A stretch of 64,000 nt of DNA from Candidatus Bathyarchaeia archaeon (GTDB lineage Archaea > Thermoproteota > Bathyarchaeia > Bathyarchaeales > Bathycorpusculaceae). The position numbers and the translations under genes were made by a program. The DNA lies in assembly GCA_049515895.1 (NCBI GenBank), contig JBEKTQ010000002.1, positions 96,001 through 160,000 of the forward strand. Reading direction: 5' to 3'. The notes beneath the pieces were generated by a model. That model saw nothing but the letters and a program-made list of their open reading frames with translations, searched no databases and had not been told where the DNA came from. Each line of letters starts with the position of its first letter. The stretch's first letter is position 1. This document shows positions 1-64,000 of the stretch, one piece after another.

Positions 1-2
1 CA

Positions 3-854
3 GGCGTTAAAAGCGACAGCGAAAAGTTTGCTGGAGCAGTTTACACCACATCGTTAGAAGCAATGATGCCGGACGGCAAAGCCTTGCAGATGGGAACAAG
101 CCACAACCTCGGGCAGAACTTCGGCAAAGTCTTCGACGTCAAATACATCGGCGAAGACAAGATGGACCATTATGTTTGGCAAACCAGTTGGGGGATCAGC
201 ACGCGGCTCATCGGAGCGATGGTTATGGTTCACGGCGACGACAAAGGATTAGTCTTTCCTCCTAAAGTGGCTCCGACTCAAGTCGTTGTTGTGCCCATTC
301 CTTTCAAGGGAGCCGAAGCTGCATTAGTATTGGCAAAGGCTAAATCGATTGCGGAAGATCTCAAGGTCAAGGGCTTTAGTGTCGTCCTTGACGATCGGGA
401 AGAGTATACGCCCGGTTGGAAGTTTAACCAGTGGGAACTCAAAGGCGTCCCAGTCAGAGTAGAGATTGGCCCGCGGGACCTCAAACAAGGGCAAGCAGTT
501 TTGGTGAGGCGGGACACTGGTCAAAAGGCGCCTGTTAAAGAAACAGATATCCCGGCAACCTTGGAGAAGCTTCTGCAAGATATTCAAGAAAACCTATTTG
601 CGAAGGCTAAAGCTTTGATGCAAAAGATGACCAGCACTGTTCAGAGCTACGAGGAGTTCAAAGAAATGCTTTGTGACAAAGGCGGCTTTTTGAAGGCGGC
701 TTGGTGCGGCAGCGCCGAATGTGAGGCTAAGATTAAGGACGAGACAGGCGCAACCATCAGAATTTTGCCATTCGGGAAAGAAGAGCCGAAAACTAACTGC
801 ATTTACTGTGGGCAGAAAGCCAAGGATACAGTGTATTTCGCACGCTCATACTGA
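3..854 (+). CDS. proS: Prolyl-tRNA synthetase (archaeal/eukaryotic type), 5' part outside window
   Basis: Frame open from position 3 (GVKSDSEKFAGAVYT); QMGTSHNLGQNF, WQTSWGISTRLIG, anticodon-binding domain and C-terminal Zn Cys pairs ending FARSY. Confidence 0.96.
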   Translation, partial: GVKSDSEKFAGAVYTTSLEAMMPDGKALQMGTSHNLGQNFGKVFDVKYIGEDKMDHYVWQTSWGISTRLIGAMVMVHGDDKGLVFPPKVAPTQVVVVPIPFKGAEAALVLAKAKSIAEDLKVKGFSVVLDDREEYTPGWKFNQWELKGVPVRVEIGPRDLKQGQAVLVRRDTGQKAPVKETDIPATLEKLLQDIQENLFAKAKALMQKMTSTVQSYEEFKEMLCDKGGFLKAAWCGSAECEAKIKDETGATIRILPFGKEEPKTNCIYCGQKAKDTVYFARSY

Positions 855-867
855 TCAAGGACTCCGC

Positions 868-2700
868 TTAATCGACTTGTGCTTCGAGCTGTTTAGCTTC
901 TTGGTCCAAACCCAAGCGCTCCAAAGTGGACCGCGTTGGAACACCTTCCGCATCCCACCCTTTTTTCGCATAATAAGCGTTGAGCATTTCATTATACTTG
1001 TCCAAATCAAGCATCGAGCCTTTTATCACCCCCTCAGTTAACGGCTCACTAAACCACCTCATCGGTGGGACATCAAGGCTTCTGCCCCAATTTTTCGCAT
1101 ATTCACGAACCCAAAAGGCACGTATCAGAGTCAGAATTCTCTCGCTGATTAAATTCAGCTGCTCCAAGGAAAAATCCTTGCCCGTCGCCGCCTTCAAGTA
1201 TCTTTGGTACCAGTCAAGTTCAAAACCAAGCGAGTTATATGGAAAGCGACAGACTGTCAAGGCTTCAAAGAGACCCCCGCGGATAAGCTGGGTTTCGATG
1301 AGATGATCAACTTTCACATGGTCATAGCTTGCTCTGCCAACCTTTATCTCCCAAGTTATTACCCAAGCATCCTTATGATGGGCGCCAATCGAATTGGTCC
1401 CGTAAGCTAAAGCCATGCCGGGCGCGAGATGGCAGTCATAAGCCGAAACTTCCAAGCCCTTAACCTGCATAGCCCAATCGTTCGAGCCGCTGCCAACCGT
1501 TTTGGAGGCAGCCCTCACTCCTTCAGCCAAGACCACGCCTAAACCGTGCCTGTAGGCAACATCATTTATTAGTTCTTTGATTTTTTCAAAGTCGCCCCAA
1601 CGGATCTTCTCCTTAATGAGACCTTTCTCAGAGGCTTCCATGGCAAATCCTACCACGTTCCCAAGGGAGATGCTGTCCAACCCGAACTCGTCAGCCATAC
1701 GGTTCAAAGTTGAGATTTGAGCAAGATTTCCCAGTCCAATGTTTGAACCCAACATAACGACGTTTTCATAATCCAACTCTGAATCTTTTCCTTCGCTGTC
1801 TTTGACAACGTTGCCACATGTCATGTTGCACTGTGGACAACCACGATTTGAAACCTTTATTTTTTCCATAGCGAACCCACCGATGTCGTCAGCTTTATCG
1901 AAAACGGCTTCCCTGTAATTTTGGGTTGGAAGTGCGCTATTCTCTTGTGACCACTCTACCGTTGACATGGTTCCCTGCCGCTTCCAAAAAGGGTATAATG
2001 GTTTAGAGAGAACTTCGCGATACCCGTCAGCCGATAGCTTCTTCATGCCCTCCGGGTCTGCCAACGGTATATGCCCTGTGCCTTCAATTACAATGGCCTT
2101 CAATTTTTTGGAGCCCATGACAGCGCCCATTCCTGGTCGCCCGCCAGACCGTCCCCCCTGGGAAACAACGGTAGCGAACTTTACCTGGTTCTCTCCGCCT
2201 TGTCCAATCGAAACTATGCCTGCCGTTCGCCCATAGGTTTTTCTCAATTGCTCTTCTGCTTCAAATGAGCTTAAGCCCCAAAGGTCGCCGGCGTCAAGAA
2301 ACTCGACTGTTCTGTCTTTAATGTGAGCAACGACTGGTTTTTCGGCTTTACCTTCAATGATGAGCGCGTCGTAACCTGCTTTACGCATGTGAAGGGCTGC
2401 CCAGCTTCCAGTGTTACCATCCCCATAACCGCCGGTTAAAGGGCTTTTCGACGCAACCACAAGCTTGCCGCTGTTAGGTAAACCAATGCCAGTTAGTGGT
2501 CCAGTGGCGAAAACGAGTTTGTTTTCGGACGAGAGAGGATCAGTTCCCTGTTTGAGCCTATCCCAGAGGATTTTGACCGCGATGCCTCGACCGCCCAGAA
2601 AATTAAAAGCTAGAGCTTCATCATATTGCTCGGGAATGGCCTTAGTTTTGGTTAGATCTATGTTTAGAAAGAGCCCTGTCCAGCCAAACATGTTTGTCAA
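868..2700 (-). CDS. aor: Tungsten-type aldehyde:ferredoxin oxidoreductase family protein
   Basis: KSPLTGGYGD, GRPGMGAVMGSKKLKAI, CPQCNMTC cluster motif, DEFGLDSIS, C-terminal GWDAEGVP. Confidence 0.92.
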   Translation of the reverse strand: MTNMFGWTGLFLNIDLTKTKAIPEQYDEALAFNFLGGRGIAVKILWDRLKQGTDPLSSENKLVFATGPLTGIGLPNSGKLVVASKSPLTGGYGDGNTGSWAALHMRKAGYDALIIEGKAEKPVVAHIKDRTVEFLDAGDLWGLSSFEAEEQLRKTYGRTAGIVSIGQGGENQVKFATVVSQGGRSGGRPGMGAVMGSKKLKAIVIEGTGHIPLADPEGMKKLSADGYREVLSKPLYPFWKRQGTMSTVEWSQENSALPTQNYREAVFDKADDIGGFAMEKIKVSNRGCPQCNMTCGNVVKDSEGKDSELDYENVVMLGSNIGLGNLAQISTLNRMADEFGLDSISLGNVVGFAMEASEKGLIKEKIRWGDFEKIKELINDVAYRHGLGVVLAEGVRAASKTVGSGSNDWAMQVKGLEVSAYDCHLAPGMALAYGTNSIGAHHKDAWVITWEIKVGRASYDHVKVDHLIETQLIRGGLFEALTVCRFPYNSLGFELDWYQRYLKAATGKDFSLEQLNLISERILTLIRAFWVREYAKNWGRSLDVPPMRWFSEPLTEGVIKGSMLDLDKYNEMLNAYYAKKGWDAEGVPTRSTLERLGLDQEAKQLEAQVD

Positions 2701-3025
2701 CAGAAGTCACTGAATATTCAAGGTGAAATCATGCATAAAAATATGTTCAATAAGTGTGCTAGTTGCTGAGCAGGAAATGAAAAAAGAATGGAATAGAAAG
2801 AGTGCCGCATTATTACGAGCGGAATGAGTACTGGCAGGATTCTTTGCACTTTTGCGTTGTATGATTTCTGAGTCAAACCAGCCTCAGCTTTCAATGGAGC
2901 CCAGGCAGTTTGAAAATTTTGAGCTAAATTGAATTTGATCATGAAAAGATAGTTTTAAGTCTTTGCATCATTCTTAGGAACCTTTATTTTTTCCTTCGCA
3001 AGTGTTTGGGTGACAGGTAACTTAA

Positions 3026-4237
3026 ATGGGCGTCAAAGTGACAAATAGAGCGTCAAACATTGAGTATGCCATAAGGGACGTAATAGAGCACACTACGCAA
3101 CTGGTAAAAGACGGCAGAAAAATCTATTACTTAAACATCGGCGACCCGGCAGCCTTCGATTTCAAAACTCCACAAAACGTTAAAGACGCCTTGTGTGCGG
3201 CAGTACAAGGAGACGATAATTACTATTCGCCTTCCGAAGGAAGGCTTGACCTTAGGGAAGCCATCGTTAGAAAAGAGAAAAAAGTCAACAACGTACACAT
3301 CGCGGCAGATAATGTGCTGATAACCGAGGGCATTTCTGAAGGAATCCAGATGATTCTCGGAGCATTAGTTGAAAAAGGTGATGAAATCCTATTTCCTGGC
3401 CCAACCTACCCGCCCTACATTTCCTACACAAGATTCTTTGATGGCATCCCTATCTCGTACGAGACAATCGAAACAGAATGTTGGCATCCCAACATCGATG
3501 ATCTGCGGAAAAAAATAAGCAAAAAAACACGCGCAATCGTAATAATTAATCCCAACAACCCCACGGGCTCAGTATACGACAGGAAAATGGTCAAGGAAAT
3601 TTTGGATATCGCGGGCGAACATGACTTGCCTGTCCTATCGGATGAAATTTACGACCAGCTAACTTATGAGAAAGAATTCGTCAGCGCAGCCTATCTCTCA
3701 AAAGATGTGCCTGTTGTTGGGTTGAACGGGTTCTCCAAAGTTTACCAAATGACAGGCTTACGCTTAGGCTATATGTACTTTAAAGGTGAAGGCAGAAAAC
3801 TCGAATCACTCAAAGAAGGCGTTGAGAAGGAGTGCAGAATCCGCATATGTGCCAACACGCCAGTGCAGATAGCTGCGACAGCCGCGCTTAACGGACCGCA
3901 GGATTTGGTAAAAGACACAGTTGAGCGACTGAGGCAACGAAGAGACTTCGCGTGGAAACGCCTCAACGAAATCGAAGGCATAAGCACAACCAAGCCTGAA
4001 GGAGCATTCTACATATTCCCAAAAATCCAAGGAATAGGCACAACCTGGAAAACCGACATGGATTTCGTCGTCGACTTGCTCAAGGAGACAGGCGTGCTAA
4101 CCGTTAACGGCTCAGGCTTTGACCCTGTCTACGGCAAAGGACACGCCAGGGCTGTTTTCCTGCCGCCGATAGCAGAACTGGAGGAAGCCTTCAACGCGCT
4201 AGAAGAGTTCATGAAGAAAAACAAAAGCAACAAATAA
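3026..4237 (+). CDS. PLP-dependent class I/II aminotransferase (AlaA/alanine aminotransferase-like)
   Basis: LNIGDP, INPNNPTG, SDEIY, GFSK(PLP Lys)VYQMTGLRLGY. Confidence 0.9.
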   Translation: MGVKVTNRASNIEYAIRDVIEHTTQLVKDGRKIYYLNIGDPAAFDFKTPQNVKDALCAAVQGDDNYYSPSEGRLDLREAIVRKEKKVNNVHIAADNVLITEGISEGIQMILGALVEKGDEILFPGPTYPPYISYTRFFDGIPISYETIETECWHPNIDDLRKKISKKTRAIVIINPNNPTGSVYDRKMVKEILDIAGEHDLPVLSDEIYDQLTYEKEFVSAAYLSKDVPVVGLNGFSKVYQMTGLRLGYMYFKGEGRKLESLKEGVEKECRIRICANTPVQIAATAALNGPQDLVKDTVERLRQRRDFAWKRLNEIEGISTTKPEGAFYIFPKIQGIGTTWKTDMDFVVDLLKETGVLTVNGSGFDPVYGKGHARAVFLPPIAELEEAFNALEEFMKKNKSNK

Positions 4238-4305
4238 GTAACGCGACGAAGCAGCAAGCTCCTATTTACAGCTACAAAAACAAAAGAAAACAAACGAAAA
4301 AGAAA

Positions 4306-5199
4306 TCAGACTTTTACGCCTTGTGTTGGGTCTTCGATTACTTTTTGGAATTCAGCCATCAACCTCTTCGTCAGAGGTCCTGGTTTGCCTGTGCCGATTT
4401 GCCTCTTGTTGACTTCTCGTATTGGCACCATCTCCATTGCTGTTCCAGTGAAGAAAGCTTCGTCAGCGGTAAATATCATAAAGGGCGTCAAGTTTGTCAC
4501 CATCAATTCTATGCCAAGTTTAGCGGCGAGTTGAGTTACCACTTCGGCCGTGATTCCTGCGAGTGCTCCAGTCGAAGTGGGTGGTGTCAAGAGCTCCCCG
4601 TTTTTGACGATGAACACATTTTCGCCTACGCCTTCAGCTATGCAGCCGTTGCTTTCGAGGCAGAGGGCTTCGTCTACGCCGCATGCGTTGGCTTCAATTT
4701 TTGCGAGGATGCTATTCAGGTAGTTGAGGGATTTTATTTCCGTTGAGGTCGAATCCACTGTGTTTCGTCTTACCCAAGAGAACATGGCTGTTATACCTGT
4801 TTCTTTGGCATTGCCAGCTCGGATAGAGATAGTATCGGTGATAACTATGACCGTCGGGTTGAGGCATTTACGCGGGTCCAGGCCTAAGTCTCCCACGCCT
4901 CTGCTGACAACTAAGCGTATGTAGGAGTCTTTCATCTTGTTTTTTCTCAATGTTTCAACAACGGCTTTAGCCATTTCTTCTTTTGTTAACGGTATTTTCA
5001 AAGTTATTGCGTGTGCCGAACGATAAAGCCGGTCAATATGTTCTTTCAGCTTAAAGACTACGCCGTTGTATTCGCGGATTCCCTCGAAAACTCCGTCGCC
5101 GTACAAGAACCCGTGGTCAAATACAGATATTCTAGCCTGTGATTTAGGGAAGTATTGGCCGTCTATGTAGACTAGTAATTCACCGCTCAATTGCCTCAC
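4306..5199 (-). CDS. ilvE: Branched-chain amino acid aminotransferase
   Basis: DHGFLYGDGVFEGIR, KSLNY, LAGIT, ADEAFFTGTA. Confidence 0.95.
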   Translation of the reverse strand: MRQLSGELLVYIDGQYFPKSQARISVFDHGFLYGDGVFEGIREYNGVVFKLKEHIDRLYRSAHAITLKIPLTKEEMAKAVVETLRKNKMKDSYIRLVVSRGVGDLGLDPRKCLNPTVIVITDTISIRAGNAKETGITAMFSWVRRNTVDSTSTEIKSLNYLNSILAKIEANACGVDEALCLESNGCIAEGVGENVFIVKNGELLTPPTSTGALAGITAEVVTQLAAKLGIELMVTNLTPFMIFTADEAFFTGTAMEMVPIREVNKRQIGTGKPGPLTKRLMAEFQKVIEDPTQGVKV

Positions 5200-5271
5200 T
5201 CTTCAACTGGATGTTTCATATTATTCGATTGTTTGATATAGTTTATGCAGATGATACGCATATTTCATTTA

Positions 5272-7170
5272 TCAACCGTGGAACTGTGGCCTCTTGGAAA
5301 GGTAAATTGGCAAGGGCAAAGGCTTGAAGGGTTTACCCACGATCTTCTCGGAGACCTTGGCAATCAACTCGTCGACAGTCATGTTTTGCTGCTGGCCCTT
5401 GAGCCCCCGTTCTCTGACAGATAGGCTTCCAGACTCGATTTCTTTTTCGCCGACGACAATTATGTATGGCACCCACTCCTGCTCACCTTCACGGATCTTT
5501 TTTTGTAATGTGGATGCGCTGTCGTCTATGTCTACGCGGATGCAATGTGAAGCGATCTGCTTCGCGAGCTCTTCCACTCTATCTAGGTACTTGTCAGATA
5601 TCGGGATAAGTCTCACTTGAGTCGGAGAAAGCCACATTGGCAGCATTGGGGCTTTGCCAGTTATTTGTTCGCGGTATGCCTTCTCCAGCAACGCGTAAAT
5701 GTCCCGTTCGATGGCTCCGCTTGGTGAGCAATGCAGAATGAGTGGGTACTGTTTTTCGCCTTTCTCGTCAACATAGGTTATTTCGTAACGTTTAGCGTTT
5801 TCAACGTCGATTTGGTCGGTGCTCAACGCTGCCGCTTTGTCTTGGTTATCCACGAAGTTGAGGTCCCATTTAAGCACGAAGTAGAAGAACCGCTCGTTCC
5901 ATACTTCAGCCAGCATAGGCTTGCCAAATGCCCCCACTATTTCAGTAATGAATTCTTTATGCTCATCGTAGAAGCTTCTAGTGAAACGCATAGCAATTTC
6001 ATAATCATCCCTTACGAATCCGATGTCTTTCAGAACATCGATACAAAGATTAAAGCGAACCATGAACTCTTTCTTAGCCTGGTCCAAGTCAGCGCACAAT
6101 GCGTGACAGTCAGGCATCGTAAATGCTCTTAGCCGTTTTAAACCGACGACTTCGCCGCTTTTCTCGCGCCTGAAACTATAACGCGTCAACTCATAGAGCT
6201 TTATTGGCAACTGTTTGTAGCTTATTTGGGCGTCATGTGCCATGAGGAATTGCCCAAAGCACGCTGCAAACCTCAAGAAAAGCTCTTTGTCTTCAGATTT
6301 AAGTGTGTACTGTCGCGCTGGGAAACGGTTGAGGTAGCTGGCTAAGCTCGGATGGTTGAAGTCGTACATGATGGGGGTTTCAACTTCCATGCCGCCGTAA
6401 GCAGCTACCCGCTCGGAAACATACTGCTCCAGCAATGATTTGATCATTCGTCCTTTGGGATACCAACGGATGTTTCCAGGATCACTTCCCGGCTCATAAT
6501 CTGCAATCTCCAGCCTTTTCATCAAGGTTACATGGGGAGGCATCACAGTCACCGCCCTAGCCTTCTTGATCTCGTACTGCGAGAACTTTTGCAGGTTTAC
6601 GTGTCCTTTGAACTTGAACTCCTCGATAGGCACCAATGAACCGTCGGGCATCAGGACATGCCAGAATGACTTCATCTTCTCCTCGGCTTTGAGCGCCGTT
6701 GAAACTGGCTCTTCCTCTTTTTTACAAATCGCCTCAGCCTTACCCTCAGCTGCAACCTGGGTGGGCGCGTAACTGCGTGCCTGTTCAGCAAGCGGGTGGC
6801 CCTTGATAGAGATAGTAAATTGCTTATTCCATCCGAAAGGAGCTCTATAAGTCTCAATGCCTTTCTCTTTTGCGTATGTTTCCATGTCCTTTATGATCTT
6901 AAGAGCTTGGCTTGGATTGCTTAGATTGCTGCTCAAATGAGCGAAGGGATAAATGAGAATTCGATTGGTTTTTTGTTTACCTAAAAAGGCGCGAACGTCA
7001 TCAATGGCCTTCTTAGCAGTTTCCCCGTTGTCGCCTTCTTCCACCGCTGTAAAAAGCACCACGATCTCTTCAAAGCGATTTTCTTTTTGCTCCGCCTCTT
7101 CAGCAATGGCGATTTCTTTTTGGATTGGTTTGAAAACTATAAAGTCAGAATGCAACTGAAGTATTCGCAT
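5272..7170 (-). CDS. thrS: Threonyl-tRNA synthetase, archaeal type with N-terminal editing domain
   Basis: Probable start at ATG 7170 (MRILQLHSD); YPFAHLSS, RAPFGWNK, LRFAACFGQF, RLRAFTMPDCH, LHCSPSGAIER. Confidence 0.96.
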   Translation of the reverse strand: MRILQLHSDFIVFKPIQKEIAIAEEAEQKENRFEEIVVLFTAVEEGDNGETAKKAIDDVRAFLGKQKTNRILIYPFAHLSSNLSNPSQALKIIKDMETYAKEKGIETYRAPFGWNKQFTISIKGHPLAEQARSYAPTQVAAEGKAEAICKKEEEPVSTALKAEEKMKSFWHVLMPDGSLVPIEEFKFKGHVNLQKFSQYEIKKARAVTVMPPHVTLMKRLEIADYEPGSDPGNIRWYPKGRMIKSLLEQYVSERVAAYGGMEVETPIMYDFNHPSLASYLNRFPARQYTLKSEDKELFLRFAACFGQFLMAHDAQISYKQLPIKLYELTRYSFRREKSGEVVGLKRLRAFTMPDCHALCADLDQAKKEFMVRFNLCIDVLKDIGFVRDDYEIAMRFTRSFYDEHKEFITEIVGAFGKPMLAEVWNERFFYFVLKWDLNFVDNQDKAAALSTDQIDVENAKRYEITYVDEKGEKQYPLILHCSPSGAIERDIYALLEKAYREQITGKAPMLPMWLSPTQVRLIPISDKYLDRVEELAKQIASHCIRVDIDDSASTLQKKIREGEQEWVPYIIVVGEKEIESGSLSVRERGLKGQQQNMTVDELIAKVSEKIVGKPFKPLPLPIYLSKRPQFHG

Positions 7171-7184
7171 GGCAACCCACTCTC

Positions 7185-7394
7185 TTAGTGACCCCAACGC
7201 CACCTGTCAAGTGTCTTATCCTTTTTAGTCTTTTTCTTATATTCTTTATAGTGTTCTTTGCAGACAAAAGCGCGTTTTTCTTTGCTGCTAACACTTAAGC
7301 CAGCAGCCTTGACTTTGTCAGATGAGATGGAACGGGCAGCCTCTCTAGTGCAACCTGAAACGCTACATTTTACCCCTTTTTCTATGCGACCCAC
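7185..7394 (-). CDS. Small basic Zn-finger-like hypothetical protein
   Basis: GTG start; CSVSGC...CKEH and Lys-rich tail; closely packed with pfkB and thrS. Confidence 0.75.
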   Translation of the reverse strand: MGRIEKGVKCSVSGCTREAARSISSDKVKAAGLSVSSKEKRAFVCKEHYKEYKKKTKKDKTLDRWRWGH

Positions 7395-7436
7395 GGTCAA
7401 AGCCTCATGCACAATATTTTTGTTCAGTAATGCACG

Positions 7437-8360
7437 CTATTGCTTAAGTTCCTTTTCGTACAAAACCTTGGCTCTTTGGTAAATTTCCTCTTTCTTGCCA
7501 AAGTAAGTGGGACCGATTCCTTCGACAACAAACGAAGCAGCGGCTGAACCAACACAGGCGCACCATATTAACTCCTTCTGCCGTAGGTACTCAGTTAAGA
7601 AACCGCCGATGAAGACGTCCCCTGCACCTGTTGGGTCGACCAGAACTTGTGAAGGGCAAGCTGCAATATTGAACTGAGCGCCTTCGATGGAGAGCATTGA
7701 GCCTTTAGTTCCCAACGTGACAATAACGGTTCCTACACCGAAGTCGTGAACAGCCTTGATTGCCGCTTTAAGGTCAGATTGACCAGTTAAAGCTAAGATT
7801 TCGGTTTGTGAGGATTTGTAAATGTTGATTAAGCTTAGAATTCGTTTGTCAACTGAAGCGTTTTCTGTAACGTTTCCGGCTTCGTCGAAGCTTCGTAGCA
7901 AACCCTGAGGGTCCAGCGACAAGACGTTTGAACATTGTTTGAGGCGTTCGATTACTTCGAAGGATACTTCGTTGGCGATGGGCGCAATATGAACCGATTT
8001 AGCCTTCAAATACTCCGGCAAATCAGTCAACTCTATTGGTGGGCCCTTTCCCTTCAAGTTCAGTTTTCTCTCCGACAAGTCTGCACTGTAAACTAGCTCA
8101 AAGCTTGTTGAAGGTTGGTCTGCCTTTTTTACTACGCCTGAAAGGTCTATGCCTTCCTGCCTCAGCCACCATAGGTAAGCTTCTGGAAAATTTCCGCCGA
8201 CTTTAGAGATTACTGAAGCGGTTGCATCCAATCGCTTAGCGGAAAGTGAAGTGTATGCTGCAGCGCCTCCCAAAACAGTAAAGGGAGCAGTTCTGCTGGG
8301 GAGCAAAATTCTGTCGATGGATAAATGACCAATAACTAATACATCGACGTTTTGAAGCAC
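7437..8360 (-). CDS. PfkB/ribokinase-family carbohydrate or nucleoside kinase
   Basis: GGAAAY, LDPQG, VTLGTKG, DPTGAGDVF signature. Confidence 0.92.
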   Translation of the reverse strand: MLQNVDVLVIGHLSIDRILLPSRTAPFTVLGGAAAYTSLSAKRLDATASVISKVGGNFPEAYLWWLRQEGIDLSGVVKKADQPSTSFELVYSADLSERKLNLKGKGPPIELTDLPEYLKAKSVHIAPIANEVSFEVIERLKQCSNVLSLDPQGLLRSFDEAGNVTENASVDKRILSLINIYKSSQTEILALTGQSDLKAAIKAVHDFGVGTVIVTLGTKGSMLSIEGAQFNIAACPSQVLVDPTGAGDVFIGGFLTEYLRQKELIWCACVGSAAASFVVEGIGPTYFGKKEEIYQRAKVLYEKELKQ

Positions 8361-8417
8361 TGCCCAGCCCCCTTCAAGTTACTATGTGGTCACCCAAGAT
8401 ATAAATAACTTTTACAG

Positions 8418-8783
8418 CTAAGATTGAAGTAGCAGTATAGCTTTCGCCAAATCACCCTGGCATTCCTCAAGCGCTTCTTTCGCCTTTTCTAAGTTTTTGC
8501 CAGTTTGATCCGCCACCAGCCTGACATCTTCTTCAGAAAACGTCGGCTGAACCGCTTTTGCCGTTTGACGTTGAGAGGGGGCTTGCTCTGAAACTTCGCC
8601 GCCTATGACCTGATACATTTTTTGGCCTTGCACCTGTAAAATAGCCACTTGAGGCTCGTCGATGACAATGTCTTTCGTGTTTGTTCTGATTATGACTTGC
8701 TGAACATCTGGGACAGTATCCATGTTCATGCCCATTCGTTGCATCATGCGTCTTTGCTCTCTGGGATTCATGCGCTTGTTCAC
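8418..8783 (-). CDS. nac: Nascent polypeptide-associated complex protein
   Basis: MNPREQRRMMQRMG, NAC barrel, C-terminal UBA-like EEDVRLVADQTG...GDLAKAIL. Confidence 0.93.
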   Translation of the reverse strand: MNKRMNPREQRRMMQRMGMNMDTVPDVQQVIIRTNTKDIVIDEPQVAILQVQGQKMYQVIGGEVSEQAPSQRQTAKAVQPTFSEEDVRLVADQTGKNLEKAKEALEECQGDLAKAILLLQS

Positions 8784-8955
8784 TGATTTTCACTTCCAAG
8801 AAGTATCTGCAGTAGAACTTGATATAAACTTTAACTTTTCACTTCAGCTGCTTTAAGATAACTTCACCTGAATCCGTTTTTTGAGCAAGATTAAAAAATG
8901 AATTCGGAGAAAATACTGTGGGAAAGGGCATAGAGGATAGAAGAGGAAATTTTGA

Positions 8956-10449
8956 ATGGTTACGGAGAAGGTTGTAAGTAGAAAATATGCTTTGGCATTC
9001 GGGGTTTTGTGTGTGGTTCTAATGGTTATTGTCGGTGGAGTATTGCAATTGCAAATTGCTAATCTTCAAAGCCAGCTTTCTTCGGATAAATCTGCAACCA
9101 ATTCTATGAAATCAACAATAGCAAAAATGAACGCGACAATAACAAACTTGGAAGGACAACTTTCGTTAGACCCGAACAGGATCATTAACGGGTTTAGCAT
9201 AATCCAGATCACAGACACTCAATACTTGAGCGATACGCATTCAACATTATACGACGGGTTAACCAGTTGGATTGCAGAAAAAGCAAACGCGTTGAATCTC
9301 ACTATGGTTGTTCACACAGGCGATATTGTCCAAGTCCCAAATTCTACTATTGATTGGCAAAACGCCAGCAACGCAATGATGACACTTTTCAATAATGGAA
9401 TCCCTTACTGTTGGAATGCCGGAAACCATGACCAGATTGACGGTAACGGAACAGCGGGAAGCGGAAATCCCAACGGCTCATGGATCGGAGGAAATTACCC
9501 CGCATTTAGCGTTACAACCATGAGGCATAGGCCTTACTGGGTCGGAGATATCTTTGGCGGCAAAAACACAGCTGCACAATTCACTTATGGAAACTATCAT
9601 TTTATGATCATTAACATTGAGTACAACGCAAACCAAGCAGTATTGGATTGGATGCAAACTATTATCAAAGCCAACCCAAACGTAAACGTGATCGTAGCAG
9701 CACATGATTTTCTTAATGGAGTAGGAAATTATGGTACCTCAAAGTCGGCCGATAAAACCTGGGCTACCAACTTTGAAAAGTTACTGGGCAACTATCCAAA
9801 CGTGTTCATGACCCTAAACGGGCACGCAGCACAGCAGGGTATGGGTACGGCGTTCAATAAGAAAGTAGGGAACAGAGAAGAGGTTTTCTTCAACAGACAA
9901 ATGTTAGTTAACGACCAAGGCGCCGCATGCGCGAGAATCTACACTTTCGAAATAAGCAATCCAGCAAGCGCAACTGTAAACGTTTACACTTATCAGACCT
10001 TCAACACGCCTAATTACATAACTGACCCGCTAAATCAGTTCAATTTCAACACCAATCTGAAAGCCTACTGGCCTTCAACCGTCAACGTTGCAAAGGGTAC
10101 TGATTTCTTAGAGGCAAGCGGCTGCAAAGTTGACTTTGCATCGTCAGCAGCAATGAACGGCTTCAGCCAGAACGGTAACTCGCTCACGTTTAACGGTTTG
10201 AATTTGAACGGAGCCAATTCAAACTTCACGTTTACTACGCTCGGCGCTGACGTCACAATAAGCAAATATGACGTTACAAGCGGAATAAGCTATACGGTAA
10301 GTGGAATCGGGAGCCAAACTTTTTCGCTAAACAATGCTCCAGTTTCAGTTGATATAGACGGCCGACCGGCATCCAAAGGATGGACCTACTCGAAAGGAGA
10401 AGTCGCGGTCACAGGCGCTACCTCTTCAGTTGTGGTAAACTTGCATTGA
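8956..10449 (+). CDS. Membrane-anchored calcineurin-like metallophosphoesterase with beta-rich C-terminal domain
   Basis: N-terminal TM and coiled coil; DTQY, HTGDIV, GNHD, AHDFL, LNGH metal motifs. Confidence 0.85.
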   Translation: MVTEKVVSRKYALAFGVLCVVLMVIVGGVLQLQIANLQSQLSSDKSATNSMKSTIAKMNATITNLEGQLSLDPNRIINGFSIIQITDTQYLSDTHSTLYDGLTSWIAEKANALNLTMVVHTGDIVQVPNSTIDWQNASNAMMTLFNNGIPYCWNAGNHDQIDGNGTAGSGNPNGSWIGGNYPAFSVTTMRHRPYWVGDIFGGKNTAAQFTYGNYHFMIINIEYNANQAVLDWMQTIIKANPNVNVIVAAHDFLNGVGNYGTSKSADKTWATNFEKLLGNYPNVFMTLNGHAAQQGMGTAFNKKVGNREEVFFNRQMLVNDQGAACARIYTFEISNPASATVNVYTYQTFNTPNYITDPLNQFNFNTNLKAYWPSTVNVAKGTDFLEASGCKVDFASSAAMNGFSQNGNSLTFNGLNLNGANSNFTFTTLGADVTISKYDVTSGISYTVSGIGSQTFSLNNAPVSVDIDGRPASKGWTYSKGEVAVTGATSSVVVNLH

Positions 10450-10482
10450 ACCTTGTGTAAGTGTATTTTACTCTAAGAAAAG

Positions 10483-10950
10483 TCAACTTTTTTCTGCGCC
10501 GTGGCGCACTTTAACGGCTACGCCACTTTTGAAAGAAGTCATTTCCAAGCTTGAAAGCATAGCCTTGCCAACTGCTAAGACACTTCCATCTTCGTCAACG
10601 ACAATTATCTCGTCGCTGGCACGGATTTCAGAGTCTACTTTAACCACGTGTGTCGCAAAAACATCTCCGCCGCAAGCAATGTATTTTGAGATGTCATTTT
10701 TCACTGTGACAAAACAATGGGCGAAAGCAGCTTTTTCGGCAAGGCGTTTTGCGGCTTTGACGCTTAGCGATAGTAATCCGTCGGTTGGGCGAAGTGTAGC
10801 TAATCTTTCGCCGTCCAAGTTGATAAAGCGGATTCGTCCTGTTCGCGGAGAATGCTCTGTTTGTACATTTTCTGGAAACAGCATTGCACCTACATTTTTT
10901 CCAAATTGGTAGTCAGCAATGGCTCTTATTTTTACAAGCTCATTCTTCAA
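10483..10950 (-). CDS. PUA-domain protein (archaeosine TGT C-terminal-like)
   Basis: IADYQFG, TGRIR, DVFATHV, VLAVGKA, GVAVKVR. Confidence 0.88.
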   Translation of the reverse strand: MKNELVKIRAIADYQFGKNVGAMLFPENVQTEHSPRTGRIRFINLDGERLATLRPTDGLLSLSVKAAKRLAEKAAFAHCFVTVKNDISKYIACGGDVFATHVVKVDSEIRASDEIIVVDEDGSVLAVGKAMLSSLEMTSFKSGVAVKVRHGAEKS

Positions 10951-11036
10951 GTGTTCACCGTCAACATGTTTTTTCGTCTTTCGACAAGTATAAACATAAC
11001 AATATAATAAACAGTGTGAAAGGTGAAAAGTTTACA

Positions 11037-11564
11037 TTGAGATGCGAAGTCTGCGGACACAAAATCCACACAGAACCGATAACGGCAGTAATAGAAGGAG
11101 CAAGACTAACGGTTTGCGTAGAATGCGCAAAGCATGGAAAAATAATCCATCAAGAAGAAGTTGCCATTCCAAAACCAGCCCAAAAAAAACCGCAGAGACC
11201 GATAACCGTCGTTCAAAGGAAACCCGTAGTTGCCAGCGTACAAATCACCCAAGAACTCACTCAAGACTATGCGAACAAAATAAAGGTGGCCCGGGAGAAA
11301 CTAGTGCTAACACATGAAGAACTGGGCAAAAAAATAAACGAAAAAGCCTCTGTTCTACGAAACCTTGAAGCAGGTAAAATGGAGCCGAACAACCAGCTTG
11401 CTTCAAAGCTTGAGCACATGTTGAAAATCAAGTTGCTTATTCCAATTTCTGAAGAAAAAGCTGTTCAGATTCCTAAGTCCGCAAACAAAGAGTTGACTTT
11501 AGGTGACCTCATCAAGATAGACGAGAAGAACTCGGAGGCGGCCACAGAACGAAAGCCGTCATAG
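11037..11564 (+). CDS. mbf1: Archaeal multiprotein bridging factor 1 (Zn ribbon plus HTH)
   Basis: TTG start at 11037; CEVCG...CVEC, HTH region, LTLGD tail. Confidence 0.92.
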   Translation: MRCEVCGHKIHTEPITAVIEGARLTVCVECAKHGKIIHQEEVAIPKPAQKKPQRPITVVQRKPVVASVQITQELTQDYANKIKVAREKLVLTHEELGKKINEKASVLRNLEAGKMEPNNQLASKLEHMLKIKLLIPISEEKAVQIPKSANKELTLGDLIKIDEKNSEAATERKPS

Positions 11565-12820
11565 TTCAGCGGCGACTGAACCGTGAAGAGTCAAGTTTAC
11601 CTGAACTTAAGAGATTAGCTCAATCCGCTGGGTACACTGTCGTCGCTGAAATGGAGCAAACACGATTACCTGATTCGCGCTATCAAATAGGCGCTGGAAA
11701 AGTAGAAGAACTCGCACAAATGGTGCAGGAAACAGGCGCGGGCAAAGTAATTTTTGACAACCAACTAAAGACCCGCCAAACATATAATTTAGCGAAAGCG
11801 ACACATGTAGAAGTTATTGACCGCTTCCAGCTTATACTTGAAATCTTCACCAAAAGAGCCACAACAACGGAAGCTCAATTGCAGATTCAACTGGCTACCT
11901 TGCGAAATGAACTCAAGCATTCAAAGGAAAAAGTCAGGTTAGCCAAAGGAAGCGAGCAGCCGGGCTTTATGGGTCTTGGAGCTTATGAAGCAGATGTTTA
12001 CAGCGACGCAATAAAACGGCAAGTTCAAACGATAGTTAAAAAACTCACTAGAATCAGGGAAAAAAGAGTTCTGCATCGAGAGAGGCGAACGGAGCTTGGC
12101 TTCTTGACTATTTCGCTAGCTGGTTACACCAAGGCTGGAAAAAGCTCCTTGTTTAATGCTTTAACCGAAGCAACCACCATGGTTGACAAAGCATTATTCA
12201 CCACTCTTTCAACGACCACGAGGATAATGGAGTTTTATAACCGCAAGTTTCTTTTAACTGATACCGTTGGCTTCATTGACCGTTTACCCTTATCTTTGAT
12301 TGAAGCGTTTCATTCTACTCTTGAAGAAACAATCTTTTCAGATCTAATAATCCTGGTTTTGGACTTAAGCGAGCCGATGGAGAAAATCGAGAAGAAGTAT
12401 AACGTTTGCCTCGAAACGATCGACCGCTTGGGTGCATCAGGAATTCCAACAATAACTGCTCTAAACAAGATCGACTTGCTAAATGAAGAAGAAAGAAAAC
12501 AAAAATTCGAAGACCTAAAAGGTAAGACCAAAAATCCAGTTCTTCTCTCCGCAAAGTGCCAAACAAACCTTGACTTACTGAAAGAAAAAATACTAAAAAC
12601 TCTTGAAAAGTATGTTCAAGCCCAGTTTTCTGTTCCGTTAAATGAAAGAACCATGCCTTTTATCTCATGGGTTCACGGGAAGACAGACGTGAGAAAAGAA
12701 AACTTCACTAATGATTCGGTTGATGTGGTCTTTGAGGCTACCCCAGAGTTAGTTGATCATGTTAGAAGAAAAGTGGAAGAATTAAATGGCAGATTCGAAA
12801 CCAGCCCAAGAATCCAGTAG
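11549..12820 (+). CDS. hflX: GTPase HflX; probable start at ACG 11549, upstream of the ORF-track ATG at 11651
   Basis: ELKRLAQSAGY N-terminal motif lies upstream of 11651; GYTKAGKSSL, DTVGFI, NKID. Confidence 0.93.
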   Translation, partial: TKAVIVQRRLNREESSLPELKRLAQSAGYTVVAEMEQTRLPDSRYQIGAGKVEELAQMVQETGAGKVIFDNQLKTRQTYNLAKATHVEVIDRFQLILEIFTKRATTTEAQLQIQLATLRNELKHSKEKVRLAKGSEQPGFMGLGAYEADVYSDAIKRQVQTIVKKLTRIREKRVLHRERRTELGFLTISLAGYTKAGKSSLFNALTEATTMVDKALFTTLSTTTRIMEFYNRKFLLTDTVGFIDRLPLSLIEAFHSTLEETIFSDLIILVLDLSEPMEKIEKKYNVCLETIDRLGASGIPTITALNKIDLLNEEERKQKFEDLKGKTKNPVLLSAKCQTNLDLLKEKILKTLEKYVQAQFSVPLNERTMPFISWVHGKTDVRKENFTNDSVDVVFEATPELVDHVRRKVEELNGRFETSPRIQ

Positions 12821-13370
12821 CACACCCCAGGTTTTCGTGTTAAGGTGGGGCCATCGTCCGCAACGAGACGTGCGGTTGACCACTCACGTTGCCTTAACTT
12901 CTAGAGCGTTGTGTGCTTCAGGCTTTATTCTTTCAGACGTGGAAGACCCAAGTATAGAAGAGACAGTTAGAAAGATAACTGACCGTTGGGGTGGAACGTT
13001 CCATTTTGAAATGGGAACTCCTTGGAAAAAAGCTATCCGCGATTGGAAGGCTAAAGGGGGCGCAATCGTTCATTTGACAGCTTACGGAGAAAACATTCAG
13101 TCAAGCGATGTCTTAAGTAGAATCAGAAGTTCAGGCAAGGACATCCTAATCGTAGTTGGCAGCCAGAAGGTTCCAAGAGACTTCTATTTCAGCGATGTAT
13201 CAGACTTCAACGTCTCTATTGGAAACCAGCCTCATTCAGAATGTGCTGCGGTCGCTGTATTCCTGGACCGTTTTTTCATGGGTGAAGAATTAACAAGGAA
13301 TTTTGAAAAAGCCAAGATGAGGATTGTTCCAAAAGCAAGGGGAAAAGAAATTAAAAGCGATGTTGAATAA
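12786..13370 (+). CDS. trm56: tRNA (cytidine(56)-2'-O)-methyltransferase
   Basis: RWGHRPQRDVRLTTHVALTSRA, HLTAYG, VGSQKVP, NQPHSE. Confidence 0.94.
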   Translation: MADSKPAQESSSTPQVFVLRWGHRPQRDVRLTTHVALTSRALCASGFILSDVEDPSIEETVRKITDRWGGTFHFEMGTPWKKAIRDWKAKGGAIVHLTAYGENIQSSDVLSRIRSSGKDILIVVGSQKVPRDFYFSDVSDFNVSIGNQPHSECAAVAVFLDRFFMGEELTRNFEKAKMRIVPKARGKEIKSDVE

Positions 13371-13437
13371 CTTTAAATGGGCAAGAATAGTTTTATTATA
13401 GGAAGTTCCAGTATTATGAGTAAAGGAACAATAGGCT

Positions 13438-13950
13438 ATGTTATCGACTATTGATGATGCAACCCTGATGAAGGTTGCTGTGGCATTGGGAGAGGAAGAA
13501 GCTGTCAAACTTATCGAGTACCTCAAGGGAGTAGACGAGATAACTGACGATGAAATAGCAAACAAAATAGGCATCCGCCTTAACTCTGTACGCAAAATTC
13601 TCTACAAACTCTACGATCACTCTCTTGTAAGCCTTAGAAGGACCCGTGACCCCAAGACAGGCTGGTTCATTTTCCACTGGAAACTTCAACCCGACCAGCT
13701 TGAAGGCTTTATCCTAAGTCAGAAAAGGCGCGTGCTGGAAAAACTCAACGTCAGACTGGAGTACGAAAAGAACCATGACTTCTACTATTGCGGGAGCCCC
13801 GAATGCAAACGGGTTCCTTTTGAAGAAGCGGTCGAAGTAGTTTTCCACTGCTCAGGCTGTGGCAAACCTCTCGTGCATTTTGCAAACGAACTAATGATAA
13901 CCAAACTTTCTGAGAAAGTTGATACCCTTAGGAAGGAACTGGGTGAATAA
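13438..13950 (+). CDS. tfe: Transcription factor E (TFE alpha)
   Basis: TDDEIA...VRKILYKL winged helix, TGWFIFHW, Zn ribbon C..C/FHCSGCG. Confidence 0.94.
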   Translation: MLSTIDDATLMKVAVALGEEEAVKLIEYLKGVDEITDDEIANKIGIRLNSVRKILYKLYDHSLVSLRRTRDPKTGWFIFHWKLQPDQLEGFILSQKRRVLEKLNVRLEYEKNHDFYYCGSPECKRVPFEEAVEVVFHCSGCGKPLVHFANELMITKLSEKVDTLRKELGE

Positions 13951-14473
13951 GCCGCTTCCTACAAGGGAGCAAGCAATAGAACTTCTTCGAAAAAACAATT
14001 GTTCACCCCAAGTAATAGGCCACTGCCAAGCGGTTGCAGAGATATCTCTAGAAATAGCAAACCAAATAGAAAAGAAAGGCTTAAAGTTGGATCTAAAACT
14101 TATTGAGGCAGGCGCTCTTCTACATGATATTGGCCGTTCAAAAACAAATGCTGTTGACCATGGAGTAGTTGGTGCCCAAATCGCCCAGTCAGAAGGTTTA
14201 CCCGAAGAACTCATTAGAATAATTAAGACACACGTCGGCGGCGGATTCACAGCCGAAGAAGCAGCGGGGTTCGGTTGGCCACAAGACGAGTATACACCGC
14301 TTAATCTGGGGGAGAAAATTGTTTCGTACGCTGACAAACTGGTTGATAACTCCAAACGGGGACGCGTATCCATAGAGGTCGAAATTAAACGTCTTCGAGC
14401 CGCAGGACACAAGGACGCCGCAAATAGAGTAAGAAAGCTTCATGAAGAAATAACAGCAATGTTGGGTAATTGA
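13943..14473 (+). CDS. HD-domain (HDIG) phosphohydrolase
   Basis: GTG start overlapping the tfe 3' end; GALLHDIGRS, THVGGG, EKIVSYADKL. Confidence 0.9.
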   Translation: MNKPLPTREQAIELLRKNNCSPQVIGHCQAVAEISLEIANQIEKKGLKLDLKLIEAGALLHDIGRSKTNAVDHGVVGAQIAQSEGLPEELIRIIKTHVGGGFTAEEAAGFGWPQDEYTPLNLGEKIVSYADKLVDNSKRGRVSIEVEIKRLRAAGHKDAANRVRKLHEEITAMLGN

Positions 14474-15261
14474 CCATGACCATTTTGACTTTACTCGTAA
14501 AAGCGCGCAACGCTAGACAGCTCAAACAGGTAGATGACCTGCTAAACGCTGAGTTTGAAAACTTGGATTTAGACTTTAAAGTTTTAGGGGCTCCTGTCAA
14601 CAAATGGGTTCAAGTTTCTCTTTCAGGAGAAGACGAGGTCATTGCTGCAAACTACATCAACAAAGAAATAGGCACATGTCCAATAAGCATCAAAAGATTC
14701 GAAAAATCCTCAGTCCTCAAAGGATTCGTAACAAAAATTAACACGGCTAAAAATGAATTGACTGTGGATGTCGGAATTTTTGAGCCAAAAATAACGTTGG
14801 CAACCGTCCCATTAGCTTACATGCAGGCTCAACTTGCAGATGGCAAGAAAATCGATTTGAAAAGAATTGAAGAAGTTTACGGATTACATGAAAGTTTGCC
14901 GTTAAATATCAAGGTGATTAACTGTGTCGGCGAAGATGGAGAAGAGCGGCTGCAAGCTGAATTATCAACGGCGCAAATAGAAAAAATGCATTTGTGGCAG
15001 CAGTCCTTTTTGGATAGATTGATTGTTCTGGGAGCAAGTGCTGGAGAAATCGAGGAGGTACTCGAACGAACTAGGCTTAACCGGGACGTTATCGACATTG
15101 AGCGGTTGGGTCTGTTTGAGTACGCTTTAACGTGTAAGCTCGGGACTGACGCAGCCGGATTGATTCCGAAGATGGGAAGGTACATGCGGAACTCGGTTTT
15201 TGTTGTTTTTAACCCCAGGGAGGTATTTCGCCTTATCGGTGAAATGCCATTAACCTTATAA
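14470..15261 (+). CDS. Conserved archaeal hypothetical protein (DUF2110-like)
   Basis: Overlaps HD gene stop; VSLSGEDE, VDVG, IERLGLFE..LTCKLGTDAAGLI pattern; usual neighbour of tfe. Confidence 0.75.
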   Translation: MTMTILTLLVKARNARQLKQVDDLLNAEFENLDLDFKVLGAPVNKWVQVSLSGEDEVIAANYINKEIGTCPISIKRFEKSSVLKGFVTKINTAKNELTVDVGIFEPKITLATVPLAYMQAQLADGKKIDLKRIEEVYGLHESLPLNIKVINCVGEDGEERLQAELSTAQIEKMHLWQQSFLDRLIVLGASAGEIEEVLERTRLNRDVIDIERLGLFEYALTCKLGTDAAGLIPKMGRYMRNSVFVVFNPREVFRLIGEMPLTL

Positions 15262-15329
15262 GTAATTTACATTATTACGTAAATTATTCATTATCCGAAT
15301 TAGGCTAATAGGAGAAGGGGGAGAAAGTA

Positions 15330-15494
15330 GTGAGCCAAGTAGACGATAGAGGCGATAGGAAAAAATATAGAATTGACATTGGCGCTTATGGCAGCATTGG
15401 CATAGAAGCACCGACTAAAGAGGAATGCCTGGAACTTTTTATGGAAGTCACGAAAACAAAGCGTGACTCCAAAATCGATGGAGCCATAAGATAA
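15330..15494 (+). CDS. Small hypothetical protein, 54 aa (not in ORF track)
   Basis: Purine-rich GGAGAAGGGGGAG before GTG; MSQVDDRGDRKKYRIDIGAYGSIGIEAPTKEECLELFMEVTKTKRDSKIDGAIR. Confidence 0.55.
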   Translation: MSQVDDRGDRKKYRIDIGAYGSIGIEAPTKEECLELFMEVTKTKRDSKIDGAIR

Positions 15495-15577
15495 ATGTAA
15501 GCAATCAAGCCAAACGCCAGCATAATCCTAAATTTCGTTTGCTAAAAAATAGAGGCTTAAGCCTACACATGCTTATT

Positions 15578-15733
15578 CTATAGTACATCGTGCTCTTCGT
15601 GACAGTGTGCTTCATAGTCCTGTTTGTTATCGAATATTTGCTGGTCTAAGGGGCACTTGAACTTTTTATGGTCGGTCATCTCAGGCTTGGGCACAGTTAT
15701 GTTTGATTTTTCTCTTGAGCGCTTTTTTGACAA
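15578..15733 (-). CDS. Small C2H2-like zinc-finger protein, 51 aa (not in ORF track)
   Basis: SD GAGGTGA before TTG; MSKKRSREKSNITVPKPEMTDHKKFKCPLDQQIFDNKQDYEAHCHEEHDVL. Confidence 0.7.
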   Translation of the reverse strand: MSKKRSREKSNITVPKPEMTDHKKFKCPLDQQIFDNKQDYEAHCHEEHDVL

Positions 15734-15848
15734 AAAATCACCTCATTGCAAGCTTTACATGAAATTCAACGTAAAAACTAATAACGTTATGTGGTTGCAC
15801 GTGACCTACAACAATGCGGTGGTGATTTCTCAAAAAACCCTTAGGAGA

Positions 15849-16259
15849 TTACTGGATTCCTTTCAAGGCATCTTCAAGTTGGTCAAAATTCTTCACTACC
15901 TTATCCGAGTGGGCTATAATCCAGGGGCTGAGACAGTCGATTTCAGAGACTACGATGATTTTCTTGCCTTTGCGTTTAGCGTAGAACATCTCCATGCAGG
16001 CACCAGCCGAAAGTATCGGCAAATAAACAATCATTATGTCACATCGGTCAGCGTCATCTAGGTCCCGTTGAATAAAGTCGAATGCGGGAACTTTGTCCCA
16101 CCAGCATCTTTCATCTCCATTGTAGAGGACCTTCTCTCTATTCCACGGATCTATGACTTCAAAGCCTGATTTAGTTAGAATGTCGGTGATTTTTTGCCTG
16201 TACTCCTGCCGGTTCTCCCTGCCCAGAATTGGTCCCGCGATAAACACTTTCTTCTTCAT
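15849..16259 (-). CDS. Nucleoside 2-deoxyribosyltransferase-like protein
   Basis: VFIAGP, VIDP, DLDDADRCD, SAGACMEMFYA. Confidence 0.82.
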   Translation of the reverse strand: MKKKVFIAGPILGRENRQEYRQKITDILTKSGFEVIDPWNREKVLYNGDERCWWDKVPAFDFIQRDLDDADRCDIMIVYLPILSAGACMEMFYAKRKGKKIIVVSEIDCLSPWIIAHSDKVVKNFDQLEDALKGIQ

Positions 16260-16418
16260 CCTGCAACACCGGTTGTAAGGATATTCAATTTGCGGTTTTC
16301 TTAAACTTTCCCATTGCAGGCTAAGTAGGCACAGGTAGTCTTCGGTACGAACTAAGTTCTTAAAACCCTAATCATTTAGGGACAATGAATAAATAAAAAA
16401 GAAATCATTAGTTAGTAA

Positions 16419-17681
16419 TTGAGAAATATGAAGAAATTTTATGGTTTTGCAACTATAGTAATTTTGTGTTTCTTACTTGTTTCATCGTTTGCCTTTACGA
16501 TTAACGCTCAAGCGGCGGATTCTTGGCCAATGTTCCATGGCAACATAGCACACACGGGGTACTCAAGCGGTTCAGGACCAAGCAGCAATCAGACTCTTTG
16601 GGTTTTCAAGACAAACGGCGAAGTCTGGTCATCCCCAGCCGTTGTCAACGGCGTCGTCTACATTGCTTCATTTGACCGAAATTTGTACGCCATAGATGCA
16701 TCAAAAGGCACCGAAATATGGACTTACCCGCTTGGCAGCATAACTTTTAGTTCGCCTGCCGTCGCTAACGGTTTAGTTTACGTAGGGTCAGACGATCATA
16801 ACCTCTATGCGTTAAACGCTGTCACTGGCGCTTTGGCTTGGAAGTATACCACGGGAAACGCTGTCCAGTCTAATCCAACTGTCTCGGGCGGAATAGTTTA
16901 CTTTGGCTCAAGTGACAATAAACTCTATGCAGTAAACGCCACCAGCGGAACGTTGCTTTGGAATTTCACAACAGGCGGCAACGTTATCTCTTCAGTAGCA
17001 TTGTCCAACGGCATAGTTTACTTTGGTTCATACGACCACAAAATCTACGCTCTTGACGCCGTGACAGGAGCAGAAAACTGGAACTTCACCACGGGCAGCG
17101 TCATCCAATCGTCTCCTGTTGTGGCCAACGGCAACGTTTACGTCGGAAGCTACGATAACCAGACCTACGCGGTAAACGCTGAAACGGGAGCGTTAATGTG
17201 GAAAGTTCCAACGGGTTACGATCAGTGCGTTCAAGCCTCCCCTGGTTACGCTAACGGCGTGGTTTATACTGGTGGCTCATTTGACAACAATGTGTATGCT
17301 TTGGATGCTTCGACGGGGGTGACGAAGTGGCATTACGCGACTGGCGGCGGGATCTTTACGGCTCCTGCAGTCGTTGGCAACACCGAGTACGTTGGATCTC
17401 TAGATAACAGAACTTACGCTCTTAATGCCCAAACAGGCGCCCTAATATGGAGTTACCAGACAAGCGGCAACATCTATTCCTCCCCGGCAGTAGCAAACGG
17501 GGTAGCCTACTTCGGCTCTTACGACCACAACGTTTACGCAGTCGGCCAAAAAACAGGCAGCACAACTCCTTCAACCAGCACGGGCATAAACATACCCGTC
17601 GTCGACTACTACCTGATTTTCATAATCGTTCTAATCGTAGTAATCGCCGTTGCCATTGTGGCGCTTAGAAAACGAAGTTAG
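16419..17681 (+). CDS. Exported PQQ-like beta-propeller repeat protein with C-terminal TM anchor
   Basis: Signal peptide; WPMFHGN; about 8 repeats of SSPAVxNGxVYxGSxDxxLYALxAxTGxxxW; C-terminal TM plus RKRS. Confidence 0.92.
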   Translation: MRNMKKFYGFATIVILCFLLVSSFAFTINAQAADSWPMFHGNIAHTGYSSGSGPSSNQTLWVFKTNGEVWSSPAVVNGVVYIASFDRNLYAIDASKGTEIWTYPLGSITFSSPAVANGLVYVGSDDHNLYALNAVTGALAWKYTTGNAVQSNPTVSGGIVYFGSSDNKLYAVNATSGTLLWNFTTGGNVISSVALSNGIVYFGSYDHKIYALDAVTGAENWNFTTGSVIQSSPVVANGNVYVGSYDNQTYAVNAETGALMWKVPTGYDQCVQASPGYANGVVYTGGSFDNNVYALDASTGVTKWHYATGGGIFTAPAVVGNTEYVGSLDNRTYALNAQTGALIWSYQTSGNIYSSPAVANGVAYFGSYDHNVYAVGQKTGSTTPSTSTGINIPVVDYYLIFIIVLIVVIAVAIVALRKRS

Positions 17682-17854
17682 ACAGAAACTAAATCACTTT
17701 TCTTTTTCTATTAGTTCAATTGTAAATAGCGGAGCCTCTCATTTTTTTGAGTGCTTGACCAATATTGCTTTTCTCTTTTAGAACTTGATTTGGGTCCAAG
17801 TTATAAATGAAAAATACGGGCGATAGAAAAGTCTGATGAAGGCCACCAAAGTAT

Positions 17855-18541
17855 CTATAACTGGGCTTGGATTTGGTTGTCCTGTTGAGGCTTCTTTTCT
17901 CTCAGCAGGGGCAACACGAATTCTATGATTGCAATCAATATGATAATGATAATGATCGCGGGCAGACCCCAATGGTTATCGTGGACAAAGATTGTTACCC
18001 ACCCAAACCATGGAATGCGCATAACCACCTTGCCAACCACCATGCTTGCTGGAACTCCCGGCGGATTATTGCCGTCCCACTCGTCAAAGCCCGACTGCGG
18101 CTTCTGCGGCCATGGATTCCCGTTGCCGTCACCTTTAGTGATGAAATAAATGGTGCCGTTGACTGTTTCGGAGCTGACGATGCGGTGCACAATCAATGTG
18201 CCTGGGTCGCCTGGTTCATGAAATACTATTATGTTGCTGTAGGGGTAGTTCGTGTTCAGATCCTTGGGGTTAACTCCTTGGACGATTATGATGTCGCCCA
18301 CACTTAGGGTTCGGTCAAACGGTGTGGCTAAATTTAGCCAGAAGTTGTAGTCGGCCGCGTCGTAAGGAACGCTCATGCTGCCGCTTACGACGGTCAACGC
18401 TGGATCAGGCGTATTCAATGCTGCCCGCAACCCAAAGAATAGGCCGAAAACCACAGCGACAACCAAAATGACGGCAACCACAGTTTTGAAATACTCGTTT
18501 TTCCAAACTTTTCTTGCAGTCGTCAAGTGGTTACCTCTCAA
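17855..18541 (-). CDS. Signal peptidase I (S26, Sec11-type)
   Basis: TM, VVSGSM catalytic Ser, IVHRIV, ITKGDGN, VVGKV. Confidence 0.9.
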   Translation of the reverse strand: MRGNHLTTARKVWKNEYFKTVVAVILVVAVVFGLFFGLRAALNTPDPALTVVSGSMSVPYDAADYNFWLNLATPFDRTLSVGDIIIVQGVNPKDLNTNYPYSNIIVFHEPGDPGTLIVHRIVSSETVNGTIYFITKGDGNGNPWPQKPQSGFDEWDGNNPPGVPASMVVGKVVMRIPWFGWVTIFVHDNHWGLPAIIIIIILIAIIEFVLPLLREKKPQQDNQIQAQL

Positions 18542-18725
18542 ATTGAACTTTTAGTACAAATATACGCAAAAGGTCACGGTTAAGCATTACGGAAAAATAA
18601 TGAGAAAGTGGAAATCTTTTAAAGTCGCGGTTTTTGGATGGAAAAACATCTTATCTTGCGGAAACAGTTTTCCAGCTTTGAAAATTCGGAATTTATGGAA
18701 GCTGCAAAAATAGATTGTGCGAGTT

Positions 18726-19028
18726 TTAGTCTTTTTTGTGCTGCTTGACTATGTAGATTTCTTTGTTTCTGACTCTGAGTGCAACATTGAATTTTCTGGT
18801 AGGCAATTTGTTGTATGATTTAACTCTGAATGAGAATGGTGCGTATAATGATCTTACTGTTTTGCCCTCGACCTCGACTTTGAACATTTCCTCGGGACTT
18901 TCAATGATTTGCTTGAAAACGGCGTCGTACTCTGGAATCTTTACTCGCTTTCTACCTTCAGGTATTTCCTTTACTGGAGTAGCTTTTGCGAGTATTTTTT
19001 TGTGGATAATTTTTTCTGGATTAGACAT
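18726..19028 (-). CDS. Small basic hypothetical protein, possibly DNA-binding
   Basis: ATG at 19028; about 100 aa, Lys/Arg-rich; preceded by ACACTA repeat array. Confidence 0.65.
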   Translation of the reverse strand: MSNPEKIIHKKILAKATPVKEIPEGRKRVKIPEYDAVFKQIIESPEEMFKVEVEGKTVRSLYAPFSFRVKSYNKLPTRKFNVALRVRNKEIYIVKQHKKD

Positions 19029-19035
19029 TTGTTTC

Positions 19036-19140
19036 ACACTAAGTAACATTGTAAAACACACTATATAACACTATAGCACTAATGACACTAAAATAACACT
19101 GGTTTAGGTCAAATTATAATGACTAATAACATTATCACTA
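19036..19140. repeat. Array of ACACTA-like hexamers, 8-12 bp spacing
   Basis: Copies start at 19036, 19046 (ACATTG), 19058, 19068, 19076 (GCACTA), 19085, 19096 (ACACTG), 19135 (TCACTA). Confidence 0.75.
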
Positions 19141-19278
19141 TAATGGTCCAGATGGGCGGAAATTCCATCAAGCCTTTTCTCAAAAACAGCTCTCTATCTT
19201 CGAACCCAACGCTGCAATCTCTCCAATCGCGAAATTAACTCAGAATTTCTTTTTAGTTTTGGGTGGTTCAACTTCATT

Positions 19279-19920
19279 TTACAAAATGAGTTGGTTTTGC
19301 AGGACGTTGAGAGTCGCGGTTTTTCCAAGACGCACTTGTCGTTCACCCTTAAAAGTGGAAACTGAAGCGTTCTTGATCTGAACCGTATCACCGACTGCAA
19401 GATTGTCTGCTTGTTCATTCCACAGGCAAAGCTTAATTTTTCCAGTTTCGTCAGCTATCAACGCATTGGTCACTCTGGCGCTGTTTCCGTAACGCGTTTG
19501 AACTATTGAGGGCTTTTGAGTTTCAAGAACTTTAGCTTCTAGGTTTACTTTTTTCATTCCATGTCGGAGGTTTTGAACCATCATGGATAATTTGGGTTGT
19601 GTATTTTGTTTGTTCATCTGTCGACGAATCTTGTCGGTGTCCATCCAACTTTCGAAACAGATATCTTTTCTAAGAAGAATTTCCTCAGCAAGCCTAAACT
19701 GAACAATGACTTTGATATTTTTGGTAATTAAAAATATGGCTTCACCTTTTATTTTGCCCCGATATTCAATCGTTAAATTTTGAAGAGTGGCTTTTCCTTT
19801 TTCTTGAGCTTCAACCATGGCGTGATGAAGTTCGGGCAGGTAGACACCTTCTTTTACGGAAAGAAATGCGAGATACTCCATTATCGTTGTCTTTTTTTGA
19901 TTCAAATACCTAAACCTCAT
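19279..19920 (-). CDS. OB-fold single-stranded DNA-binding (SSB/RPA-like) protein with N-terminal extension
   Basis: VNLEAKVLE...ALIADETGKIKLCLWNEQA...VGDTVQIKNASVSTFKGERQVRLG. Confidence 0.85.
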   Translation of the reverse strand: MRFRYLNQKKTTIMEYLAFLSVKEGVYLPELHHAMVEAQEKGKATLQNLTIEYRGKIKGEAIFLITKNIKVIVQFRLAEEILLRKDICFESWMDTDKIRRQMNKQNTQPKLSMMVQNLRHGMKKVNLEAKVLETQKPSIVQTRYGNSARVTNALIADETGKIKLCLWNEQADNLAVGDTVQIKNASVSTFKGERQVRLGKTATLNVLQNQLIL

Positions 19921-20190
19921 GATTGTGTTTTTGCCAGAAACTATACTGAAATCAAGTTCGGCGCAGGGTTTATCCTTCTTAATAATCCCTACAATTATGT
20001 GTAATGTACAGCTTAGTATATAGGCTAGTTACCTGAAAATGATTCTTTCCATGCAATTTCCATTTTTAGAATCCCTTGGACATTCCCGGGTCCAATTGCA
20101 TGAAAACATCCATTGAAATGGCCCAGCCAATTCGAGCATGTTTTTATGTGATACTTCATTTAGGCTGCAGTACGACTCGGAGGAACCTTC

Positions 20191-20565
20191 ATGAAAAGTA
20201 TTGCATTAGTCGCGCATGACAATAAGAAAAAGGATATTGTTGAATGGTGCGATTTCAACAAAGGAACGTTGTCCCAGCATTGTCTTTATGCGACTGGAAC
20301 AACTGGTCAGCAGATAATTGACAAAACCGGATTGCGGATAACTCTTCTGAAAAGTGGACCTTACGGCGGAGACATGGAGCTTGGAGCTTTGATTGCCAAT
20401 AACAAACTAGATATTTTGATATTCTTTTGGGACCCTTTGGAGTCGCAACCTCATGACGTAGACGTTAAAGCTGTTCTCAGATTGGCTGTGCTCTACAATA
20501 TTCCAACCGCCTGCAACAGAGCGACAGCCAACATGATTATTTCCAGCCCCATGTTCAATAATTAG
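20191..20565 (+). CDS. mgsA: Methylglyoxal synthase
   Basis: GGAGG SD; IALVAHDNKK, ATGTTG, SGPYGGD, FFWDPL..QPHDVDVKA, ACNRATA. Confidence 0.95.
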   Translation: MKSIALVAHDNKKKDIVEWCDFNKGTLSQHCLYATGTTGQQIIDKTGLRITLLKSGPYGGDMELGALIANNKLDILIFFWDPLESQPHDVDVKAVLRLAVLYNIPTACNRATANMIISSPMFNN

Positions 20566-20976
20566 CCTGCCACGATTCTCAAGCAAGAATCACTTTTCCT
20601 TATGAACATAGACGATGCAAATAAGAAAAAGAGGGCAAACTCCTATATGTTAGACAGCAAGCATTGGATAGCAGCGATCAAATATGAACCCTGAAAACTA
20701 CAAAACAAAAAGGAAAGGACAACCCAAAGCAAGAAACTCTGCGGGTCGAGCCAAAAAACGCGCCACGATCAAACCATGGACACCAGCCGCTACTCCAAAA
20801 CTACGAGAAATCTACGCTACTAAAACTGAATGGGCAACCAAGATTATGCCTAAGCCAAAAGAGTAGATTTTGCCGGAAAACCAAATCGAAAGTTAGTTTT
20901 TAAATTTCTAATAAGATTAGAAATTAAAAGCAATTTTTATATTAAATTCTTCAAGAATAAGTGAGTAGGGATATTG

Positions 20977-21001
20977 TGGTGGGCCGAGCCGAACTTGAAT
21001 C
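20977..21001 (-). repeat. Displaced copy of tRNA-Val 3' end (att-like), including CCA
   Basis: 20979-21001 matches 32050-32072 at 21/23 nt; TGG at 20977-20979 reads CCA on the minus strand. Confidence 0.85.
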
Positions 21002-21250
21002 CAGAGGTTCAAGTCACAATAATTCTGGCAACGGTATTTCATAGAAAGCCAATCGATTTTCTAAAAAGTATGTTTGCTGGGACTCGAATCCCACGGGGCG
21101 AGTATGTTCCATAACTGAGAATGCAGTTCTGGGTCCGACTCAAACACTCAGTAACGCACCAAATATATACTGACACTACCCATAGCCTAGTCACCATGCA
21201 GATGAGAAAAAGGAACGAATGTTCTCTCTCGGCAAGTTATTGGCGGCACG

Positions 21251-24178
21251 TTGAGGCAACAAGAATTGAAAAAAATTAGAGGAAAAAAATTTACTACTAT
21301 TTTCCTCCTTGCTTTGCTTTGTTTCTCAATGGTTGCCGGGTTGTTTAAGGTTTCGTTAATTTTTATTCCTGAAGTTCATGCTACTGGCGGTGATTCTTCG
21401 CTGATAGGGAGCCTGGAAACAATCGTCAACTCAGTCGATTACGCCAATGACATAGATGACGTATATCAAGGAATGATTGTTGGGGAATCTTCAATGCAAC
21501 AATTGATAAATGCATACAATGCATTGACGACTGCAACGCTTGTTTTTCAGTGGACGCCTATACTCTCAAAACTTGGGTATGTTAATCAAACAACAATAGA
21601 ATGGGCGTTAGACAACCAACAAATGATGAGCGACGGATTACCATACACCTACTTGAACGGTTCAAAAGAAGCATTCCTCGTTTACGACAGATATATGATC
21701 CTCGCGTACGGCTATGCCATTCAATACAACTATGACTTAGCTAAGTGGAATTTGACGCAGGCATATGACAGCTTTAAAGCAGCTGTAGTTGCCAGCACGC
21801 ATCCCGCGCTTTTATGGATGGACCAAGATGGAACGCCCTATACAATATCTTATGGACCCAGATATTACGATGAATGCGGAGAGACAATTGACTGTTTCTT
21901 AGATTTCTATAACTTGGGGATAACAGCGGCGCTAAATGATTCATTATCTACTTGGCTTTGGGCAAACAACAACCTTTGGTCTGGAACAAATTACAATTAT
22001 GGTTTAAATTGGGCTGGTTACGAATGTGAAGCAGGAGGTTTCTTGCAAATCGCATTGAAACTATGGCACGCTGATAGTTTATTGCCCGACACTCAAAACT
22101 TGATAGCGGATCTAGAAAACAGGTTCCTTCAAGAGCAATTCTCTAGTCCACAATGGTTGAGCGGGGTAGTTTGCCACATGGCAGTATCTAATCCAGAACT
22201 TAGGCTTGAAAACACGGTTATGGCTTGGGCAGCGATCCTTGGAAGCTATGGAGAATTAAGCAGCACATACCAAACTGACGTACAAGACATGCTAACAGGG
22301 GCAGGAGGAACGACAACTCCAGCATGGTTAGGGCTTTTGCAAAGCTCTCTATGCGGTTCTGATTTTCCATATTTCTTAGAGCATTCAGATGATTCTGGAA
22401 CAAGTAACTACGCTACTGCTACGGGAGCCGATTTACTGTTCATGCTTGGAATTGTTCCTCAGACCGCATCTCTGGCTGTTCCGATAGAAGAGAATTCATA
22501 CGAATACATCTACAATATACTCGATCCTGAACTTTGCAATATAAACCTGAACACTAATGTTGTCACAGTATCTTTGGCTGCAGCGGGAACTTTGAACTTT
22601 CAATTCAATCAGACAGTGACTGGCAGTTTCGGTTCGCCTGGCATTTACGCTGTGCAATTCTCGTCTGATTGGAACAATTTGTTGAATATTACTTTCATAT
22701 CTGGACTGCCGTCAAACAGGCAATACATGTACACGTCACCACTTTCTTATTACATTAATTCTTCTGCTGATGCTAACGGCCTGATAAGTCCGAGCGGATC
22801 AGTAGTTGTCAATTATGGCAGCGATCAAGTCTTTACTATTGCCCCTAACGCGAACTATCACGTCGCCGATGTCGTGGTGGACGGCATCTCTGTTGGCGCG
22901 TTAACCTCGTATGTTTTCGCGAATGTTACTAGTCCTCACACAATATCAGCCAGCTTCGCGATTAACTCCTACACGATAAGTGTTACTCAGGGTGCTGACG
23001 GCCAGATCGCACCTGGAACAACCAATGTTAACTATGGTAATAGTCAAATCTTCACTATTACTCCTGCCGCTGGCTACTCTATTGCCTCTTTAATGGTCGA
23101 TGGTTCACCAGTGACGGTTGCATCATCGTATACATTCAGCAATGTCCAAGCTGCTCACTCGATCACTGCGACTTTTGCGACTAACACTTACGGTGTCACT
23201 GTTAACGTGGGCACTCACGGTTCATCAAATCTTGCTTCTCAGACAGCTGATTGGAACACGGCACTGAACTTTGTCTTTACTCCTGATTTGGGCTACAGTG
23301 TTGCCGACGTCGTAGTTAACGGGTACATTGATGAAGGCGCGGTTGCTTCTTTGAGTTTGACGATTACTGGTTCAACTATTGTCTCTGTGACGTTCGCGAT
23401 TAACACCTATTCAGTCACTGTTGCTCAGAGTACTGATGGCCAGATTGCCCCTCTAACAAGTGTTGTTACCTATGGCGCTACTCCAAGCTTCACTATTACG
23501 CCAAACGCCGGTTACCACATTGCGAGCATAACTGCTAATGATGCGTTAGTGAATGTTACTTCGCCTACGGGTCAAACTTACCAATTTAATTCGATATCGA
23601 CTGATAGTTCATTGACCGCGACTTTCGCGATTAACACGTACGCAATTACTGTTACTCAGACTGCTAACGGTGTTATTTCTCCCAATACGGTCACTGCTAA
23701 CCACGGCATCACTCAAAGCTTCCAAATTACTCCCGCCACTGGCCACCATATCACCAGCGTAACCGTTGATGGTTCTCCAGTGGCTGTTACATCATCTTCG
23801 GGTCAAACCTTTAGCTTCACCAACATTCAGGCAAACCACACAATCACTGCGACTTTCGCGATTGACTCCTTCAATATTACTTCTTCTGCTGGAGCTGGCG
23901 GCTCTATCGGCCCAAGTGAATCTATTAGCGTTAACTATGGTGACAATCAAACTTTCGCCATAACTCCCAATACTGGTTATTACATAGTTGAGGTTAGGGT
24001 GAATGGAAGTTCAGTTGGCGCGGTTAGCTCATACACGTTCAACAATGTTCAAACTGCATACACCATCTCGGCAACGTTTGCACTATCACCAACAATCTAT
24101 TGGATAGCGGTTGCCATAGTCATCGGGGCAATCGCAGCAGTTGTACTCTATTGGTCAAGAAAATTTGACTGCGCTTAG
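21251..24178 (+). CDS. Large cell-surface protein: putative alpha-helical catalytic domain, about six beta-sandwich (InlB-B-like) repeats and C-terminal TM
   Basis: N-terminal hydrophobic segment; repeats of G.ISP...VNYG..Q.F.ITP..GY.I..V.VDG...YTF.NV...HTI.ATFA; C-terminal TM. Confidence 0.85.
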   Translation: MRQQELKKIRGKKFTTIFLLALLCFSMVAGLFKVSLIFIPEVHATGGDSSLIGSLETIVNSVDYANDIDDVYQGMIVGESSMQQLINAYNALTTATLVFQWTPILSKLGYVNQTTIEWALDNQQMMSDGLPYTYLNGSKEAFLVYDRYMILAYGYAIQYNYDLAKWNLTQAYDSFKAAVVASTHPALLWMDQDGTPYTISYGPRYYDECGETIDCFLDFYNLGITAALNDSLSTWLWANNNLWSGTNYNYGLNWAGYECEAGGFLQIALKLWHADSLLPDTQNLIADLENRFLQEQFSSPQWLSGVVCHMAVSNPELRLENTVMAWAAILGSYGELSSTYQTDVQDMLTGAGGTTTPAWLGLLQSSLCGSDFPYFLEHSDDSGTSNYATATGADLLFMLGIVPQTASLAVPIEENSYEYIYNILDPELCNINLNTNVVTVSLAAAGTLNFQFNQTVTGSFGSPGIYAVQFSSDWNNLLNITFISGLPSNRQYMYTSPLSYYINSSADANGLISPSGSVVVNYGSDQVFTIAPNANYHVADVVVDGISVGALTSYVFANVTSPHTISASFAINSYTISVTQGADGQIAPGTTNVNYGNSQIFTITPAAGYSIASLMVDGSPVTVASSYTFSNVQAAHSITATFATNTYGVTVNVGTHGSSNLASQTADWNTALNFVFTPDLGYSVADVVVNGYIDEGAVASLSLTITGSTIVSVTFAINTYSVTVAQSTDGQIAPLTSVVTYGATPSFTITPNAGYHIASITANDALVNVTSPTGQTYQFNSISTDSSLTATFAINTYAITVTQTANGVISPNTVTANHGITQSFQITPATGHHITSVTVDGSPVAVTSSSGQTFSFTNIQANHTITATFAIDSFNITSSAGAGGSIGPSESISVNYGDNQTFAITPNTGYYIVEVRVNGSSVGAVSSYTFNNVQTAYTISATFALSPTIYWIAVAIVIGAIAAVVLYWSRKFDCA

Positions 24179-24197
24179 TCAAGAAACCTTAACGAGA

Positions 24198-24208
24198 AGC
24201 CTTTTATC
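24198..24208 (+). promoter_or_regulatory. BRE/TATA-like element AGCCTTTTATC starting 35 nt before ATG
   Basis: Identical 11-mer at identical spacing precedes the paralog at 44618. Confidence 0.65.
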
Positions 24209-24232
24209 ACTAACGGTTTATCAATACTTAAT

Positions 24233-26605
24233 ATGACTGGCGTAGGCAAAAGTTTCTCATTAATCCTGATTCTAATAATAACTTTCTCAACTCTAATAAC
24301 GATTGATTATGCACCCGCCGGCATGGCTCAAAGTGGCACAAGCGTAGGTGGCGTAATCAGTTCAGATACTACTTGGGCGCAAGCTACCAGTCCGTACAAT
24401 CTCACATCGCCTGTAATAGTGAGCAATGGGGCAACCTTAACCATCGATGCCGGTGTAACCGTGAACCTTAATGGTTATAATATACAAGTAAACGGAATTC
24501 TTAACGCACGGGGCAGCAGCAACAATAACATAGTCTTTAGTTCATCTGGTAGTGGAAGTATTGTCTTCACGGCAAGTAGCACAAGCTGGAATGAACAAGC
24601 AGCTAGTGGCTGCATAATTGAAAACTCTATTCTAAATCTCGTCTCGATAACCACCAGCAGTACTTCTCCAAAAATTAACAATAACACAATTACGTATTCT
24701 TACAACTCTGGTGGAATTGCAATTTCAGCAACCAGTGGCTCACCCATAATTTCAAACAATAGTGTTACCGGGGATATTGAAAGCATAAATGATGCTTCTC
24801 CGACAATAATCAACAATTTTGTTGTCGGTGGAATATGGGGTACTGGGTTGCTTGAAAGCACACCTGTAATTATGAATAATACTGTAAAAGGCGGAGCAAC
24901 TATAAGCTATTATTTGGGTACTGGAATCAGAGCTGACGGAAGCAATGTGTACATAGCCGGCAACACCGTCTTTGATTGTGCTACCGGCATTAACGTGTAT
25001 GATGGCACGTCAGTAATTGAAGGAAATTTGGTTATTGACAACGCAAAAGGAATAATTTTAACAGGGCCCATGTCAGCAGTATCAACAACAATTCAACATA
25101 ATTCAATCGTTTACAATACTGTTGGACTTAGTAGTTCTGGTAATCTTGGCTCTGTAACCATCTCATACAACAACATCCTAAACAACTCGCAATATAGCAT
25201 AGGTGTAAATGTCGCCTCTAATTGGTGGGGAACGACTGACCAGCAAGCAATCGCCCAGATACTTTCTGGTTCAGGTAATTTTGTGCCTTTCTTGAATGCA
25301 CCTGACCCGGGGGCTCCAGCGATTCCTAGTCAAAATCCAGCACCCGCTCCAACTCCAACGCCGAGTCCAACATCAAGTCCTTATCCAACACCTACTCTTT
25401 CACCAACTGCAACACCAACACCAACACCAACGCCAACCCCAATATCTACGCCAACTCCAACACCAACATCGGCACCACAAATCTTCACTCAAGCCTCCCT
25501 TAATGTTATGCCTAACCCTGTAGGTGTCGGTCAGATAGTTACCATTACTTTTGGGCTTAACCAATTGCCACCAACTGGATTTTTGTGGAATAACATAACG
25601 ATTAGAATTACGTATCCGGATGGAACTTCTGTAAGATTAGGACCATTTACCACGGGGGCAAATGGGCAAACATCAACGTTATTCACGCCTACCCAAGTTG
25701 GCAATTTCACTCTTCAGGCGCTCTTTCCAGGCCAAACTATTGCAGGCGCATATTATGAACCCTCCAACAGCAATGCATTTGCTCTCGAAGTGCAACAACA
25801 ACCACAACAGAGTCCTACCCCTTCACCGGTTCCTACGACAACCCCGATTCCGACACCAACGCCCTCACCTACAGCATCTCCAACTCCCGTGCCAACGCCG
25901 CCAGTGCCGACCTTATCATTCTATTGCATAAGTTCCACGACAACTTCTGGGTTTACCGTTCAAATTCAGGGATCATTGACACATAATGGAATAGGCTTAT
26001 CTGGTGATGGAATACAACTTTCAGACAGTGTCACGGGCGGAGTCACTTGGCAAGACTTAACTTATGTTAACACGGATGATAATGGAAGTTTCTCTGTTTC
26101 ATGGTATCCCTCTGCCTCAGGTAATTACGCTATTAAAGCTATATGGTCAGGCGACAACAACTATTCAAGTGCAAGTGCGACATACAATTTTGCAATTGCA
26201 CCGTTCAATAATCAAAATCAAAATGTTTTTTCTGTTACTTCAAATTCGACGCTTACGAGCTTAACGTTTGACTCAGCAACAAACGAGTTAAGCTTCGGCG
26301 TCTCTGGATCTTCAGGAACGACAGGGTTTACAGAAGTTTGCATTCCACGATCACTTGTCACTGATATTTCAAAGCTCAACGTCATGTTAGACGGCACTAC
26401 AGTCAGTTATGATTCCGTATCGAAGGGTAACGTTTGGATAATAACTTTTACTTATCACCACAGCAGCCACACAATAGTCATAGCACTTGAATCGTCCTCT
26501 GTCCCAGAATTTCCATCATCAGCAATATTGTCGCTGTTCATTGTAGCAGCAGTGTCCATTACAGCTGCGCTTGCGCTTAGAAAACGAAAAAAAGAGGAAA
26601 GCTAA
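24233..26605 (+). CDS. Exported right-handed beta-helix/Ig-like surface protein with Pro/Thr linkers and PEF-CTERM-like sorting signal
   Basis: Signal peptide, SDTTW, Asn-ladder repeats, NWWGTTD, two PT-rich linkers, VPEFP plus TM plus RKRKK. Confidence 0.88.
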   Translation: MTGVGKSFSLILILIITFSTLITIDYAPAGMAQSGTSVGGVISSDTTWAQATSPYNLTSPVIVSNGATLTIDAGVTVNLNGYNIQVNGILNARGSSNNNIVFSSSGSGSIVFTASSTSWNEQAASGCIIENSILNLVSITTSSTSPKINNNTITYSYNSGGIAISATSGSPIISNNSVTGDIESINDASPTIINNFVVGGIWGTGLLESTPVIMNNTVKGGATISYYLGTGIRADGSNVYIAGNTVFDCATGINVYDGTSVIEGNLVIDNAKGIILTGPMSAVSTTIQHNSIVYNTVGLSSSGNLGSVTISYNNILNNSQYSIGVNVASNWWGTTDQQAIAQILSGSGNFVPFLNAPDPGAPAIPSQNPAPAPTPTPSPTSSPYPTPTLSPTATPTPTPTPTPISTPTPTPTSAPQIFTQASLNVMPNPVGVGQIVTITFGLNQLPPTGFLWNNITIRITYPDGTSVRLGPFTTGANGQTSTLFTPTQVGNFTLQALFPGQTIAGAYYEPSNSNAFALEVQQQPQQSPTPSPVPTTTPIPTPTPSPTASPTPVPTPPVPTLSFYCISSTTTSGFTVQIQGSLTHNGIGLSGDGIQLSDSVTGGVTWQDLTYVNTDDNGSFSVSWYPSASGNYAIKAIWSGDNNYSSASATYNFAIAPFNNQNQNVFSVTSNSTLTSLTFDSATNELSFGVSGSSGTTGFTEVCIPRSLVTDISKLNVMLDGTTVSYDSVSKGNVWIITFTYHHSSHTIVIALESSSVPEFPSSAILSLFIVAAVSITAALALRKRKKEES

Positions 26606-26729
26606 CATAAGTGAAGAACCACTTTTGTGTTGTCGTACGGTTTCAAAGAATAAAGTAAAGTCGATTCAAAAAGTAGAGCACTCCTCTCCTGGGGAAAAGA
26701 CGCTAAAATAAACAGATTTTGGAATTAAG

Positions 26730-26752
26730 GTGGGCCGAACCGAACTTGAACC
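26730..26752 (-). repeat. Second displaced copy of tRNA-Val 3' end (att-like)
   Basis: GTGGGCCGAACCGAACTTGAACC matches 32050-32072 at 21/23 nt. Confidence 0.85.
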
Positions 26753-26964
26753 CAAACCAGGTAGAGCGAAAACACTCATGGCCATTACACAGTTTTGTGT
26801 AATTTTGGGGGGAGGCCTCGGGTCTTGGCGTTCGCTAACCGGGCTTATTTTGAGTTCTAAACCGTCTTAGCTGACAGAAAAATGACGCAGGCAAATTCTT
26901 CTTCTTGCAAATCATTGCACAAGTGCTTATAAACGTCCGTTGAGATGATGCCCTTCTCCGCCGT

Positions 26965-28084
26965 CTAAAACCTGTTGTATACCCTCTTGAAGCAGAGCAT
27001 AATGCTAATCACCTTAGTGGAAAACGGAATGGGTCCTAGACATCTGAAGCCAAGCTCCAACTCATTTGGAGCCAAATTCCCATAGAGACCCATACTAGAC
27101 AAGGTTCGGGTCCGGTGGGGCTCGTAGAAATATGAGCGAAAAGGTACTAATTTTATGGGTCGTTTCATAACCTCTCTTTTGATTAGTTCCTTCAGTTCGT
27201 GGCCTAGTAGTGTTAGCTGATGGTTCTCTGTTTGTTCATGGGTTTCTGTTATGTTGCCTCTTATTAATGCGTCTCTGCTTAAGATTTCCTCTGGGTTTTC
27301 TCCCCAGGCGCGTATGATTTCTTTGAGTTGTTCGATGCGGTTTAGTTGTGTTTTGGGTCGGATTGCAAGTCCAGCTGTTACATATAGGCTACGCAGTTTG
27401 TCTACTCCTAGACTCTGCACGTCCTCGTAGGTGCCGATGGTGTGGCCCATCCTATAAAGGATGTTTTCTGTATCGATTTTTGCGGTGCTAAGTTGGCTTC
27501 TGAAGAATTTCCTAAGACTATGAGTTCTGACGCTGTACATCCAGCTGGCGGGGGAGTTTCTTGGCGATTTTAGCGTTAACAGCTAAGTCATGGACGATTT
27601 TTCTAATGGTTTTCTCGCTAACGCCCAATATCTTATTGGTTATGTGCTCGTTTCTGATCAGCGGTGATTCGACGGTTAATTCTTCTGGAGGCATAGATCT
27701 ACCTCCTCTGCGTCGATCCTCCAAATAGAGTTTTAGCAGTTGGCACGCCTCAGCGTTTATGAAGGTGTCATAGTCATGGTATTTGCCCTTGGTTATGGCT
27801 GCTTCAACATGAATGTGGATAGGTACTCGTCCGGCTTCTAGATCTTCTTTTACGTGTCGGTACTTGAGTTTTGCAAAGGTTCCCTCTATGAAACCGCCTG
27901 TCGTTATGGCTGAGACAATGAAGGCTTCTCTGAATGCAGCTTTATCCAGCATGGTCGCGACTTCTTCTGGTTTAGGAGCTCTGTCTTTGAAGGCTGCTTT
28001 TCGGCTAAGTGGCTCGTTAAGTTCGACTTTTTTTACTCCGTTAGCTCGGTAGAAGGTTTTAACGGTTTTTATGCAGCGCTTCAT
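26965..28084 (-). pseudogene. Decayed tyrosine recombinase/integrase
   Basis: Two overlapping ORFs joined by a frameshift at the G5 run 27550-27554; ITKGK, HSLRK, MGH and a downstream Tyr; GGF-I-EG where the catalytic Arg is expected; N-terminus missing. Confidence 0.88.
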
Positions 28085-28253
28085 TCCGCACGCGTGCGCT
28101 CTGGCAATTGATCAAGCGCTGAGAATCTTTATAAGATTGATACAACTCCTAGAAAAGTCGGGAAGAAGTACCTAACTTCATTCTTGCTTATTCTCGAAAT
28201 AACAACTATAGTCTAGTGTATTTCTTCACCCAAGAAAAGGAGAAAAAAGAAAA

Positions 28254-31022
28254 ATGAAAACGCTAAAAAACAAAATTGCAGCCATGACGATTTCGATATT
28301 CTTTATACTTTCAATGACAGCTTCAATGACGCTAATACCAAATGCTAACGCACAAACTCTAGCACCGGGTAAGATAGATATTCAAACCTACGCTTTCATT
28401 CATTGCGGGCCTAATCCAATAGGCGTCGGCCAAACAATCACCGTCGGCTTCTGGATTAACATTCCTCCTCCGACAGCAAGCGGTCCATACGGCGATAGAT
28501 TTACCGGCATGAAGGTTACTGTTACAGCGCCTGATGGAACCAACACTACACTAGGACCGTTTACTTCTGATGACACAGGAGGAACATCTACTACATACAC
28601 TCCTACTGCTACTGGTACGTACAACTTCCAAATGAGCTATCCAGGACAATATTTGACAGGGGGTCCGAACGGCCTCATCCCGACGGCCACCGCGACAATC
28701 AAAGCGTTCGTCGGTGATTACATGGAGCCAGCCATTAGTAATATTTTCTCAGTTACAGTGCAGCAGGCACCAGTAGGAGGAGTCTCAGTAGCTCCTCTTC
28801 CGACATCTTACTGGCAGACACCAATAAATGCAATGAACGTCAATAACTGGTACGTTCTTGGCGGTGCATCCCTTGATGCTGGTGGATACACCACGATTTC
28901 AGGTTCAGCCTATAACGCTTCCTCAAACTATAACCCTTACACTACAGCGCCTCTAACTTCTCACATACTTTGGACAAAACCCGTCGCGTTTGGAGGGGTA
29001 CTCGGAGGGCAATTCGGCGGTACAACAACCTACGGCAATTATTACTCCACATCACAGTACGAAAAAAGATTTGAGCCTATAATAATTAACGGATATCTAT
29101 ACTACACACAACACCCAGGAAGCTCAACCAATCCGACGGCCAACGTTTGCTTAGACTTGTACACTGGACAAACAGTATGGACTGACGATTCCTCCAACTA
29201 CGGCGGCGGTTCTCCAGCGCAAACAGCCCTAACCTCAGCGGGCGTGGTAACGCCTCTATACTTCGGCCAAATACTTGATTTCGTCTCGCCTAACCAGTTC
29301 GGTGGCCTCGCATATCTATGGACTGAAGGAACACTAGCCGGAATGGTCTCGACTGGAACCACATACAACATGTTTGATGCTATGACGGGCAAATACATTC
29401 TGAGCATTGTAAACGGTACTACCATGGGGGCTTCAGGTGCGCCAGGTCCTAACCCTGATAGTGCTGGCAACATGATTGGCTACTATGTTAATAATACCGC
29501 CGGCACACAAGCAGTCATGGGCATAATCAATGACAACATCGGACCATCACCGACAGCGGTTACTATTAGCGGTCCCGCGTTGGAGATGTGGAACTCAACA
29601 GAATGCATTCTGGCAGGAGCATGGGCTACCCAAGCATCGGGCTGGCAATGGAGACCTCCACAAGATGGCGTAATTCCGTTTTCGGGTGGTATAGTGTGGG
29701 CAGTGGCACTTCCTACTAGCATTTCAGGTAACGCAGTGCAGAGTCCGTGGGGGATAGTAGCTGATAGCGATGCAATTGTTCTGAGCTCCTACTCTAGCAC
29801 AAGCGTATCCTCGTACTACATCCCAGGATGGATCCTTTACGCAGGCTACAGCATGACGACAGGGCAACGGCTATGGATAGAAAATGTAACAATTGCACCG
29901 TGGGCTGGAAACGTTAATACTGGATACGCTAGTGGTGACGGCGTTTTTACACTAGCTCTAAAAAGTGTTTACGCAGTAAACGGCTACAGTCAGACTACGG
30001 GAGCGCTGCTTTGGACAACTCAACTCACTGGCGCCAATGGAGCGACCCCTGACAGTTACGACACCGTTGGCGGCTACACTGACGTCATCGCCAACAACAC
30101 TCTTTACTATGCAGGCTTTGGCGGAGACATATGGTCAATAAACATGGCAAATGGAAAAATCAACTGGTACACCAACACAACAGCGCTTCAAGGTCACTCT
30201 GGCACTAACAGTCCCTATGACGTGTGGCCAATATGGGTCTTCGCTGAAGGAGGCGTTGCTGACGGCGTTCTATTCTTGGCAGAGGGACATGAATACAGTC
30301 CGCCGCTATTCCTCGGAGCACAGCAGCTGGCTATCAACTGCACCAACGGGAAACTAGTATGGAGCATAGATGCCTTCGACGTTGACGGCAATCCAACCAC
30401 CGCGTATGGCGTCATGATGGCCCTAAATGCATACGATAACCAAATTTACGCGTATAGCATGGGACCCAGCAAAACTACTATCAGTGCGCCTCAAGTAGGC
30501 ATAACAACTGCAACACCAATAACAATTACAGGTTCAGTCATGGATATTTCGGCAGGCTCATCACAGCAGGCAGTCGCAAAAGCCTTCCCCAACGGATTGC
30601 CATGCGTATCTGACGCTAGCATGTCCGCGTTCATGGAAGCAGTCTATATGCAGCAGCCGATGCCAACTAGCATAACCGGAGTCCCAGTTACAGTATACGT
30701 CTTAGACAGCAACCACAATTACCGTTCAATTGGCACAACCACGACTAACGCAAACGGTTTCTACAGCCTTGCATGGACGCCTGACATCACGGGTAACTAT
30801 ACTGTCACCGCCGTCTTTGCGGGCACAGACGCATACTATGGGTCTTCCGCCAATGCAGCCTTCTACGCCACTTTACCAGCGGCAACAACCGCACCGACAG
30901 CAACACCAGCGACAGGGTTAGCATCCAACACAACCGTCATATACGGCATCGTAGCAATCGCCATCATCATAGTCGTCATCGGCGCAGTACTCGCAATACT
31001 CGTCACAAGAAAACACCCATAA
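28254..31022 (+). CDS. Large exported PQQ-like propeller/Ig-like surface protein with C-terminal TM
   Basis: Signal peptide, PNPIGVGQ Ig-like domain, HILWTKP, TG...W propeller blades, GLPCVSDASM, C-terminal TM plus RKHP. Confidence 0.88.
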   Translation: MKTLKNKIAAMTISIFFILSMTASMTLIPNANAQTLAPGKIDIQTYAFIHCGPNPIGVGQTITVGFWINIPPPTASGPYGDRFTGMKVTVTAPDGTNTTLGPFTSDDTGGTSTTYTPTATGTYNFQMSYPGQYLTGGPNGLIPTATATIKAFVGDYMEPAISNIFSVTVQQAPVGGVSVAPLPTSYWQTPINAMNVNNWYVLGGASLDAGGYTTISGSAYNASSNYNPYTTAPLTSHILWTKPVAFGGVLGGQFGGTTTYGNYYSTSQYEKRFEPIIINGYLYYTQHPGSSTNPTANVCLDLYTGQTVWTDDSSNYGGGSPAQTALTSAGVVTPLYFGQILDFVSPNQFGGLAYLWTEGTLAGMVSTGTTYNMFDAMTGKYILSIVNGTTMGASGAPGPNPDSAGNMIGYYVNNTAGTQAVMGIINDNIGPSPTAVTISGPALEMWNSTECILAGAWATQASGWQWRPPQDGVIPFSGGIVWAVALPTSISGNAVQSPWGIVADSDAIVLSSYSSTSVSSYYIPGWILYAGYSMTTGQRLWIENVTIAPWAGNVNTGYASGDGVFTLALKSVYAVNGYSQTTGALLWTTQLTGANGATPDSYDTVGGYTDVIANNTLYYAGFGGDIWSINMANGKINWYTNTTALQGHSGTNSPYDVWPIWVFAEGGVADGVLFLAEGHEYSPPLFLGAQQLAINCTNGKLVWSIDAFDVDGNPTTAYGVMMALNAYDNQIYAYSMGPSKTTISAPQVGITTATPITITGSVMDISAGSSQQAVAKAFPNGLPCVSDASMSAFMEAVYMQQPMPTSITGVPVTVYVLDSNHNYRSIGTTTTNANGFYSLAWTPDITGNYTVTAVFAGTDAYYGSSANAAFYATLPAATTAPTATPATGLASNTTVIYGIVAIAIIIVVIGAVLAILVTRKHP

Positions 31023-31290
31023 ACGGCAAAACCAAACAAAAACATCAACTTCCCCTTTTTTAGTCCTTCAAAAATAATGGAGAGAAAATGGGGCTGAATA
31101 GGCTCTGGTTAAATCTAACAATCAAAGGCAAAAGCTGCAGTTGAACAATTTGCATTTAATCTTTTCTTCTTAAAATTCGGGTCCAGAGCCCCAGCAAACC
31201 CATTTTTACTTAATTGAAGATCTTTTTAATTAGCATAATTTTGGCAATTTTTTGAAATTAAAAATAGTTTTTACACAGTCTCAGGCAGGT

Positions 31291-31980
31291 TCAAGCCGCA
31301 AAGATTATCGGGTATATTTCTTTAGTGATGTATTCGGTGTATTTGTTTTTGTCTGCGGTGTTGAATATGGTGACCGATGCGTCTCGGGTGATGCCAACGA
31401 CATATCCAGTTTCTTTGGATTTGGCGACGATGTACCAGAGTTTGCCATGTTTAGTGTAGTCGTCGAAGAGCTGGGTGTTTGAAAGGTCTGGTCCGTACAG
31501 TGACAGTTTGTCCACGTTGGGTATGTCTACATCGTCAAAGAAGGTTATCTTTGTGCCTTCGGGGTTCTTGAGGTGGAACTCTTTTATGGTTTCAGGCGTG
31601 ATGCAAGCTTCGACTATAATGCCGACTTTTTCAAAGAGGACTTCTCCGAGTTTGTTGGCGACGAAGTTGGCGATGCGTTTCCTTTCGACCACCGTTAGAA
31701 ATGTTGTACCCTGAATTTTGGAGAAACTGAACATGGCTTCGATAGTTTGAGGCAAGGGTGCTCGTGTCCCTCGGTGGAAAGCGTATGTTACGTAGTCATT
31801 CGAGTAGACGCCATTGAGCATGTTCGCTTTCTGCTGAAGACCTACTACTTCACTTATGAGCGTAAAATTATTGTTGCCTTCCTCAAATGGCGTTTCAACG
31901 TGGTAACCGTTAAGATTCGAGGCAATATCAGCTATCGACATAGGTTGGGAGACCGTAAAAATTTTCCCAGCAACAACCAT
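31291..31980 (-). CDS. Conserved archaeal hypothetical protein
   Basis: 229-aa ORF; FFDDVDIPNVDKLSLYGPDL...HGKLWY...VVGITRD pattern. Confidence 0.8.
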   Translation of the reverse strand: MVVAGKIFTVSQPMSIADIASNLNGYHVETPFEEGNNNFTLISEVVGLQQKANMLNGVYSNDYVTYAFHRGTRAPLPQTIEAMFSFSKIQGTTFLTVVERKRIANFVANKLGEVLFEKVGIIVEACITPETIKEFHLKNPEGTKITFFDDVDIPNVDKLSLYGPDLSNTQLFDDYTKHGKLWYIVAKSKETGYVVGITRDASVTIFNTADKNKYTEYITKEIYPIIFAA

Positions 31981-32050
31981 AACCGTTTCCCGCGAATATA
32001 ATGGTAATTGCGGATGCTTAAATATTGTTTCGGCTTGAACCTATTGAGAG

Positions 32051-32125
32051 TGGGCCGAGCCGGACTTGAACCGGCGACCTTTGGCTCGTAAAGCCAACGT
32101 CCTAACCAAGCTAGACGACCGGCCC
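32051..32125 (-). tRNA. tRNA-Val (anticodon TAC), CCA not encoded
   Basis: GGGCCGG/TCGGCCC acceptor stem, TTGGC-TTTACGA-GCCAA anticodon arm, GCCGG-TTCAAGT-CCGGC T arm. Confidence 0.96.
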
Positions 32126-32217
32126 GCACAATTTGCTTATTCAAGGCTTGATTGAAGCTGTGTGTATTATGAAACTAAGTTGGTTCCATATTAGAATTTT
32201 CGTTGGGCTAAAGCCAA

Positions 32218-33147
32218 CTACGCTTTAGATTTTGCTTTTGCAGTGTTGAACGTTACCATGAAGACGCCTATGAAGATCAGGATTGCGCCCGCGATGACTG
32301 AAGGGTAGAGGACTTCGTTGATAAACATCACGGCGAAAACCGCAGTTATTAAGGGCTCGGCGAACAGAAATGTGCTTGCTGTTGCTCCCGCTTTCTTGAG
32401 CACGTAGAACCAGATGAAGTACCCGAGCAGCGAGCAAGTTGAAGCCAGGTACAATATACTTAACCAATCGTTGAGGGTCATGCTAAAGAGCTGCATGAAG
32501 GAGCCTTCAGCAAGCGAAAACGGCATTAGGCATGCTCCTCCAAGCAGGCTGACGTAGGCGACCACGAGGAAGGCATCGTATTTCTGCATGATTTTTTGCC
32601 CCAGCAAACTGTAGGTCGCCCACATGATGGGAGTTGAAAGCAAAATCAAGGTGCCGATTAAGAAGTTCATGCTTCCCTCAAGATTTAGGAGGTCAGCTAA
32701 GACAACGAGCAATGTGCCAGCGGCAGCAATTGCGATGCCGATGATCTGCTTTTTTCTCAACTGGTCGCCGAACAGCCTAGCCGAGAAAATAGTGATCAAT
32801 ATGGGCGACAGAAGGCAAACCATAATTGCGGCTATTGAGGCTCCAGCGAGCTGAATCCCCGTGTACTGTACGGTGAAAAAAAACGTTACGCCGGTAAGCG
32901 CTAGCGCCAGCAAAACCAGCAGGTCTTTCCGCTCGATGCTTAGTCGGTAAGCTGGGCTCACCCGCTTCTTTAAAGCCAGCGCGACAAGGAAGAGTGCACC
33001 TGCTAAAAGAAACCGAAAAGTTGCTACTGCGATGGGCGTCAATCCATCATCCAGAAGCTGCTTGACAACCACGAAGGAGCTTCCCCAGAAAATAATCAGC
33101 AAAACCATTAAGAAAGCCTGAAAAGGACTGATTGAACGGGAAGCCAT
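32218..33147 (-). CDS. DMT/EamA family transporter
   Basis: About 10 TM helices, FWGSSFVVVK, FRF, duplicated EamA halves. Confidence 0.92.
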   Translation of the reverse strand: MASRSISPFQAFLMVLLIIFWGSSFVVVKQLLDDGLTPIAVATFRFLLAGALFLVALALKKRVSPAYRLSIERKDLLVLLALALTGVTFFFTVQYTGIQLAGASIAAIMVCLLSPILITIFSARLFGDQLRKKQIIGIAIAAAGTLLVVLADLLNLEGSMNFLIGTLILLSTPIMWATYSLLGQKIMQKYDAFLVVAYVSLLGGACLMPFSLAEGSFMQLFSMTLNDWLSILYLASTCSLLGYFIWFYVLKKAGATASTFLFAEPLITAVFAVMFINEVLYPSVIAGAILIFIGVFMVTFNTAKAKSKA

Positions 33148-33286
33148 GCGTCAAAATACGGCCGATTGCCTTTTAAGCGTTAAACCCGCCTCAATTGATT
33201 TTAACATGAAAAGGCAGATGAGCCCTTAGTTTGTTTGAGACGGATTTATATATCAAGCTGAACTTAGCTTTTTTAGGTGAACAATT

Positions 33287-33745
33287 TTGGTTTCTCAAAA
33301 ACTTTTAGATTATTTAAACAAAGCCATAGCTCGCGAACTCCAAGTCAGCATTCAGTACATGTGGCAGCACGTACAAGTTACAGGGTTGGACGGCGCTATC
33401 GTGGAAGACATTTTCCGCAAGATAGCTATCGCTGAAATGAAGCATGCCGAACGCTTAGCTGAACAGCTCGACTACCTCAACGGCGTGCCCACAACCCAGC
33501 CTGAACCCATTTTTGTCGGCGGCAGCCTCGTCGAAATGCTCAGGCAGGACCAGGTTGAGGAGGAGGTAGCCATCGAGCTCTATAAGGAGGCAATACAGGT
33601 TGCGCATCAAGAGGGCGACTACACCACAAGACGGTTGCTTGAAGAGATTCTGGCGGATGAGGAAACGCACATTAACACTTTTGGTAAGCTGCTTGTCGGC
33701 ATGACGGAACCATTCACACAACCAGGAACATCCCAATTGGGATAA
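33287..33745 (+). CDS. Bacterioferritin/ferritin-like diiron protein
   Basis: ARELQVSIQY, EMKHAE, EEVAIELY, DEETH ferroxidase pattern. Confidence 0.9.
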   Translation: MVSQKLLDYLNKAIARELQVSIQYMWQHVQVTGLDGAIVEDIFRKIAIAEMKHAERLAEQLDYLNGVPTTQPEPIFVGGSLVEMLRQDQVEEEVAIELYKEAIQVAHQEGDYTTRRLLEEILADEETHINTFGKLLVGMTEPFTQPGTSQLG

Positions 33746-33933
33746 CAAAACAAATGTCTATGGTCAGCCAAACTTAAGCTTAGAAGTACGACAAGCATTT
33801 TTTGTTTGTTGTTGTTCTACTTTTAATAATCCAAATTAATAGCTATCAATATGTCTCTCGTTTCGCCAATTCTAATGTTCCATAAGGCTCAAGCAATACA
33901 CATATATCAACGCGGGCAGATGGGTGTTGTTCA

Positions 33934-35748
33934 TTGGTGCCAAGCTTGGATGATTCTGTTTTTTTGAGATGCCCAGTTTGTGGAATCCAGATAGATACGG
34001 AGAACTTGGCATCAAGAATCGAAGCGGCGTGCGAAAGTTTCGGGGGCAAAAAACACTGTTTCTGCAGCGAAAACTGTCGACGACACTTTCTAGAAGACCC
34101 CCGAATTGCGTACTTCTCAATGGAAATCGGTATTTCAAGTAAAATGCCGACGTACAGCGGCGGATTAGGAGTCTTAGCGGGGGACATAGTGAAATCCAGC
34201 GCGGACCTGCGACTGCAGATGGTGGCCATCACACTTGCAAGTAGAAAAGGTTACTTCAGACAAAAACTCACTGAGCATGGGGACCAGCTTGAGTTTCCTG
34301 ACGAGTGGGACCCAGCGAAAACCTTAACTCGTATGCCCAATGTTGTCACCGTAACCATTGAAGGTCGCCCCGTCAAAGTGCAAGCTTGGCTTCATGAGTA
34401 CCAGAGCCCTACGGGGGGTATGGTGCCAATTCTCTTTCTGGACACCGATATGGAAGAGAACTTTCCTGAAGACAGAAGGATCACAGATTCATTGTACGGC
34501 GGCGACAAAAGCTACAGGCTAAAACAAGAGATCGTTCTTGGCATTGGCGGCACTAAACTCCTAAGGAACTTGCCCTTCAAAATCCGAAAGTACCACATGA
34601 ACGAAGGTCACTCCAGCCTACTGACACTTGAACTGCTGAAAGAGAATGACATGGACGCCGAAAAAGTGCAAAACCTATGCGTTTTCACAACGCACAGCCC
34701 GGTGGAAGCCGCATTCGATCAGTTCTCATATGAACTTGTCCAGCAAATGCTTGACAAAGAATACCCATTGGCTGAAATGAAGCAGTATGCGGGAACAGAA
34801 AACCTCAACATGGCTTTCCTATCATTAAACTTAAGTAAATACATAAACGGCGTTTCCATGGCGCACGTGGATTATTCTAGAAAACTTTTTCCAGGTCGTT
34901 ACATTCGAGCGGTTACAAACGGAGTCCATTCTGCCACATGGACGAGCCTTTACTTCAGGCAGCTTTTCGACAAATACATTCCGGGCTGGACTAACGAACC
35001 CATACTTCTTGCTAGAGCCAGCGAGATTCCGAACCGAGAAGTTTGGGACGCCCACTATAAAGCGAAAACGGACCTACTGACTTTTGTTGAAAAAACCAAT
35101 GGGGTAACATTGGATCCTCAAGCTTTGACAATTGGCTTTGCTAGAAGAGCCACAGGATATAAACGTGCAACTCTCATTTTCACCGACCTGCATAGGCTAA
35201 CAGACATCAATCGGAAAGAAAAAATCCAAATGATATTCGCTGGAAAAGCACACCCAAAAGACATTGACGGAAAGAAGCTCATAAGGCAAATCCACGATTA
35301 CGCTCGTACACTGAAAGACCAAGTAAAGATAGTTTACTTGGAGAATTATGACATGGACATCGCGGCGAAACTGACTTCAGGCGTTGACGTCTGGCTGAAC
35401 ACGCCTTTACCGCCTTTTGAGGCTTCCGGAACCAGCGGTATGAAAGCTGCCCACAACGGTGTCGTAAACTTCAGTGTCCTCGATGGTTGGTGGATGGAAG
35501 GCTGCATCGAAGGTGTGACTGGCTGGGCAATAGGTCCACACCCAAGAGAATTGTTTGCTGAAAGTGAGAGAAGAGAACTAGAACTCCAAGATCTCTACAG
35601 CAAACTCGAATACCTAATAGTTCCAACATTCTACACGCAGAAAGATGCTTGGATAAATCTTATGAAAAACTCTATCGCAAAAATAGCCTACTACTTCGAG
35701 ACCCAATGGGTTGTGCGAAGATACATCACGGAAGCCTACCTCATCTAA
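33934..35748 (+). CDS. glgP: Alpha-glucan (glycogen/maltodextrin) phosphorylase with N-terminal YHS/TRASH-like domain
   Basis: AYFSMEIG, YSGGLGVLAGD, HMNEGH, FARRATGYKR, EASGTSGMKA; N-terminal CPVCG...FCSENC..HF. Confidence 0.92.
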   Translation: MVPSLDDSVFLRCPVCGIQIDTENLASRIEAACESFGGKKHCFCSENCRRHFLEDPRIAYFSMEIGISSKMPTYSGGLGVLAGDIVKSSADLRLQMVAITLASRKGYFRQKLTEHGDQLEFPDEWDPAKTLTRMPNVVTVTIEGRPVKVQAWLHEYQSPTGGMVPILFLDTDMEENFPEDRRITDSLYGGDKSYRLKQEIVLGIGGTKLLRNLPFKIRKYHMNEGHSSLLTLELLKENDMDAEKVQNLCVFTTHSPVEAAFDQFSYELVQQMLDKEYPLAEMKQYAGTENLNMAFLSLNLSKYINGVSMAHVDYSRKLFPGRYIRAVTNGVHSATWTSLYFRQLFDKYIPGWTNEPILLARASEIPNREVWDAHYKAKTDLLTFVEKTNGVTLDPQALTIGFARRATGYKRATLIFTDLHRLTDINRKEKIQMIFAGKAHPKDIDGKKLIRQIHDYARTLKDQVKIVYLENYDMDIAAKLTSGVDVWLNTPLPPFEASGTSGMKAAHNGVVNFSVLDGWWMEGCIEGVTGWAIGPHPRELFAESERRELELQDLYSKLEYLIVPTFYTQKDAWINLMKNSIAKIAYYFETQWVVRRYITEAYLI

Positions 35749-35813
35749 AACCCAACGCCAAATCGAGCTACTTACAAATCGAAAGAACCAAACAAAAATA
35801 AAAGGAAAACTGC

Positions 35814-37160
35814 TTAGCGCAGTTTCATTATCACCAGTTCTGCGGCTAAAACCATGGGTTCCCATGTTTCGCATAGTGGCGGTGCATAGGCTGTGTCGGC
35901 TTTCGCCAATTCCCTAACGGTCATTTGCTTTTGTATAGCGAATGATAGCGCGTTTATGCGTTGGGTGACTTCTTCTCCTCCGACTATTTGGGCTCCGATT
36001 ATTCGCTCTGATTCTTTCTCAACGATAAGTTTTACTTTGATGGGCTTAGCCGATGGGTAGTAATCAGCTTTTGTCTTGCTACTGATCGTGCCCGTGACCA
36101 CCTCGAGTCTGTTACGTGCAGCCGCCGTTTCGCTTATGCCTGTTGAGCCCGCCTCAACTTCGAAGAGCCTGGTCACAGCCGATGCAAGGACACCTGAGAA
36201 CTGCGAGTAGCCGCCGCCTGCGTTCGATCCCGCGACTTTGCCTTCCCGAACCGCAATCGTGCCAAGTTGAGCGCAAGTTGGCCTGTGCGTAATGATGTTG
36301 GGAGCTTCAGCGCAGTCGCCTACTGCGTAAACGTCTTTCACGTCTGTTTCCATGCGTGCGTTTGTCTTGATCGCTCTTGTTTCCCCTAAAGGTATGCCTG
36401 CGTCAGAGGCGAGTTTCGTGTTGGCCCTTACGCCAAAGGAGCTAACGAAAAGGTCAGCTTCAATTTTTTCGCCTCCAGCTATGATAGCTGTGACTTTGTT
36501 TTCGCCGAGAAATTCTTCAACGGGTTTGCTGAGGAGAATAACCATGCCTTTCTCTTGCAGGTGAACTGCAACCTGTTGCGCCATGTCCGCGTCAAGCAGC
36601 TGAGGAAGAATTTGAGGCAACATCTCAACGACCGTGACTTTTAGTCCACGTTCGATCAATGCGACGCCTAGTTCCAGCCCTATTAAGCCTGCGCCCATAA
36701 TAACCGCTGACTTCGCGCCTGCTTTTACGGCCGCATCAATTTTCTCGCCGTCCTCGATGCCCCGGAGGCTTAGCACCCCAGGTTTTTCCCTGCCCTTAAT
36801 CGGGGGAGTGAAAGAGTCGGCGCCGGTGGAAATAACCAGGCTGTCATACTGGAGAACCTCGGTGGATCCTTCTTTAGTTACGACGGTCACAGTTTTTTCT
36901 TTGGTGTTAATGGCTGTGGCTTTTGTTTCATTACGCAGGTTTAGCTTTAGCATCTGAAAGTAAGCTGGTGGATAAACAACCAAATCGTAGAAGCCCGGTA
37001 TTTGTCCACCAATTACAAAAGGCAATCCGCAGCGTGAGTATCCAGCGGTTTTTTCCTGCGTTATTAGCGTGATTTCGGCGGCACGGTCTTTTTTGCGTGC
37101 GGCTGAAGCTGCTTCCACTCCTGCAGCGTTGGCGCCGATGACTATTACGCGCTTTGCCAT
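35814..37160 (-). CDS. FAD-dependent pyridine nucleotide-disulfide oxidoreductase (NADH oxidase/CoA-disulfide reductase type)
   Basis: GANAAG, single active-site Cys in YSRCGLP, GAGLIGLE, YAVGDCAE, YAPP. Confidence 0.9.
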   Translation of the reverse strand: MAKRVIVIGANAAGVEAASAARKKDRAAEITLITQEKTAGYSRCGLPFVIGGQIPGFYDLVVYPPAYFQMLKLNLRNETKATAINTKEKTVTVVTKEGSTEVLQYDSLVISTGADSFTPPIKGREKPGVLSLRGIEDGEKIDAAVKAGAKSAVIMGAGLIGLELGVALIERGLKVTVVEMLPQILPQLLDADMAQQVAVHLQEKGMVILLSKPVEEFLGENKVTAIIAGGEKIEADLFVSSFGVRANTKLASDAGIPLGETRAIKTNARMETDVKDVYAVGDCAEAPNIITHRPTCAQLGTIAVREGKVAGSNAGGGYSQFSGVLASAVTRLFEVEAGSTGISETAAARNRLEVVTGTISSKTKADYYPSAKPIKVKLIVEKESERIIGAQIVGGEEVTQRINALSFAIQKQMTVRELAKADTAYAPPLCETWEPMVLAAELVIMKLR

Positions 37161-37174
37161 ACTGATGCCTTCAA

Positions 37175-37591
37175 CTATTTGGATTGAACCTGACTCTTAT
37201 GCCATTCGACGGCTTTGTCAAAGTCCATTAAATTTGCGAGGTCCGCCTGCAAGTTGGAGGGTCTAACAACAATTAACCAGGCTTTCCCGTATGGGTCCTC
37301 ATTGAGTGTTTCAGGTTTCGACTGGACTTCATCGTTGACCTCCACGATTGTACCGCTTGCTGCGGCAACAAGGTCTGACACGGCTTTAACGGATTCCAGT
37401 GTTCCATAAGGATCGCCCTGCTTGACTTCTGTCCCAACGCTTGGCAACTCGGCGTAAACGATTTCCCTAAGAGCTTTTTGTGCGTAGTCAGTGATGCCCA
37501 TGCGAATCATGTCGCCTTCAATTTTTATCCATTCAAAATCTTTGGAGAAATAGAGCCCTTCGGGCACTTCATATGATTCAACTTTAACCAT
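37175..37591 (-). CDS. gcvH: Glycine cleavage system H protein (lipoyl carrier)
   Basis: GITDYAQ, ESVKAVSD lipoyl-Lys motif, NEDPYGKAW. Confidence 0.95.
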   Translation of the reverse strand: MVKVESYEVPEGLYFSKDFEWIKIEGDMIRMGITDYAQKALREIVYAELPSVGTEVKQGDPYGTLESVKAVSDLVAAASGTIVEVNDEVQSKPETLNEDPYGKAWLIVVRPSNLQADLANLMDFDKAVEWHKSQVQSK

Positions 37592-37670
37592 GCATTTCGA
37601 ACCTTCTAAATACTAATCAGTATCAATTTTGGTTTTCAAGCTATAAAAGGTTTCACAAAAGGAAAAGGGC

Positions 37671-38756
37671 TTAGCGGTCGCGTTTGCCAGCTATCCAATC
37701 TTCCGTCCATTGCCTCGCTTGTGGGTCAGGCACCTGAATCGGCGGATGCTTAAACGCGTAGGACGGCATGCTTAGCAGGGCACCGGCGATTTTGCGGTCT
37801 AAAGCGATTTTTGCAGCGCGAATCAAGTCAATCACTACTCCGGCGCTGTTTGGTGAATCTTCTACTTCAAGTTTAACGCTGATGTTGATGGGTCGGTCGC
37901 CGAACTTGCGTCCCTTAAGCGAGATGTAGCAGATTTTCTTATTCTTGAGGAAAGGAACGAAATCTGACGGCCCGATTCTTGTGGGCAAAGCGTAAGGAAC
38001 TAGGCTGGTGACGGCTTCGGTTTTGCTAATTCGCTTCGATGTGAGACGGTTCTCAACGGTCATGTTCTGGAAGTCGGTGTCGCCTCCGAGGTTTAACTGG
38101 TAAGTTTCATCGACGATGACGCCACGGTCCAGGCATAGACGAACAAGGTTACGATGCAAAATTGTGGCGCCAACTTGGCTTTTTATGTCGTCACCCAAAA
38201 CAGGCAAGCCTGCTTTCTCGAATTTTTTTGGCCACTCTTTGGTTTGGTCTGAGGCGATGAATTCAGGCATGCAGTTCACAAAGGCGCATCCCGCATCAAT
38301 TGCGCATTGGGCGTAAAATCGGACTGCGTCATGGCTACCGACTGGAAGATAATTTACTAGGACCTGCGTTTTGGCGTCCTTGAGAACTTTGACGACGCTT
38401 TCCTTATCCGTTTTACTGTCATCGTAGACGTTGAAGATCTGCCTCATGTGCGGCGCGACGCCGTCAAGAATTGGCGCTGGAGAAACCTTCACTCCTAAGT
38501 TGGGAACCTCAGCGAATTTTTCGCAGCAGTTTGGCTTGGTGAAAATTGCTTCGGAGAGGTCTTTTCCAATCTTGTCTTTGTTAACTTCGAAGGCGGCGAC
38601 AAAACGTATGTCACTAATGTGGTAGCCGCCGTAATTCACATGCATTAATCCGGGAACAGTGGTGTTCTCTTTTGCGTCTTTATAGTATTGTGTTCCTTGA
38701 ACAAGGGCTGATGCGCTGTTGCCAACGCCGACTAATGCGACACGTATTTCAGGCAT
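37671..38756 (-). CDS. ino1: Myo-inositol-1-phosphate synthase
   Basis: VGVGNSASALVQG, NYLPVGS, GDDIKSQVGAT, QLNLGGDTDF, EDSPNSAG. Confidence 0.95.
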   Translation of the reverse strand: MPEIRVALVGVGNSASALVQGTQYYKDAKENTTVPGLMHVNYGGYHISDIRFVAAFEVNKDKIGKDLSEAIFTKPNCCEKFAEVPNLGVKVSPAPILDGVAPHMRQIFNVYDDSKTDKESVVKVLKDAKTQVLVNYLPVGSHDAVRFYAQCAIDAGCAFVNCMPEFIASDQTKEWPKKFEKAGLPVLGDDIKSQVGATILHRNLVRLCLDRGVIVDETYQLNLGGDTDFQNMTVENRLTSKRISKTEAVTSLVPYALPTRIGPSDFVPFLKNKKICYISLKGRKFGDRPINISVKLEVEDSPNSAGVVIDLIRAAKIALDRKIAGALLSMPSYAFKHPPIQVPDPQARQWTEDWIAGKRDR

Positions 38757-38877
38757 CGAATGGTAACCATCCAAGTTTATGTTATGTTAGTGAAGGCTTA
38801 ATGTTCACCTACGCTATAACTTTTTCTAAACGGCAAAATTAAAAGGGAACGCTCGCACACTAACTAGCCAACCGAAG

Positions 38878-39255
38878 ATGAAGGTTATGAGCACACCTGA
38901 AGTTAGCATTTCTTATTCGCCGTTCAAAGAAATCGTTGTCATGGAGAAAACACTCTTCAACACGCCTGAAGACATAGCAAGATTTACTTCTGTGATAGCA
39001 GGCGGCAAATTAGCAGGCCTCTACTGGGTTGAAGGCGTAGTCTTTTTGTATTTTCCCCTTCCAGCCTCAACAACCGCAGTGGCTAGAGAACTGCTGGAGA
39101 ACCGCAAGGTTTACTGGACCTTCGTTGGTTATGCACTCATGCCAAAATACGCGCAGACGATTGAAACGAAAGAGAAAATGATTGTCCCTGTAGTCGATAT
39201 TTCATCGGATCCGGTTCTAAAACAGGTTGCTCAATGGCTGAAACTGCAGAAGTAA
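38878..39255 (+). CDS. Conserved hypothetical protein
   Basis: 125-aa ORF just upstream of ribK; YSPFKEIVV...LYWVEGVVF...IVPVVD. Confidence 0.75.
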   Translation: MKVMSTPEVSISYSPFKEIVVMEKTLFNTPEDIARFTSVIAGGKLAGLYWVEGVVFLYFPLPASTTAVARELLENRKVYWTFVGYALMPKYAQTIETKEKMIVPVVDISSDPVLKQVAQWLKLQK

Positions 39256-39276
39256 GCCTCGACTGAAGGCTGATCT

Positions 39277-39663
39277 TTGCCGCAGATAACCTTCCAGGGC
39301 ACGATTTTTTCTGGGAACGGCGAAGGACGAAAATTTATTGGTTTGCCATGGGTTAAGCGGCAGATACATGAAAAACTCGGTTTTACCCCTTACGCTGGAA
39401 CACTAAATATCCGCCTAACAAAAGAAAGCGTTCTGCAGAAAGAGATGCTTAGAAAAGCTGAAAAATTCGAGATTTCCCCAGAGAAAGGTTACTGCACAGG
39501 AATTCTAATTGTGGCGTGCATTGAAGAGTTGAATTGCGCGATAGTGCAGCCCCAAGTACCCAGCTACCCTAAAGACGTGTTAGAGGTTGTTGCCACTTGG
39601 AATCTGCGGAAACGGTTCAAACTGGTGGACGGCAGTGAAGTTTGCGTTGTTGTTACGTTGTAG
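39277..39663 (+). CDS. ribK: CTP-dependent riboflavin kinase (no N-terminal HTH)
   Basis: SGNGEGRKF, LGFTPYAGTLN, LEVVA..NLR...L.DG. Confidence 0.9.
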   Translation: MPQITFQGTIFSGNGEGRKFIGLPWVKRQIHEKLGFTPYAGTLNIRLTKESVLQKEMLRKAEKFEISPEKGYCTGILIVACIEELNCAIVQPQVPSYPKDVLEVVATWNLRKRFKLVDGSEVCVVVTL

Positions 39664-41164
39664 TGCCGCATGATTTTTTTATAAAAGCGATGCGTTCGTT
39701 TACAGCGCCGTTTCTCTCAAGGTATTCGCCGTAAGTTACCAGAGCTTTCATTGCTCGGGCAGCGTCCTCAGGTGAAGAATACGAGGGCACGCAAAGTCTG
39801 TCGAATCTTGAGCGTGTGTAGAGCGCCATTTCTGTCTCGCCGATGTCGCACATCACAATGGGCTTGGTGTACTTTGATGAGATGTTGACAATGCCGTCAA
39901 TGTACTTTTCCCGCAGTCCAGGCATGTGGTGGAGCCCAAGCAGAATAATGCCGTCGATTTCTGAGTCTTGAAACATCAGGTCAGCTGAAGTCACAAACTG
40001 GTCATCGGTGACTGAGCCGGTGAGATCAACTGGGTTTGATGTTGCAGCAATCTTAAGGATGAGATTTTGGTCTTTAAGCTCCTGGAACTTCTTTAATGTG
40101 TCATCAGAAAAGGGGTTGACCGTTAAGCCTAAAAATTCGCATTCGTCAACGGTCATGACTCCAGGTCCGCCTGCATCAGTGAGGATGCCGATGTTTCGGC
40201 CTGTAGCTGGAGGCTGCATTGCAAGGGCTTTGCCCATGCCGAAAAACTCGTCCATGTCTCTAGCCCTGATGATTCCTCCCTGCTCGAAGGCAGCATCATA
40301 AATCTTATCTGACCCCGCGATGGCACCTGTGTGCGAGGCTGCAGCTCGGGCGCCTGCGGAGCTTCTGCCAGTTTTGAGGACGACAACAGGTTTTTTGAGT
40401 GTCACTCTTTTTGATATTTCCAAGAACTCTCGCCCATTCTTAACGTCTTCTAAGTAAACCAGCATCACGTGAGTTTCTTTGTCATAAAGAAGGTAATGAA
40501 AAATGTCTGTTTCGTCTACGTCACATTTGTTGCCGAAGCTTACGAATTTGCTTACGCCCATCTGCCGACCTGTCAAGAAGTCAAGAGCAGCAGATCCGAA
40601 GGCACCGCTTTGTGTAATCATCGCGATGTTGCCGGGAATCGGCCTCGGAGTTGCTACAACCTCATCTCCGGTGGTGAGAATTTTGGTTTCTGGAAGGAAA
40701 AGAGTGTCGATACCCGTTTTGGAATAGTAAACGCCTAGGCAGTTAGGTCCCAAGACGCGTATTCCGCCTTTCTTCGCGATAGCGACCACTTGCTCTTCAA
40801 GCTCTACGTTCCCAACTTCCTTGAAGCCAGCACTAATTATGACACAGGCTTTGACGTTTTTTGCAGCGGCTTCCTCCATTACGCTAGGTACAGCCATCGC
40901 TGGAACAATGATTACGATTAAATCCACCTGACCTGGAACCTCGCTTAGGCTTCGGTAACATTTGAAGCCCAAGATTGAATCTTCATTCGGATTAACAGGA
41001 TAAAGTTCTCCTTTGAAAACACCACGCAACTTGCTTGTTGAAAAGTTTTTGAAGATAACGTGACCTGCTTTATCAATTTTTTTCGTGGCGCCGATTACCG
41101 CAACTGACTGAGGATTAAAGAAAGCATCTAACTTCCTTAATGCTTCTTCCATATCACTTTTCAC
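39653..41164 (-). CDS. acdA: ADP-forming acyl-CoA synthetase alpha subunit
   Basis: FFNPQSVAVIGAT, GPNCLG, QSGA, ASHTGA phospho-His, NPVDLTG. Confidence 0.9.
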   Translation of the reverse strand: MKSDMEEALRKLDAFFNPQSVAVIGATKKIDKAGHVIFKNFSTSKLRGVFKGELYPVNPNEDSILGFKCYRSLSEVPGQVDLIVIIVPAMAVPSVMEEAAAKNVKACVIISAGFKEVGNVELEEQVVAIAKKGGIRVLGPNCLGVYYSKTGIDTLFLPETKILTTGDEVVATPRPIPGNIAMITQSGAFGSAALDFLTGRQMGVSKFVSFGNKCDVDETDIFHYLLYDKETHVMLVYLEDVKNGREFLEISKRVTLKKPVVVLKTGRSSAGARAAASHTGAIAGSDKIYDAAFEQGGIIRARDMDEFFGMGKALAMQPPATGRNIGILTDAGGPGVMTVDECEFLGLTVNPFSDDTLKKFQELKDQNLILKIAATSNPVDLTGSVTDDQFVTSADLMFQDSEIDGIILLGLHHMPGLREKYIDGIVNISSKYTKPIVMCDIGETEMALYTRSRFDRLCVPSYSSPEDAARAMKALVTYGEYLERNGAVNERIAFIKKSCGTTT

Positions 41165-41249
41165 CCTGTAACCTTATGTTGGCTTCAAAGCCTTGTTTTT
41201 ATCCGTTACTCTTCGAAAACACAGTTTTCTAATACAAGATTATTTGTCC

Positions 41250-42110
41250 TTATCTATTAACCTTCTTTGCCAAGGTTTTTCTCACAATGACTAATGGTTT
41301 ATGCTTGATTTTCGACAGCATCTCCCAGCTTACCCCGTTAACCTCCACTTGAAATCTGGATGCCATATCCCAAACCGTCGCGCCTGAACCGGCGCCTCTG
41401 GCTCTGTCAGCTATATTGGTAATTGTCAATGCTTGGCTTGCGTGAAGACTTAAACCGGCAACGGCCAATGGCGTTGAGCTTTTTTTAAGCTTAAGAAACC
41501 TCCCTATGACATAGGTCGTAACGCCGCCAAAGGAATTTATCCCCTTCATAGGCTTGGGTCTTGGCGTAAAAAAGAAATTTCTAAATCTGTAAGTTTTATC
41601 AGTATCAGCCATTACTACGCAGACATTTCTCTTCAGATTCAGAAGTATCTGCCCTTGGATTTCAGTTGCCATTTCAAAAGCGTTTTCCAGAGGCAAAGAC
41701 ACATACGAAAATGGAAGGTTAGAGCCATCTATGCCGCCTTCAGATCCAAACATAAGCGCCTGCAAAACACCTGCCCGCTCCAAAGCCAACTGTTTATGTC
41801 GGCTGCCTGATTCAAGCGGATAATTCCTTAGCCTACCCAACAATCGTTGCCCAAAATGACACATGATTCCAACAGGATAGCCCCACACAATTCGCATCCA
41901 AAACCGTGCTAAAACCCTGGCGGCTAAAGTTGGTTTCACGAGGTTTTCATCGGCTATGTTGCCTTTTGCTGTTGAGACCGCTTTTTCAGAGATGACCACG
42001 AAGTCCCCGTTTTCAAGTTTCTTGTCTAAGGCGTTGATTATTTTGGCGATGTAATCATCCTTTGGTTTCCAGTAACTGGTACATACTGCCAACGCATTGT
42101 ACTTAACCAT
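41250..42110 (-). CDS. CofE-like (F420:gamma-glutamyl ligase family) protein
   Basis: VVISEKAVS, SEGGIDGSNLP, DTDKTY, ARGAGSG. Confidence 0.8.
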   Translation of the reverse strand: MVKYNALAVCTSYWKPKDDYIAKIINALDKKLENGDFVVISEKAVSTAKGNIADENLVKPTLAARVLARFWMRIVWGYPVGIMCHFGQRLLGRLRNYPLESGSRHKQLALERAGVLQALMFGSEGGIDGSNLPFSYVSLPLENAFEMATEIQGQILLNLKRNVCVVMADTDKTYRFRNFFFTPRPKPMKGINSFGGVTTYVIGRFLKLKKSSTPLAVAGLSLHASQALTITNIADRARGAGSGATVWDMASRFQVEVNGVSWEMLSKIKHKPLVIVRKTLAKKVNR

Positions 42111-42175
42111 CGGTTCGGCACTTTCACAGATGAAGTTTCCGGCTCAATCTTAATAAAATATCTTGTTTAAAACAG

Positions 42176-42409
42176 CTAGACAGAAGCTTGGAACAAGCTA
42201 CGTCTTTGTTGAAAGCTGCTGGGGAGCAGGAGGATGATTCTGAAGTTAAAGCTGAGATAGCGAGAAGACTATAACTGCTTGAGCCTAAGAGAGGTAATCG
42301 AATAAAGTGCAGCAACTGTGGAAAGCTCTTTCAACCCAGACGAATAAGAAGGTTCAAGAACACTTTTTGTGAAGAATGCATGAAGAAAAAGTTTGGAAGC
42401 CAAGAATAG
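42176..42409 (+). pseudogene. Small Zn-ribbon protein gene interrupted by in-frame TAA at 42272-42274
   Basis: LDRSLEQATSLLKAAGEQEDDSEVKAEIARRL*LLEPKRGNRIKCSNCGKLFQPRRIRRFKNTFCEECMKKKFGSQE. Confidence 0.65.
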
Positions 42410-42447
42410 AGGAGACATCTAATAGTTTCCTATTGAAAAAACTGGGG

Positions 42448-42930
42448 TCACGGAAAGCCTTCTATCAGGTCGTACAAGTAAGCGTCCCATTCGGTGGATT
42501 CCTTTTTAAGAATTCCAAGCAAGTCTTTCAGAACTCTGTGGTGCTTCTTTTCATCTTCCAATATACCCAGAATCAGTTGCTTAATCTTTTTGTCCTTTAC
42601 CACTTCACTAATTTCCTTTGCCTGCTTCAACATCTTAGCTTCTTCTGCAATATGACTTACAAGCTCCTTTTCTCCAATAGCTTCGCTTTCTTTGCCTATA
42701 AGCGCACTTGAATTCAAGTCTATAAGCATTTGATAAGTGTCTGAGTGTCTCATTGTATCAAGAATTATGTTGTGAATAAACAGCTTAATGACGGGGTTTT
42801 GCGCTGATTCATACAGTGGAGTGAGCTTTTTAGCAGTCTGATCCTCAAAATCTTTCTGCTGCTTGATTTTGCTAAGTGATTTTTCATCTAATATTTCCCA
42901 AGACAAATAAGTTCCCTCACTAAATTCCAC
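42448..42930 (-). CDS. Ferritin/rubrerythrin-like four-helix bundle protein
   Basis: Duplicated helix pairs with DTMRH and EDEKKH motifs. Confidence 0.78.
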   Translation of the reverse strand: MEFSEGTYLSWEILDEKSLSKIKQQKDFEDQTAKKLTPLYESAQNPVIKLFIHNIILDTMRHSDTYQMLIDLNSSALIGKESEAIGEKELVSHIAEEAKMLKQAKEISEVVKDKKIKQLILGILEDEKKHHRVLKDLLGILKKESTEWDAYLYDLIEGFP

Positions 42931-43096
42931 AGGACGATTTCCTTATTAACTTTTTGACCAGTTTCGCAATACAAAGTGGAAACTTTTAGGGTTATGAAAC
43001 GCAGATATTCAAGGAGAAAGAATCATCTGAACCCCAAACTTCCTTGAAATCCAAGCTGCTTAAAAAAACCGAATGACAGATAGTCTACTTTTGTGA

Positions 43097-43790
43097 TTAA
43101 CCGACCGCCATTCGCTGCATAAATGTCCCGAGCCATGAGCAGTAGAGCACTTGTCCAGTTTGCCCGTTGATGGTAATCATGCCATAGATGTTTCCATCTT
43201 TAAGCGCTTGCATTATGTAGTACCCGTAGAACGTTGTTACTTGCCCAATTGTAGTTCCAGTGTAGTTGGCGTTTAGATATTGTTGAGCTACAGTTTCAGC
43301 TTGCTCCATTTTGATTGCCATGGTTGTGGTCGGTGTTCCTCTGAGCCAAGTCATCATTCCACCTGTACCCATCATTCCTCCACTTGCGCCAGTGGTTAAG
43401 TAGCCCATCATGCCTTTGCTATTGAGTCCATATTTGGTGTTCCAAAGCATCATTGCACCTTGTTCGGCTGCAATTGCTCCTGTTTTATTGTTGATGGTTA
43501 GTTCGAATGCTCCTGCACCCGTATTCTTCTCTACTACCATTACATAGAAGCACTGTGAGTATTGGTCAACCTCTTTAACTGAAAGATTTGAGTTACCCAA
43601 CTGAGTTACATAGTTTTGAGCCAACGTTGCAGCATCATTAATTGTCAACGCAGTTCCACTAGTTGAAGGCGTGGATTGGAGTTGTCGTTGTCGATGTAGG
43701 TATAAATATGAATACGAAGGCTGAGGCAGTTACTAAAGCTACTGCCATTACGGCAACCATTACAATAATTACCGTTTTCTTTGTGTTCAT
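43097..43790 (-). pseudogene. Exported Gly/Met-rich protein with two PepSY-like repeats, frameshifted near 43675
   Basis: Signal peptide MNTKKTVIIVMVAVMAVALVTASAF (ATG 43790) is out of frame with the body containing GMMG repeats, AQNY/AQQY and INNKTG/INGQTG. Confidence 0.7.
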
Positions 43791-43833
43791 GTTTTTACTT
43801 CTCCCTTAATGCCATAAAGGGCTTGGATTGATT

Positions 43834-43869
43834 TGACAGTTTGTTGATACAGTTTTGAAACAGTTTCTT
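43834..43869 (-). promoter_or_regulatory. 11-bp-periodic direct repeats TGAWACAG (putative operator)
   Basis: TGACAG 43834, TGATACAG 43845, TGAAACAGTTTCTT 43856; same motif and offset at 44444-44468. Confidence 0.75.
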
Positions 43870-43895
43870 CTGTGTTTGGCTTCCAAGCAAGGACC

Positions 43896-44051
43896 TTAGG
43901 CAGTTCTTTTTGCTCCGCAATTTGGACATATAGACATAGTCTGAGGAAAAAGCGTGGCACAGTATTTGCATGGAACCATTACAACTTTGGGGATTGCCTC
44001 TTCTTTGTCATGGTCAGATTCTGTACCACAACCGCACCCACAACCACACAC
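43896..44051 (-). CDS. Cys-rich micro-protein (CGCGCGC plus Zn ribbon), 51 aa
   Basis: SD GGAGTGA before GTG 44051; MCGCGCGCGTESDHD...CKYC...CPNCG. Confidence 0.75.
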   Translation of the reverse strand: MCGCGCGCGTESDHDKEEAIPKVVMVPCKYCATLFPQTMSICPNCGAKRTA

Positions 44052-44083
44052 TTCAATCACTCCTTGAAGGTAACTTTTGAGAT

Positions 44084-44389
44084 TCATGGAATTCGACTCA
44101 TCATCCCTCTACAACCTGATCCTCCAATTGGATATGGGTTTGAAATCGTTGTAGTTGAAGGCGTGCTCGATTGTGGAGGAGCTGTGACGGCTGGAGCAGA
44201 ATTATAATATCCTCTCATCATTCCACCGTAACCCATCATTCCCCGATATCCGCTATATGACCTTCCTGTGGAAACAGAGTTTGCGGACGTGCCGATGCGC
44301 CCACCCGTATAGGCATAAGCCGACGCAATCAACAGTGCAGCAGCCAATGCTACAAGGGTTAATACGGCAACTAATTTCAAAGTTTTCAT
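44084..44389 (-). CDS. Small exported Gly/Met-rich protein
   Basis: GAGGT SD, signal peptide ending AYA, GMMGYGGMMRG and GCRGMM motifs. Confidence 0.8.
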   Translation of the reverse strand: MKTLKLVAVLTLVALAAALLIASAYAYTGGRIGTSANSVSTGRSYSGYRGMMGYGGMMRGYYNSAPAVTAPPQSSTPSTTTISNPYPIGGSGCRGMMSRIP

Positions 44390-44443
44390 TTTTCAATTTA
44401 CCTCTACAATACATCTAAAGCTGCGTTTGGTATAGAAGTTGGC

Positions 44444-44484
44444 TGAAACAGTCGTGAAACAGTTTCTTGAACATACTGAAACAA
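44444..44484 (-). promoter_or_regulatory. 11-bp-periodic direct repeats TGAAACAG (putative operator)
   Basis: TGAAACAG 44444, TGAAACAGTTTCTT 44455, TGAAACAA 44477. Confidence 0.75.
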
Positions 44485-44617
44485 TTTAATTTTATCCTTT
44501 GAACCATTAACCTATTCTGAGACTGTGACTTCGTGTTGGTCCAGAAACATTGACTTAAATCAGTCAAGGAACGTTTACGAATAGCCTTTTATCTCCTTTG
44601 GCTTGTTAATGCTAACT

Positions 44618-45919
44618 ATGGGTAATATAAGCAAGAGTTTCTCATTGCTTCTTATTCTTGTCTTAGCCGTGTCAAGTCTAACAATTGTAGCCTCTACTAT
44701 GCCTATTGGATTAGGTCAAAGTGGCACAAACACAAGCACTGTAATTAGTTCAGACACGACTTGGACGCAAGCGAATAGCCCCTACAACATTGAAGGAAAT
44801 GTTCTGATAAATAATGGGACATTAACGCTGGCAACAGGAACCACATTAAATCTAAATGGCTACATGATAGTGACTGGCTCACTAATTATTCAGCAAGGCG
44901 TTACAATAAATATACAGAACGCAAGTGGCTACATCCAAGTAGATGGTATTTTGCAGGCATTAGGAACAAACAGTTCTCCAATCCACATAATTGGCAGTGA
45001 AGCCACATTACCAATCATGTTCAACACTACTCCATACTATTCAACAATAACTTTTTCCCAAGAGAGCAGGGGTTGGAACGAACAAACGTTATCAGGGTCA
45101 ATAATAGAGAACACAATTTTTAGTTCGACAACGTTAACTATTTCAAGCTCAGTAAAATTTACACAAGATTCTTTTGCAAATGCTTTGTCAATTGAAGGAG
45201 GAACACCAGTAATCACTGGTTGCACAATTGAATCGGGGTTAAGTATCTTAGGTGGAACACCAATCATATCGAACAATCAAGTGATGGGAGGAATTACTCT
45301 TGAAGGTTCAAGTGCTGTCTTTTCTAATGGGCAAATTACCTATATCGATGATAATTCAATTTCTGGTCAAATACTTTATCTTGAATCGCCACTCGCTTCT
45401 AACGTTGTGATTGAAAGAAACTTAGTAACGAATAGCAAAGATGCGGCAATTGATATCGCCTTTGCAAATAATGTTGGTTGCTCAATGATCATAAATAATA
45501 ATACGATTACGAACAGCGCCGTTGGGATTCAGCTTCATTATGGCTATCCACAATTGATATCAAACAACAATATTTACGATAATACAGTTAATTTCAAAGT
45601 TGATAATAATCACTCATTTAATTGTACAAATAACTGGTGGGGAACGACAGACCAACAGGCAACAGGCAACTCAATTTATGATTTTAAATATGATTTTACC
45701 TTGGGCACAGTGAACTTTGTTCCTTTCTTGACAGCACCTAATCCAGAGGCAGTGCCTAATATTAATGCCTCAATAACAATGCTTAATCCTTCTCCAACTC
45801 CTACCGTTCCAGAGTTTCCAACTTTGATAATTCTACCACTTGTTGCATTAGCAATACTGTTATCGATTGTATTTGTAAGAAAGAGAAATAGCGTAGACAG
45901 AATGCCAGTGATTGAATGA
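44618..45919 (+). CDS. Exported right-handed beta-helix protein with PEF-CTERM-like signal
   Basis: Probable ATG at 44618; SDTTW, NNWWGTTD, VPEFP plus TM plus RKR; paralog of the 24233 N-terminal half. Confidence 0.88.
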   Translation: MGNISKSFSLLLILVLAVSSLTIVASTMPIGLGQSGTNTSTVISSDTTWTQANSPYNIEGNVLINNGTLTLATGTTLNLNGYMIVTGSLIIQQGVTINIQNASGYIQVDGILQALGTNSSPIHIIGSEATLPIMFNTTPYYSTITFSQESRGWNEQTLSGSIIENTIFSSTTLTISSSVKFTQDSFANALSIEGGTPVITGCTIESGLSILGGTPIISNNQVMGGITLEGSSAVFSNGQITYIDDNSISGQILYLESPLASNVVIERNLVTNSKDAAIDIAFANNVGCSMIINNNTITNSAVGIQLHYGYPQLISNNNIYDNTVNFKVDNNHSFNCTNNWWGTTDQQATGNSIYDFKYDFTLGTVNFVPFLTAPNPEAVPNINASITMLNPSPTPTVPEFPTLIILPLVALAILLSIVFVRKRNSVDRMPVIE

Positions 45920-46587
45920 ATAAAAAAATGGTGGCTATTGCATTAATACCAATAGCTATAGGATTTTTGCTGATTATTATTTCAGTATTAGAATTACAGA
46001 ACACAACAAACCAAGTTGCAAATGCCTATTGGATCCATTTTTACAAATCTATTGTTCCAATTATTTCTATCTGTCTTGTAGCAGGGGCATTTCTTGTGGT
46101 AATTGGAGGAGTGTACCTAAAAAATATTAGAAACAAGTGGAGCTACTCCTCAATAACTGTGGGGTTCAGCTTAATCGCCGTTGAAGCAGCTGAACTGGCT
46201 ATTACTCTAAAAGGAACACAAGGACCAAGCGGAATAGGTTGGGGTGATTTCCAACAGCATTGGGCACTTAGCTTCTTTTCAGTCTTGATGGCAGCGTGCT
46301 TTCTTATAGTTCTTGGTATAATCCTCGGGTTAAAGACAAAAAACAAACTTGGTTACGTTATGGTAACTGGCGGGTTTGCCGTAATGCTTGTTGGAGCATC
46401 CGTGTTAGCTGCGAATTTGGCGACGAGCCTTGATTATTATCCGCCGAATTATTATTTCAGTCTTCAGGCAGCTTGGAACACAACTATCTCTTATTTTCTG
46501 ATAATCGGCGCAATAATAGTAGCTACCGGAACTGGATATTTGATGTGGGCAAGAAATAGAAATCGGCGTAATGCCACTAAACAGTGA
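45916..46587 (+). CDS. Multi-pass (about 6 TM) membrane protein
   Basis: ATGA overlap with upstream gene; six hydrophobic segments. Confidence 0.8.
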   Translation: MNKKMVAIALIPIAIGFLLIIISVLELQNTTNQVANAYWIHFYKSIVPIISICLVAGAFLVVIGGVYLKNIRNKWSYSSITVGFSLIAVEAAELAITLKGTQGPSGIGWGDFQQHWALSFFSVLMAACFLIVLGIILGLKTKNKLGYVMVTGGFAVMLVGASVLAANLATSLDYYPPNYYFSLQAAWNTTISYFLIIGAIIVATGTGYLMWARNRNRRNATKQ

Positions 46588-46914
46588 GAAACTGACAGAC
46601 TCACGGCTATTGAATTCTAGTTTGGGCTCACATAAGAATTCATTAACTAATCCCCGTTATTCCTGATTAACATGGAAAGACACCTGTTAACAGTTTAAGT
46701 CAGGTTTAAAATAATATTGGATTTGCAAGATAGCACAGCTTCCTTCAGGCTAACGATTAGTTTTTCTTTGAAATATACTAGATTTAAAGGTGACTTCAAC
46801 TCAAATAAGAAGCTTAATAGAAACTCAACCTACACTATTATGCAAACAATAAACTGAAAGTTTATCTATACTTTGCAAAATAGAAAATCATGTTGCTCAT
46901 AGGGAGGAAAAGAG

Positions 46915-47436
46915 ACGAATATTCGTATCAAAGAGGGAATAGTCATCCTCGCGGTTACGGTTTTATGTTTATCACCTTTGATAGCGCTTGGCTTATTCAC
47001 AAATGCACAAAAAACCAACCATGGCATTTACAGCACGCGCTTTAGCGGTAATGGAGAAAGCTTCCAGACAAGTGCAGCCGTAGATCCAGCGTTAAGCAGC
47101 TACCTCAACCTTACAGCTGCTGGAAAATCAGGCGCAGGTGGACCGGGGTATAGCTGGAACATCGTAACCGGTAATGTCACTTGGATAGGTTCAACTCAGG
47201 ACCCTGTCAAGTCCTTGCAAAACATTCACTTGGTCGTATACACACGGGTGGACGAAAACTCTTCGATAAGCCCAAAAACATACATGCTCTACGTTGGAAT
47301 CCACGTTGAAGTTAATCAAACTGAACCAACAATACTCTCAGATGCTATTGACCATAAAGAAATCATTATTCCTACATTGGGTTTGGAAATTCCCAATTAT
47401 TCCTACAGTTTTAACTGCTCAACTTACGTTGCCTGA
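46915..47436 (+). CDS. Hypothetical exported/membrane-anchored protein; probable ACG start
   Basis: GGAGG at 46903-46907, then ACG AAT ATT CGT ATC AAA; hydrophobic N-terminus in frame with ORF 46978..47436. Confidence 0.65.
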   Translation, partial: TNIRIKEGIVILAVTVLCLSPLIALGLFTNAQKTNHGIYSTRFSGNGESFQTSAAVDPALSSYLNLTAAGKSGAGGPGYSWNIVTGNVTWIGSTQDPVKSLQNIHLVVYTRVDENSSISPKTYMLYVGIHVEVNQTEPTILSDAIDHKEIIIPTLGLEIPNYSYSFNCSTYVA

Positions 47437-47472
47437 AATTCACACTTAATTATCCCGAAAAGGTATGGTTGT

Positions 47473-47773
47473 TTCAAACTGAAACATTTTGCGTTATCAA
47501 TTATAGGCTCTCTTTTATCCCTGCTTCATTTATAGCTGATCTACTACGTTCCACGACAAAACGGATTTTATTTACCACAATATAATTCTGCTTTGCCTAT
47601 TATACTCGTGCCACTGCTCCTTTCTCTCTTAAGCATAATTCTTTTTGCAGCCTCCAAAAATCAATTTTCTTAAGCAAGAAGCAGTTGCAAATATTATTTT
47701 AGTGTTAGGAATAATAATGTCTATTTTCTCCGGCATTCCTTAAGTTATTTTTGCTATATGGGTTTCCGAGTAA
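47473..47773 (+). pseudogene. Probable degraded small membrane-protein gene
   Basis: Three hydrophobic segments (FALSIIGSLLSLL; LPIILVPLLLSLLSIILFAAS; IILVLGIIMSIFSGIP) broken by TAG, a frameshift in an A5 run and TAA. Confidence 0.4.
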
Positions 47774-48121
47774 TTGAAGAATTTGCAGTAGCTGAAATGT
47801 TTGCAGTAAAAGCCGTTGCAAAGGATTCTTTCATTCTTCAGATTTACACGTGTAATTAGCTTGGACTTTTCTTCAAAGAATCCATCCGTTGAATGATGTG
47901 TCAGCAAAGTCCTAAAAGAATTGTACCAAAGCTTTTGTTCGAAGGATCCTGACCAGATTTCTATGTTTTTCAATTCTGCCGAGCCGAAATTCAAAACCAT
48001 CTCGAACGTCGGTTTCAACAATTTATCGCTATCTGTGTAGCCCGCAACGTAGGAAAATCTTAAAACCACATAAAACAAGAAATTAATCCTTGAAATGAAA
48101 AGGCGCGGCAGATAGGGAACA

Positions 48122-48859
48122 ATGGTACAGTACGGCAAATATGTAATTTATATGATGCATGATTACCCGTTGGTATATGAATTTCTAGGGCGAACAGCTG
48201 GTTCTGTGCTCGGAAGGAGGGCGCAAGGATGCGTGAAAACTGAGGAGTTAATAAGCGTTATTTCCAATGTTTTCGCTCCTTTGAAACCGTTAGGCTGGAC
48301 GATTAGCCTTCAACAAGTTAAGAGAGAAATTGTTACTCTGCTCGCAATAGTTCGAAAGAAAAATGTTCATTCTATGATGGAGATTGGTACTCGGAACGGT
48401 GGAACCCTCTTCCTTTTCAGTTGGACACTGCCTTCGGATGCAAAAATCATAAGTTTAGATTTGCCGAGTGCAGAGTCGCTCAAACGTGGGTACGACCGTT
48501 TCAAGACATCTTACTTATCCAGCTTCATACAAAAAGGACAACAATTGACTCTTTTGAGAGGTGATTCCCATCGCCCCTCAAGCCTTGCGAATGCAAAGTC
48601 TACTCTGAAGGGTGAAAAAGTGGACTTTCTTTTCATCGACGGTGACCACACTTACGAAGGGGTCAAAAAAGATTTTGAAATGTACAGCACGCTGGTGCGT
48701 AGAGGCGGCTTAATCGCGTTTCACGACATTTGCGGTCACGACGTAGGCATCAGCGAAGTTGATCGATTCTGGTACGAAATAAAAACCGGGTATGACCACT
48801 CAGAAATAATTGAAGATCAAAAACAGAATTGGGCCGGCATCGGATTACTCTACGTCTAA
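48122..48859 (+). CDS. Class I SAM-dependent methyltransferase (Methyltransf_24-like)
   Basis: MEIGTRNGGT, ISLDL, GDSH, DFLFIDGDHTYEGVKKDF, GGLIAFHD. Confidence 0.9.
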   Translation: MVQYGKYVIYMMHDYPLVYEFLGRTAGSVLGRRAQGCVKTEELISVISNVFAPLKPLGWTISLQQVKREIVTLLAIVRKKNVHSMMEIGTRNGGTLFLFSWTLPSDAKIISLDLPSAESLKRGYDRFKTSYLSSFIQKGQQLTLLRGDSHRPSSLANAKSTLKGEKVDFLFIDGDHTYEGVKKDFEMYSTLVRRGGLIAFHDICGHDVGISEVDRFWYEIKTGYDHSEIIEDQKQNWAGIGLLYV

Positions 48860-48973
48860 ATCGTTCACTTTGAAGCAACCCTCTGTTCCGATGCTTTGCA
48901 TTTTGGTTTTTTGCAACCAGCCGATTTCGTTTCACGCTGAATTGAATGTGAAAGCTGTTTACTGGCTGATTTT

Positions 48974-50029
48974 CTAGAACAGGGAGTAGGGGTATCGCAG
49001 GTTAGATTGGTACAGTTTGCCTTTTATGGGGATTTGTTGTCCGCAGACTGGGCATCGCATGTCGCTGGTCAGTTTCCACTGGATTATGTCGAAGCCGTCG
49101 CGCTTGATTATTGCTTCGTTACAATTCGGGCAATAAGTGTTTTCGGACGGGTGCCCAGGAATATTTCCAACATAAACGTAGTTTAACCCCGCGTGTTTAG
49201 CGGTCATGTAAGCTTTCTCCATGTCTTGGATGTTTGTCGCTGGGATTGTAGTTAGCTTGTAGTCAGGGTGGAAACGTAGAAGATGGAACGGCGTGTCGGC
49301 CCCCAAATAATCCTTAATCCAAGTTGCCATTTCCAGGATTTTACCCATGGAATCACCCATTTTCGGCACAACTAGATTGGTGATTTCTATGTGGACTCCG
49401 CCAAGTTTGAGTTCTTTTAGCGTTTCATAGATGTGCTCGACGTTTGGCACAGACATAACTGATTTGTAGAAGTCTGGGTCGCCTCCGCCTTTGAAATCAA
49501 CTGTTGCGGCATCCAAGAATGGGGCGATAGTTTTTACTGCCTCCGGAGTCATGTAGCCGTTGGTGACAAAAGTGTTGAACAAGCCGGCTTCACGTGCCAA
49601 CTTCGCGGTGTCGTAGGCGTACTCCATGAAGATGGTTGGCTCCGTGTAGGTGAAGCTTATTCCTTGGCACTGGCTATCCAATGCGGCTTTAACTACTTCC
49701 TCGGGCGGAAACGGTCTTCCAGCGACTTCTTTATCTTGGCTTATCATCCAGTTATCGCAGAATTGGCAACGGAAATTGCAGCCTGCAGCAGCAACCGACA
49801 TTACGAGCGCGCCGGGGTTAAAATGCGACAGCGGCTTTTTGCTAATCGGGTCAACTCCAGCTGACACCGCTTTTCCATAATTAAGGGTGTAAAGTGTGCC
49901 GCCCTGATTTTTTCTTACTAAACAGAAGCCGGTTGAGTCCTGATTTATAAGACAACGTCTGGAACACAGGCAACATTTGACTTTGCCTTCCTCTTGCTTC
50001 TCATAAAGCATAGCCTCATGAAGTGACAT
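48974..50029 (-). CDS. amrS: AmmeMemoRadiSam system radical SAM enzyme
   Basis: VDPISKKPL.HF.PG, GCNFRCQFCDNW, TYTEP, VTNGY, LRFHPDY, YVYVGN, TYCPNC. Confidence 0.92.
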   Translation of the reverse strand: MSLHEAMLYEKQEEGKVKCCLCSRRCLINQDSTGFCLVRKNQGGTLYTLNYGKAVSAGVDPISKKPLSHFNPGALVMSVAAAGCNFRCQFCDNWMISQDKEVAGRPFPPEEVVKAALDSQCQGISFTYTEPTIFMEYAYDTAKLAREAGLFNTFVTNGYMTPEAVKTIAPFLDAATVDFKGGGDPDFYKSVMSVPNVEHIYETLKELKLGGVHIEITNLVVPKMGDSMGKILEMATWIKDYLGADTPFHLLRFHPDYKLTTIPATNIQDMEKAYMTAKHAGLNYVYVGNIPGHPSENTYCPNCNEAIIKRDGFDIIQWKLTSDMRCPVCGQQIPIKGKLYQSNLRYPYSLF

Positions 50030-50254
50030 TTTCTCCCACTTAATCCTCATAAAGAATAGAAGGGTCTTTTCTTAAAAGCATTAACTACAAGGGCTTGCTA
50101 TGGGGTTTTATGAAACTAAAAATGCCTTTCCTCCACTAAGCGTTATTCTGGAGTTAGTTTCGGGCAAGTAAGTCGCAATTTCATTTACTGTGAACCTTAA
50201 GAATGCACGGACAATTGATTTAGGAAAGAGTTTACCCTTCCTGCAACCCCCATT

Positions 50255-50590
50255 TCATAACATCTTATTATAGAAGCAGGTCGGTGCGCCCGTATGACAT
50301 ACAACGCCTTTCTGCTCCACCACATACAGGATTGCATCGTAATCGCAGTCAGCTGAAACGGAAACGATTTTTTGTGTGTTCCCTGAGGTTTCGCCTTTGA
50401 CCCAAAGTTCGTTTCGGGAGCGGCTCCAGTAAGTGGCTTTACCCGTGTTCAGCGTATTTTCAACGGCTTGCCTGTTCGCGTAAGCCAGCATGAGCGTTTC
50501 TTTAGTTTTCGCATCTTGCACCACGACTGGGATGAGCCCGTTGCCTTTCTTGAAATCCAACTTATCTATCAACTCAGAATTTGTTGTCAT
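50255..50590 (-). CDS. hisI: Phosphoribosyl-AMP cyclohydrolase (monofunctional)
   Basis: [30 protein letters not shown]. Confidence 0.95.
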
Positions 50591-51390
50591 TGTCTAATAA
50601 TCACCCCCGCCCTGCGCAGGTAGTCCTTCACTACTGGAACAGGGTACTGGTTATAGTGAAAAATCGAAGCTGCTAACGCGGCGTCCGCCTTTCCTTCAGT
50701 GAAAACTTCAAGAAGGTGCTGAGGTGTTCCAGCGCCGCCGCTTGCGATGATTGGAACGTTGACGCGTTCTGAGATTGCCCGGGTTAACTCGATGTCATAA
50801 CCGTCTTTTGTACCGTCTCTGTCCATGGAAGTCACAAGGAACTCGCCTGCACCAAGCTTTTCTGCTTGCAACGCCCACGCTATAGCGTCGATTCCCGTGG
50901 GCTTTCGGCCTCCGTAAGTGACAACTTCAAACCATACCTTGCCTTCGCCTGTGTCAACCAAGATTTTGCCGTCGCCTGACGTGCGGTTCCTTCTTGCATC
51001 TATTGCGGTGACTACGCATTGTCTGCCGAAAACGTCAGCTAACTCGGCGATTAATTTTGGGTTTTCGACGGCGGCGGTGTTAACTGAAACCTTGTCGGCG
51101 CCGCTACACAAGACAAGCCTGGCGTCTGAGACATTGCGTATTCCGCCGCCAACGGTAAATGGGATGCTAATGGCTTTGGCCACACCTTCGACAACCCCGC
51201 GCAAAATATCGCGTTTCTCGGAGGACGCCGTTATGTCAAGGAAAACCAGTTCATCCGCACCGTCATCAGAGTAGCGTTTTGCCATCTCAACAGGGTCGCC
51301 CGCGCGCTTTGGGTTGAGGAAGTTTATGCATTTCACTACTTTTCCGTGGTCAACATCAAGGCAGGGGACGATGCGTTTGGCTAACGGCAT
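50587..51390 (-). CDS. hisF: Imidazole glycerol phosphate synthase cyclase subunit
   Basis: [31 protein letters not shown]. Confidence 0.96.
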
Positions 51391-51393
51391 TTT

Positions 51394-52119
51394 TTAGGCT
51401 CCTATTTTGCTTATGGCTTCTCTTAGAGTGAATCTGCCTTCATAAAGGGCTTTCCCGATGACTGCGCCTTCTACCCCGATGTCTTTGAGAGCGGCCAAAT
51501 CGCCTAGGGTGCCGATTCCGCCTGCCGCAATGATTTTGGTGTTGGGGTACTGTGTGGCTTGGCTGAGCGTTTGCAAGTCCGGACCGTTGAGCATGCCGTC
51601 TTGGGCAATTGAAGTTATAAGAAAATGCCAAACACCGATAGAGATGTATTTTTCAAGTGCTTCGTCTACGGTCATGGCCGTTGCTGTTTTCCAACCCTCA
51701 ACCATGATCTGTCCTTCCTTATTGTCTAAGGCAACGATAACTGAATCAGCGCCAAATCGTTTCCGGATTTTGCTTATGGCCGAAGGGTCACTGAAGGCTA
51801 AGGCGCCAAGGATTACTTGGGTTATTCCCGTTTGGAAAAGTTTTTCTGCTGTCTCATAGCTGCGTATTCCGCCGCCGACTTGAATGGGTAACTTGACATT
51901 TTTTGCAACTTCGGCGATAACGTCTTGGTTATTGCCAAGCCCGAAGGCTGCATCCAAATCGATAATATGCAACTTACTCGCGCCTTCATCCCTCCAACGT
52001 TCCGCGGCTTCAACTGGTGTTCCGAATTTGGCTCCATAGAACTTGGCGGTTTTCACTTCGCCTCGTGTAAGACGGACTATTTTACCATTCATCAAATCTA
52101 TCGCTGGAATCAATTGCAA
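51394..52119 (-). CDS. hisA: ProFAR isomerase
   Basis: IPAIDL, HIIDLD, QVGGGIR, AAGGI, IGKALY. Confidence 0.95.
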   Translation of the reverse strand: MQLIPAIDLMNGKIVRLTRGEVKTAKFYGAKFGTPVEAAERWRDEGASKLHIIDLDAAFGLGNNQDVIAEVAKNVKLPIQVGGGIRSYETAEKLFQTGITQVILGALAFSDPSAISKIRKRFGADSVIVALDNKEGQIMVEGWKTATAMTVDEALEKYISIGVWHFLITSIAQDGMLNGPDLQTLSQATQYPNTKIIAAGGIGTLGDLAALKDIGVEGAVIGKALYEGRFTLREAISKIGA

Positions 52120-52125
52120 AATTAC

Positions 52126-52731
52126 TCACCTTACCACGGTTTTGGCGAAGTTTTTGAGGATTTTCAAGCCGATGTCGCCTGATTTTTCTGGATGAAATTG
52201 GGTTCCGTAAACGTTTTTGCTGGCTATTGCTGAAGTGAATGTTGTGCCATACTCGGTTTGCGTCACAACTATGTTTTTGTCCGCTGGCATAGGGTAGAGT
52301 GAGTGCACGAAATAGACGTACGAACCCTCTGCTACGCCGTCGAAAAGCTCGTTTTGCTTCACAATGTTCAGTGTATTCCAGCCCATGTGCGGCACCTTAA
52401 CTGTCCGGGGCAATTGAACCGTTTTACCCTTGAAGAGCGCAAGGCCTTTTCCAGGTCCTTCCTCACTTTTATCGAAGAAAAGCTGCAGGCCTAGGCAGAT
52501 ACCGATTAGCGGAGTCCCATCTTCAACCTTGCCTCTGAGGGTTTCTTTAACCGAGCCTAGTTCCATAGCTGCTGCTGTGAAGGCTCCGACTCCGGGCAAG
52601 GCGATGGCGTCAGCTTTGGCTAATTCTTTCGCTGATGTACCGATTGCTGCTTCTAAGCCTGCTTTTTCCAGCGCTATTTTTAGGCTGAGTAAGTTGCCGA
52701 CACCATAGTCGAATATTACTGCTTTCGCCAC
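52126..52731 (-). CDS. hisH: Imidazole glycerol phosphate synthase glutaminase subunit
   Basis: DYGVGN, LPGVGAF, GICLG, PHMGWN, QFHPEKS. Confidence 0.96.
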   Translation of the reverse strand: MAKAVIFDYGVGNLLSLKIALEKAGLEAAIGTSAKELAKADAIALPGVGAFTAAAMELGSVKETLRGKVEDGTPLIGICLGLQLFFDKSEEGPGKGLALFKGKTVQLPRTVKVPHMGWNTLNIVKQNELFDGVAEGSYVYFVHSLYPMPADKNIVVTQTEYGTTFTSAIASKNVYGTQFHPEKSGDIGLKILKNFAKTVVR

Positions 52732-52733
52732 GC

Positions 52734-53312
52734 TTAGATGACTCCTTTTGAGCTTGGCACGCCTTTGCGTCTGGGGTCCAATGCTATTGCCTGTCGAAGT
52801 GATAGGGCGAGAGCTTTGGTGGCTGCCTCTGCCTTGTGGTGATCGTTGCTGCCGTATTCGACGTAGACGTGGACGTTTGACCCAAGTGAGGTAGCGAATG
52901 ATTCGAAGAAGTGGTTAATGTCTTCCGTCGGCATGTTCTCCACTTTTTTGCCTTTCAGTTTTAAGTCAACCTTGAAGTAGGGTCGCTTTACAAGGTCCAC
53001 AGCAGCAAACGCCAAGGAGCAATCCATCGGCGCTGCCGCACTACCGAAACGTACGATGCCTTCTCGCGCGCCCAACGCTTTGTTTAGAGCTTCGCCGAGG
53101 CCTAAAGCTAAGTCTTCAACGCAGTGATGCACCAAATCGCCTTTCACCGACGCAGTTATGTCGATTAAACTGTGCGTGGCAAGAGAAGTCAAAATGTGAT
53201 CAAGGAACGGCACGCCGGTGGCTACGCACGCTTTCCCTTCTCCATCAAGATTCACCTTCACTTGAACATCAGTTTCTTTTGTTTTTCGGTAAACTTCTTC
53301 TGTCCTCATCAT
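52734..53312 (-). CDS. hisB: Imidazoleglycerol-phosphate dehydratase
   Basis: RKTKETD, FLDH, HHCVED, NDHHKAE, PSSKG. Confidence 0.95.
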   Translation of the reverse strand: MMRTEEVYRKTKETDVQVKVNLDGEGKACVATGVPFLDHILTSLATHSLIDITASVKGDLVHHCVEDLALGLGEALNKALGAREGIVRFGSAAAPMDCSLAFAAVDLVKRPYFKVDLKLKGKKVENMPTEDINHFFESFATSLGSNVHVYVEYGSNDHHKAEAATKALALSLRQAIALDPRRKGVPSSKGVI

Positions 53313-54430
53313 TAATCACTTTGAATCTCCTTTAGGGCTGCAACCAGTCTAGCGTTCATTTCTGGCAAGCCCACTGTGACCCTGAAGCAATTCTCGTACT
53401 GCAGGATTTTGCCCCATTTCTTGAGCATAATCCCTTTTTTTAACAGCTTCTGGTTAACTTTGTCAGCATCCATTTGAGTGTTAACCAGCAGGAAGTTGGC
53501 TTGCGACTCGAACGCTTGCACCCCTTCTATTTCATTCAGTGACTTTATCAGTTTTTTCCGCTCCCTCAATAGCGCATCCACGGATTTTTTCATTAAATCC
53601 GCGTTATCCAGCATTTTTCCACCCATCCGCAGCGTGAAACCGCTGACTGGGTAAGGCAACGGAGATTTTTCCGTAAGAATCTTCGCCAACATGGGGTTTG
53701 CAACTGCGTAGCCAAGTCGAAGGGCGGCTATCCCAAAGGCTTTGGAGAACGTTCGCAGAATAATCAGATTCTGAAACTCTTTGATTCGGGGCACGAAAGA
53801 GTAACTGGCGAATTCCGCGTAAGCCTCATCTAAGATCACGATTCCTGGAAAGGCTTTAACTAAGGTTTCAACGTCTCCCATCTTGAACTGGGTCGACGTC
53901 GGATTATTAGGTGAGCAAAGGTAAAGCAGCCTTGTTTTATCTGAAAAGCTGTCGAGCATGGCTTTAACGTCGAGCTGCAGGTCTTTCTTAAGGGGGATTG
54001 CTAAGAATTCGGCTTCTTGTCTTTTGATGCACAGCCTCGGAATGCTAAAGGTCGGCGAAAAAGAAACTGCTACTTCACCTTTTCCTATGAAGAGTCGTAC
54101 TATTCGGTCGATTAATTCGTCGCTTCCATTACCGACGACGAGGCAGTTTCCCGGCGCTCCAATGTAACCTGTGAGTTTGGAAAGAAACTTCGGAACCTCA
54201 TCCTCAGGGTACAAACGCAAATCAAATTCGTCAGCAAGGTTCTTTAGAAGTTCCGTCTGCTTTGCTTTGTTTACAAAGAGGTTTTCGTTAAAGTTCAGCT
54301 TCACAATATCTTCGGGTTTGACGCCTATCTGCTTCGCTACGGTCTCAGGTGTAGCTCCGGCTGAATAGCAGTCTATTGTTTGGAGCCTCGCAAGCTTATC
54401 TTTTAACCATCTTCTATATGTCGCGCTCAT
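53312..54430 (-). CDS. hisC: Histidinol-phosphate aminotransferase
   Basis: KLNFNEN, GNGSDE, CSPNNPT, DEAY, RTFSKAFG. Confidence 0.95.
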   Translation of the reverse strand: MSATYRRWLKDKLARLQTIDCYSAGATPETVAKQIGVKPEDIVKLNFNENLFVNKAKQTELLKNLADEFDLRLYPEDEVPKFLSKLTGYIGAPGNCLVVGNGSDELIDRIVRLFIGKGEVAVSFSPTFSIPRLCIKRQEAEFLAIPLKKDLQLDVKAMLDSFSDKTRLLYLCSPNNPTSTQFKMGDVETLVKAFPGIVILDEAYAEFASYSFVPRIKEFQNLIILRTFSKAFGIAALRLGYAVANPMLAKILTEKSPLPYPVSGFTLRMGGKMLDNADLMKKSVDALLRERKKLIKSLNEIEGVQAFESQANFLLVNTQMDADKVNQKLLKKGIMLKKWGKILQYENCFRVTVGLPEMNARLVAALKEIQSD

Positions 54431-55728
54431 TTCTCGAACCTTGCCTCTATCGCTTTATAGTGATTCGGAAGGTTCTCAGCCTCCGCCATAACTTTAACGC
54501 TGTCTTTTATTCTTTCTAGACCTGTTCTTGAGCTTTCAACTATGCTCACTCTTCGCATAAAGTCCAAAACGGATAAGGCTGAAAATGATTGGGCGAAGCC
54601 TCCTGTCGGTAGAACGTGGTTGGTTCCGCTGCCGTAATCGCTCAGTGCGACTGGGCTGTATGGACCCAATAGTATCAGGCCAGCGGTCAGTTTCTCTGCA
54701 ATCTCATTGGGCTTAGTAGTCATGACTTCCAAGTGTTCAGGAGCAAATTGATTGACTAATTTGATTGCCTCTTCCATGCTTCTGCAGACTATTATGAAGC
54801 CGTATTTGGCTAGTGCCTCTGAGACTTTTTCGCCTCTTTCTGCTGAAGCAGAAATGGTTGACAAATTCTCTTGAACTTGCAAAGCAACCTTTTCGGAAGT
54901 TGTTATGAGTCCAGCGACGCTGTCTCCACCATGTTCAGCCTGTGAAACCATGTCAAAAGCAATTAGCCTTGCATCGGCAGACTCATCTGCTAAAACTAGC
55001 ACTTCACTTGGGCCAGCAGGCATGTCAATCGCGACATCGGTCGAGACCAGAACTTTCGCCGCCGTCACGTATTTGCTGCCTGGACCAACAATTTTTCGTA
55101 CAGGCTTTATGGTTTTTGTTCCGTAAGCCAAAGCGGCTATGGCTTGAGCTCCACCAACCTTGTATATCTCATCGACTCCGCAAATGTCAGCGGCGACAAG
55201 AACGAGAGGGTTAACTTTGCCCCTTGCGTCTGATGGTGTGCAAACGACAATCCTTGGGACGCCTGCTACTTTGGCTGGAACTGTCGTCATGATAAGCGTG
55301 CTTGGGTAGGCGGCTTGTCCTCCTGGAACGTAGCAGCCGACACTTTCAATGGGACGCGTAACAGTGTGAACCAAAATGCCATCGTTGGAGGTCTTGATTT
55401 CGGCTTGGGGAAGCAACTGCTTTTGGAAATCGTTGACTCTTTCTTTTATCAATTTTATGGCGCAGACTTGTTCAAGGCTAGTTCTGTTGTAAGCTTCCTT
55501 GATTTCTTCCCGCTTGACTTTGAGGTCTCGCAGTGTTAGCTCAGCTTTGTCAAATTTAAGTGCAAACTCAACCAGAGCGTAATTCCCATTTTCTTTAACT
55601 TGTTTTATGATAGCTTTAACACTATTTTCGATATCTTGAACTGTTTGTTCGTCCGCTTTCTGGCGTTTAAACCAGTCTGCTGGCAACGAGTCTGTTTTCC
55701 AGATTCTCACTTGGCTTTGCCTTTGCAC
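54427..55728 (-). CDS. hisD: Histidinol dehydrogenase
   Basis: YVPGG, GGAQAIAALAYG, IDMPAGPSE, QAEH, APEHLE, GTNHVLPT. Confidence 0.96.
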   Translation of the reverse strand: MQRQSQVRIWKTDSLPADWFKRQKADEQTVQDIENSVKAIIKQVKENGNYALVEFALKFDKAELTLRDLKVKREEIKEAYNRTSLEQVCAIKLIKERVNDFQKQLLPQAEIKTSNDGILVHTVTRPIESVGCYVPGGQAAYPSTLIMTTVPAKVAGVPRIVVCTPSDARGKVNPLVLVAADICGVDEIYKVGGAQAIAALAYGTKTIKPVRKIVGPGSKYVTAAKVLVSTDVAIDMPAGPSEVLVLADESADARLIAFDMVSQAEHGGDSVAGLITTSEKVALQVQENLSTISASAERGEKVSEALAKYGFIIVCRSMEEAIKLVNQFAPEHLEVMTTKPNEIAEKLTAGLILLGPYSPVALSDYGSGTNHVLPTGGFAQSFSALSVLDFMRRVSIVESSRTGLERIKDSVKVMAEAENLPNHYKAIEARFEK

Positions 55729-56705
55729 GGGGTCTCCTCTCGCTTACCGATCTCATCTAACGCCAACACCTGTCGCGGTTCGTACACTACTAAACCTTGG
55801 GCCAGTTTGCGGATTTTTGGCAAGAGCTCAATTAAACAGTCTCTCTCGATAACAGTGTTGACGCTGACCCAAGCCTCATCCGCCAACGGGGAGATTGTCG
55901 GGTTCTTTAACGCTGGCAGCTCCGTCAGCAGCTTTTGCAGGTTTGCTTTTTTGACGTTAACGAATATGTGAATTCTCTTTGACCCATCCACTACGCCCTT
56001 GAGCAACGCTAATATATCGTGAATTTTTTCTCGTTTCTCGGGGTCTTCCATAGCTTTCTTGTTGGCGATAAGGATTGCCGAAGATCGCATGACGGTGTCT
56101 ATGATTCTCAGGTTGTTCGCTTCCATGGTAGTGCCTGTTTCCGTTACATCCAATATGGCGTCAGAGTTTTCCGGCGGTTTCGCCTCGGTGGCGCCAAAGG
56201 ACAGGAAGATTTTGGCTTTTGGGTTGTCGCCTTTTTTCCACCAGGGCGTGACAAGCATTGGGTCGGCGTTGCCGAAACGTTTCTTGTATTGCGATGTGCT
56301 TTTCAGATACTCGGAGGCTATGTTAAGGTATTCTGTGCTGATTCGGAAGTTTTTGCCTTTGCTCCAGATGGACTCCATGAAGTCGCCCATCGTAGCGTTT
56401 TCGCAAGTTTTTGGGACAGCTATTACGAGCCTGATTTTTCCGTATTCCAAGTTCAGTAGAACTTCAACTTCTGCGCGGTTTTCCTTTACCCAATCTTCTC
56501 CCGTTATGCCTAGATCCTGTAATCCTTCTCCGACAAAGACGGGGATTTCTTGGGGTCTGAGAACTTTTAGTTCTATTTGGGGGTCGTTTATGCTTGGGCG
56601 GTATGTTCGTTCTGTTCCGCCGATTTTAAAGCCTGATTTAGAGAAGAATTCCGCTGTAGCTTTTTCTAGAGAGCCTTTCGGGATGGCGAATCTTATTTTA
56701 TCCAT
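55707..56705 (-). CDS. hisG: ATP phosphoribosyltransferase, long form with C-terminal regulatory domain
   Basis: AIPKGSL, DLGITGED, GATE, DVTETGTT, PTISPL; internal insertion around PMLVTPWW. Confidence 0.95.
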   Translation of the reverse strand: MDKIRFAIPKGSLEKATAEFFSKSGFKIGGTERTYRPSINDPQIELKVLRPQEIPVFVGEGLQDLGITGEDWVKENRAEVEVLLNLEYGKIRLVIAVPKTCENATMGDFMESIWSKGKNFRISTEYLNIASEYLKSTSQYKKRFGNADPMLVTPWWKKGDNPKAKIFLSFGATEAKPPENSDAILDVTETGTTMEANNLRIIDTVMRSSAILIANKKAMEDPEKREKIHDILALLKGVVDGSKRIHIFVNVKKANLQKLLTELPALKNPTISPLADEAWVSVNTVIERDCLIELLPKIRKLAQGLVVYEPRQVLALDEIGKREETPCKGKAK

Positions 56706-56811
56706 AATTTTTCACCTAAATTTTTAGAGAAACCACTAAGGGTTTTTTGCTTTGACAAAACGGTACTTCGAAGGAGTGCGCCTGGCATCAAGTGGATTTT
56801 CGTCTTTGAAG

Positions 56812-56916
56812 TTACACAGTTTGGATTGCTCTTAATGAACGCAATCGCCTTGAATGAACGCAATCCCTCATCATATACCACTGAGAGACACCTGAATGCC
56901 GTGTCTTCCTAATAAA
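56812..56916 (-). promoter_or_regulatory. Putative his operon promoter and structured leader (TATA-like box, inverted repeat, 13-bp direct repeat, 20-codon uORF)
   Basis: TTTATTA 56916-56910; AGACAC-N9-GTGTCT 56886-56906; AATGAACGCAATC at 56834 and 56853; uORF 56874-56812. Confidence 0.55.
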
Positions 56917-56955
56917 TCGTATCCTAATATTTAACTTGTCCAAAAGACAAAGCTA

Positions 56956-57564
56956 CTAAACCAAAGGCTGCTTATGCTTTTTTATTTCGAAAACTAGCGG
57001 TGGCACAGAGTTTCTTGTTTCCAACTCGACTCGGAGTAGTCCTTCCATTATGCCTCTCCAAATTTCGCATTCGTTAATGAACGGTGTTTTGAGAAGCAGA
57101 AACTTATCCTTCAAATAGAAATCTCCGAAGCCTTGGGCTTTCAGCCGTTCAAAGACTTTTTCCCAATTTGCCTGTTCACTTGACTCAACACCAAGCGTTG
57201 AATCAATTGAAACGTTAAGGGCGTCCCCCATTTTTTTTCCTAAATCATGCCATTGTTCTTTGGGTATCTGCTGGGTCAGGAGGTTGAACAATTCAACGTT
57301 TACAAGGGCCATTCGGCTTATTCCACAGTAATATTCTCCTGGAAAGTGCCAATCGTAAATCGTCAGGCTCCTGTAGATGTAGAGCATTTTGGAAATTAGC
57401 GGTTTAATTCCTGGCTCTTTCCCCTCCGCAATTAATGATTCAATGAATTCACGTTCGCTACTCTCAAGAATAATTGTTGTTCTCTTTGCTTCGGTACTTT
57501 TCTGTTTGGGCAACGCATGTAGTACTCGACTGCTTTCTTGCATACAGGCTATTTCAACGAGCAT
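56956..57564 (-). CDS. Hypothetical protein, possible ribbon-helix-helix plus V4R-like regulator
   Basis: RTTIILESSEREFIESLI (RHH-like); LGKKMG...QGFGDF...GIMEGLL (V4R-like). Confidence 0.65.
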   Translation of the reverse strand: MLVEIACMQESSRVLHALPKQKSTEAKRTTIILESSEREFIESLIAEGKEPGIKPLISKMLYIYRSLTIYDWHFPGEYYCGISRMALVNVELFNLLTQQIPKEQWHDLGKKMGDALNVSIDSTLGVESSEQANWEKVFERLKAQGFGDFYLKDKFLLLKTPFINECEIWRGIMEGLLRVELETRNSVPPLVFEIKKHKQPLV

Positions 57565-57724
57565 ATTTAATATGACTTATGTATTCAAGAAAAGTATTCA
57601 AAATCAGTTTGCCCAATAGGGTTCAATGAATAGTTAAATAAAACAGGTGGCAGTCTCTAGAAGCTTGCCGATGAAGAATCTAAACCGCTGATTGATGATG
57701 CACCCTAGGGTATCTGAGGCAAAC

Positions 57725-57955
57725 TTAGACGGTTATGAGTTTCTTTCTGATTAGGAACATCATTAGTCCCAAGCCTACGATGAAAAGAACAAACCCAGTG
57801 CTTATTGACGCGAAATAACCTATCTTTAGTTTAGTCAAGATCAACGTAAAGTAGGTCGGACCGACAAAGATCAGAAGCATCGAAAAAATAACCAAAGTTA
57901 TTCTCCAGAACTTACTGTATATACCTGTAACTTTCACGTTTTCATTCTCAATCAT
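57725..57955 (-). CDS. Small two-TM membrane protein
   Basis: Two hydrophobic helices; 11 bp downstream of the PAC2 gene. Confidence 0.75.
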   Translation of the reverse strand: MIENENVKVTGIYSKFWRITLVIFSMLLIFVGPTYFTLILTKLKIGYFASISTGFVLFIVGLGLMMFLIRKKLITV

Positions 57956-57966
57956 TCGACCCCAAC

Positions 57967-58659
57967 CTACGGTTCTTCTGGTGCATTGTTTTCTACTAAA
58001 CCTTCTTTTATCTCTTTTCCTAAAGCCTTCATCAAAAACTTGAAAACGAGAAATCCAGCCTCGCGATCCGCCCTAAAACCCGTCGTTGTCCCAAGCAAAC
58101 CGACGCCTTCAAGCTTTCGTTCTTTAGCCATCGCCAACGTAAGCCCCGTGCCCCCCACGATTCTGCCTTTACTGTATATTACAGCGCCTTTTTCCATAAA
58201 TTCCCTCGCCAGCCTCGGGGACGTTGCAGCGATGTAAACCTGAGCTTTCTCTTCCGTCATCGGTACGCCGCCCATTGTCACGATGAAGCGGCAGCCTAAA
58301 GACTCAACGAAATCAATCACTTCCTCGCAGACCTCATAGTGAGCAACAACGTCATCGAAGGAAGGCTGAATTTCACCAGTCATGATAACCAAATTGTTCT
58401 TCTCCATAGGAGCATAATAAAACTCGTACCTCGGCAGATGTGCAATGCCCTTAGACGATATGGAAACGTAATCAGGAAAACTCGGCGAATACAGCTCTGC
58501 AAAAGGCTTGGCGCTGAAGAATTTTATTAGCAAATGAGCCGCAATCCTGCCGACGTTGCCGAAGCCGGGCAGCCCCTGAACAAAAATGGGGTTCTCCAAA
58601 GTTGGCTCAGACAGTTTACGTAAATGCGCCTTATCCATCAGCAAACACCGATGCACCAT
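57967..58659 (-). CDS. PAC2 family (proteasome assembly chaperone-like) protein
   Basis: GLPGFGNVGRIAA, LYSPSFP, TGEIQP, TMGG, LLGTT.G...D. Confidence 0.88.
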   Translation of the reverse strand: MVHRCLLMDKAHLRKLSEPTLENPIFVQGLPGFGNVGRIAAHLLIKFFSAKPFAELYSPSFPDYVSISSKGIAHLPRYEFYYAPMEKNNLVIMTGEIQPSFDDVVAHYEVCEEVIDFVESLGCRFIVTMGGVPMTEEKAQVYIAATSPRLAREFMEKGAVIYSKGRIVGGTGLTLAMAKERKLEGVGLLGTTTGFRADREAGFLVFKFLMKALGKEIKEGLVENNAPEEP

Positions 58660-58764
58660 AGAGTAAGAGTCGCCACTAAAATGTTTTTGCTGACGCGAAA
58701 AGAAACTATTAATATTTGACGAATCACGTAATAGGATGCTAAAACAAAAATTGTCGAATCGTAT

Positions 58765-58866
58765 AGCGGGGTGGGGTAGCCAGGATTAACCCGCTGGGCT
58801 CATAACGGCGCATTGTCGCTGTGAGACACCCAGAGATCACTAGTTCAAATCTAGTCCCCGCTACCA
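58765..58866 (+). tRNA. Initiator tRNA-Met (CAT) with 23-nt intron at 37/38 (58805-58827), CCA encoded
   Basis: A1:U72 pair, AGCGGGG/CCCCGCT stem, GGG/CCC anticodon stem, CTCA/TGAG BHB-type helix. Confidence 0.93.
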
Positions 58867-58874
58867 ACAAACTT

Positions 58875-59420
58875 CTATTTTACAAGAACCAACGCAAAGT
58901 AGATTGGTTGTTCTTTATGCGATTTCCTTACCTCGATGTTAAACCCGTTCTTTCTTGCCGTTGCGTAAACGTCTATTCCGCAGGCTTCCACTGAAGGCCT
59001 AGCGAGTTTGGGATGCACGCATTTTTCAAGATTGCATTTTTCGCAACGCTCACACGGACCAGCGGATACTCCGAACGCCCGATAGTACCCGTTCAGAAAA
59101 ATGCTTCTCTCCAAGTTTGCAATCATATCCTGAGTTGCCGTTGACTCGTCCGCGACCTGCATCAGGATCGCCGTCGAATAGCCGCCCAAAATCTGCTTCA
59201 TCTGTTGTGGCGTGGGACTGTATGGGGGGCAGGTTAACGATTTCCCGTAGGCGCCGCAGCCGTATTGACATTTCAGCCGCACCCAATCGCCGACGATGAT
59301 GTCCTTTGCGTCTATTAGTTTTGCCTCGAGGGCACCCATTTTTAGCGCAAGGCCGACTTGGCTCTTGAGGCTTTGGTCGATGATTTTTCGGTTAGCTTCA
59401 GCTGCTTTCTTCATGCTCAA
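58875..59420 (-). CDS. DUF2284-like Cys-rich metal-binding protein
   Basis: VRLKCQYGC..YG...TCPP, GPCERCEKC...C.HP..ARPSVEACGIDV. Confidence 0.85.
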   Translation of the reverse strand: MSMKKAAEANRKIIDQSLKSQVGLALKMGALEAKLIDAKDIIVGDWVRLKCQYGCGAYGKSLTCPPYSPTPQQMKQILGGYSTAILMQVADESTATQDMIANLERSIFLNGYYRAFGVSAGPCERCEKCNLEKCVHPKLARPSVEACGIDVYATARKNGFNIEVRKSHKEQPIYFALVLVK

Positions 59421-59792
59421 GCCCTAAGCAGTACTCTAAGCGAGCTTACGATATAAATTGTAAACCCAAACGCTTGCCCATCACGCTCCTCTAGATTCAC
59501 CCATTGAGATCGTGTGAAAACATGAAAGAAGAAGCGCTGGCAAATAAGCCCACAAACAGCTGATGGTCACGGTTTGGATTGCTGAATAAGTAGAAGAAGA
59601 GTGCTACCACCAGCGGTCTTCTTCTTCTTCTTTTGACGGACAAAAAGACGTTTACTCTTTACGCAGTCTCTATTTGGATCATCTAGCGGACCGGGGGGTC
59701 TCTTGTACAAGCAAAAGAGCAGGGACCAACAGGGTACATGTGCTATTTTTGACAAAAAGTCAATACAAAAACAGCCAGATGAAGCGCGTGGT

Positions 59793-61556
59793 TTAGAATC
59801 TTCTCGGGTCTGTTTCTATGTCCACGATCGCTGGCTTGTCAGATGCTAGTGCCTTGTCAACGGCAGCTTCAAGGTCACTTGGCTCAGCAACCCTGATGCC
59901 CAAGCCGCCTGAGTGCTCAGCGAAATCAGCGAAACTAAAATCGAATAGGTCAGTTTGCCAGCTTTCGTAGCCCTCCACCTTCTGCTCCTGCATAATCATG
60001 CCCAAGCGTTTGTTGTTGATAACGAAAACTTTGACGGGTAACTGATACTTCAGAGCCGTCAAGAAGTCTCCTAAAACCATCGTTAAGCCGCCGTCGCCAG
60101 TCAAACAAACAATCTGCCTGCCAGGATAAGCCAACGCCGCAGCCAACGCACCGGGCAACCCGAAGCCCATCGTCGCCAAAGTACCACTCATCACCATCTT
60201 CTGCGACTTATGCATCCTAAAGTTCCTTCCGAACCACCAGCAGTTCTCGCCGACATCCAAAGAAATCACTGCGTCATCAGCAAGCTTGTCGTTTAAAACT
60301 TTGATTATGTACGGGGGTCTAATCGGTTTCATGGTGGGGTTAGCTTCTTTCTCCAGTTGGCTAAGCCATTCCTGCTTCAAACCGGCAATCTCAGCTAAGT
60401 AACTCGGGTTCCTCTTCTCCTGGACCTTGGCAGTCAACTTCGGAATAAGCACGGCACTGTTGCCAAGCAACCCCGCTTCAACAGGATACCTCCGCGCAAT
60501 CATAAGGGGGTTAATGTCAATTTGAACAGTGCGTTTGACAGGCACATGTGTCAAATCTGAAAACGAAGAACCGATGGCGATGAGCAAATCCGTCTTTGCC
60601 ATAAGCTCTGCAGAGGCAGTTGATCCAAGGTCGCCGTGGCAACCTACAAGCAGGGGCTCCTGTTCATCCACGACGCCTTTCGCCCTAAATGTTGTCATGA
60701 TAGGTGCTGAAATCTTCGATGCCAGCTTCAAAAGTTTGTTGCCTTGGCCTCTTGCGCCGAAGCCTGCGAGAATCACGGGTCGCGTAGCTTGGTCGACAAG
60801 TTTCGCTGCTTTCTCAATTAGCCATTCTTCCTGTCCATATGCAAGATTAGGCATTCTGCCCTCAAACGGCAAAATTTCAGCTTCGTAAGGCAACTTTTGA
60901 ACGTCGTTAGGAATCCCTATGTGGGAGACGCCTTGATCCAAAAGCGCATGCTTAATCGCCAGAGTAGCCAGCATAGTGGTTTGGTCCTCAGACATCAAAA
61001 TCTTGTTGAAAACGCATATCGGCTCAAAATAAGCGTACTGATCAATCTCTTGTATCGAACCTGGACCAATCATTTGCCTAGCCACTAAACCAGTCAACGC
61101 TAAAACAGGCGCATGATCTAATTTTGCGTCGTACAAACCGGTTGCGAGATTCGTTGCGCCTGGACCAGAAATACCGAGGCAGGCGGCAACGTGCCCTGTT
61201 AGTTTTCCGTAGGCTGAAGCCATAAACGCCGCGGTCTGTTCATGCCGAACTTGGATATACTTCACTTTCCCATTGGTTTTACGTATCGCATCCACAACGC
61301 CCAGTGTTGAAGTGCCGGGGATGCCGAAAACGTATTGGACACCCCACTCAGCAATCTGGTTAATCAGAACCTCAGAGACGGTGTGCTCAGCTTTTTTCTC
61401 CTTTTTCTCTTCAACCTGTTCAGCTAACAAAACAAAAGATGACTTGGGCGCCCCGCAAACTGGGCAAACCCACTCTTTGGGCAAATCACTAAATTTCTTT
61501 CCTTCCTTTGCTTCATCATAAATGTAGTTACAGACTGTGCACCTGTACCTTGCCAA
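59793..61556 (-). CDS. Rubredoxin fused to ThDP/FAD pyruvate oxidase-like enzyme
   Basis: [11 protein letters not shown]...WVCPVCGA; FGIPG, VRHE, SGPGATN, GDGG...NN ThDP motif. Confidence 0.9.
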
Positions 61557-61687
61557 AGAACTGCACCTCAAAACACGCTATCTACAACAAATAAATTGGC
61601 CTCGTCCTTATCAGCTTATTGGCAACAGCAAAAGACAATCGAACAATTCATAAACCGCCTTAAACCCTTATCTCATTAAAGAGATGC

Positions 61688-62626
61688 ATGGTTATGGAGA
61701 ACTGGGACGTAATAATAATTGGCGCTGGCTCCGCAGGACTATCAGCAGGAATTTACGCCGTTCGAAGCGGATTAAAAACCTTGATTTTAGATGAGAAATT
61801 GTCAGGCGGAACAATCGCTGACGCATCCACGGTTGTCAATTACCCCGGGTTTGCTGAAATCAGCGGCGGGGAACTCGCGGAGAAAATGACTTCACACTGC
61901 AGAAAGGTCGGCGCCGCCATTCACGAACTAGAACTCGTCAATGAACTAGAGCTCCATAGCCAAGAAAAGACCGTAAAAACCTCAGCTTCAACCTACAAAG
62001 CTAAAACAATAATCTACTCTACAGGCTCACATTACAGGGAAATCGGCGTTAAAGGCGAAAAAGAATTCAGGGGAAAAGGGGTAAGCTACTGCGGCGTATG
62101 CGACGGACCCTTCTTCAAGAACAAGCGAGTACTGGTCGTCGGAGGCGGAAATACCGCTTGCATTACAACGCTCTATCTTTCAGGGTTAGCGTCCCAAGTT
62201 ATTGTAATTCATAGACGCCAAGCTTTCAGGGCTGAAGAAAGTTTGGTCTCGGATATATCTGCCAAGAACAACGTTACGGTATTGTGGAACACTGAAGTTC
62301 AAGAAATCAAAGGCGACAAGCAAGTCAGAGCGGTAAGCTTACTAAATAACATGACAGGCAAAACAACCGAAATGGCGGTGGATGCAGTTTTTGTTCAGAT
62401 CGGCGAAGCCCCAAACAGCCAGCTAGCCAAAGCCGCAGGGGTAGACACAGATGAGCATGGGTACATCAAAGTCGACGTAAAACAACAGACAAATCTTTTA
62501 GGTGTTTTCGCCGCGGGAGATGTTACGGATCAGCCAATTAAGCAGGTTGGCACGGCTGTGGGTCAAGGCATCACTGCAGCCCTAGAAGCATACAGCTTCA
62601 TTAGGCAACCATACTACAGGAAATAG
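61688..62626 (+). CDS. trxB: Thioredoxin-disulfide reductase
   Basis: GAGSAG, NYPG, GVSYCGVCDG, GGGNTA, FAAGDV. Confidence 0.93.
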   Translation: MVMENWDVIIIGAGSAGLSAGIYAVRSGLKTLILDEKLSGGTIADASTVVNYPGFAEISGGELAEKMTSHCRKVGAAIHELELVNELELHSQEKTVKTSASTYKAKTIIYSTGSHYREIGVKGEKEFRGKGVSYCGVCDGPFFKNKRVLVVGGGNTACITTLYLSGLASQVIVIHRRQAFRAEESLVSDISAKNNVTVLWNTEVQEIKGDKQVRAVSLLNNMTGKTTEMAVDAVFVQIGEAPNSQLAKAAGVDTDEHGYIKVDVKQQTNLLGVFAAGDVTDQPIKQVGTAVGQGITAALEAYSFIRQPYYRK

Positions 62627-62849
62627 AAAAAAACAGGATTTATTATTTCAGCAAGAACGAGCCTGGATAAAAATTAAACGCAACTTGCCGAAAAGAAGTT
62701 CTGAAGACAAAAATAATGCCTGGGAAAACATATTGAATATTGCCTAAATTCTGGGGAAAGGATTATATCATTCCAAAACCCTTTCCATGCGTTTAATCAG
62801 CTTTAAGCTCGCAGTTTAAAGTAGCAGCGGTATGAAAAGAGGTTTCAAA

Positions 62850-64000
62850 ATGAGTGAAAAATGTCTCGCTGTAGTAGAAATCGACCAGGACTTGTGCTGC
62901 AGATGTTACGTTTGCCAGTCAATTTGCCCCTTTGATGCAATAAAACGCGACTCAGCCGGGAAAGTGGAAGTCAGCAGCCAAGATTGCCAAGTCTGCGGTA
63001 TATGCTACAGCGCTTGCCCAAGTTCAGCTATCAAATCGCAATATTACACCTACGATAACCTGTCAAACTACGTTAAACAGGCACTTGAAAAAACCAAGGA
63101 TGTTGATACCCTTGTGTTGATGTGCCGAGGAAACTCGCCGTCAACGGGCGAAGTGCAGGATATCTTTAAAGAGCAAGGATTGAAAGTTGGCAATTACATT
63201 GCACTGCGTTTGCCCTGCTCAGGAAGAGTTCCGACTGATTTTGTTTTTGAAGCGCTAAGCTTAGGTGTAAACAATATTGTTTCGGTTCAATGCGAGGATC
63301 CGTTCTGCCGTTACAAGGAAGGCACGAAATTGAACACTCGCCGGCTCGTTTTAGCCAGAGACGTTCTGAAGCAGTTAGGCTATGAAGAGAACGCGGTTAA
63401 GATCGTGAAGTTTTCTCGCAAAGCGATCTACGATGTGCAGGCTTGCGTCGGCTGTGACAAATGCATCTTCATCTGCCCCTACAAAGCAATTGAATTTGAA
63501 CCATTCGCCACTCCCAAAATCAACCTGGAGAAATGTGTTGGCTGCGGTGCATGCCAGCTCGTTTGTCCCCAACATGCAATCCAAGTTAAAGGCTTCGAAT
63601 TTGAAAACGTGCTGAACCGCTATGGCACTACAGCTGAACAGTTGAAAGCCAAAAACAATTGTCCAGCAATTCTTGCTTTCGTTTGTCAATGGTCAGAGTT
63701 CGCGGACTTAGATAACCCGAGCAAAGCGTTTGAAGGCAAAAACGTCTTAGCCCTTGAAGTTCCATGCTTCAAATCTTTAGACCCCGTTCACGTTGTTAAC
63801 GCGTTAAGATGCGGTTTCGACGGGGTTATGGCTGTTGTTTGTCCATCTAAAGACTGCAAACTTCAAGAAGGCAAAGACACCGCAGAACGCAACCTAGGCG
63901 TCATATTGAACGTGCTCAAAAAGAATGGTCTACTGGACAGATTCGAGCTTTTTGAGGAGTCACCCAGATGTGCTGGCGACTTCAACGAGAAGCTGAATGC
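62850..64000 (+). CDS. Polyferredoxin/MvhD (FlpD)-like iron-sulfur protein with duplicated architecture, 3' truncated by window (not in ORF track)
   Basis: CCRCYVCQSICP, CQVCGICYSACP, RLPCSGRV...QCEDPFC, CVGCDKCIFICP, CVGCGACQLVCP, AFVCQWS...VPCFKSLD...VCPSKDC. Confidence 0.88.
   Translation, partial: MSEKCLAVVEIDQDLCCRCYVCQSICPFDAIKRDSAGKVEVSSQDCQVCGICYSACPSSAIKSQYYTYDNLSNYVKQALEKTKDVDTLVLMCRGNSPSTGEVQDIFKEQGLKVGNYIALRLPCSGRVPTDFVFEALSLGVNNIVSVQCEDPFCRYKEGTKLNTRRLVLARDVLKQLGYEENAVKIVKFSRKAIYDVQACVGCDKCIFICPYKAIEFEPFATPKINLEKCVGCGACQLVCPQHAIQVKGFEFENVLNRYGTTAEQLKAKNNCPAILAFVCQWSEFADLDNPSKAFEGKNVLALEVPCFKSLDPVHVVNALRCGFDGVMAVVCPSKDCKLQEGKDTAERNLGVILNVLKKNGLLDRFELFEESPRCAGDFNEKLN

Follow-up and report, generated by a model that had tools for sequence, protein, structure and literature searches.

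A tRNA-Val(TAC) gene in the 64,000-nt stretch of DNA analysed here (the window) is accompanied downstream by two short copies of its own 3' end, and the intervals so delimited hold mainly genes for large surface-type proteins. The question is whether such an arrangement works as a device for collecting and shuffling genes or is what remains of past integrations. The source organism is a peat archaeon, a Bathyarchaeon of the Bathy-6 type (genome label G000). We put at roughly 75% the probability that mobile elements integrated one after another at the tRNA-Val(TAC) 3' end and left the region as a fossil tandem array. This is a known mode of foreign-gene capture, of which the locus provides a fresh example in Bathyarchaeia, and not an undescribed system.

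Copies of the tRNA-Val 3' end and the genes between them

A preliminary description of this DNA had placed two direct repeats of the tRNA-Val 3' end at 5.3 and 11.1 kb from the gene on its downstream side, and both are real, with none expected by chance (Table 1). The 21-nt pattern used there matched only at 20979-20999, at 26730-26750 and at the tRNA itself (32050-70), with no match in 100 shuffles, and a 24-mer search of the 64 kb that allowed up to six mismatches recovered the same three tRNA-Val sites only (none in 30 shuffles). All three are in direct orientation, the copies lying 5,320 and 11,071 nt downstream of the gene. Both copies run from the start of the T-loop to the end of the discriminator, as att sites do, and no homology between their flanks was seen beyond the tRNA-derived part. 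The sequence also reads as first described in that both copies carry CCGAAC for the CCGGAC of the tRNA and that the 3' tails are ACCA (distal copy), ACCT (middle copy) and ACTC (gene); such C-to-T-type differences from the tRNA could reflect decay and not attP signatures. Genome-wide, with up to two mismatches, the motif was found at the three sites of the locus and at two on other contigs, which by their coordinates fall inside tRNA-Ile and tRNA-Val(CAC) genes.

The gene content likewise agrees with the earlier account: three large surface-type proteins, a 229-aa gene that belongs to no family and a tyrosine recombinase that is broken. Judged by eye, the 975-, 790- and 922-aa proteins are each hydrophobic at the N-terminus and have a second hydrophobic stretch, followed by a basic tail, at the C-terminus, and the 922-aa protein belongs to a paralog family with dozens of copies. 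The strands across the array are mixed (+ + - + -). No replication gene was found in the array, and the distal interval holds no element-type gene at all, so that there the tRNA-Val repeat by itself points to an element origin. In the relative G021, the MGS-like gene of the host flank takes the same place with respect to a tRNA-Val copy that is degenerate.

Table 1. Coordinates of the features at the tRNA-Val locus (window numbering).
Feature	Position	Strand	Method
MGS-like gene, host flank just beyond the distal copy	20191..20565	+	
Distal tRNA-Val 3'-end copy (T-loop to discriminator, then CCA); outer array boundary	20979..20999	-	
975-aa surface-type protein, InlB B-repeat/Flg_new_2	21251..24178	+	
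790-aa surface-type protein: right-handed beta-helix/NosD, Ig-like domains, PEFP and hydrophobic C-terminus	24233..26605	+	
Middle tRNA-Val 3'-end copy	26730..26752	-	
Repeat M, about 370 bp, non-coding	26757..27124	-	
Second att core CCCCACCGGACCCG, tRNA-Arg(TCT)/Lys-type 3' end	27107..27120	-	Alignment A4; tRNA sequences
Dead tyrosine recombinase	27160..28084	-	Aligned with 503-682-aa homologs
922-aa surface-type protein: PQQ_2 beta-propeller and Ig-like domains	28254..31022	+	
229-aa conserved protein without family assignment	31291..31980	-	
tRNA-Val(TAC) gene, integration target (attB/attL side)	32050..32125	-	ARAGORN; Rfam tRNA, 62.9 bits

The integrase remnant, its att core and repeat M

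The recombinase is dead, as had been noted. Its remnant begins at about residue 197 of a 503-aa homolog, with the N-terminus lost; the catalytic arginine is replaced by isoleucine (GGFIEG, against GGFREG in homologs), a frameshift lies near 27518-27540, and the native stop, TGA in homologs, is mutated to CGA at 27160-27162. Homologs of the remnant match integrase PHROGs (E = 2e-8) and XerA (E = 5e-9), and the HxxR...H...Y motif is present; the 503-aa family scores 22.9 bits in Pfam, under the cut-off of 27.1. The family (503-682 aa) occurs in 50 of 80 congeners and throughout Bathyarchaeia. At 41 of 80 family loci, a sense tRNA 3' fragment of 12-18 nt follows 28-113 nt after the integrase; the remaining loci have a full antisense tRNA gene (23/80), an antisense fragment (3/80) or nothing of at least 12 nt (9/80), or are too short to judge (4/80). 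This layout of integrase, spacer of about 40 nt and 12-18-nt tRNA 3' end could serve to delimit integrated elements in Bathyarchaeia. Closest to the window's remnant is the integrase locus L047/L086, where an element some 7 kb long is complete (tRNA-Asn...int-att') and laid out as in the window; this one complete relative of the element holds small hypothetical ORFs only.

Two features had escaped the preliminary description, namely the 370-bp multicopy repeat between the middle copy and the integrase (repeat M) and the tRNA-type att core at 27107-27120. The core lies about 40 nt past the mutated stop codon and is the exact joint of the integrase's native 3' spacer with the body of M. In alignment A4, TGA has become CGA, the native spacer is kept and the core is invariant in 9/9 sequences; beyond it, the window continues as M and the relatives diverge. 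At its other end, M is followed by a 7-nt spacer (26753-26756 region, CAAACCA on the + strand) and then by the middle tRNA-Val copy. M has no Rfam match, no significant fold was found in its region, and it lacks a conserved ORF, the only candidate being broken by a 1-nt indel among the copies. The second junction expected from an integration into M, an att core plus palindrome by the tRNA, is absent, and an unobserved deletion must therefore be assumed. M is the sole unusual part of the locus.

Relatives at the same tRNA and the origin of the cargo

The relatives compared are different species, with about 70-80% DNA identity. A comparison of content at tRNA-Val had been proposed for strains; across these species the content is variable: seven of 14 have tRNA-Val 3'-end copies with unrelated content, different in each, and the other seven have none within 17 kb. 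The intervals of G003 (1.4 kb, PLD nuclease), G004 (1.2 kb, ATPase_2) and G010 (5 kb, propeller protein) each contain just one gene, which is intact, and lack an integrase. The locus of G021 has a cyclophilin and a PIN protein; SSV-type integrases lie at tRNA-Val in G011, G014 and G020, the last also with a TIR protein. Propeller-type surface genes flank tRNA-Val in G010 and G023.

The 229-aa gene beside the tRNA had been taken, as a caveat, for a conserved host gene; it looks imported instead. Across the order, 112 of 151 genomes have it, and it is patchy in the genus (0 of 12 congeners, then 2 of 80). The block 31295-32021 is 85% identical in DNA to the copy in one of these two, G213, which lies 0.77 kb 3' of a tRNA-Gly(TCC). 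Given the patchy distribution and the copy beside another tRNA, the gene was probably imported, on such an element.

As to a foreign origin of the cargo, the 229-aa gene looks foreign, and the 975-aa gene does not: its ortholog in G004, the closest relative, is host-like. There, the ortholog lies beside tRNA-Val, inverted and outside the att-bounded interval. It is 78% identical in DNA to the 975-aa gene, and the flanking host genes are 72-80% identical; since the divergence matches, any transfer must be old. Within the genome, 7 of 42 surface-family loci lie within 10 kb of tRNA genes; random placement gave a mean of 8.5, and in 390 of 500 such draws the count was 7 or more. Surface genes occur within about 9 kb at 7 of 80 loci of intact family integrases. 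Neither comparison shows enrichment. In the genome scan proposed earlier, the tRNA-Val att motif (up to two mismatches) lay beside surface genes nowhere except at this locus. The idea that the cassettes are specifically of surface genes is thus unsupported by these counts, and also by the complete element relative, which is without them, and by the host-like ortholog at the G004 locus. All three surface-protein genes come from large paralog families of the host and sit in a recombination-prone zone; they may have arrived on elements or moved in by rearrangement, and no observation links them specifically to the att sites. A role for tRNA-linked cassettes in surface-protein diversity is unsupported here, and the expansion of PQQ-propeller surface proteins described for Bathy-6 (PMC11697101) needs another explanation.

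Proposed order of events, alternatives and known systems

In elements with a tyrosine recombinase, attP of the circle recombines with the 3' end of a tRNA gene, the tRNA is rebuilt, and the older 3' end and its cargo are pushed outward. Read in these terms, the tRNA-Val locus would record at least three integration events. The oldest would be bounded by the distal copy at 20979. A second, of an M-type element, may have left the middle copy at 26730. In a third, an element of the ~7-kb type with an integrase of the 503-aa family would have recombined at the Arg/Lys-type att core inside M, a step that the joint at 27107-27120 records. Subsequent decay, by deletion and by point mutation, would have removed the integrase N-terminus, catalytic arginine, frame and stop as well as the element core genes, leaving an array that appears immobile now.

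The preliminary description is supported as regards stacking at tRNA-Val by tyrosine-recombinase integration and unsupported as regards an integron-like system. It had envisaged a working platform in which an integrase, perhaps acting in trans, shuffles small att-flanked, mainly surface-gene cassettes at tRNA-Val and so diversifies the cell surface. The single-gene, integrase-free att intervals of the three relatives and the propeller-type genes flanking tRNA-Val in two of them would suit such a platform. The search for an intact integrase paralog gave a divided answer: the genome encodes at least five intact, distant tyrosine recombinases, but no intact integrase of the remnant's family, the only matches at E<=1e-30 being the two window fragments. 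Moreover, the array genes are in mixed orientation, each with its own upstream region, attI- or attC-type sites are lacking, and the surface genes are tied neither to the att motif elsewhere in the genome nor to tRNAs or family integrases, the G004 ortholog of the 975-aa gene even lying outside the att-bounded interval. Contigs assembled from two to three studies have an identical structure at the locus, one fixed arrangement; these contigs, which drop rare variants, showed neither an excision product nor an empty site nor any att-to-att joint, and there is one weak joint, from 26757 to 31289 (depth 6, 25-nt side). We regard a working platform as very unlikely. Still harder to credit is the opposite view, in which both copies have no link to mobile elements and are tRNA-Val pseudogenes or partial duplications in decay. 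Partial tRNA genes are reportedly common and often misannotated in prokaryotes (PMC9897764), but these copies have the extent of att sites and no shared flanks, the DNA separating them includes an integrase remnant and a repeat joined to it at an att core, and 3'-end copies of the same tRNA adjoin SSV-type integrases in relatives.

A further reading centres on M, as a live, non-autonomous, gene-less mini-element of about 0.45 kb with an att at its end and a tRNA-like core inside, moved in trans by resident integrases; M would then be a portable secondary attB, and arrays would extend by nesting into it in addition to the tRNA. The genome has six copies of M with 91-96% identity, and none was found among the 80 congeners searched, which speaks for recent amplification. 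The copy at tRNA-Ala(CGC), C22, has direct repeats of the tRNA end, 25 nt long, on both sides; the 423 bp that separate tRNA-Ala from the repeated 25 nt contain no recombinase, and this copy and the window share the junction of CGCTCTACC, 7 nt and att. Another copy abuts tRNA-Thr, two have a tRNA-Ala-like fragment configured as expected for a circle junction, and an att core is the exact point at which M meets the integrase remnant. However, no circle or empty site was seen (a precise empty site is not found in relatives because homology ends at the tRNA-Ala 3' end), and M could be arm sequence left by several related elements. Copies C13, C20 and C32 have an extra 30-50 nt in common, lie in ordinary intergenic DNA without flanking repeats, and fit a MITE-like or passive repeat equally well. 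We regard this reading as unlikely, although less so than the platform. If true, M would be an archaeal, integrase-driven counterpart of MITEs and CIMEs that helps to trap genes such as the 229-aa ORF.

The fossil array remains the preferred reading. Its value lies in a clear case of gene capture beside a tRNA, resolved into its parts, from a class with scarcely any account of its mobile elements: what was found in the literature for Bathyarchaeia were surveys of viruses and proviruses, besides a Bathy-6 genome paper in which large islands are the only such mention. Among known systems, CIMEs (cis-mobilizable elements of streptococci) are att-flanked, gene-carrying segments derived from ICEs and without a recombinase of their own. 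M at tRNA-Ala resembles them in being att-flanked and recombinase-free; it differs in being archaeal, non-coding and about 0.4 kb long, with putative mobility. Integrons share with the array only the idea of cassettes gathering at one recombination site, whereas the array has no intI by an attI, no common promoter, mixed gene orientation and no attC-type folded sites; its boundaries are tRNA 3'-end copies, and the one recombinase present, which lies inside it, is dead. SSV-type (class I) integrase elements also target tRNA genes; those in relatives and at other loci of this genome have att copies of 44-46 nt and an integrase ORF that reads across att. By contrast, the window's integrase is not split into int(N) and int(C), its att lies past the stop, as at 41/80 family loci, and the tRNA-Val copies are about 24 nt long.

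Close parallels are the integration arrays of archaeal tRNA genes with loss of the integrase ('gene capture'), on which She et al. reportedly worked in 2001. For archaea, both serial insertion at a single site and later disappearance of the integrase gene are on record, and the arrays described share with the window direct tRNA 3'-end repeats, reuse of one site, newer elements nearer the tRNA and integrase decay that traps cargo (PMC8371274, PMC6563490). The window differs from these in its Bathy-6-type host, its divergent 503-aa integrase family under the Pfam threshold, att sites of about 13-24 nt past the integrase stop, and one joint in a small repeat, not a tRNA. The Tycheposon-shaped islands of Prochlorococcus (10.1101/2020.12.28.424599) are similar in their tRNA-adjacent successive integrations, with partial tRNAs between stacked, degenerated elements, fragmented integrases, scattered partial tRNAs as remnants, and adaptive cargo. 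They are bacterial, with defined replication modules and demonstrated excision, whereas the window has no replication gene and no evidence of activity.

Copies of the tRNA-Val(TAC) end and the occupation of this site

The 21-nt pattern of the tRNA-Val 3' end matched two displaced sites and the gene itself (0 in 100 shuffles), and a 24-mer search at ≤6 mismatches recovered the same three sites only in the 64 kb (0 in 30 shuffles), with no further degenerate copies left of the array at this tolerance. Both copies span T-loop through discriminator base and carry CCGAAC in place of CCGGAC. Together, the pattern matches, distances, shared substitution and 3' tails as read bear out the two direct tRNA-Val 3'-end copies claimed in the preliminary description. 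The tRNA was the sole Rfam match at E≤1 within 20000-33000. One T-arm-like stretch, judged by eye at ~21080-21105, was dismissed because its stem does not pair.

Features of the array, of its surroundings and of other tRNA-linked sites in the same genome, G000 (positions without a contig refer to the window; C, contigs of G000; L, locus from a relative)
Feature	Position	Strand	Remark
tRNA-Val(TAC)	32050-32125	minus	ARAGORN, Rfam
Distal copy of tRNA-Val end	20979-20999		direct orientation, 11071 nt from tRNA-Val
Middle copy of tRNA-Val end	26730-26750		direct orientation, 5320 nt from tRNA-Val
Repeat M	26757-27124	minus	~370 bp, non-coding
Integrase remnant	27160-28084	minus	dead tyrosine recombinase
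229-aa gene	31291-31980		no family
228-aa ORF left of the array	17855-18541	minus	archaeal signal peptidase I match (TIGR02228, 63 bits)
102-nt 'tRNA-???'	58765-58866		ARAGORN; 4-nt anticodon
Island outside the window	C2:174708-181500		see text
Island outside the window	C4:113633-120306		see text
Palindrome GGATTCGCTTAAATAATTAAGCGAGTCC, 26 nt	C12:14213, C26:23127, C1:125774, C2:249, C10:8864, M copies; L099:4611		immediately 5' of Arg- or Lys-type tRNA-3'-end fragments

The same site was then compared in 13 congeners and in G004, the closest relative, using tRNA-Val(TAC) and 17 kb downstream; the compared genomes are separate species with roughly 70-80% DNA identity. One or two copies of the tRNA-Val end were present in 7 of the 14 relatives and absent from the other 7 over this distance. 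Copies of 44-46 nt occur in G014, G011, G010, G020 and G004, with a degenerate one in G021, and a class of ~24 nt comprises the copy in G003 and both G000 copies, and in all three the same position is mismatched. What the copies enclose varies from genome to genome and includes a PLD nuclease, a cyclophilin with a PIN protein, an ATPase_2, SSV-type integrases, a TIR protein and a propeller protein. The tRNA-Val(TAC) 3' end is thus a recurrent integration hot spot. We also observed that most displaced copies end in ACCA (G014, G011, G010, G020 and the distal copy of G000) and that several present-day tRNA-Val genes lack it (loci L031-L044 and the window), which suggests that an ancestral tRNA-Val may have encoded CCA and that ends brought by elements replaced it.

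Contigs from four metagenome runs of four studies, one of them a possible source of the assembly, were compared over 18500-34500, and uncovered parts were set aside; the metagenomes containing the window stretch come from peat and wetland. Difference-free pieces from runs X1 and X2 cross the distal copy (20367-22047 and 20362-22242) and the middle copy (25553-26786 and 25553-26736), and the 922-aa gene was bridged to the tRNA in X2 only (29619-32080). No joints linking any two tRNA-Val copies were seen in the contigs of the four runs, which rare variants could escape. One X1 contig joins 26757 to 31289, at a depth of 6.1 versus ~40, with a 25-nt side and 'GA' between, and is too short to trust; this joint would drop the 922-aa gene together with M and the integrase remnant, so that the middle copy and the tRNA would enclose the 229-aa gene only. 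Another joint goes back from 31024 to 28235 and fits an origin from tandem paralogs elsewhere in the genome.

Numerous other tRNA 3' fragments are scattered over the G000 genome (3.18 Mb in 53 contigs). The two islands outside the window span 5.5-6.6 kb and are delimited by tRNA-Thr(GGT) and tRNA-Arg(TCT) copies 32-46 nt in length; in both, an ORF crosses the att copy, as in the SSV-type integrase layout, and a large surface gene is absent. The 102-nt ARAGORN call may be an intron-containing archaeal tRNA, and several other tRNA genes of G000 seem to have been missed for the same cause, as split matches indicate.

Content and origin of the cargo genes

The ORFs of the array encode a 975-aa InlB-B-repeat protein, a 790-aa beta-helix/NosD/Ig-like protein, the broken recombinase, a 922-aa PQQ_2-propeller/Ig-like protein and a 229-aa protein, in agreement with the gene content first described. 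Judging from their hydrophobic ends, the three large proteins are putatively exported and C-terminally anchored. The 922-aa protein is one among dozens of paralogs. Bathy-6 genomes are described in a passage of PMC11697101 as holding the most PF13360 (PQQ_2) genes among archaea, and the 922-aa protein belongs to this expansion.

In the closest relative, the ortholog of the 975-aa gene shows 78% DNA identity, versus 72-80% for flanking host genes, and adjoins tRNA-Val in inverted orientation, outside that genome's 46-nt copy. The gene has resided at the tRNA-Val locus since before the G000/G004 split. The breakpoint of the inversion (L044, 9755-12712, versus window 20979-24178) lies between the upstream region of the gene and the tRNA-Val copy, and an att-associated inversion would fit.

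Across the order, 112 of 151 genomes carry the 229-aa gene, previously taken as a host gene; within the genus, none of 12 other genomes examined first carried it, and 2 of 80 examined next did. Its copy in G213 (86% protein identity; 85% DNA identity over 31295-32021) lies 0.77 kb from a tRNA-Gly(TCC) 3' end; no tRNA was found within 1.5 kb of the homologs in 10 loci of other genera. The patchy distribution in the genus and the proximity of the G213 copy to a tRNA argue against a host gene, and the simplest reading of these comparisons is that it would have been imported on a tRNA-targeting element. The protein had no match in Pfam, PHROGs or NCBIfam, and its AlphaFold2 model, built with 13 homologs, reached a mean pLDDT of 45, too poor for a fold search. 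Across 13 sequences of this family, widespread in the order (the window gene, L049-L059, L166 and L167), mean column identity was 81%. Left of the array, the 228-aa signal peptidase I-like ORF has a homolog 4 kb from an integrase in locus L091.

The integrase remnant and its joint with repeat M

Full-length homologs of the integrase remnant in congeners have 503 and 682 aa. They score below the Pfam Phage_integrase threshold (22.9 versus 27.1 bits) and match integrase PHROGs (E=2e-8) and archaeal XerA (E=5e-9); against solved structures, the best E-value was no lower than 0.4. The remnant begins at about residue 197 of a homolog, reads GGFIEG versus G(A/G)FREG in three homologs, shifts frame after KKLP and has CGA at 27160-27162, where the homologs have a TGA stop. 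Family members are encoded in 50 of 80 congeneric genomes besides G000. Within G000, the intact paralog for which the preliminary description proposed a search was not recovered: matches at E≤1e-30 were limited to the two window fragments, and more distant candidates consist of six proteins of 413-466 aa, five with a Phage_integrase match.

Eighty family loci from public genomes with Bathyarchaeia-type records were sorted by the sequence that follows the integrase. A sense-oriented tRNA 3'-end copy, 12-18 nt long and 28-113 nt past the gene, was found in 41, a full antisense tRNA gene in 23, an antisense tRNA fragment in 3 and no match of at least 12 nt in 9; the sequence was too short for scoring in 4. 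This family of ~500 aa is Bathyarchaeia-wide (L086-L165), and att occurs in both orientations to the gene, tRNA-Asn-specific members included. The nearest relative of the remnant is a complete element (L047/L086), ordered as tRNA-Asn, ~6 kb of small hypothetical ORFs, integrase, 42-nt spacer and 17-nt copy of the tRNA-Asn end. The window has the same order, with a copy, an integrase aimed at that copy, cargo and tRNA.

Repeat M is the one unusual component of the array. It has five more copies in G000, with 91-96% identity, and none among 80 congeners; Rfam matches, a significant fold and a conserved ORF are all absent. An RNA gene in M was rejected, given that Rfam returned only the tRNA and that fold z-scores were -1.4 and -1.8 for the two strands. 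On contig C22, M is flanked on one side by tRNA-Ala(CGC) and on the other by a 25-nt copy of the end of this tRNA, and the far end of M there reads CGCTCTACC, 7 nt and att. The same junction occurs in the window, with the middle tRNA-Val copy as att; therefore, the middle copy is part of the M junction. Relatives G003 and G009, taken as empty-site references for M at tRNA-Ala(CGC), gave no precise empty site, homology ending at the tRNA 3' end.

At the other end of M, an alignment of the integrase 3' end and att region shows the native integrase spacer leading into the core CCCCACCGGACCCG, in which the CC..CGGACCCG positions are invariant in 9/9 sequences. This core matches the tRNA-Arg(TCT) 3' end, and one M copy has a tRNA-Lys(TTT) version. 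Past the core, the window continues into the M body, and each relative goes on into flanking sequence of its own; thus, the integrase element and M are joined exactly at the att core, a hallmark of site-specific recombination. No reciprocal joint is present close to the tRNA, where one is expected, so that a later deletion must be assumed. Among the palindrome GGATTCGCTTAAATAATTAAGCGAGTCC sites, one instance lies 30 nt downstream of a tRNA-Arg(GCG) gene and another follows an integrase att copy in a different species; the palindrome could serve as a binding site or represent a TATA-like element or T-loop insert.

Surface-gene cassettes or tandem integration

The array had been proposed to represent an integron-like system in which att-flanked cassettes of surface genes accrete at tRNA-Val. 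The surface genes it holds were set against a background of three families with 42 loci in G000, 36 tRNA genes called by ARAGORN and 500 random placements. Seven of the 42 loci lie ≤10 kb from a tRNA gene, versus a random mean of 8.5, and 390 of the 500 placements gave at least 7. Surface-family genes were found within ~9 kb of intact family integrases in 7 of 80 loci, by estimate no excess over genomic density. Allowing ≤2 mismatches, the tRNA-Val att motif, for which the preliminary description proposed a test of enrichment beside surface genes, occurs in G000 only at the three array sites and at two sites on other contigs, which fall within tRNA-Ile and tRNA-Val(CAC) genes. No integron features are present at the array. 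These results do not support an integron-like, surface-gene-specific system; accretion at tRNA-Val is supported in the form of conventional tandem integration with subsequent decay.

In archaea, elements are reported to integrate in tandem at a single site and to lose their integrase once integrated (PMC8371274, PMC6563490); the array has both features. Likewise, Prochlorococcus islands are described, in 10.1101/2020.12.28.424599, as carrying partial tRNAs between stacked and degenerated elements, newer elements pushing older ones outward, and the array also has partial tRNA copies. Overall, ordinary tandem integration with later decay is supported, and the array adds a new case from a little-studied class, with a divergent integrase family and M.
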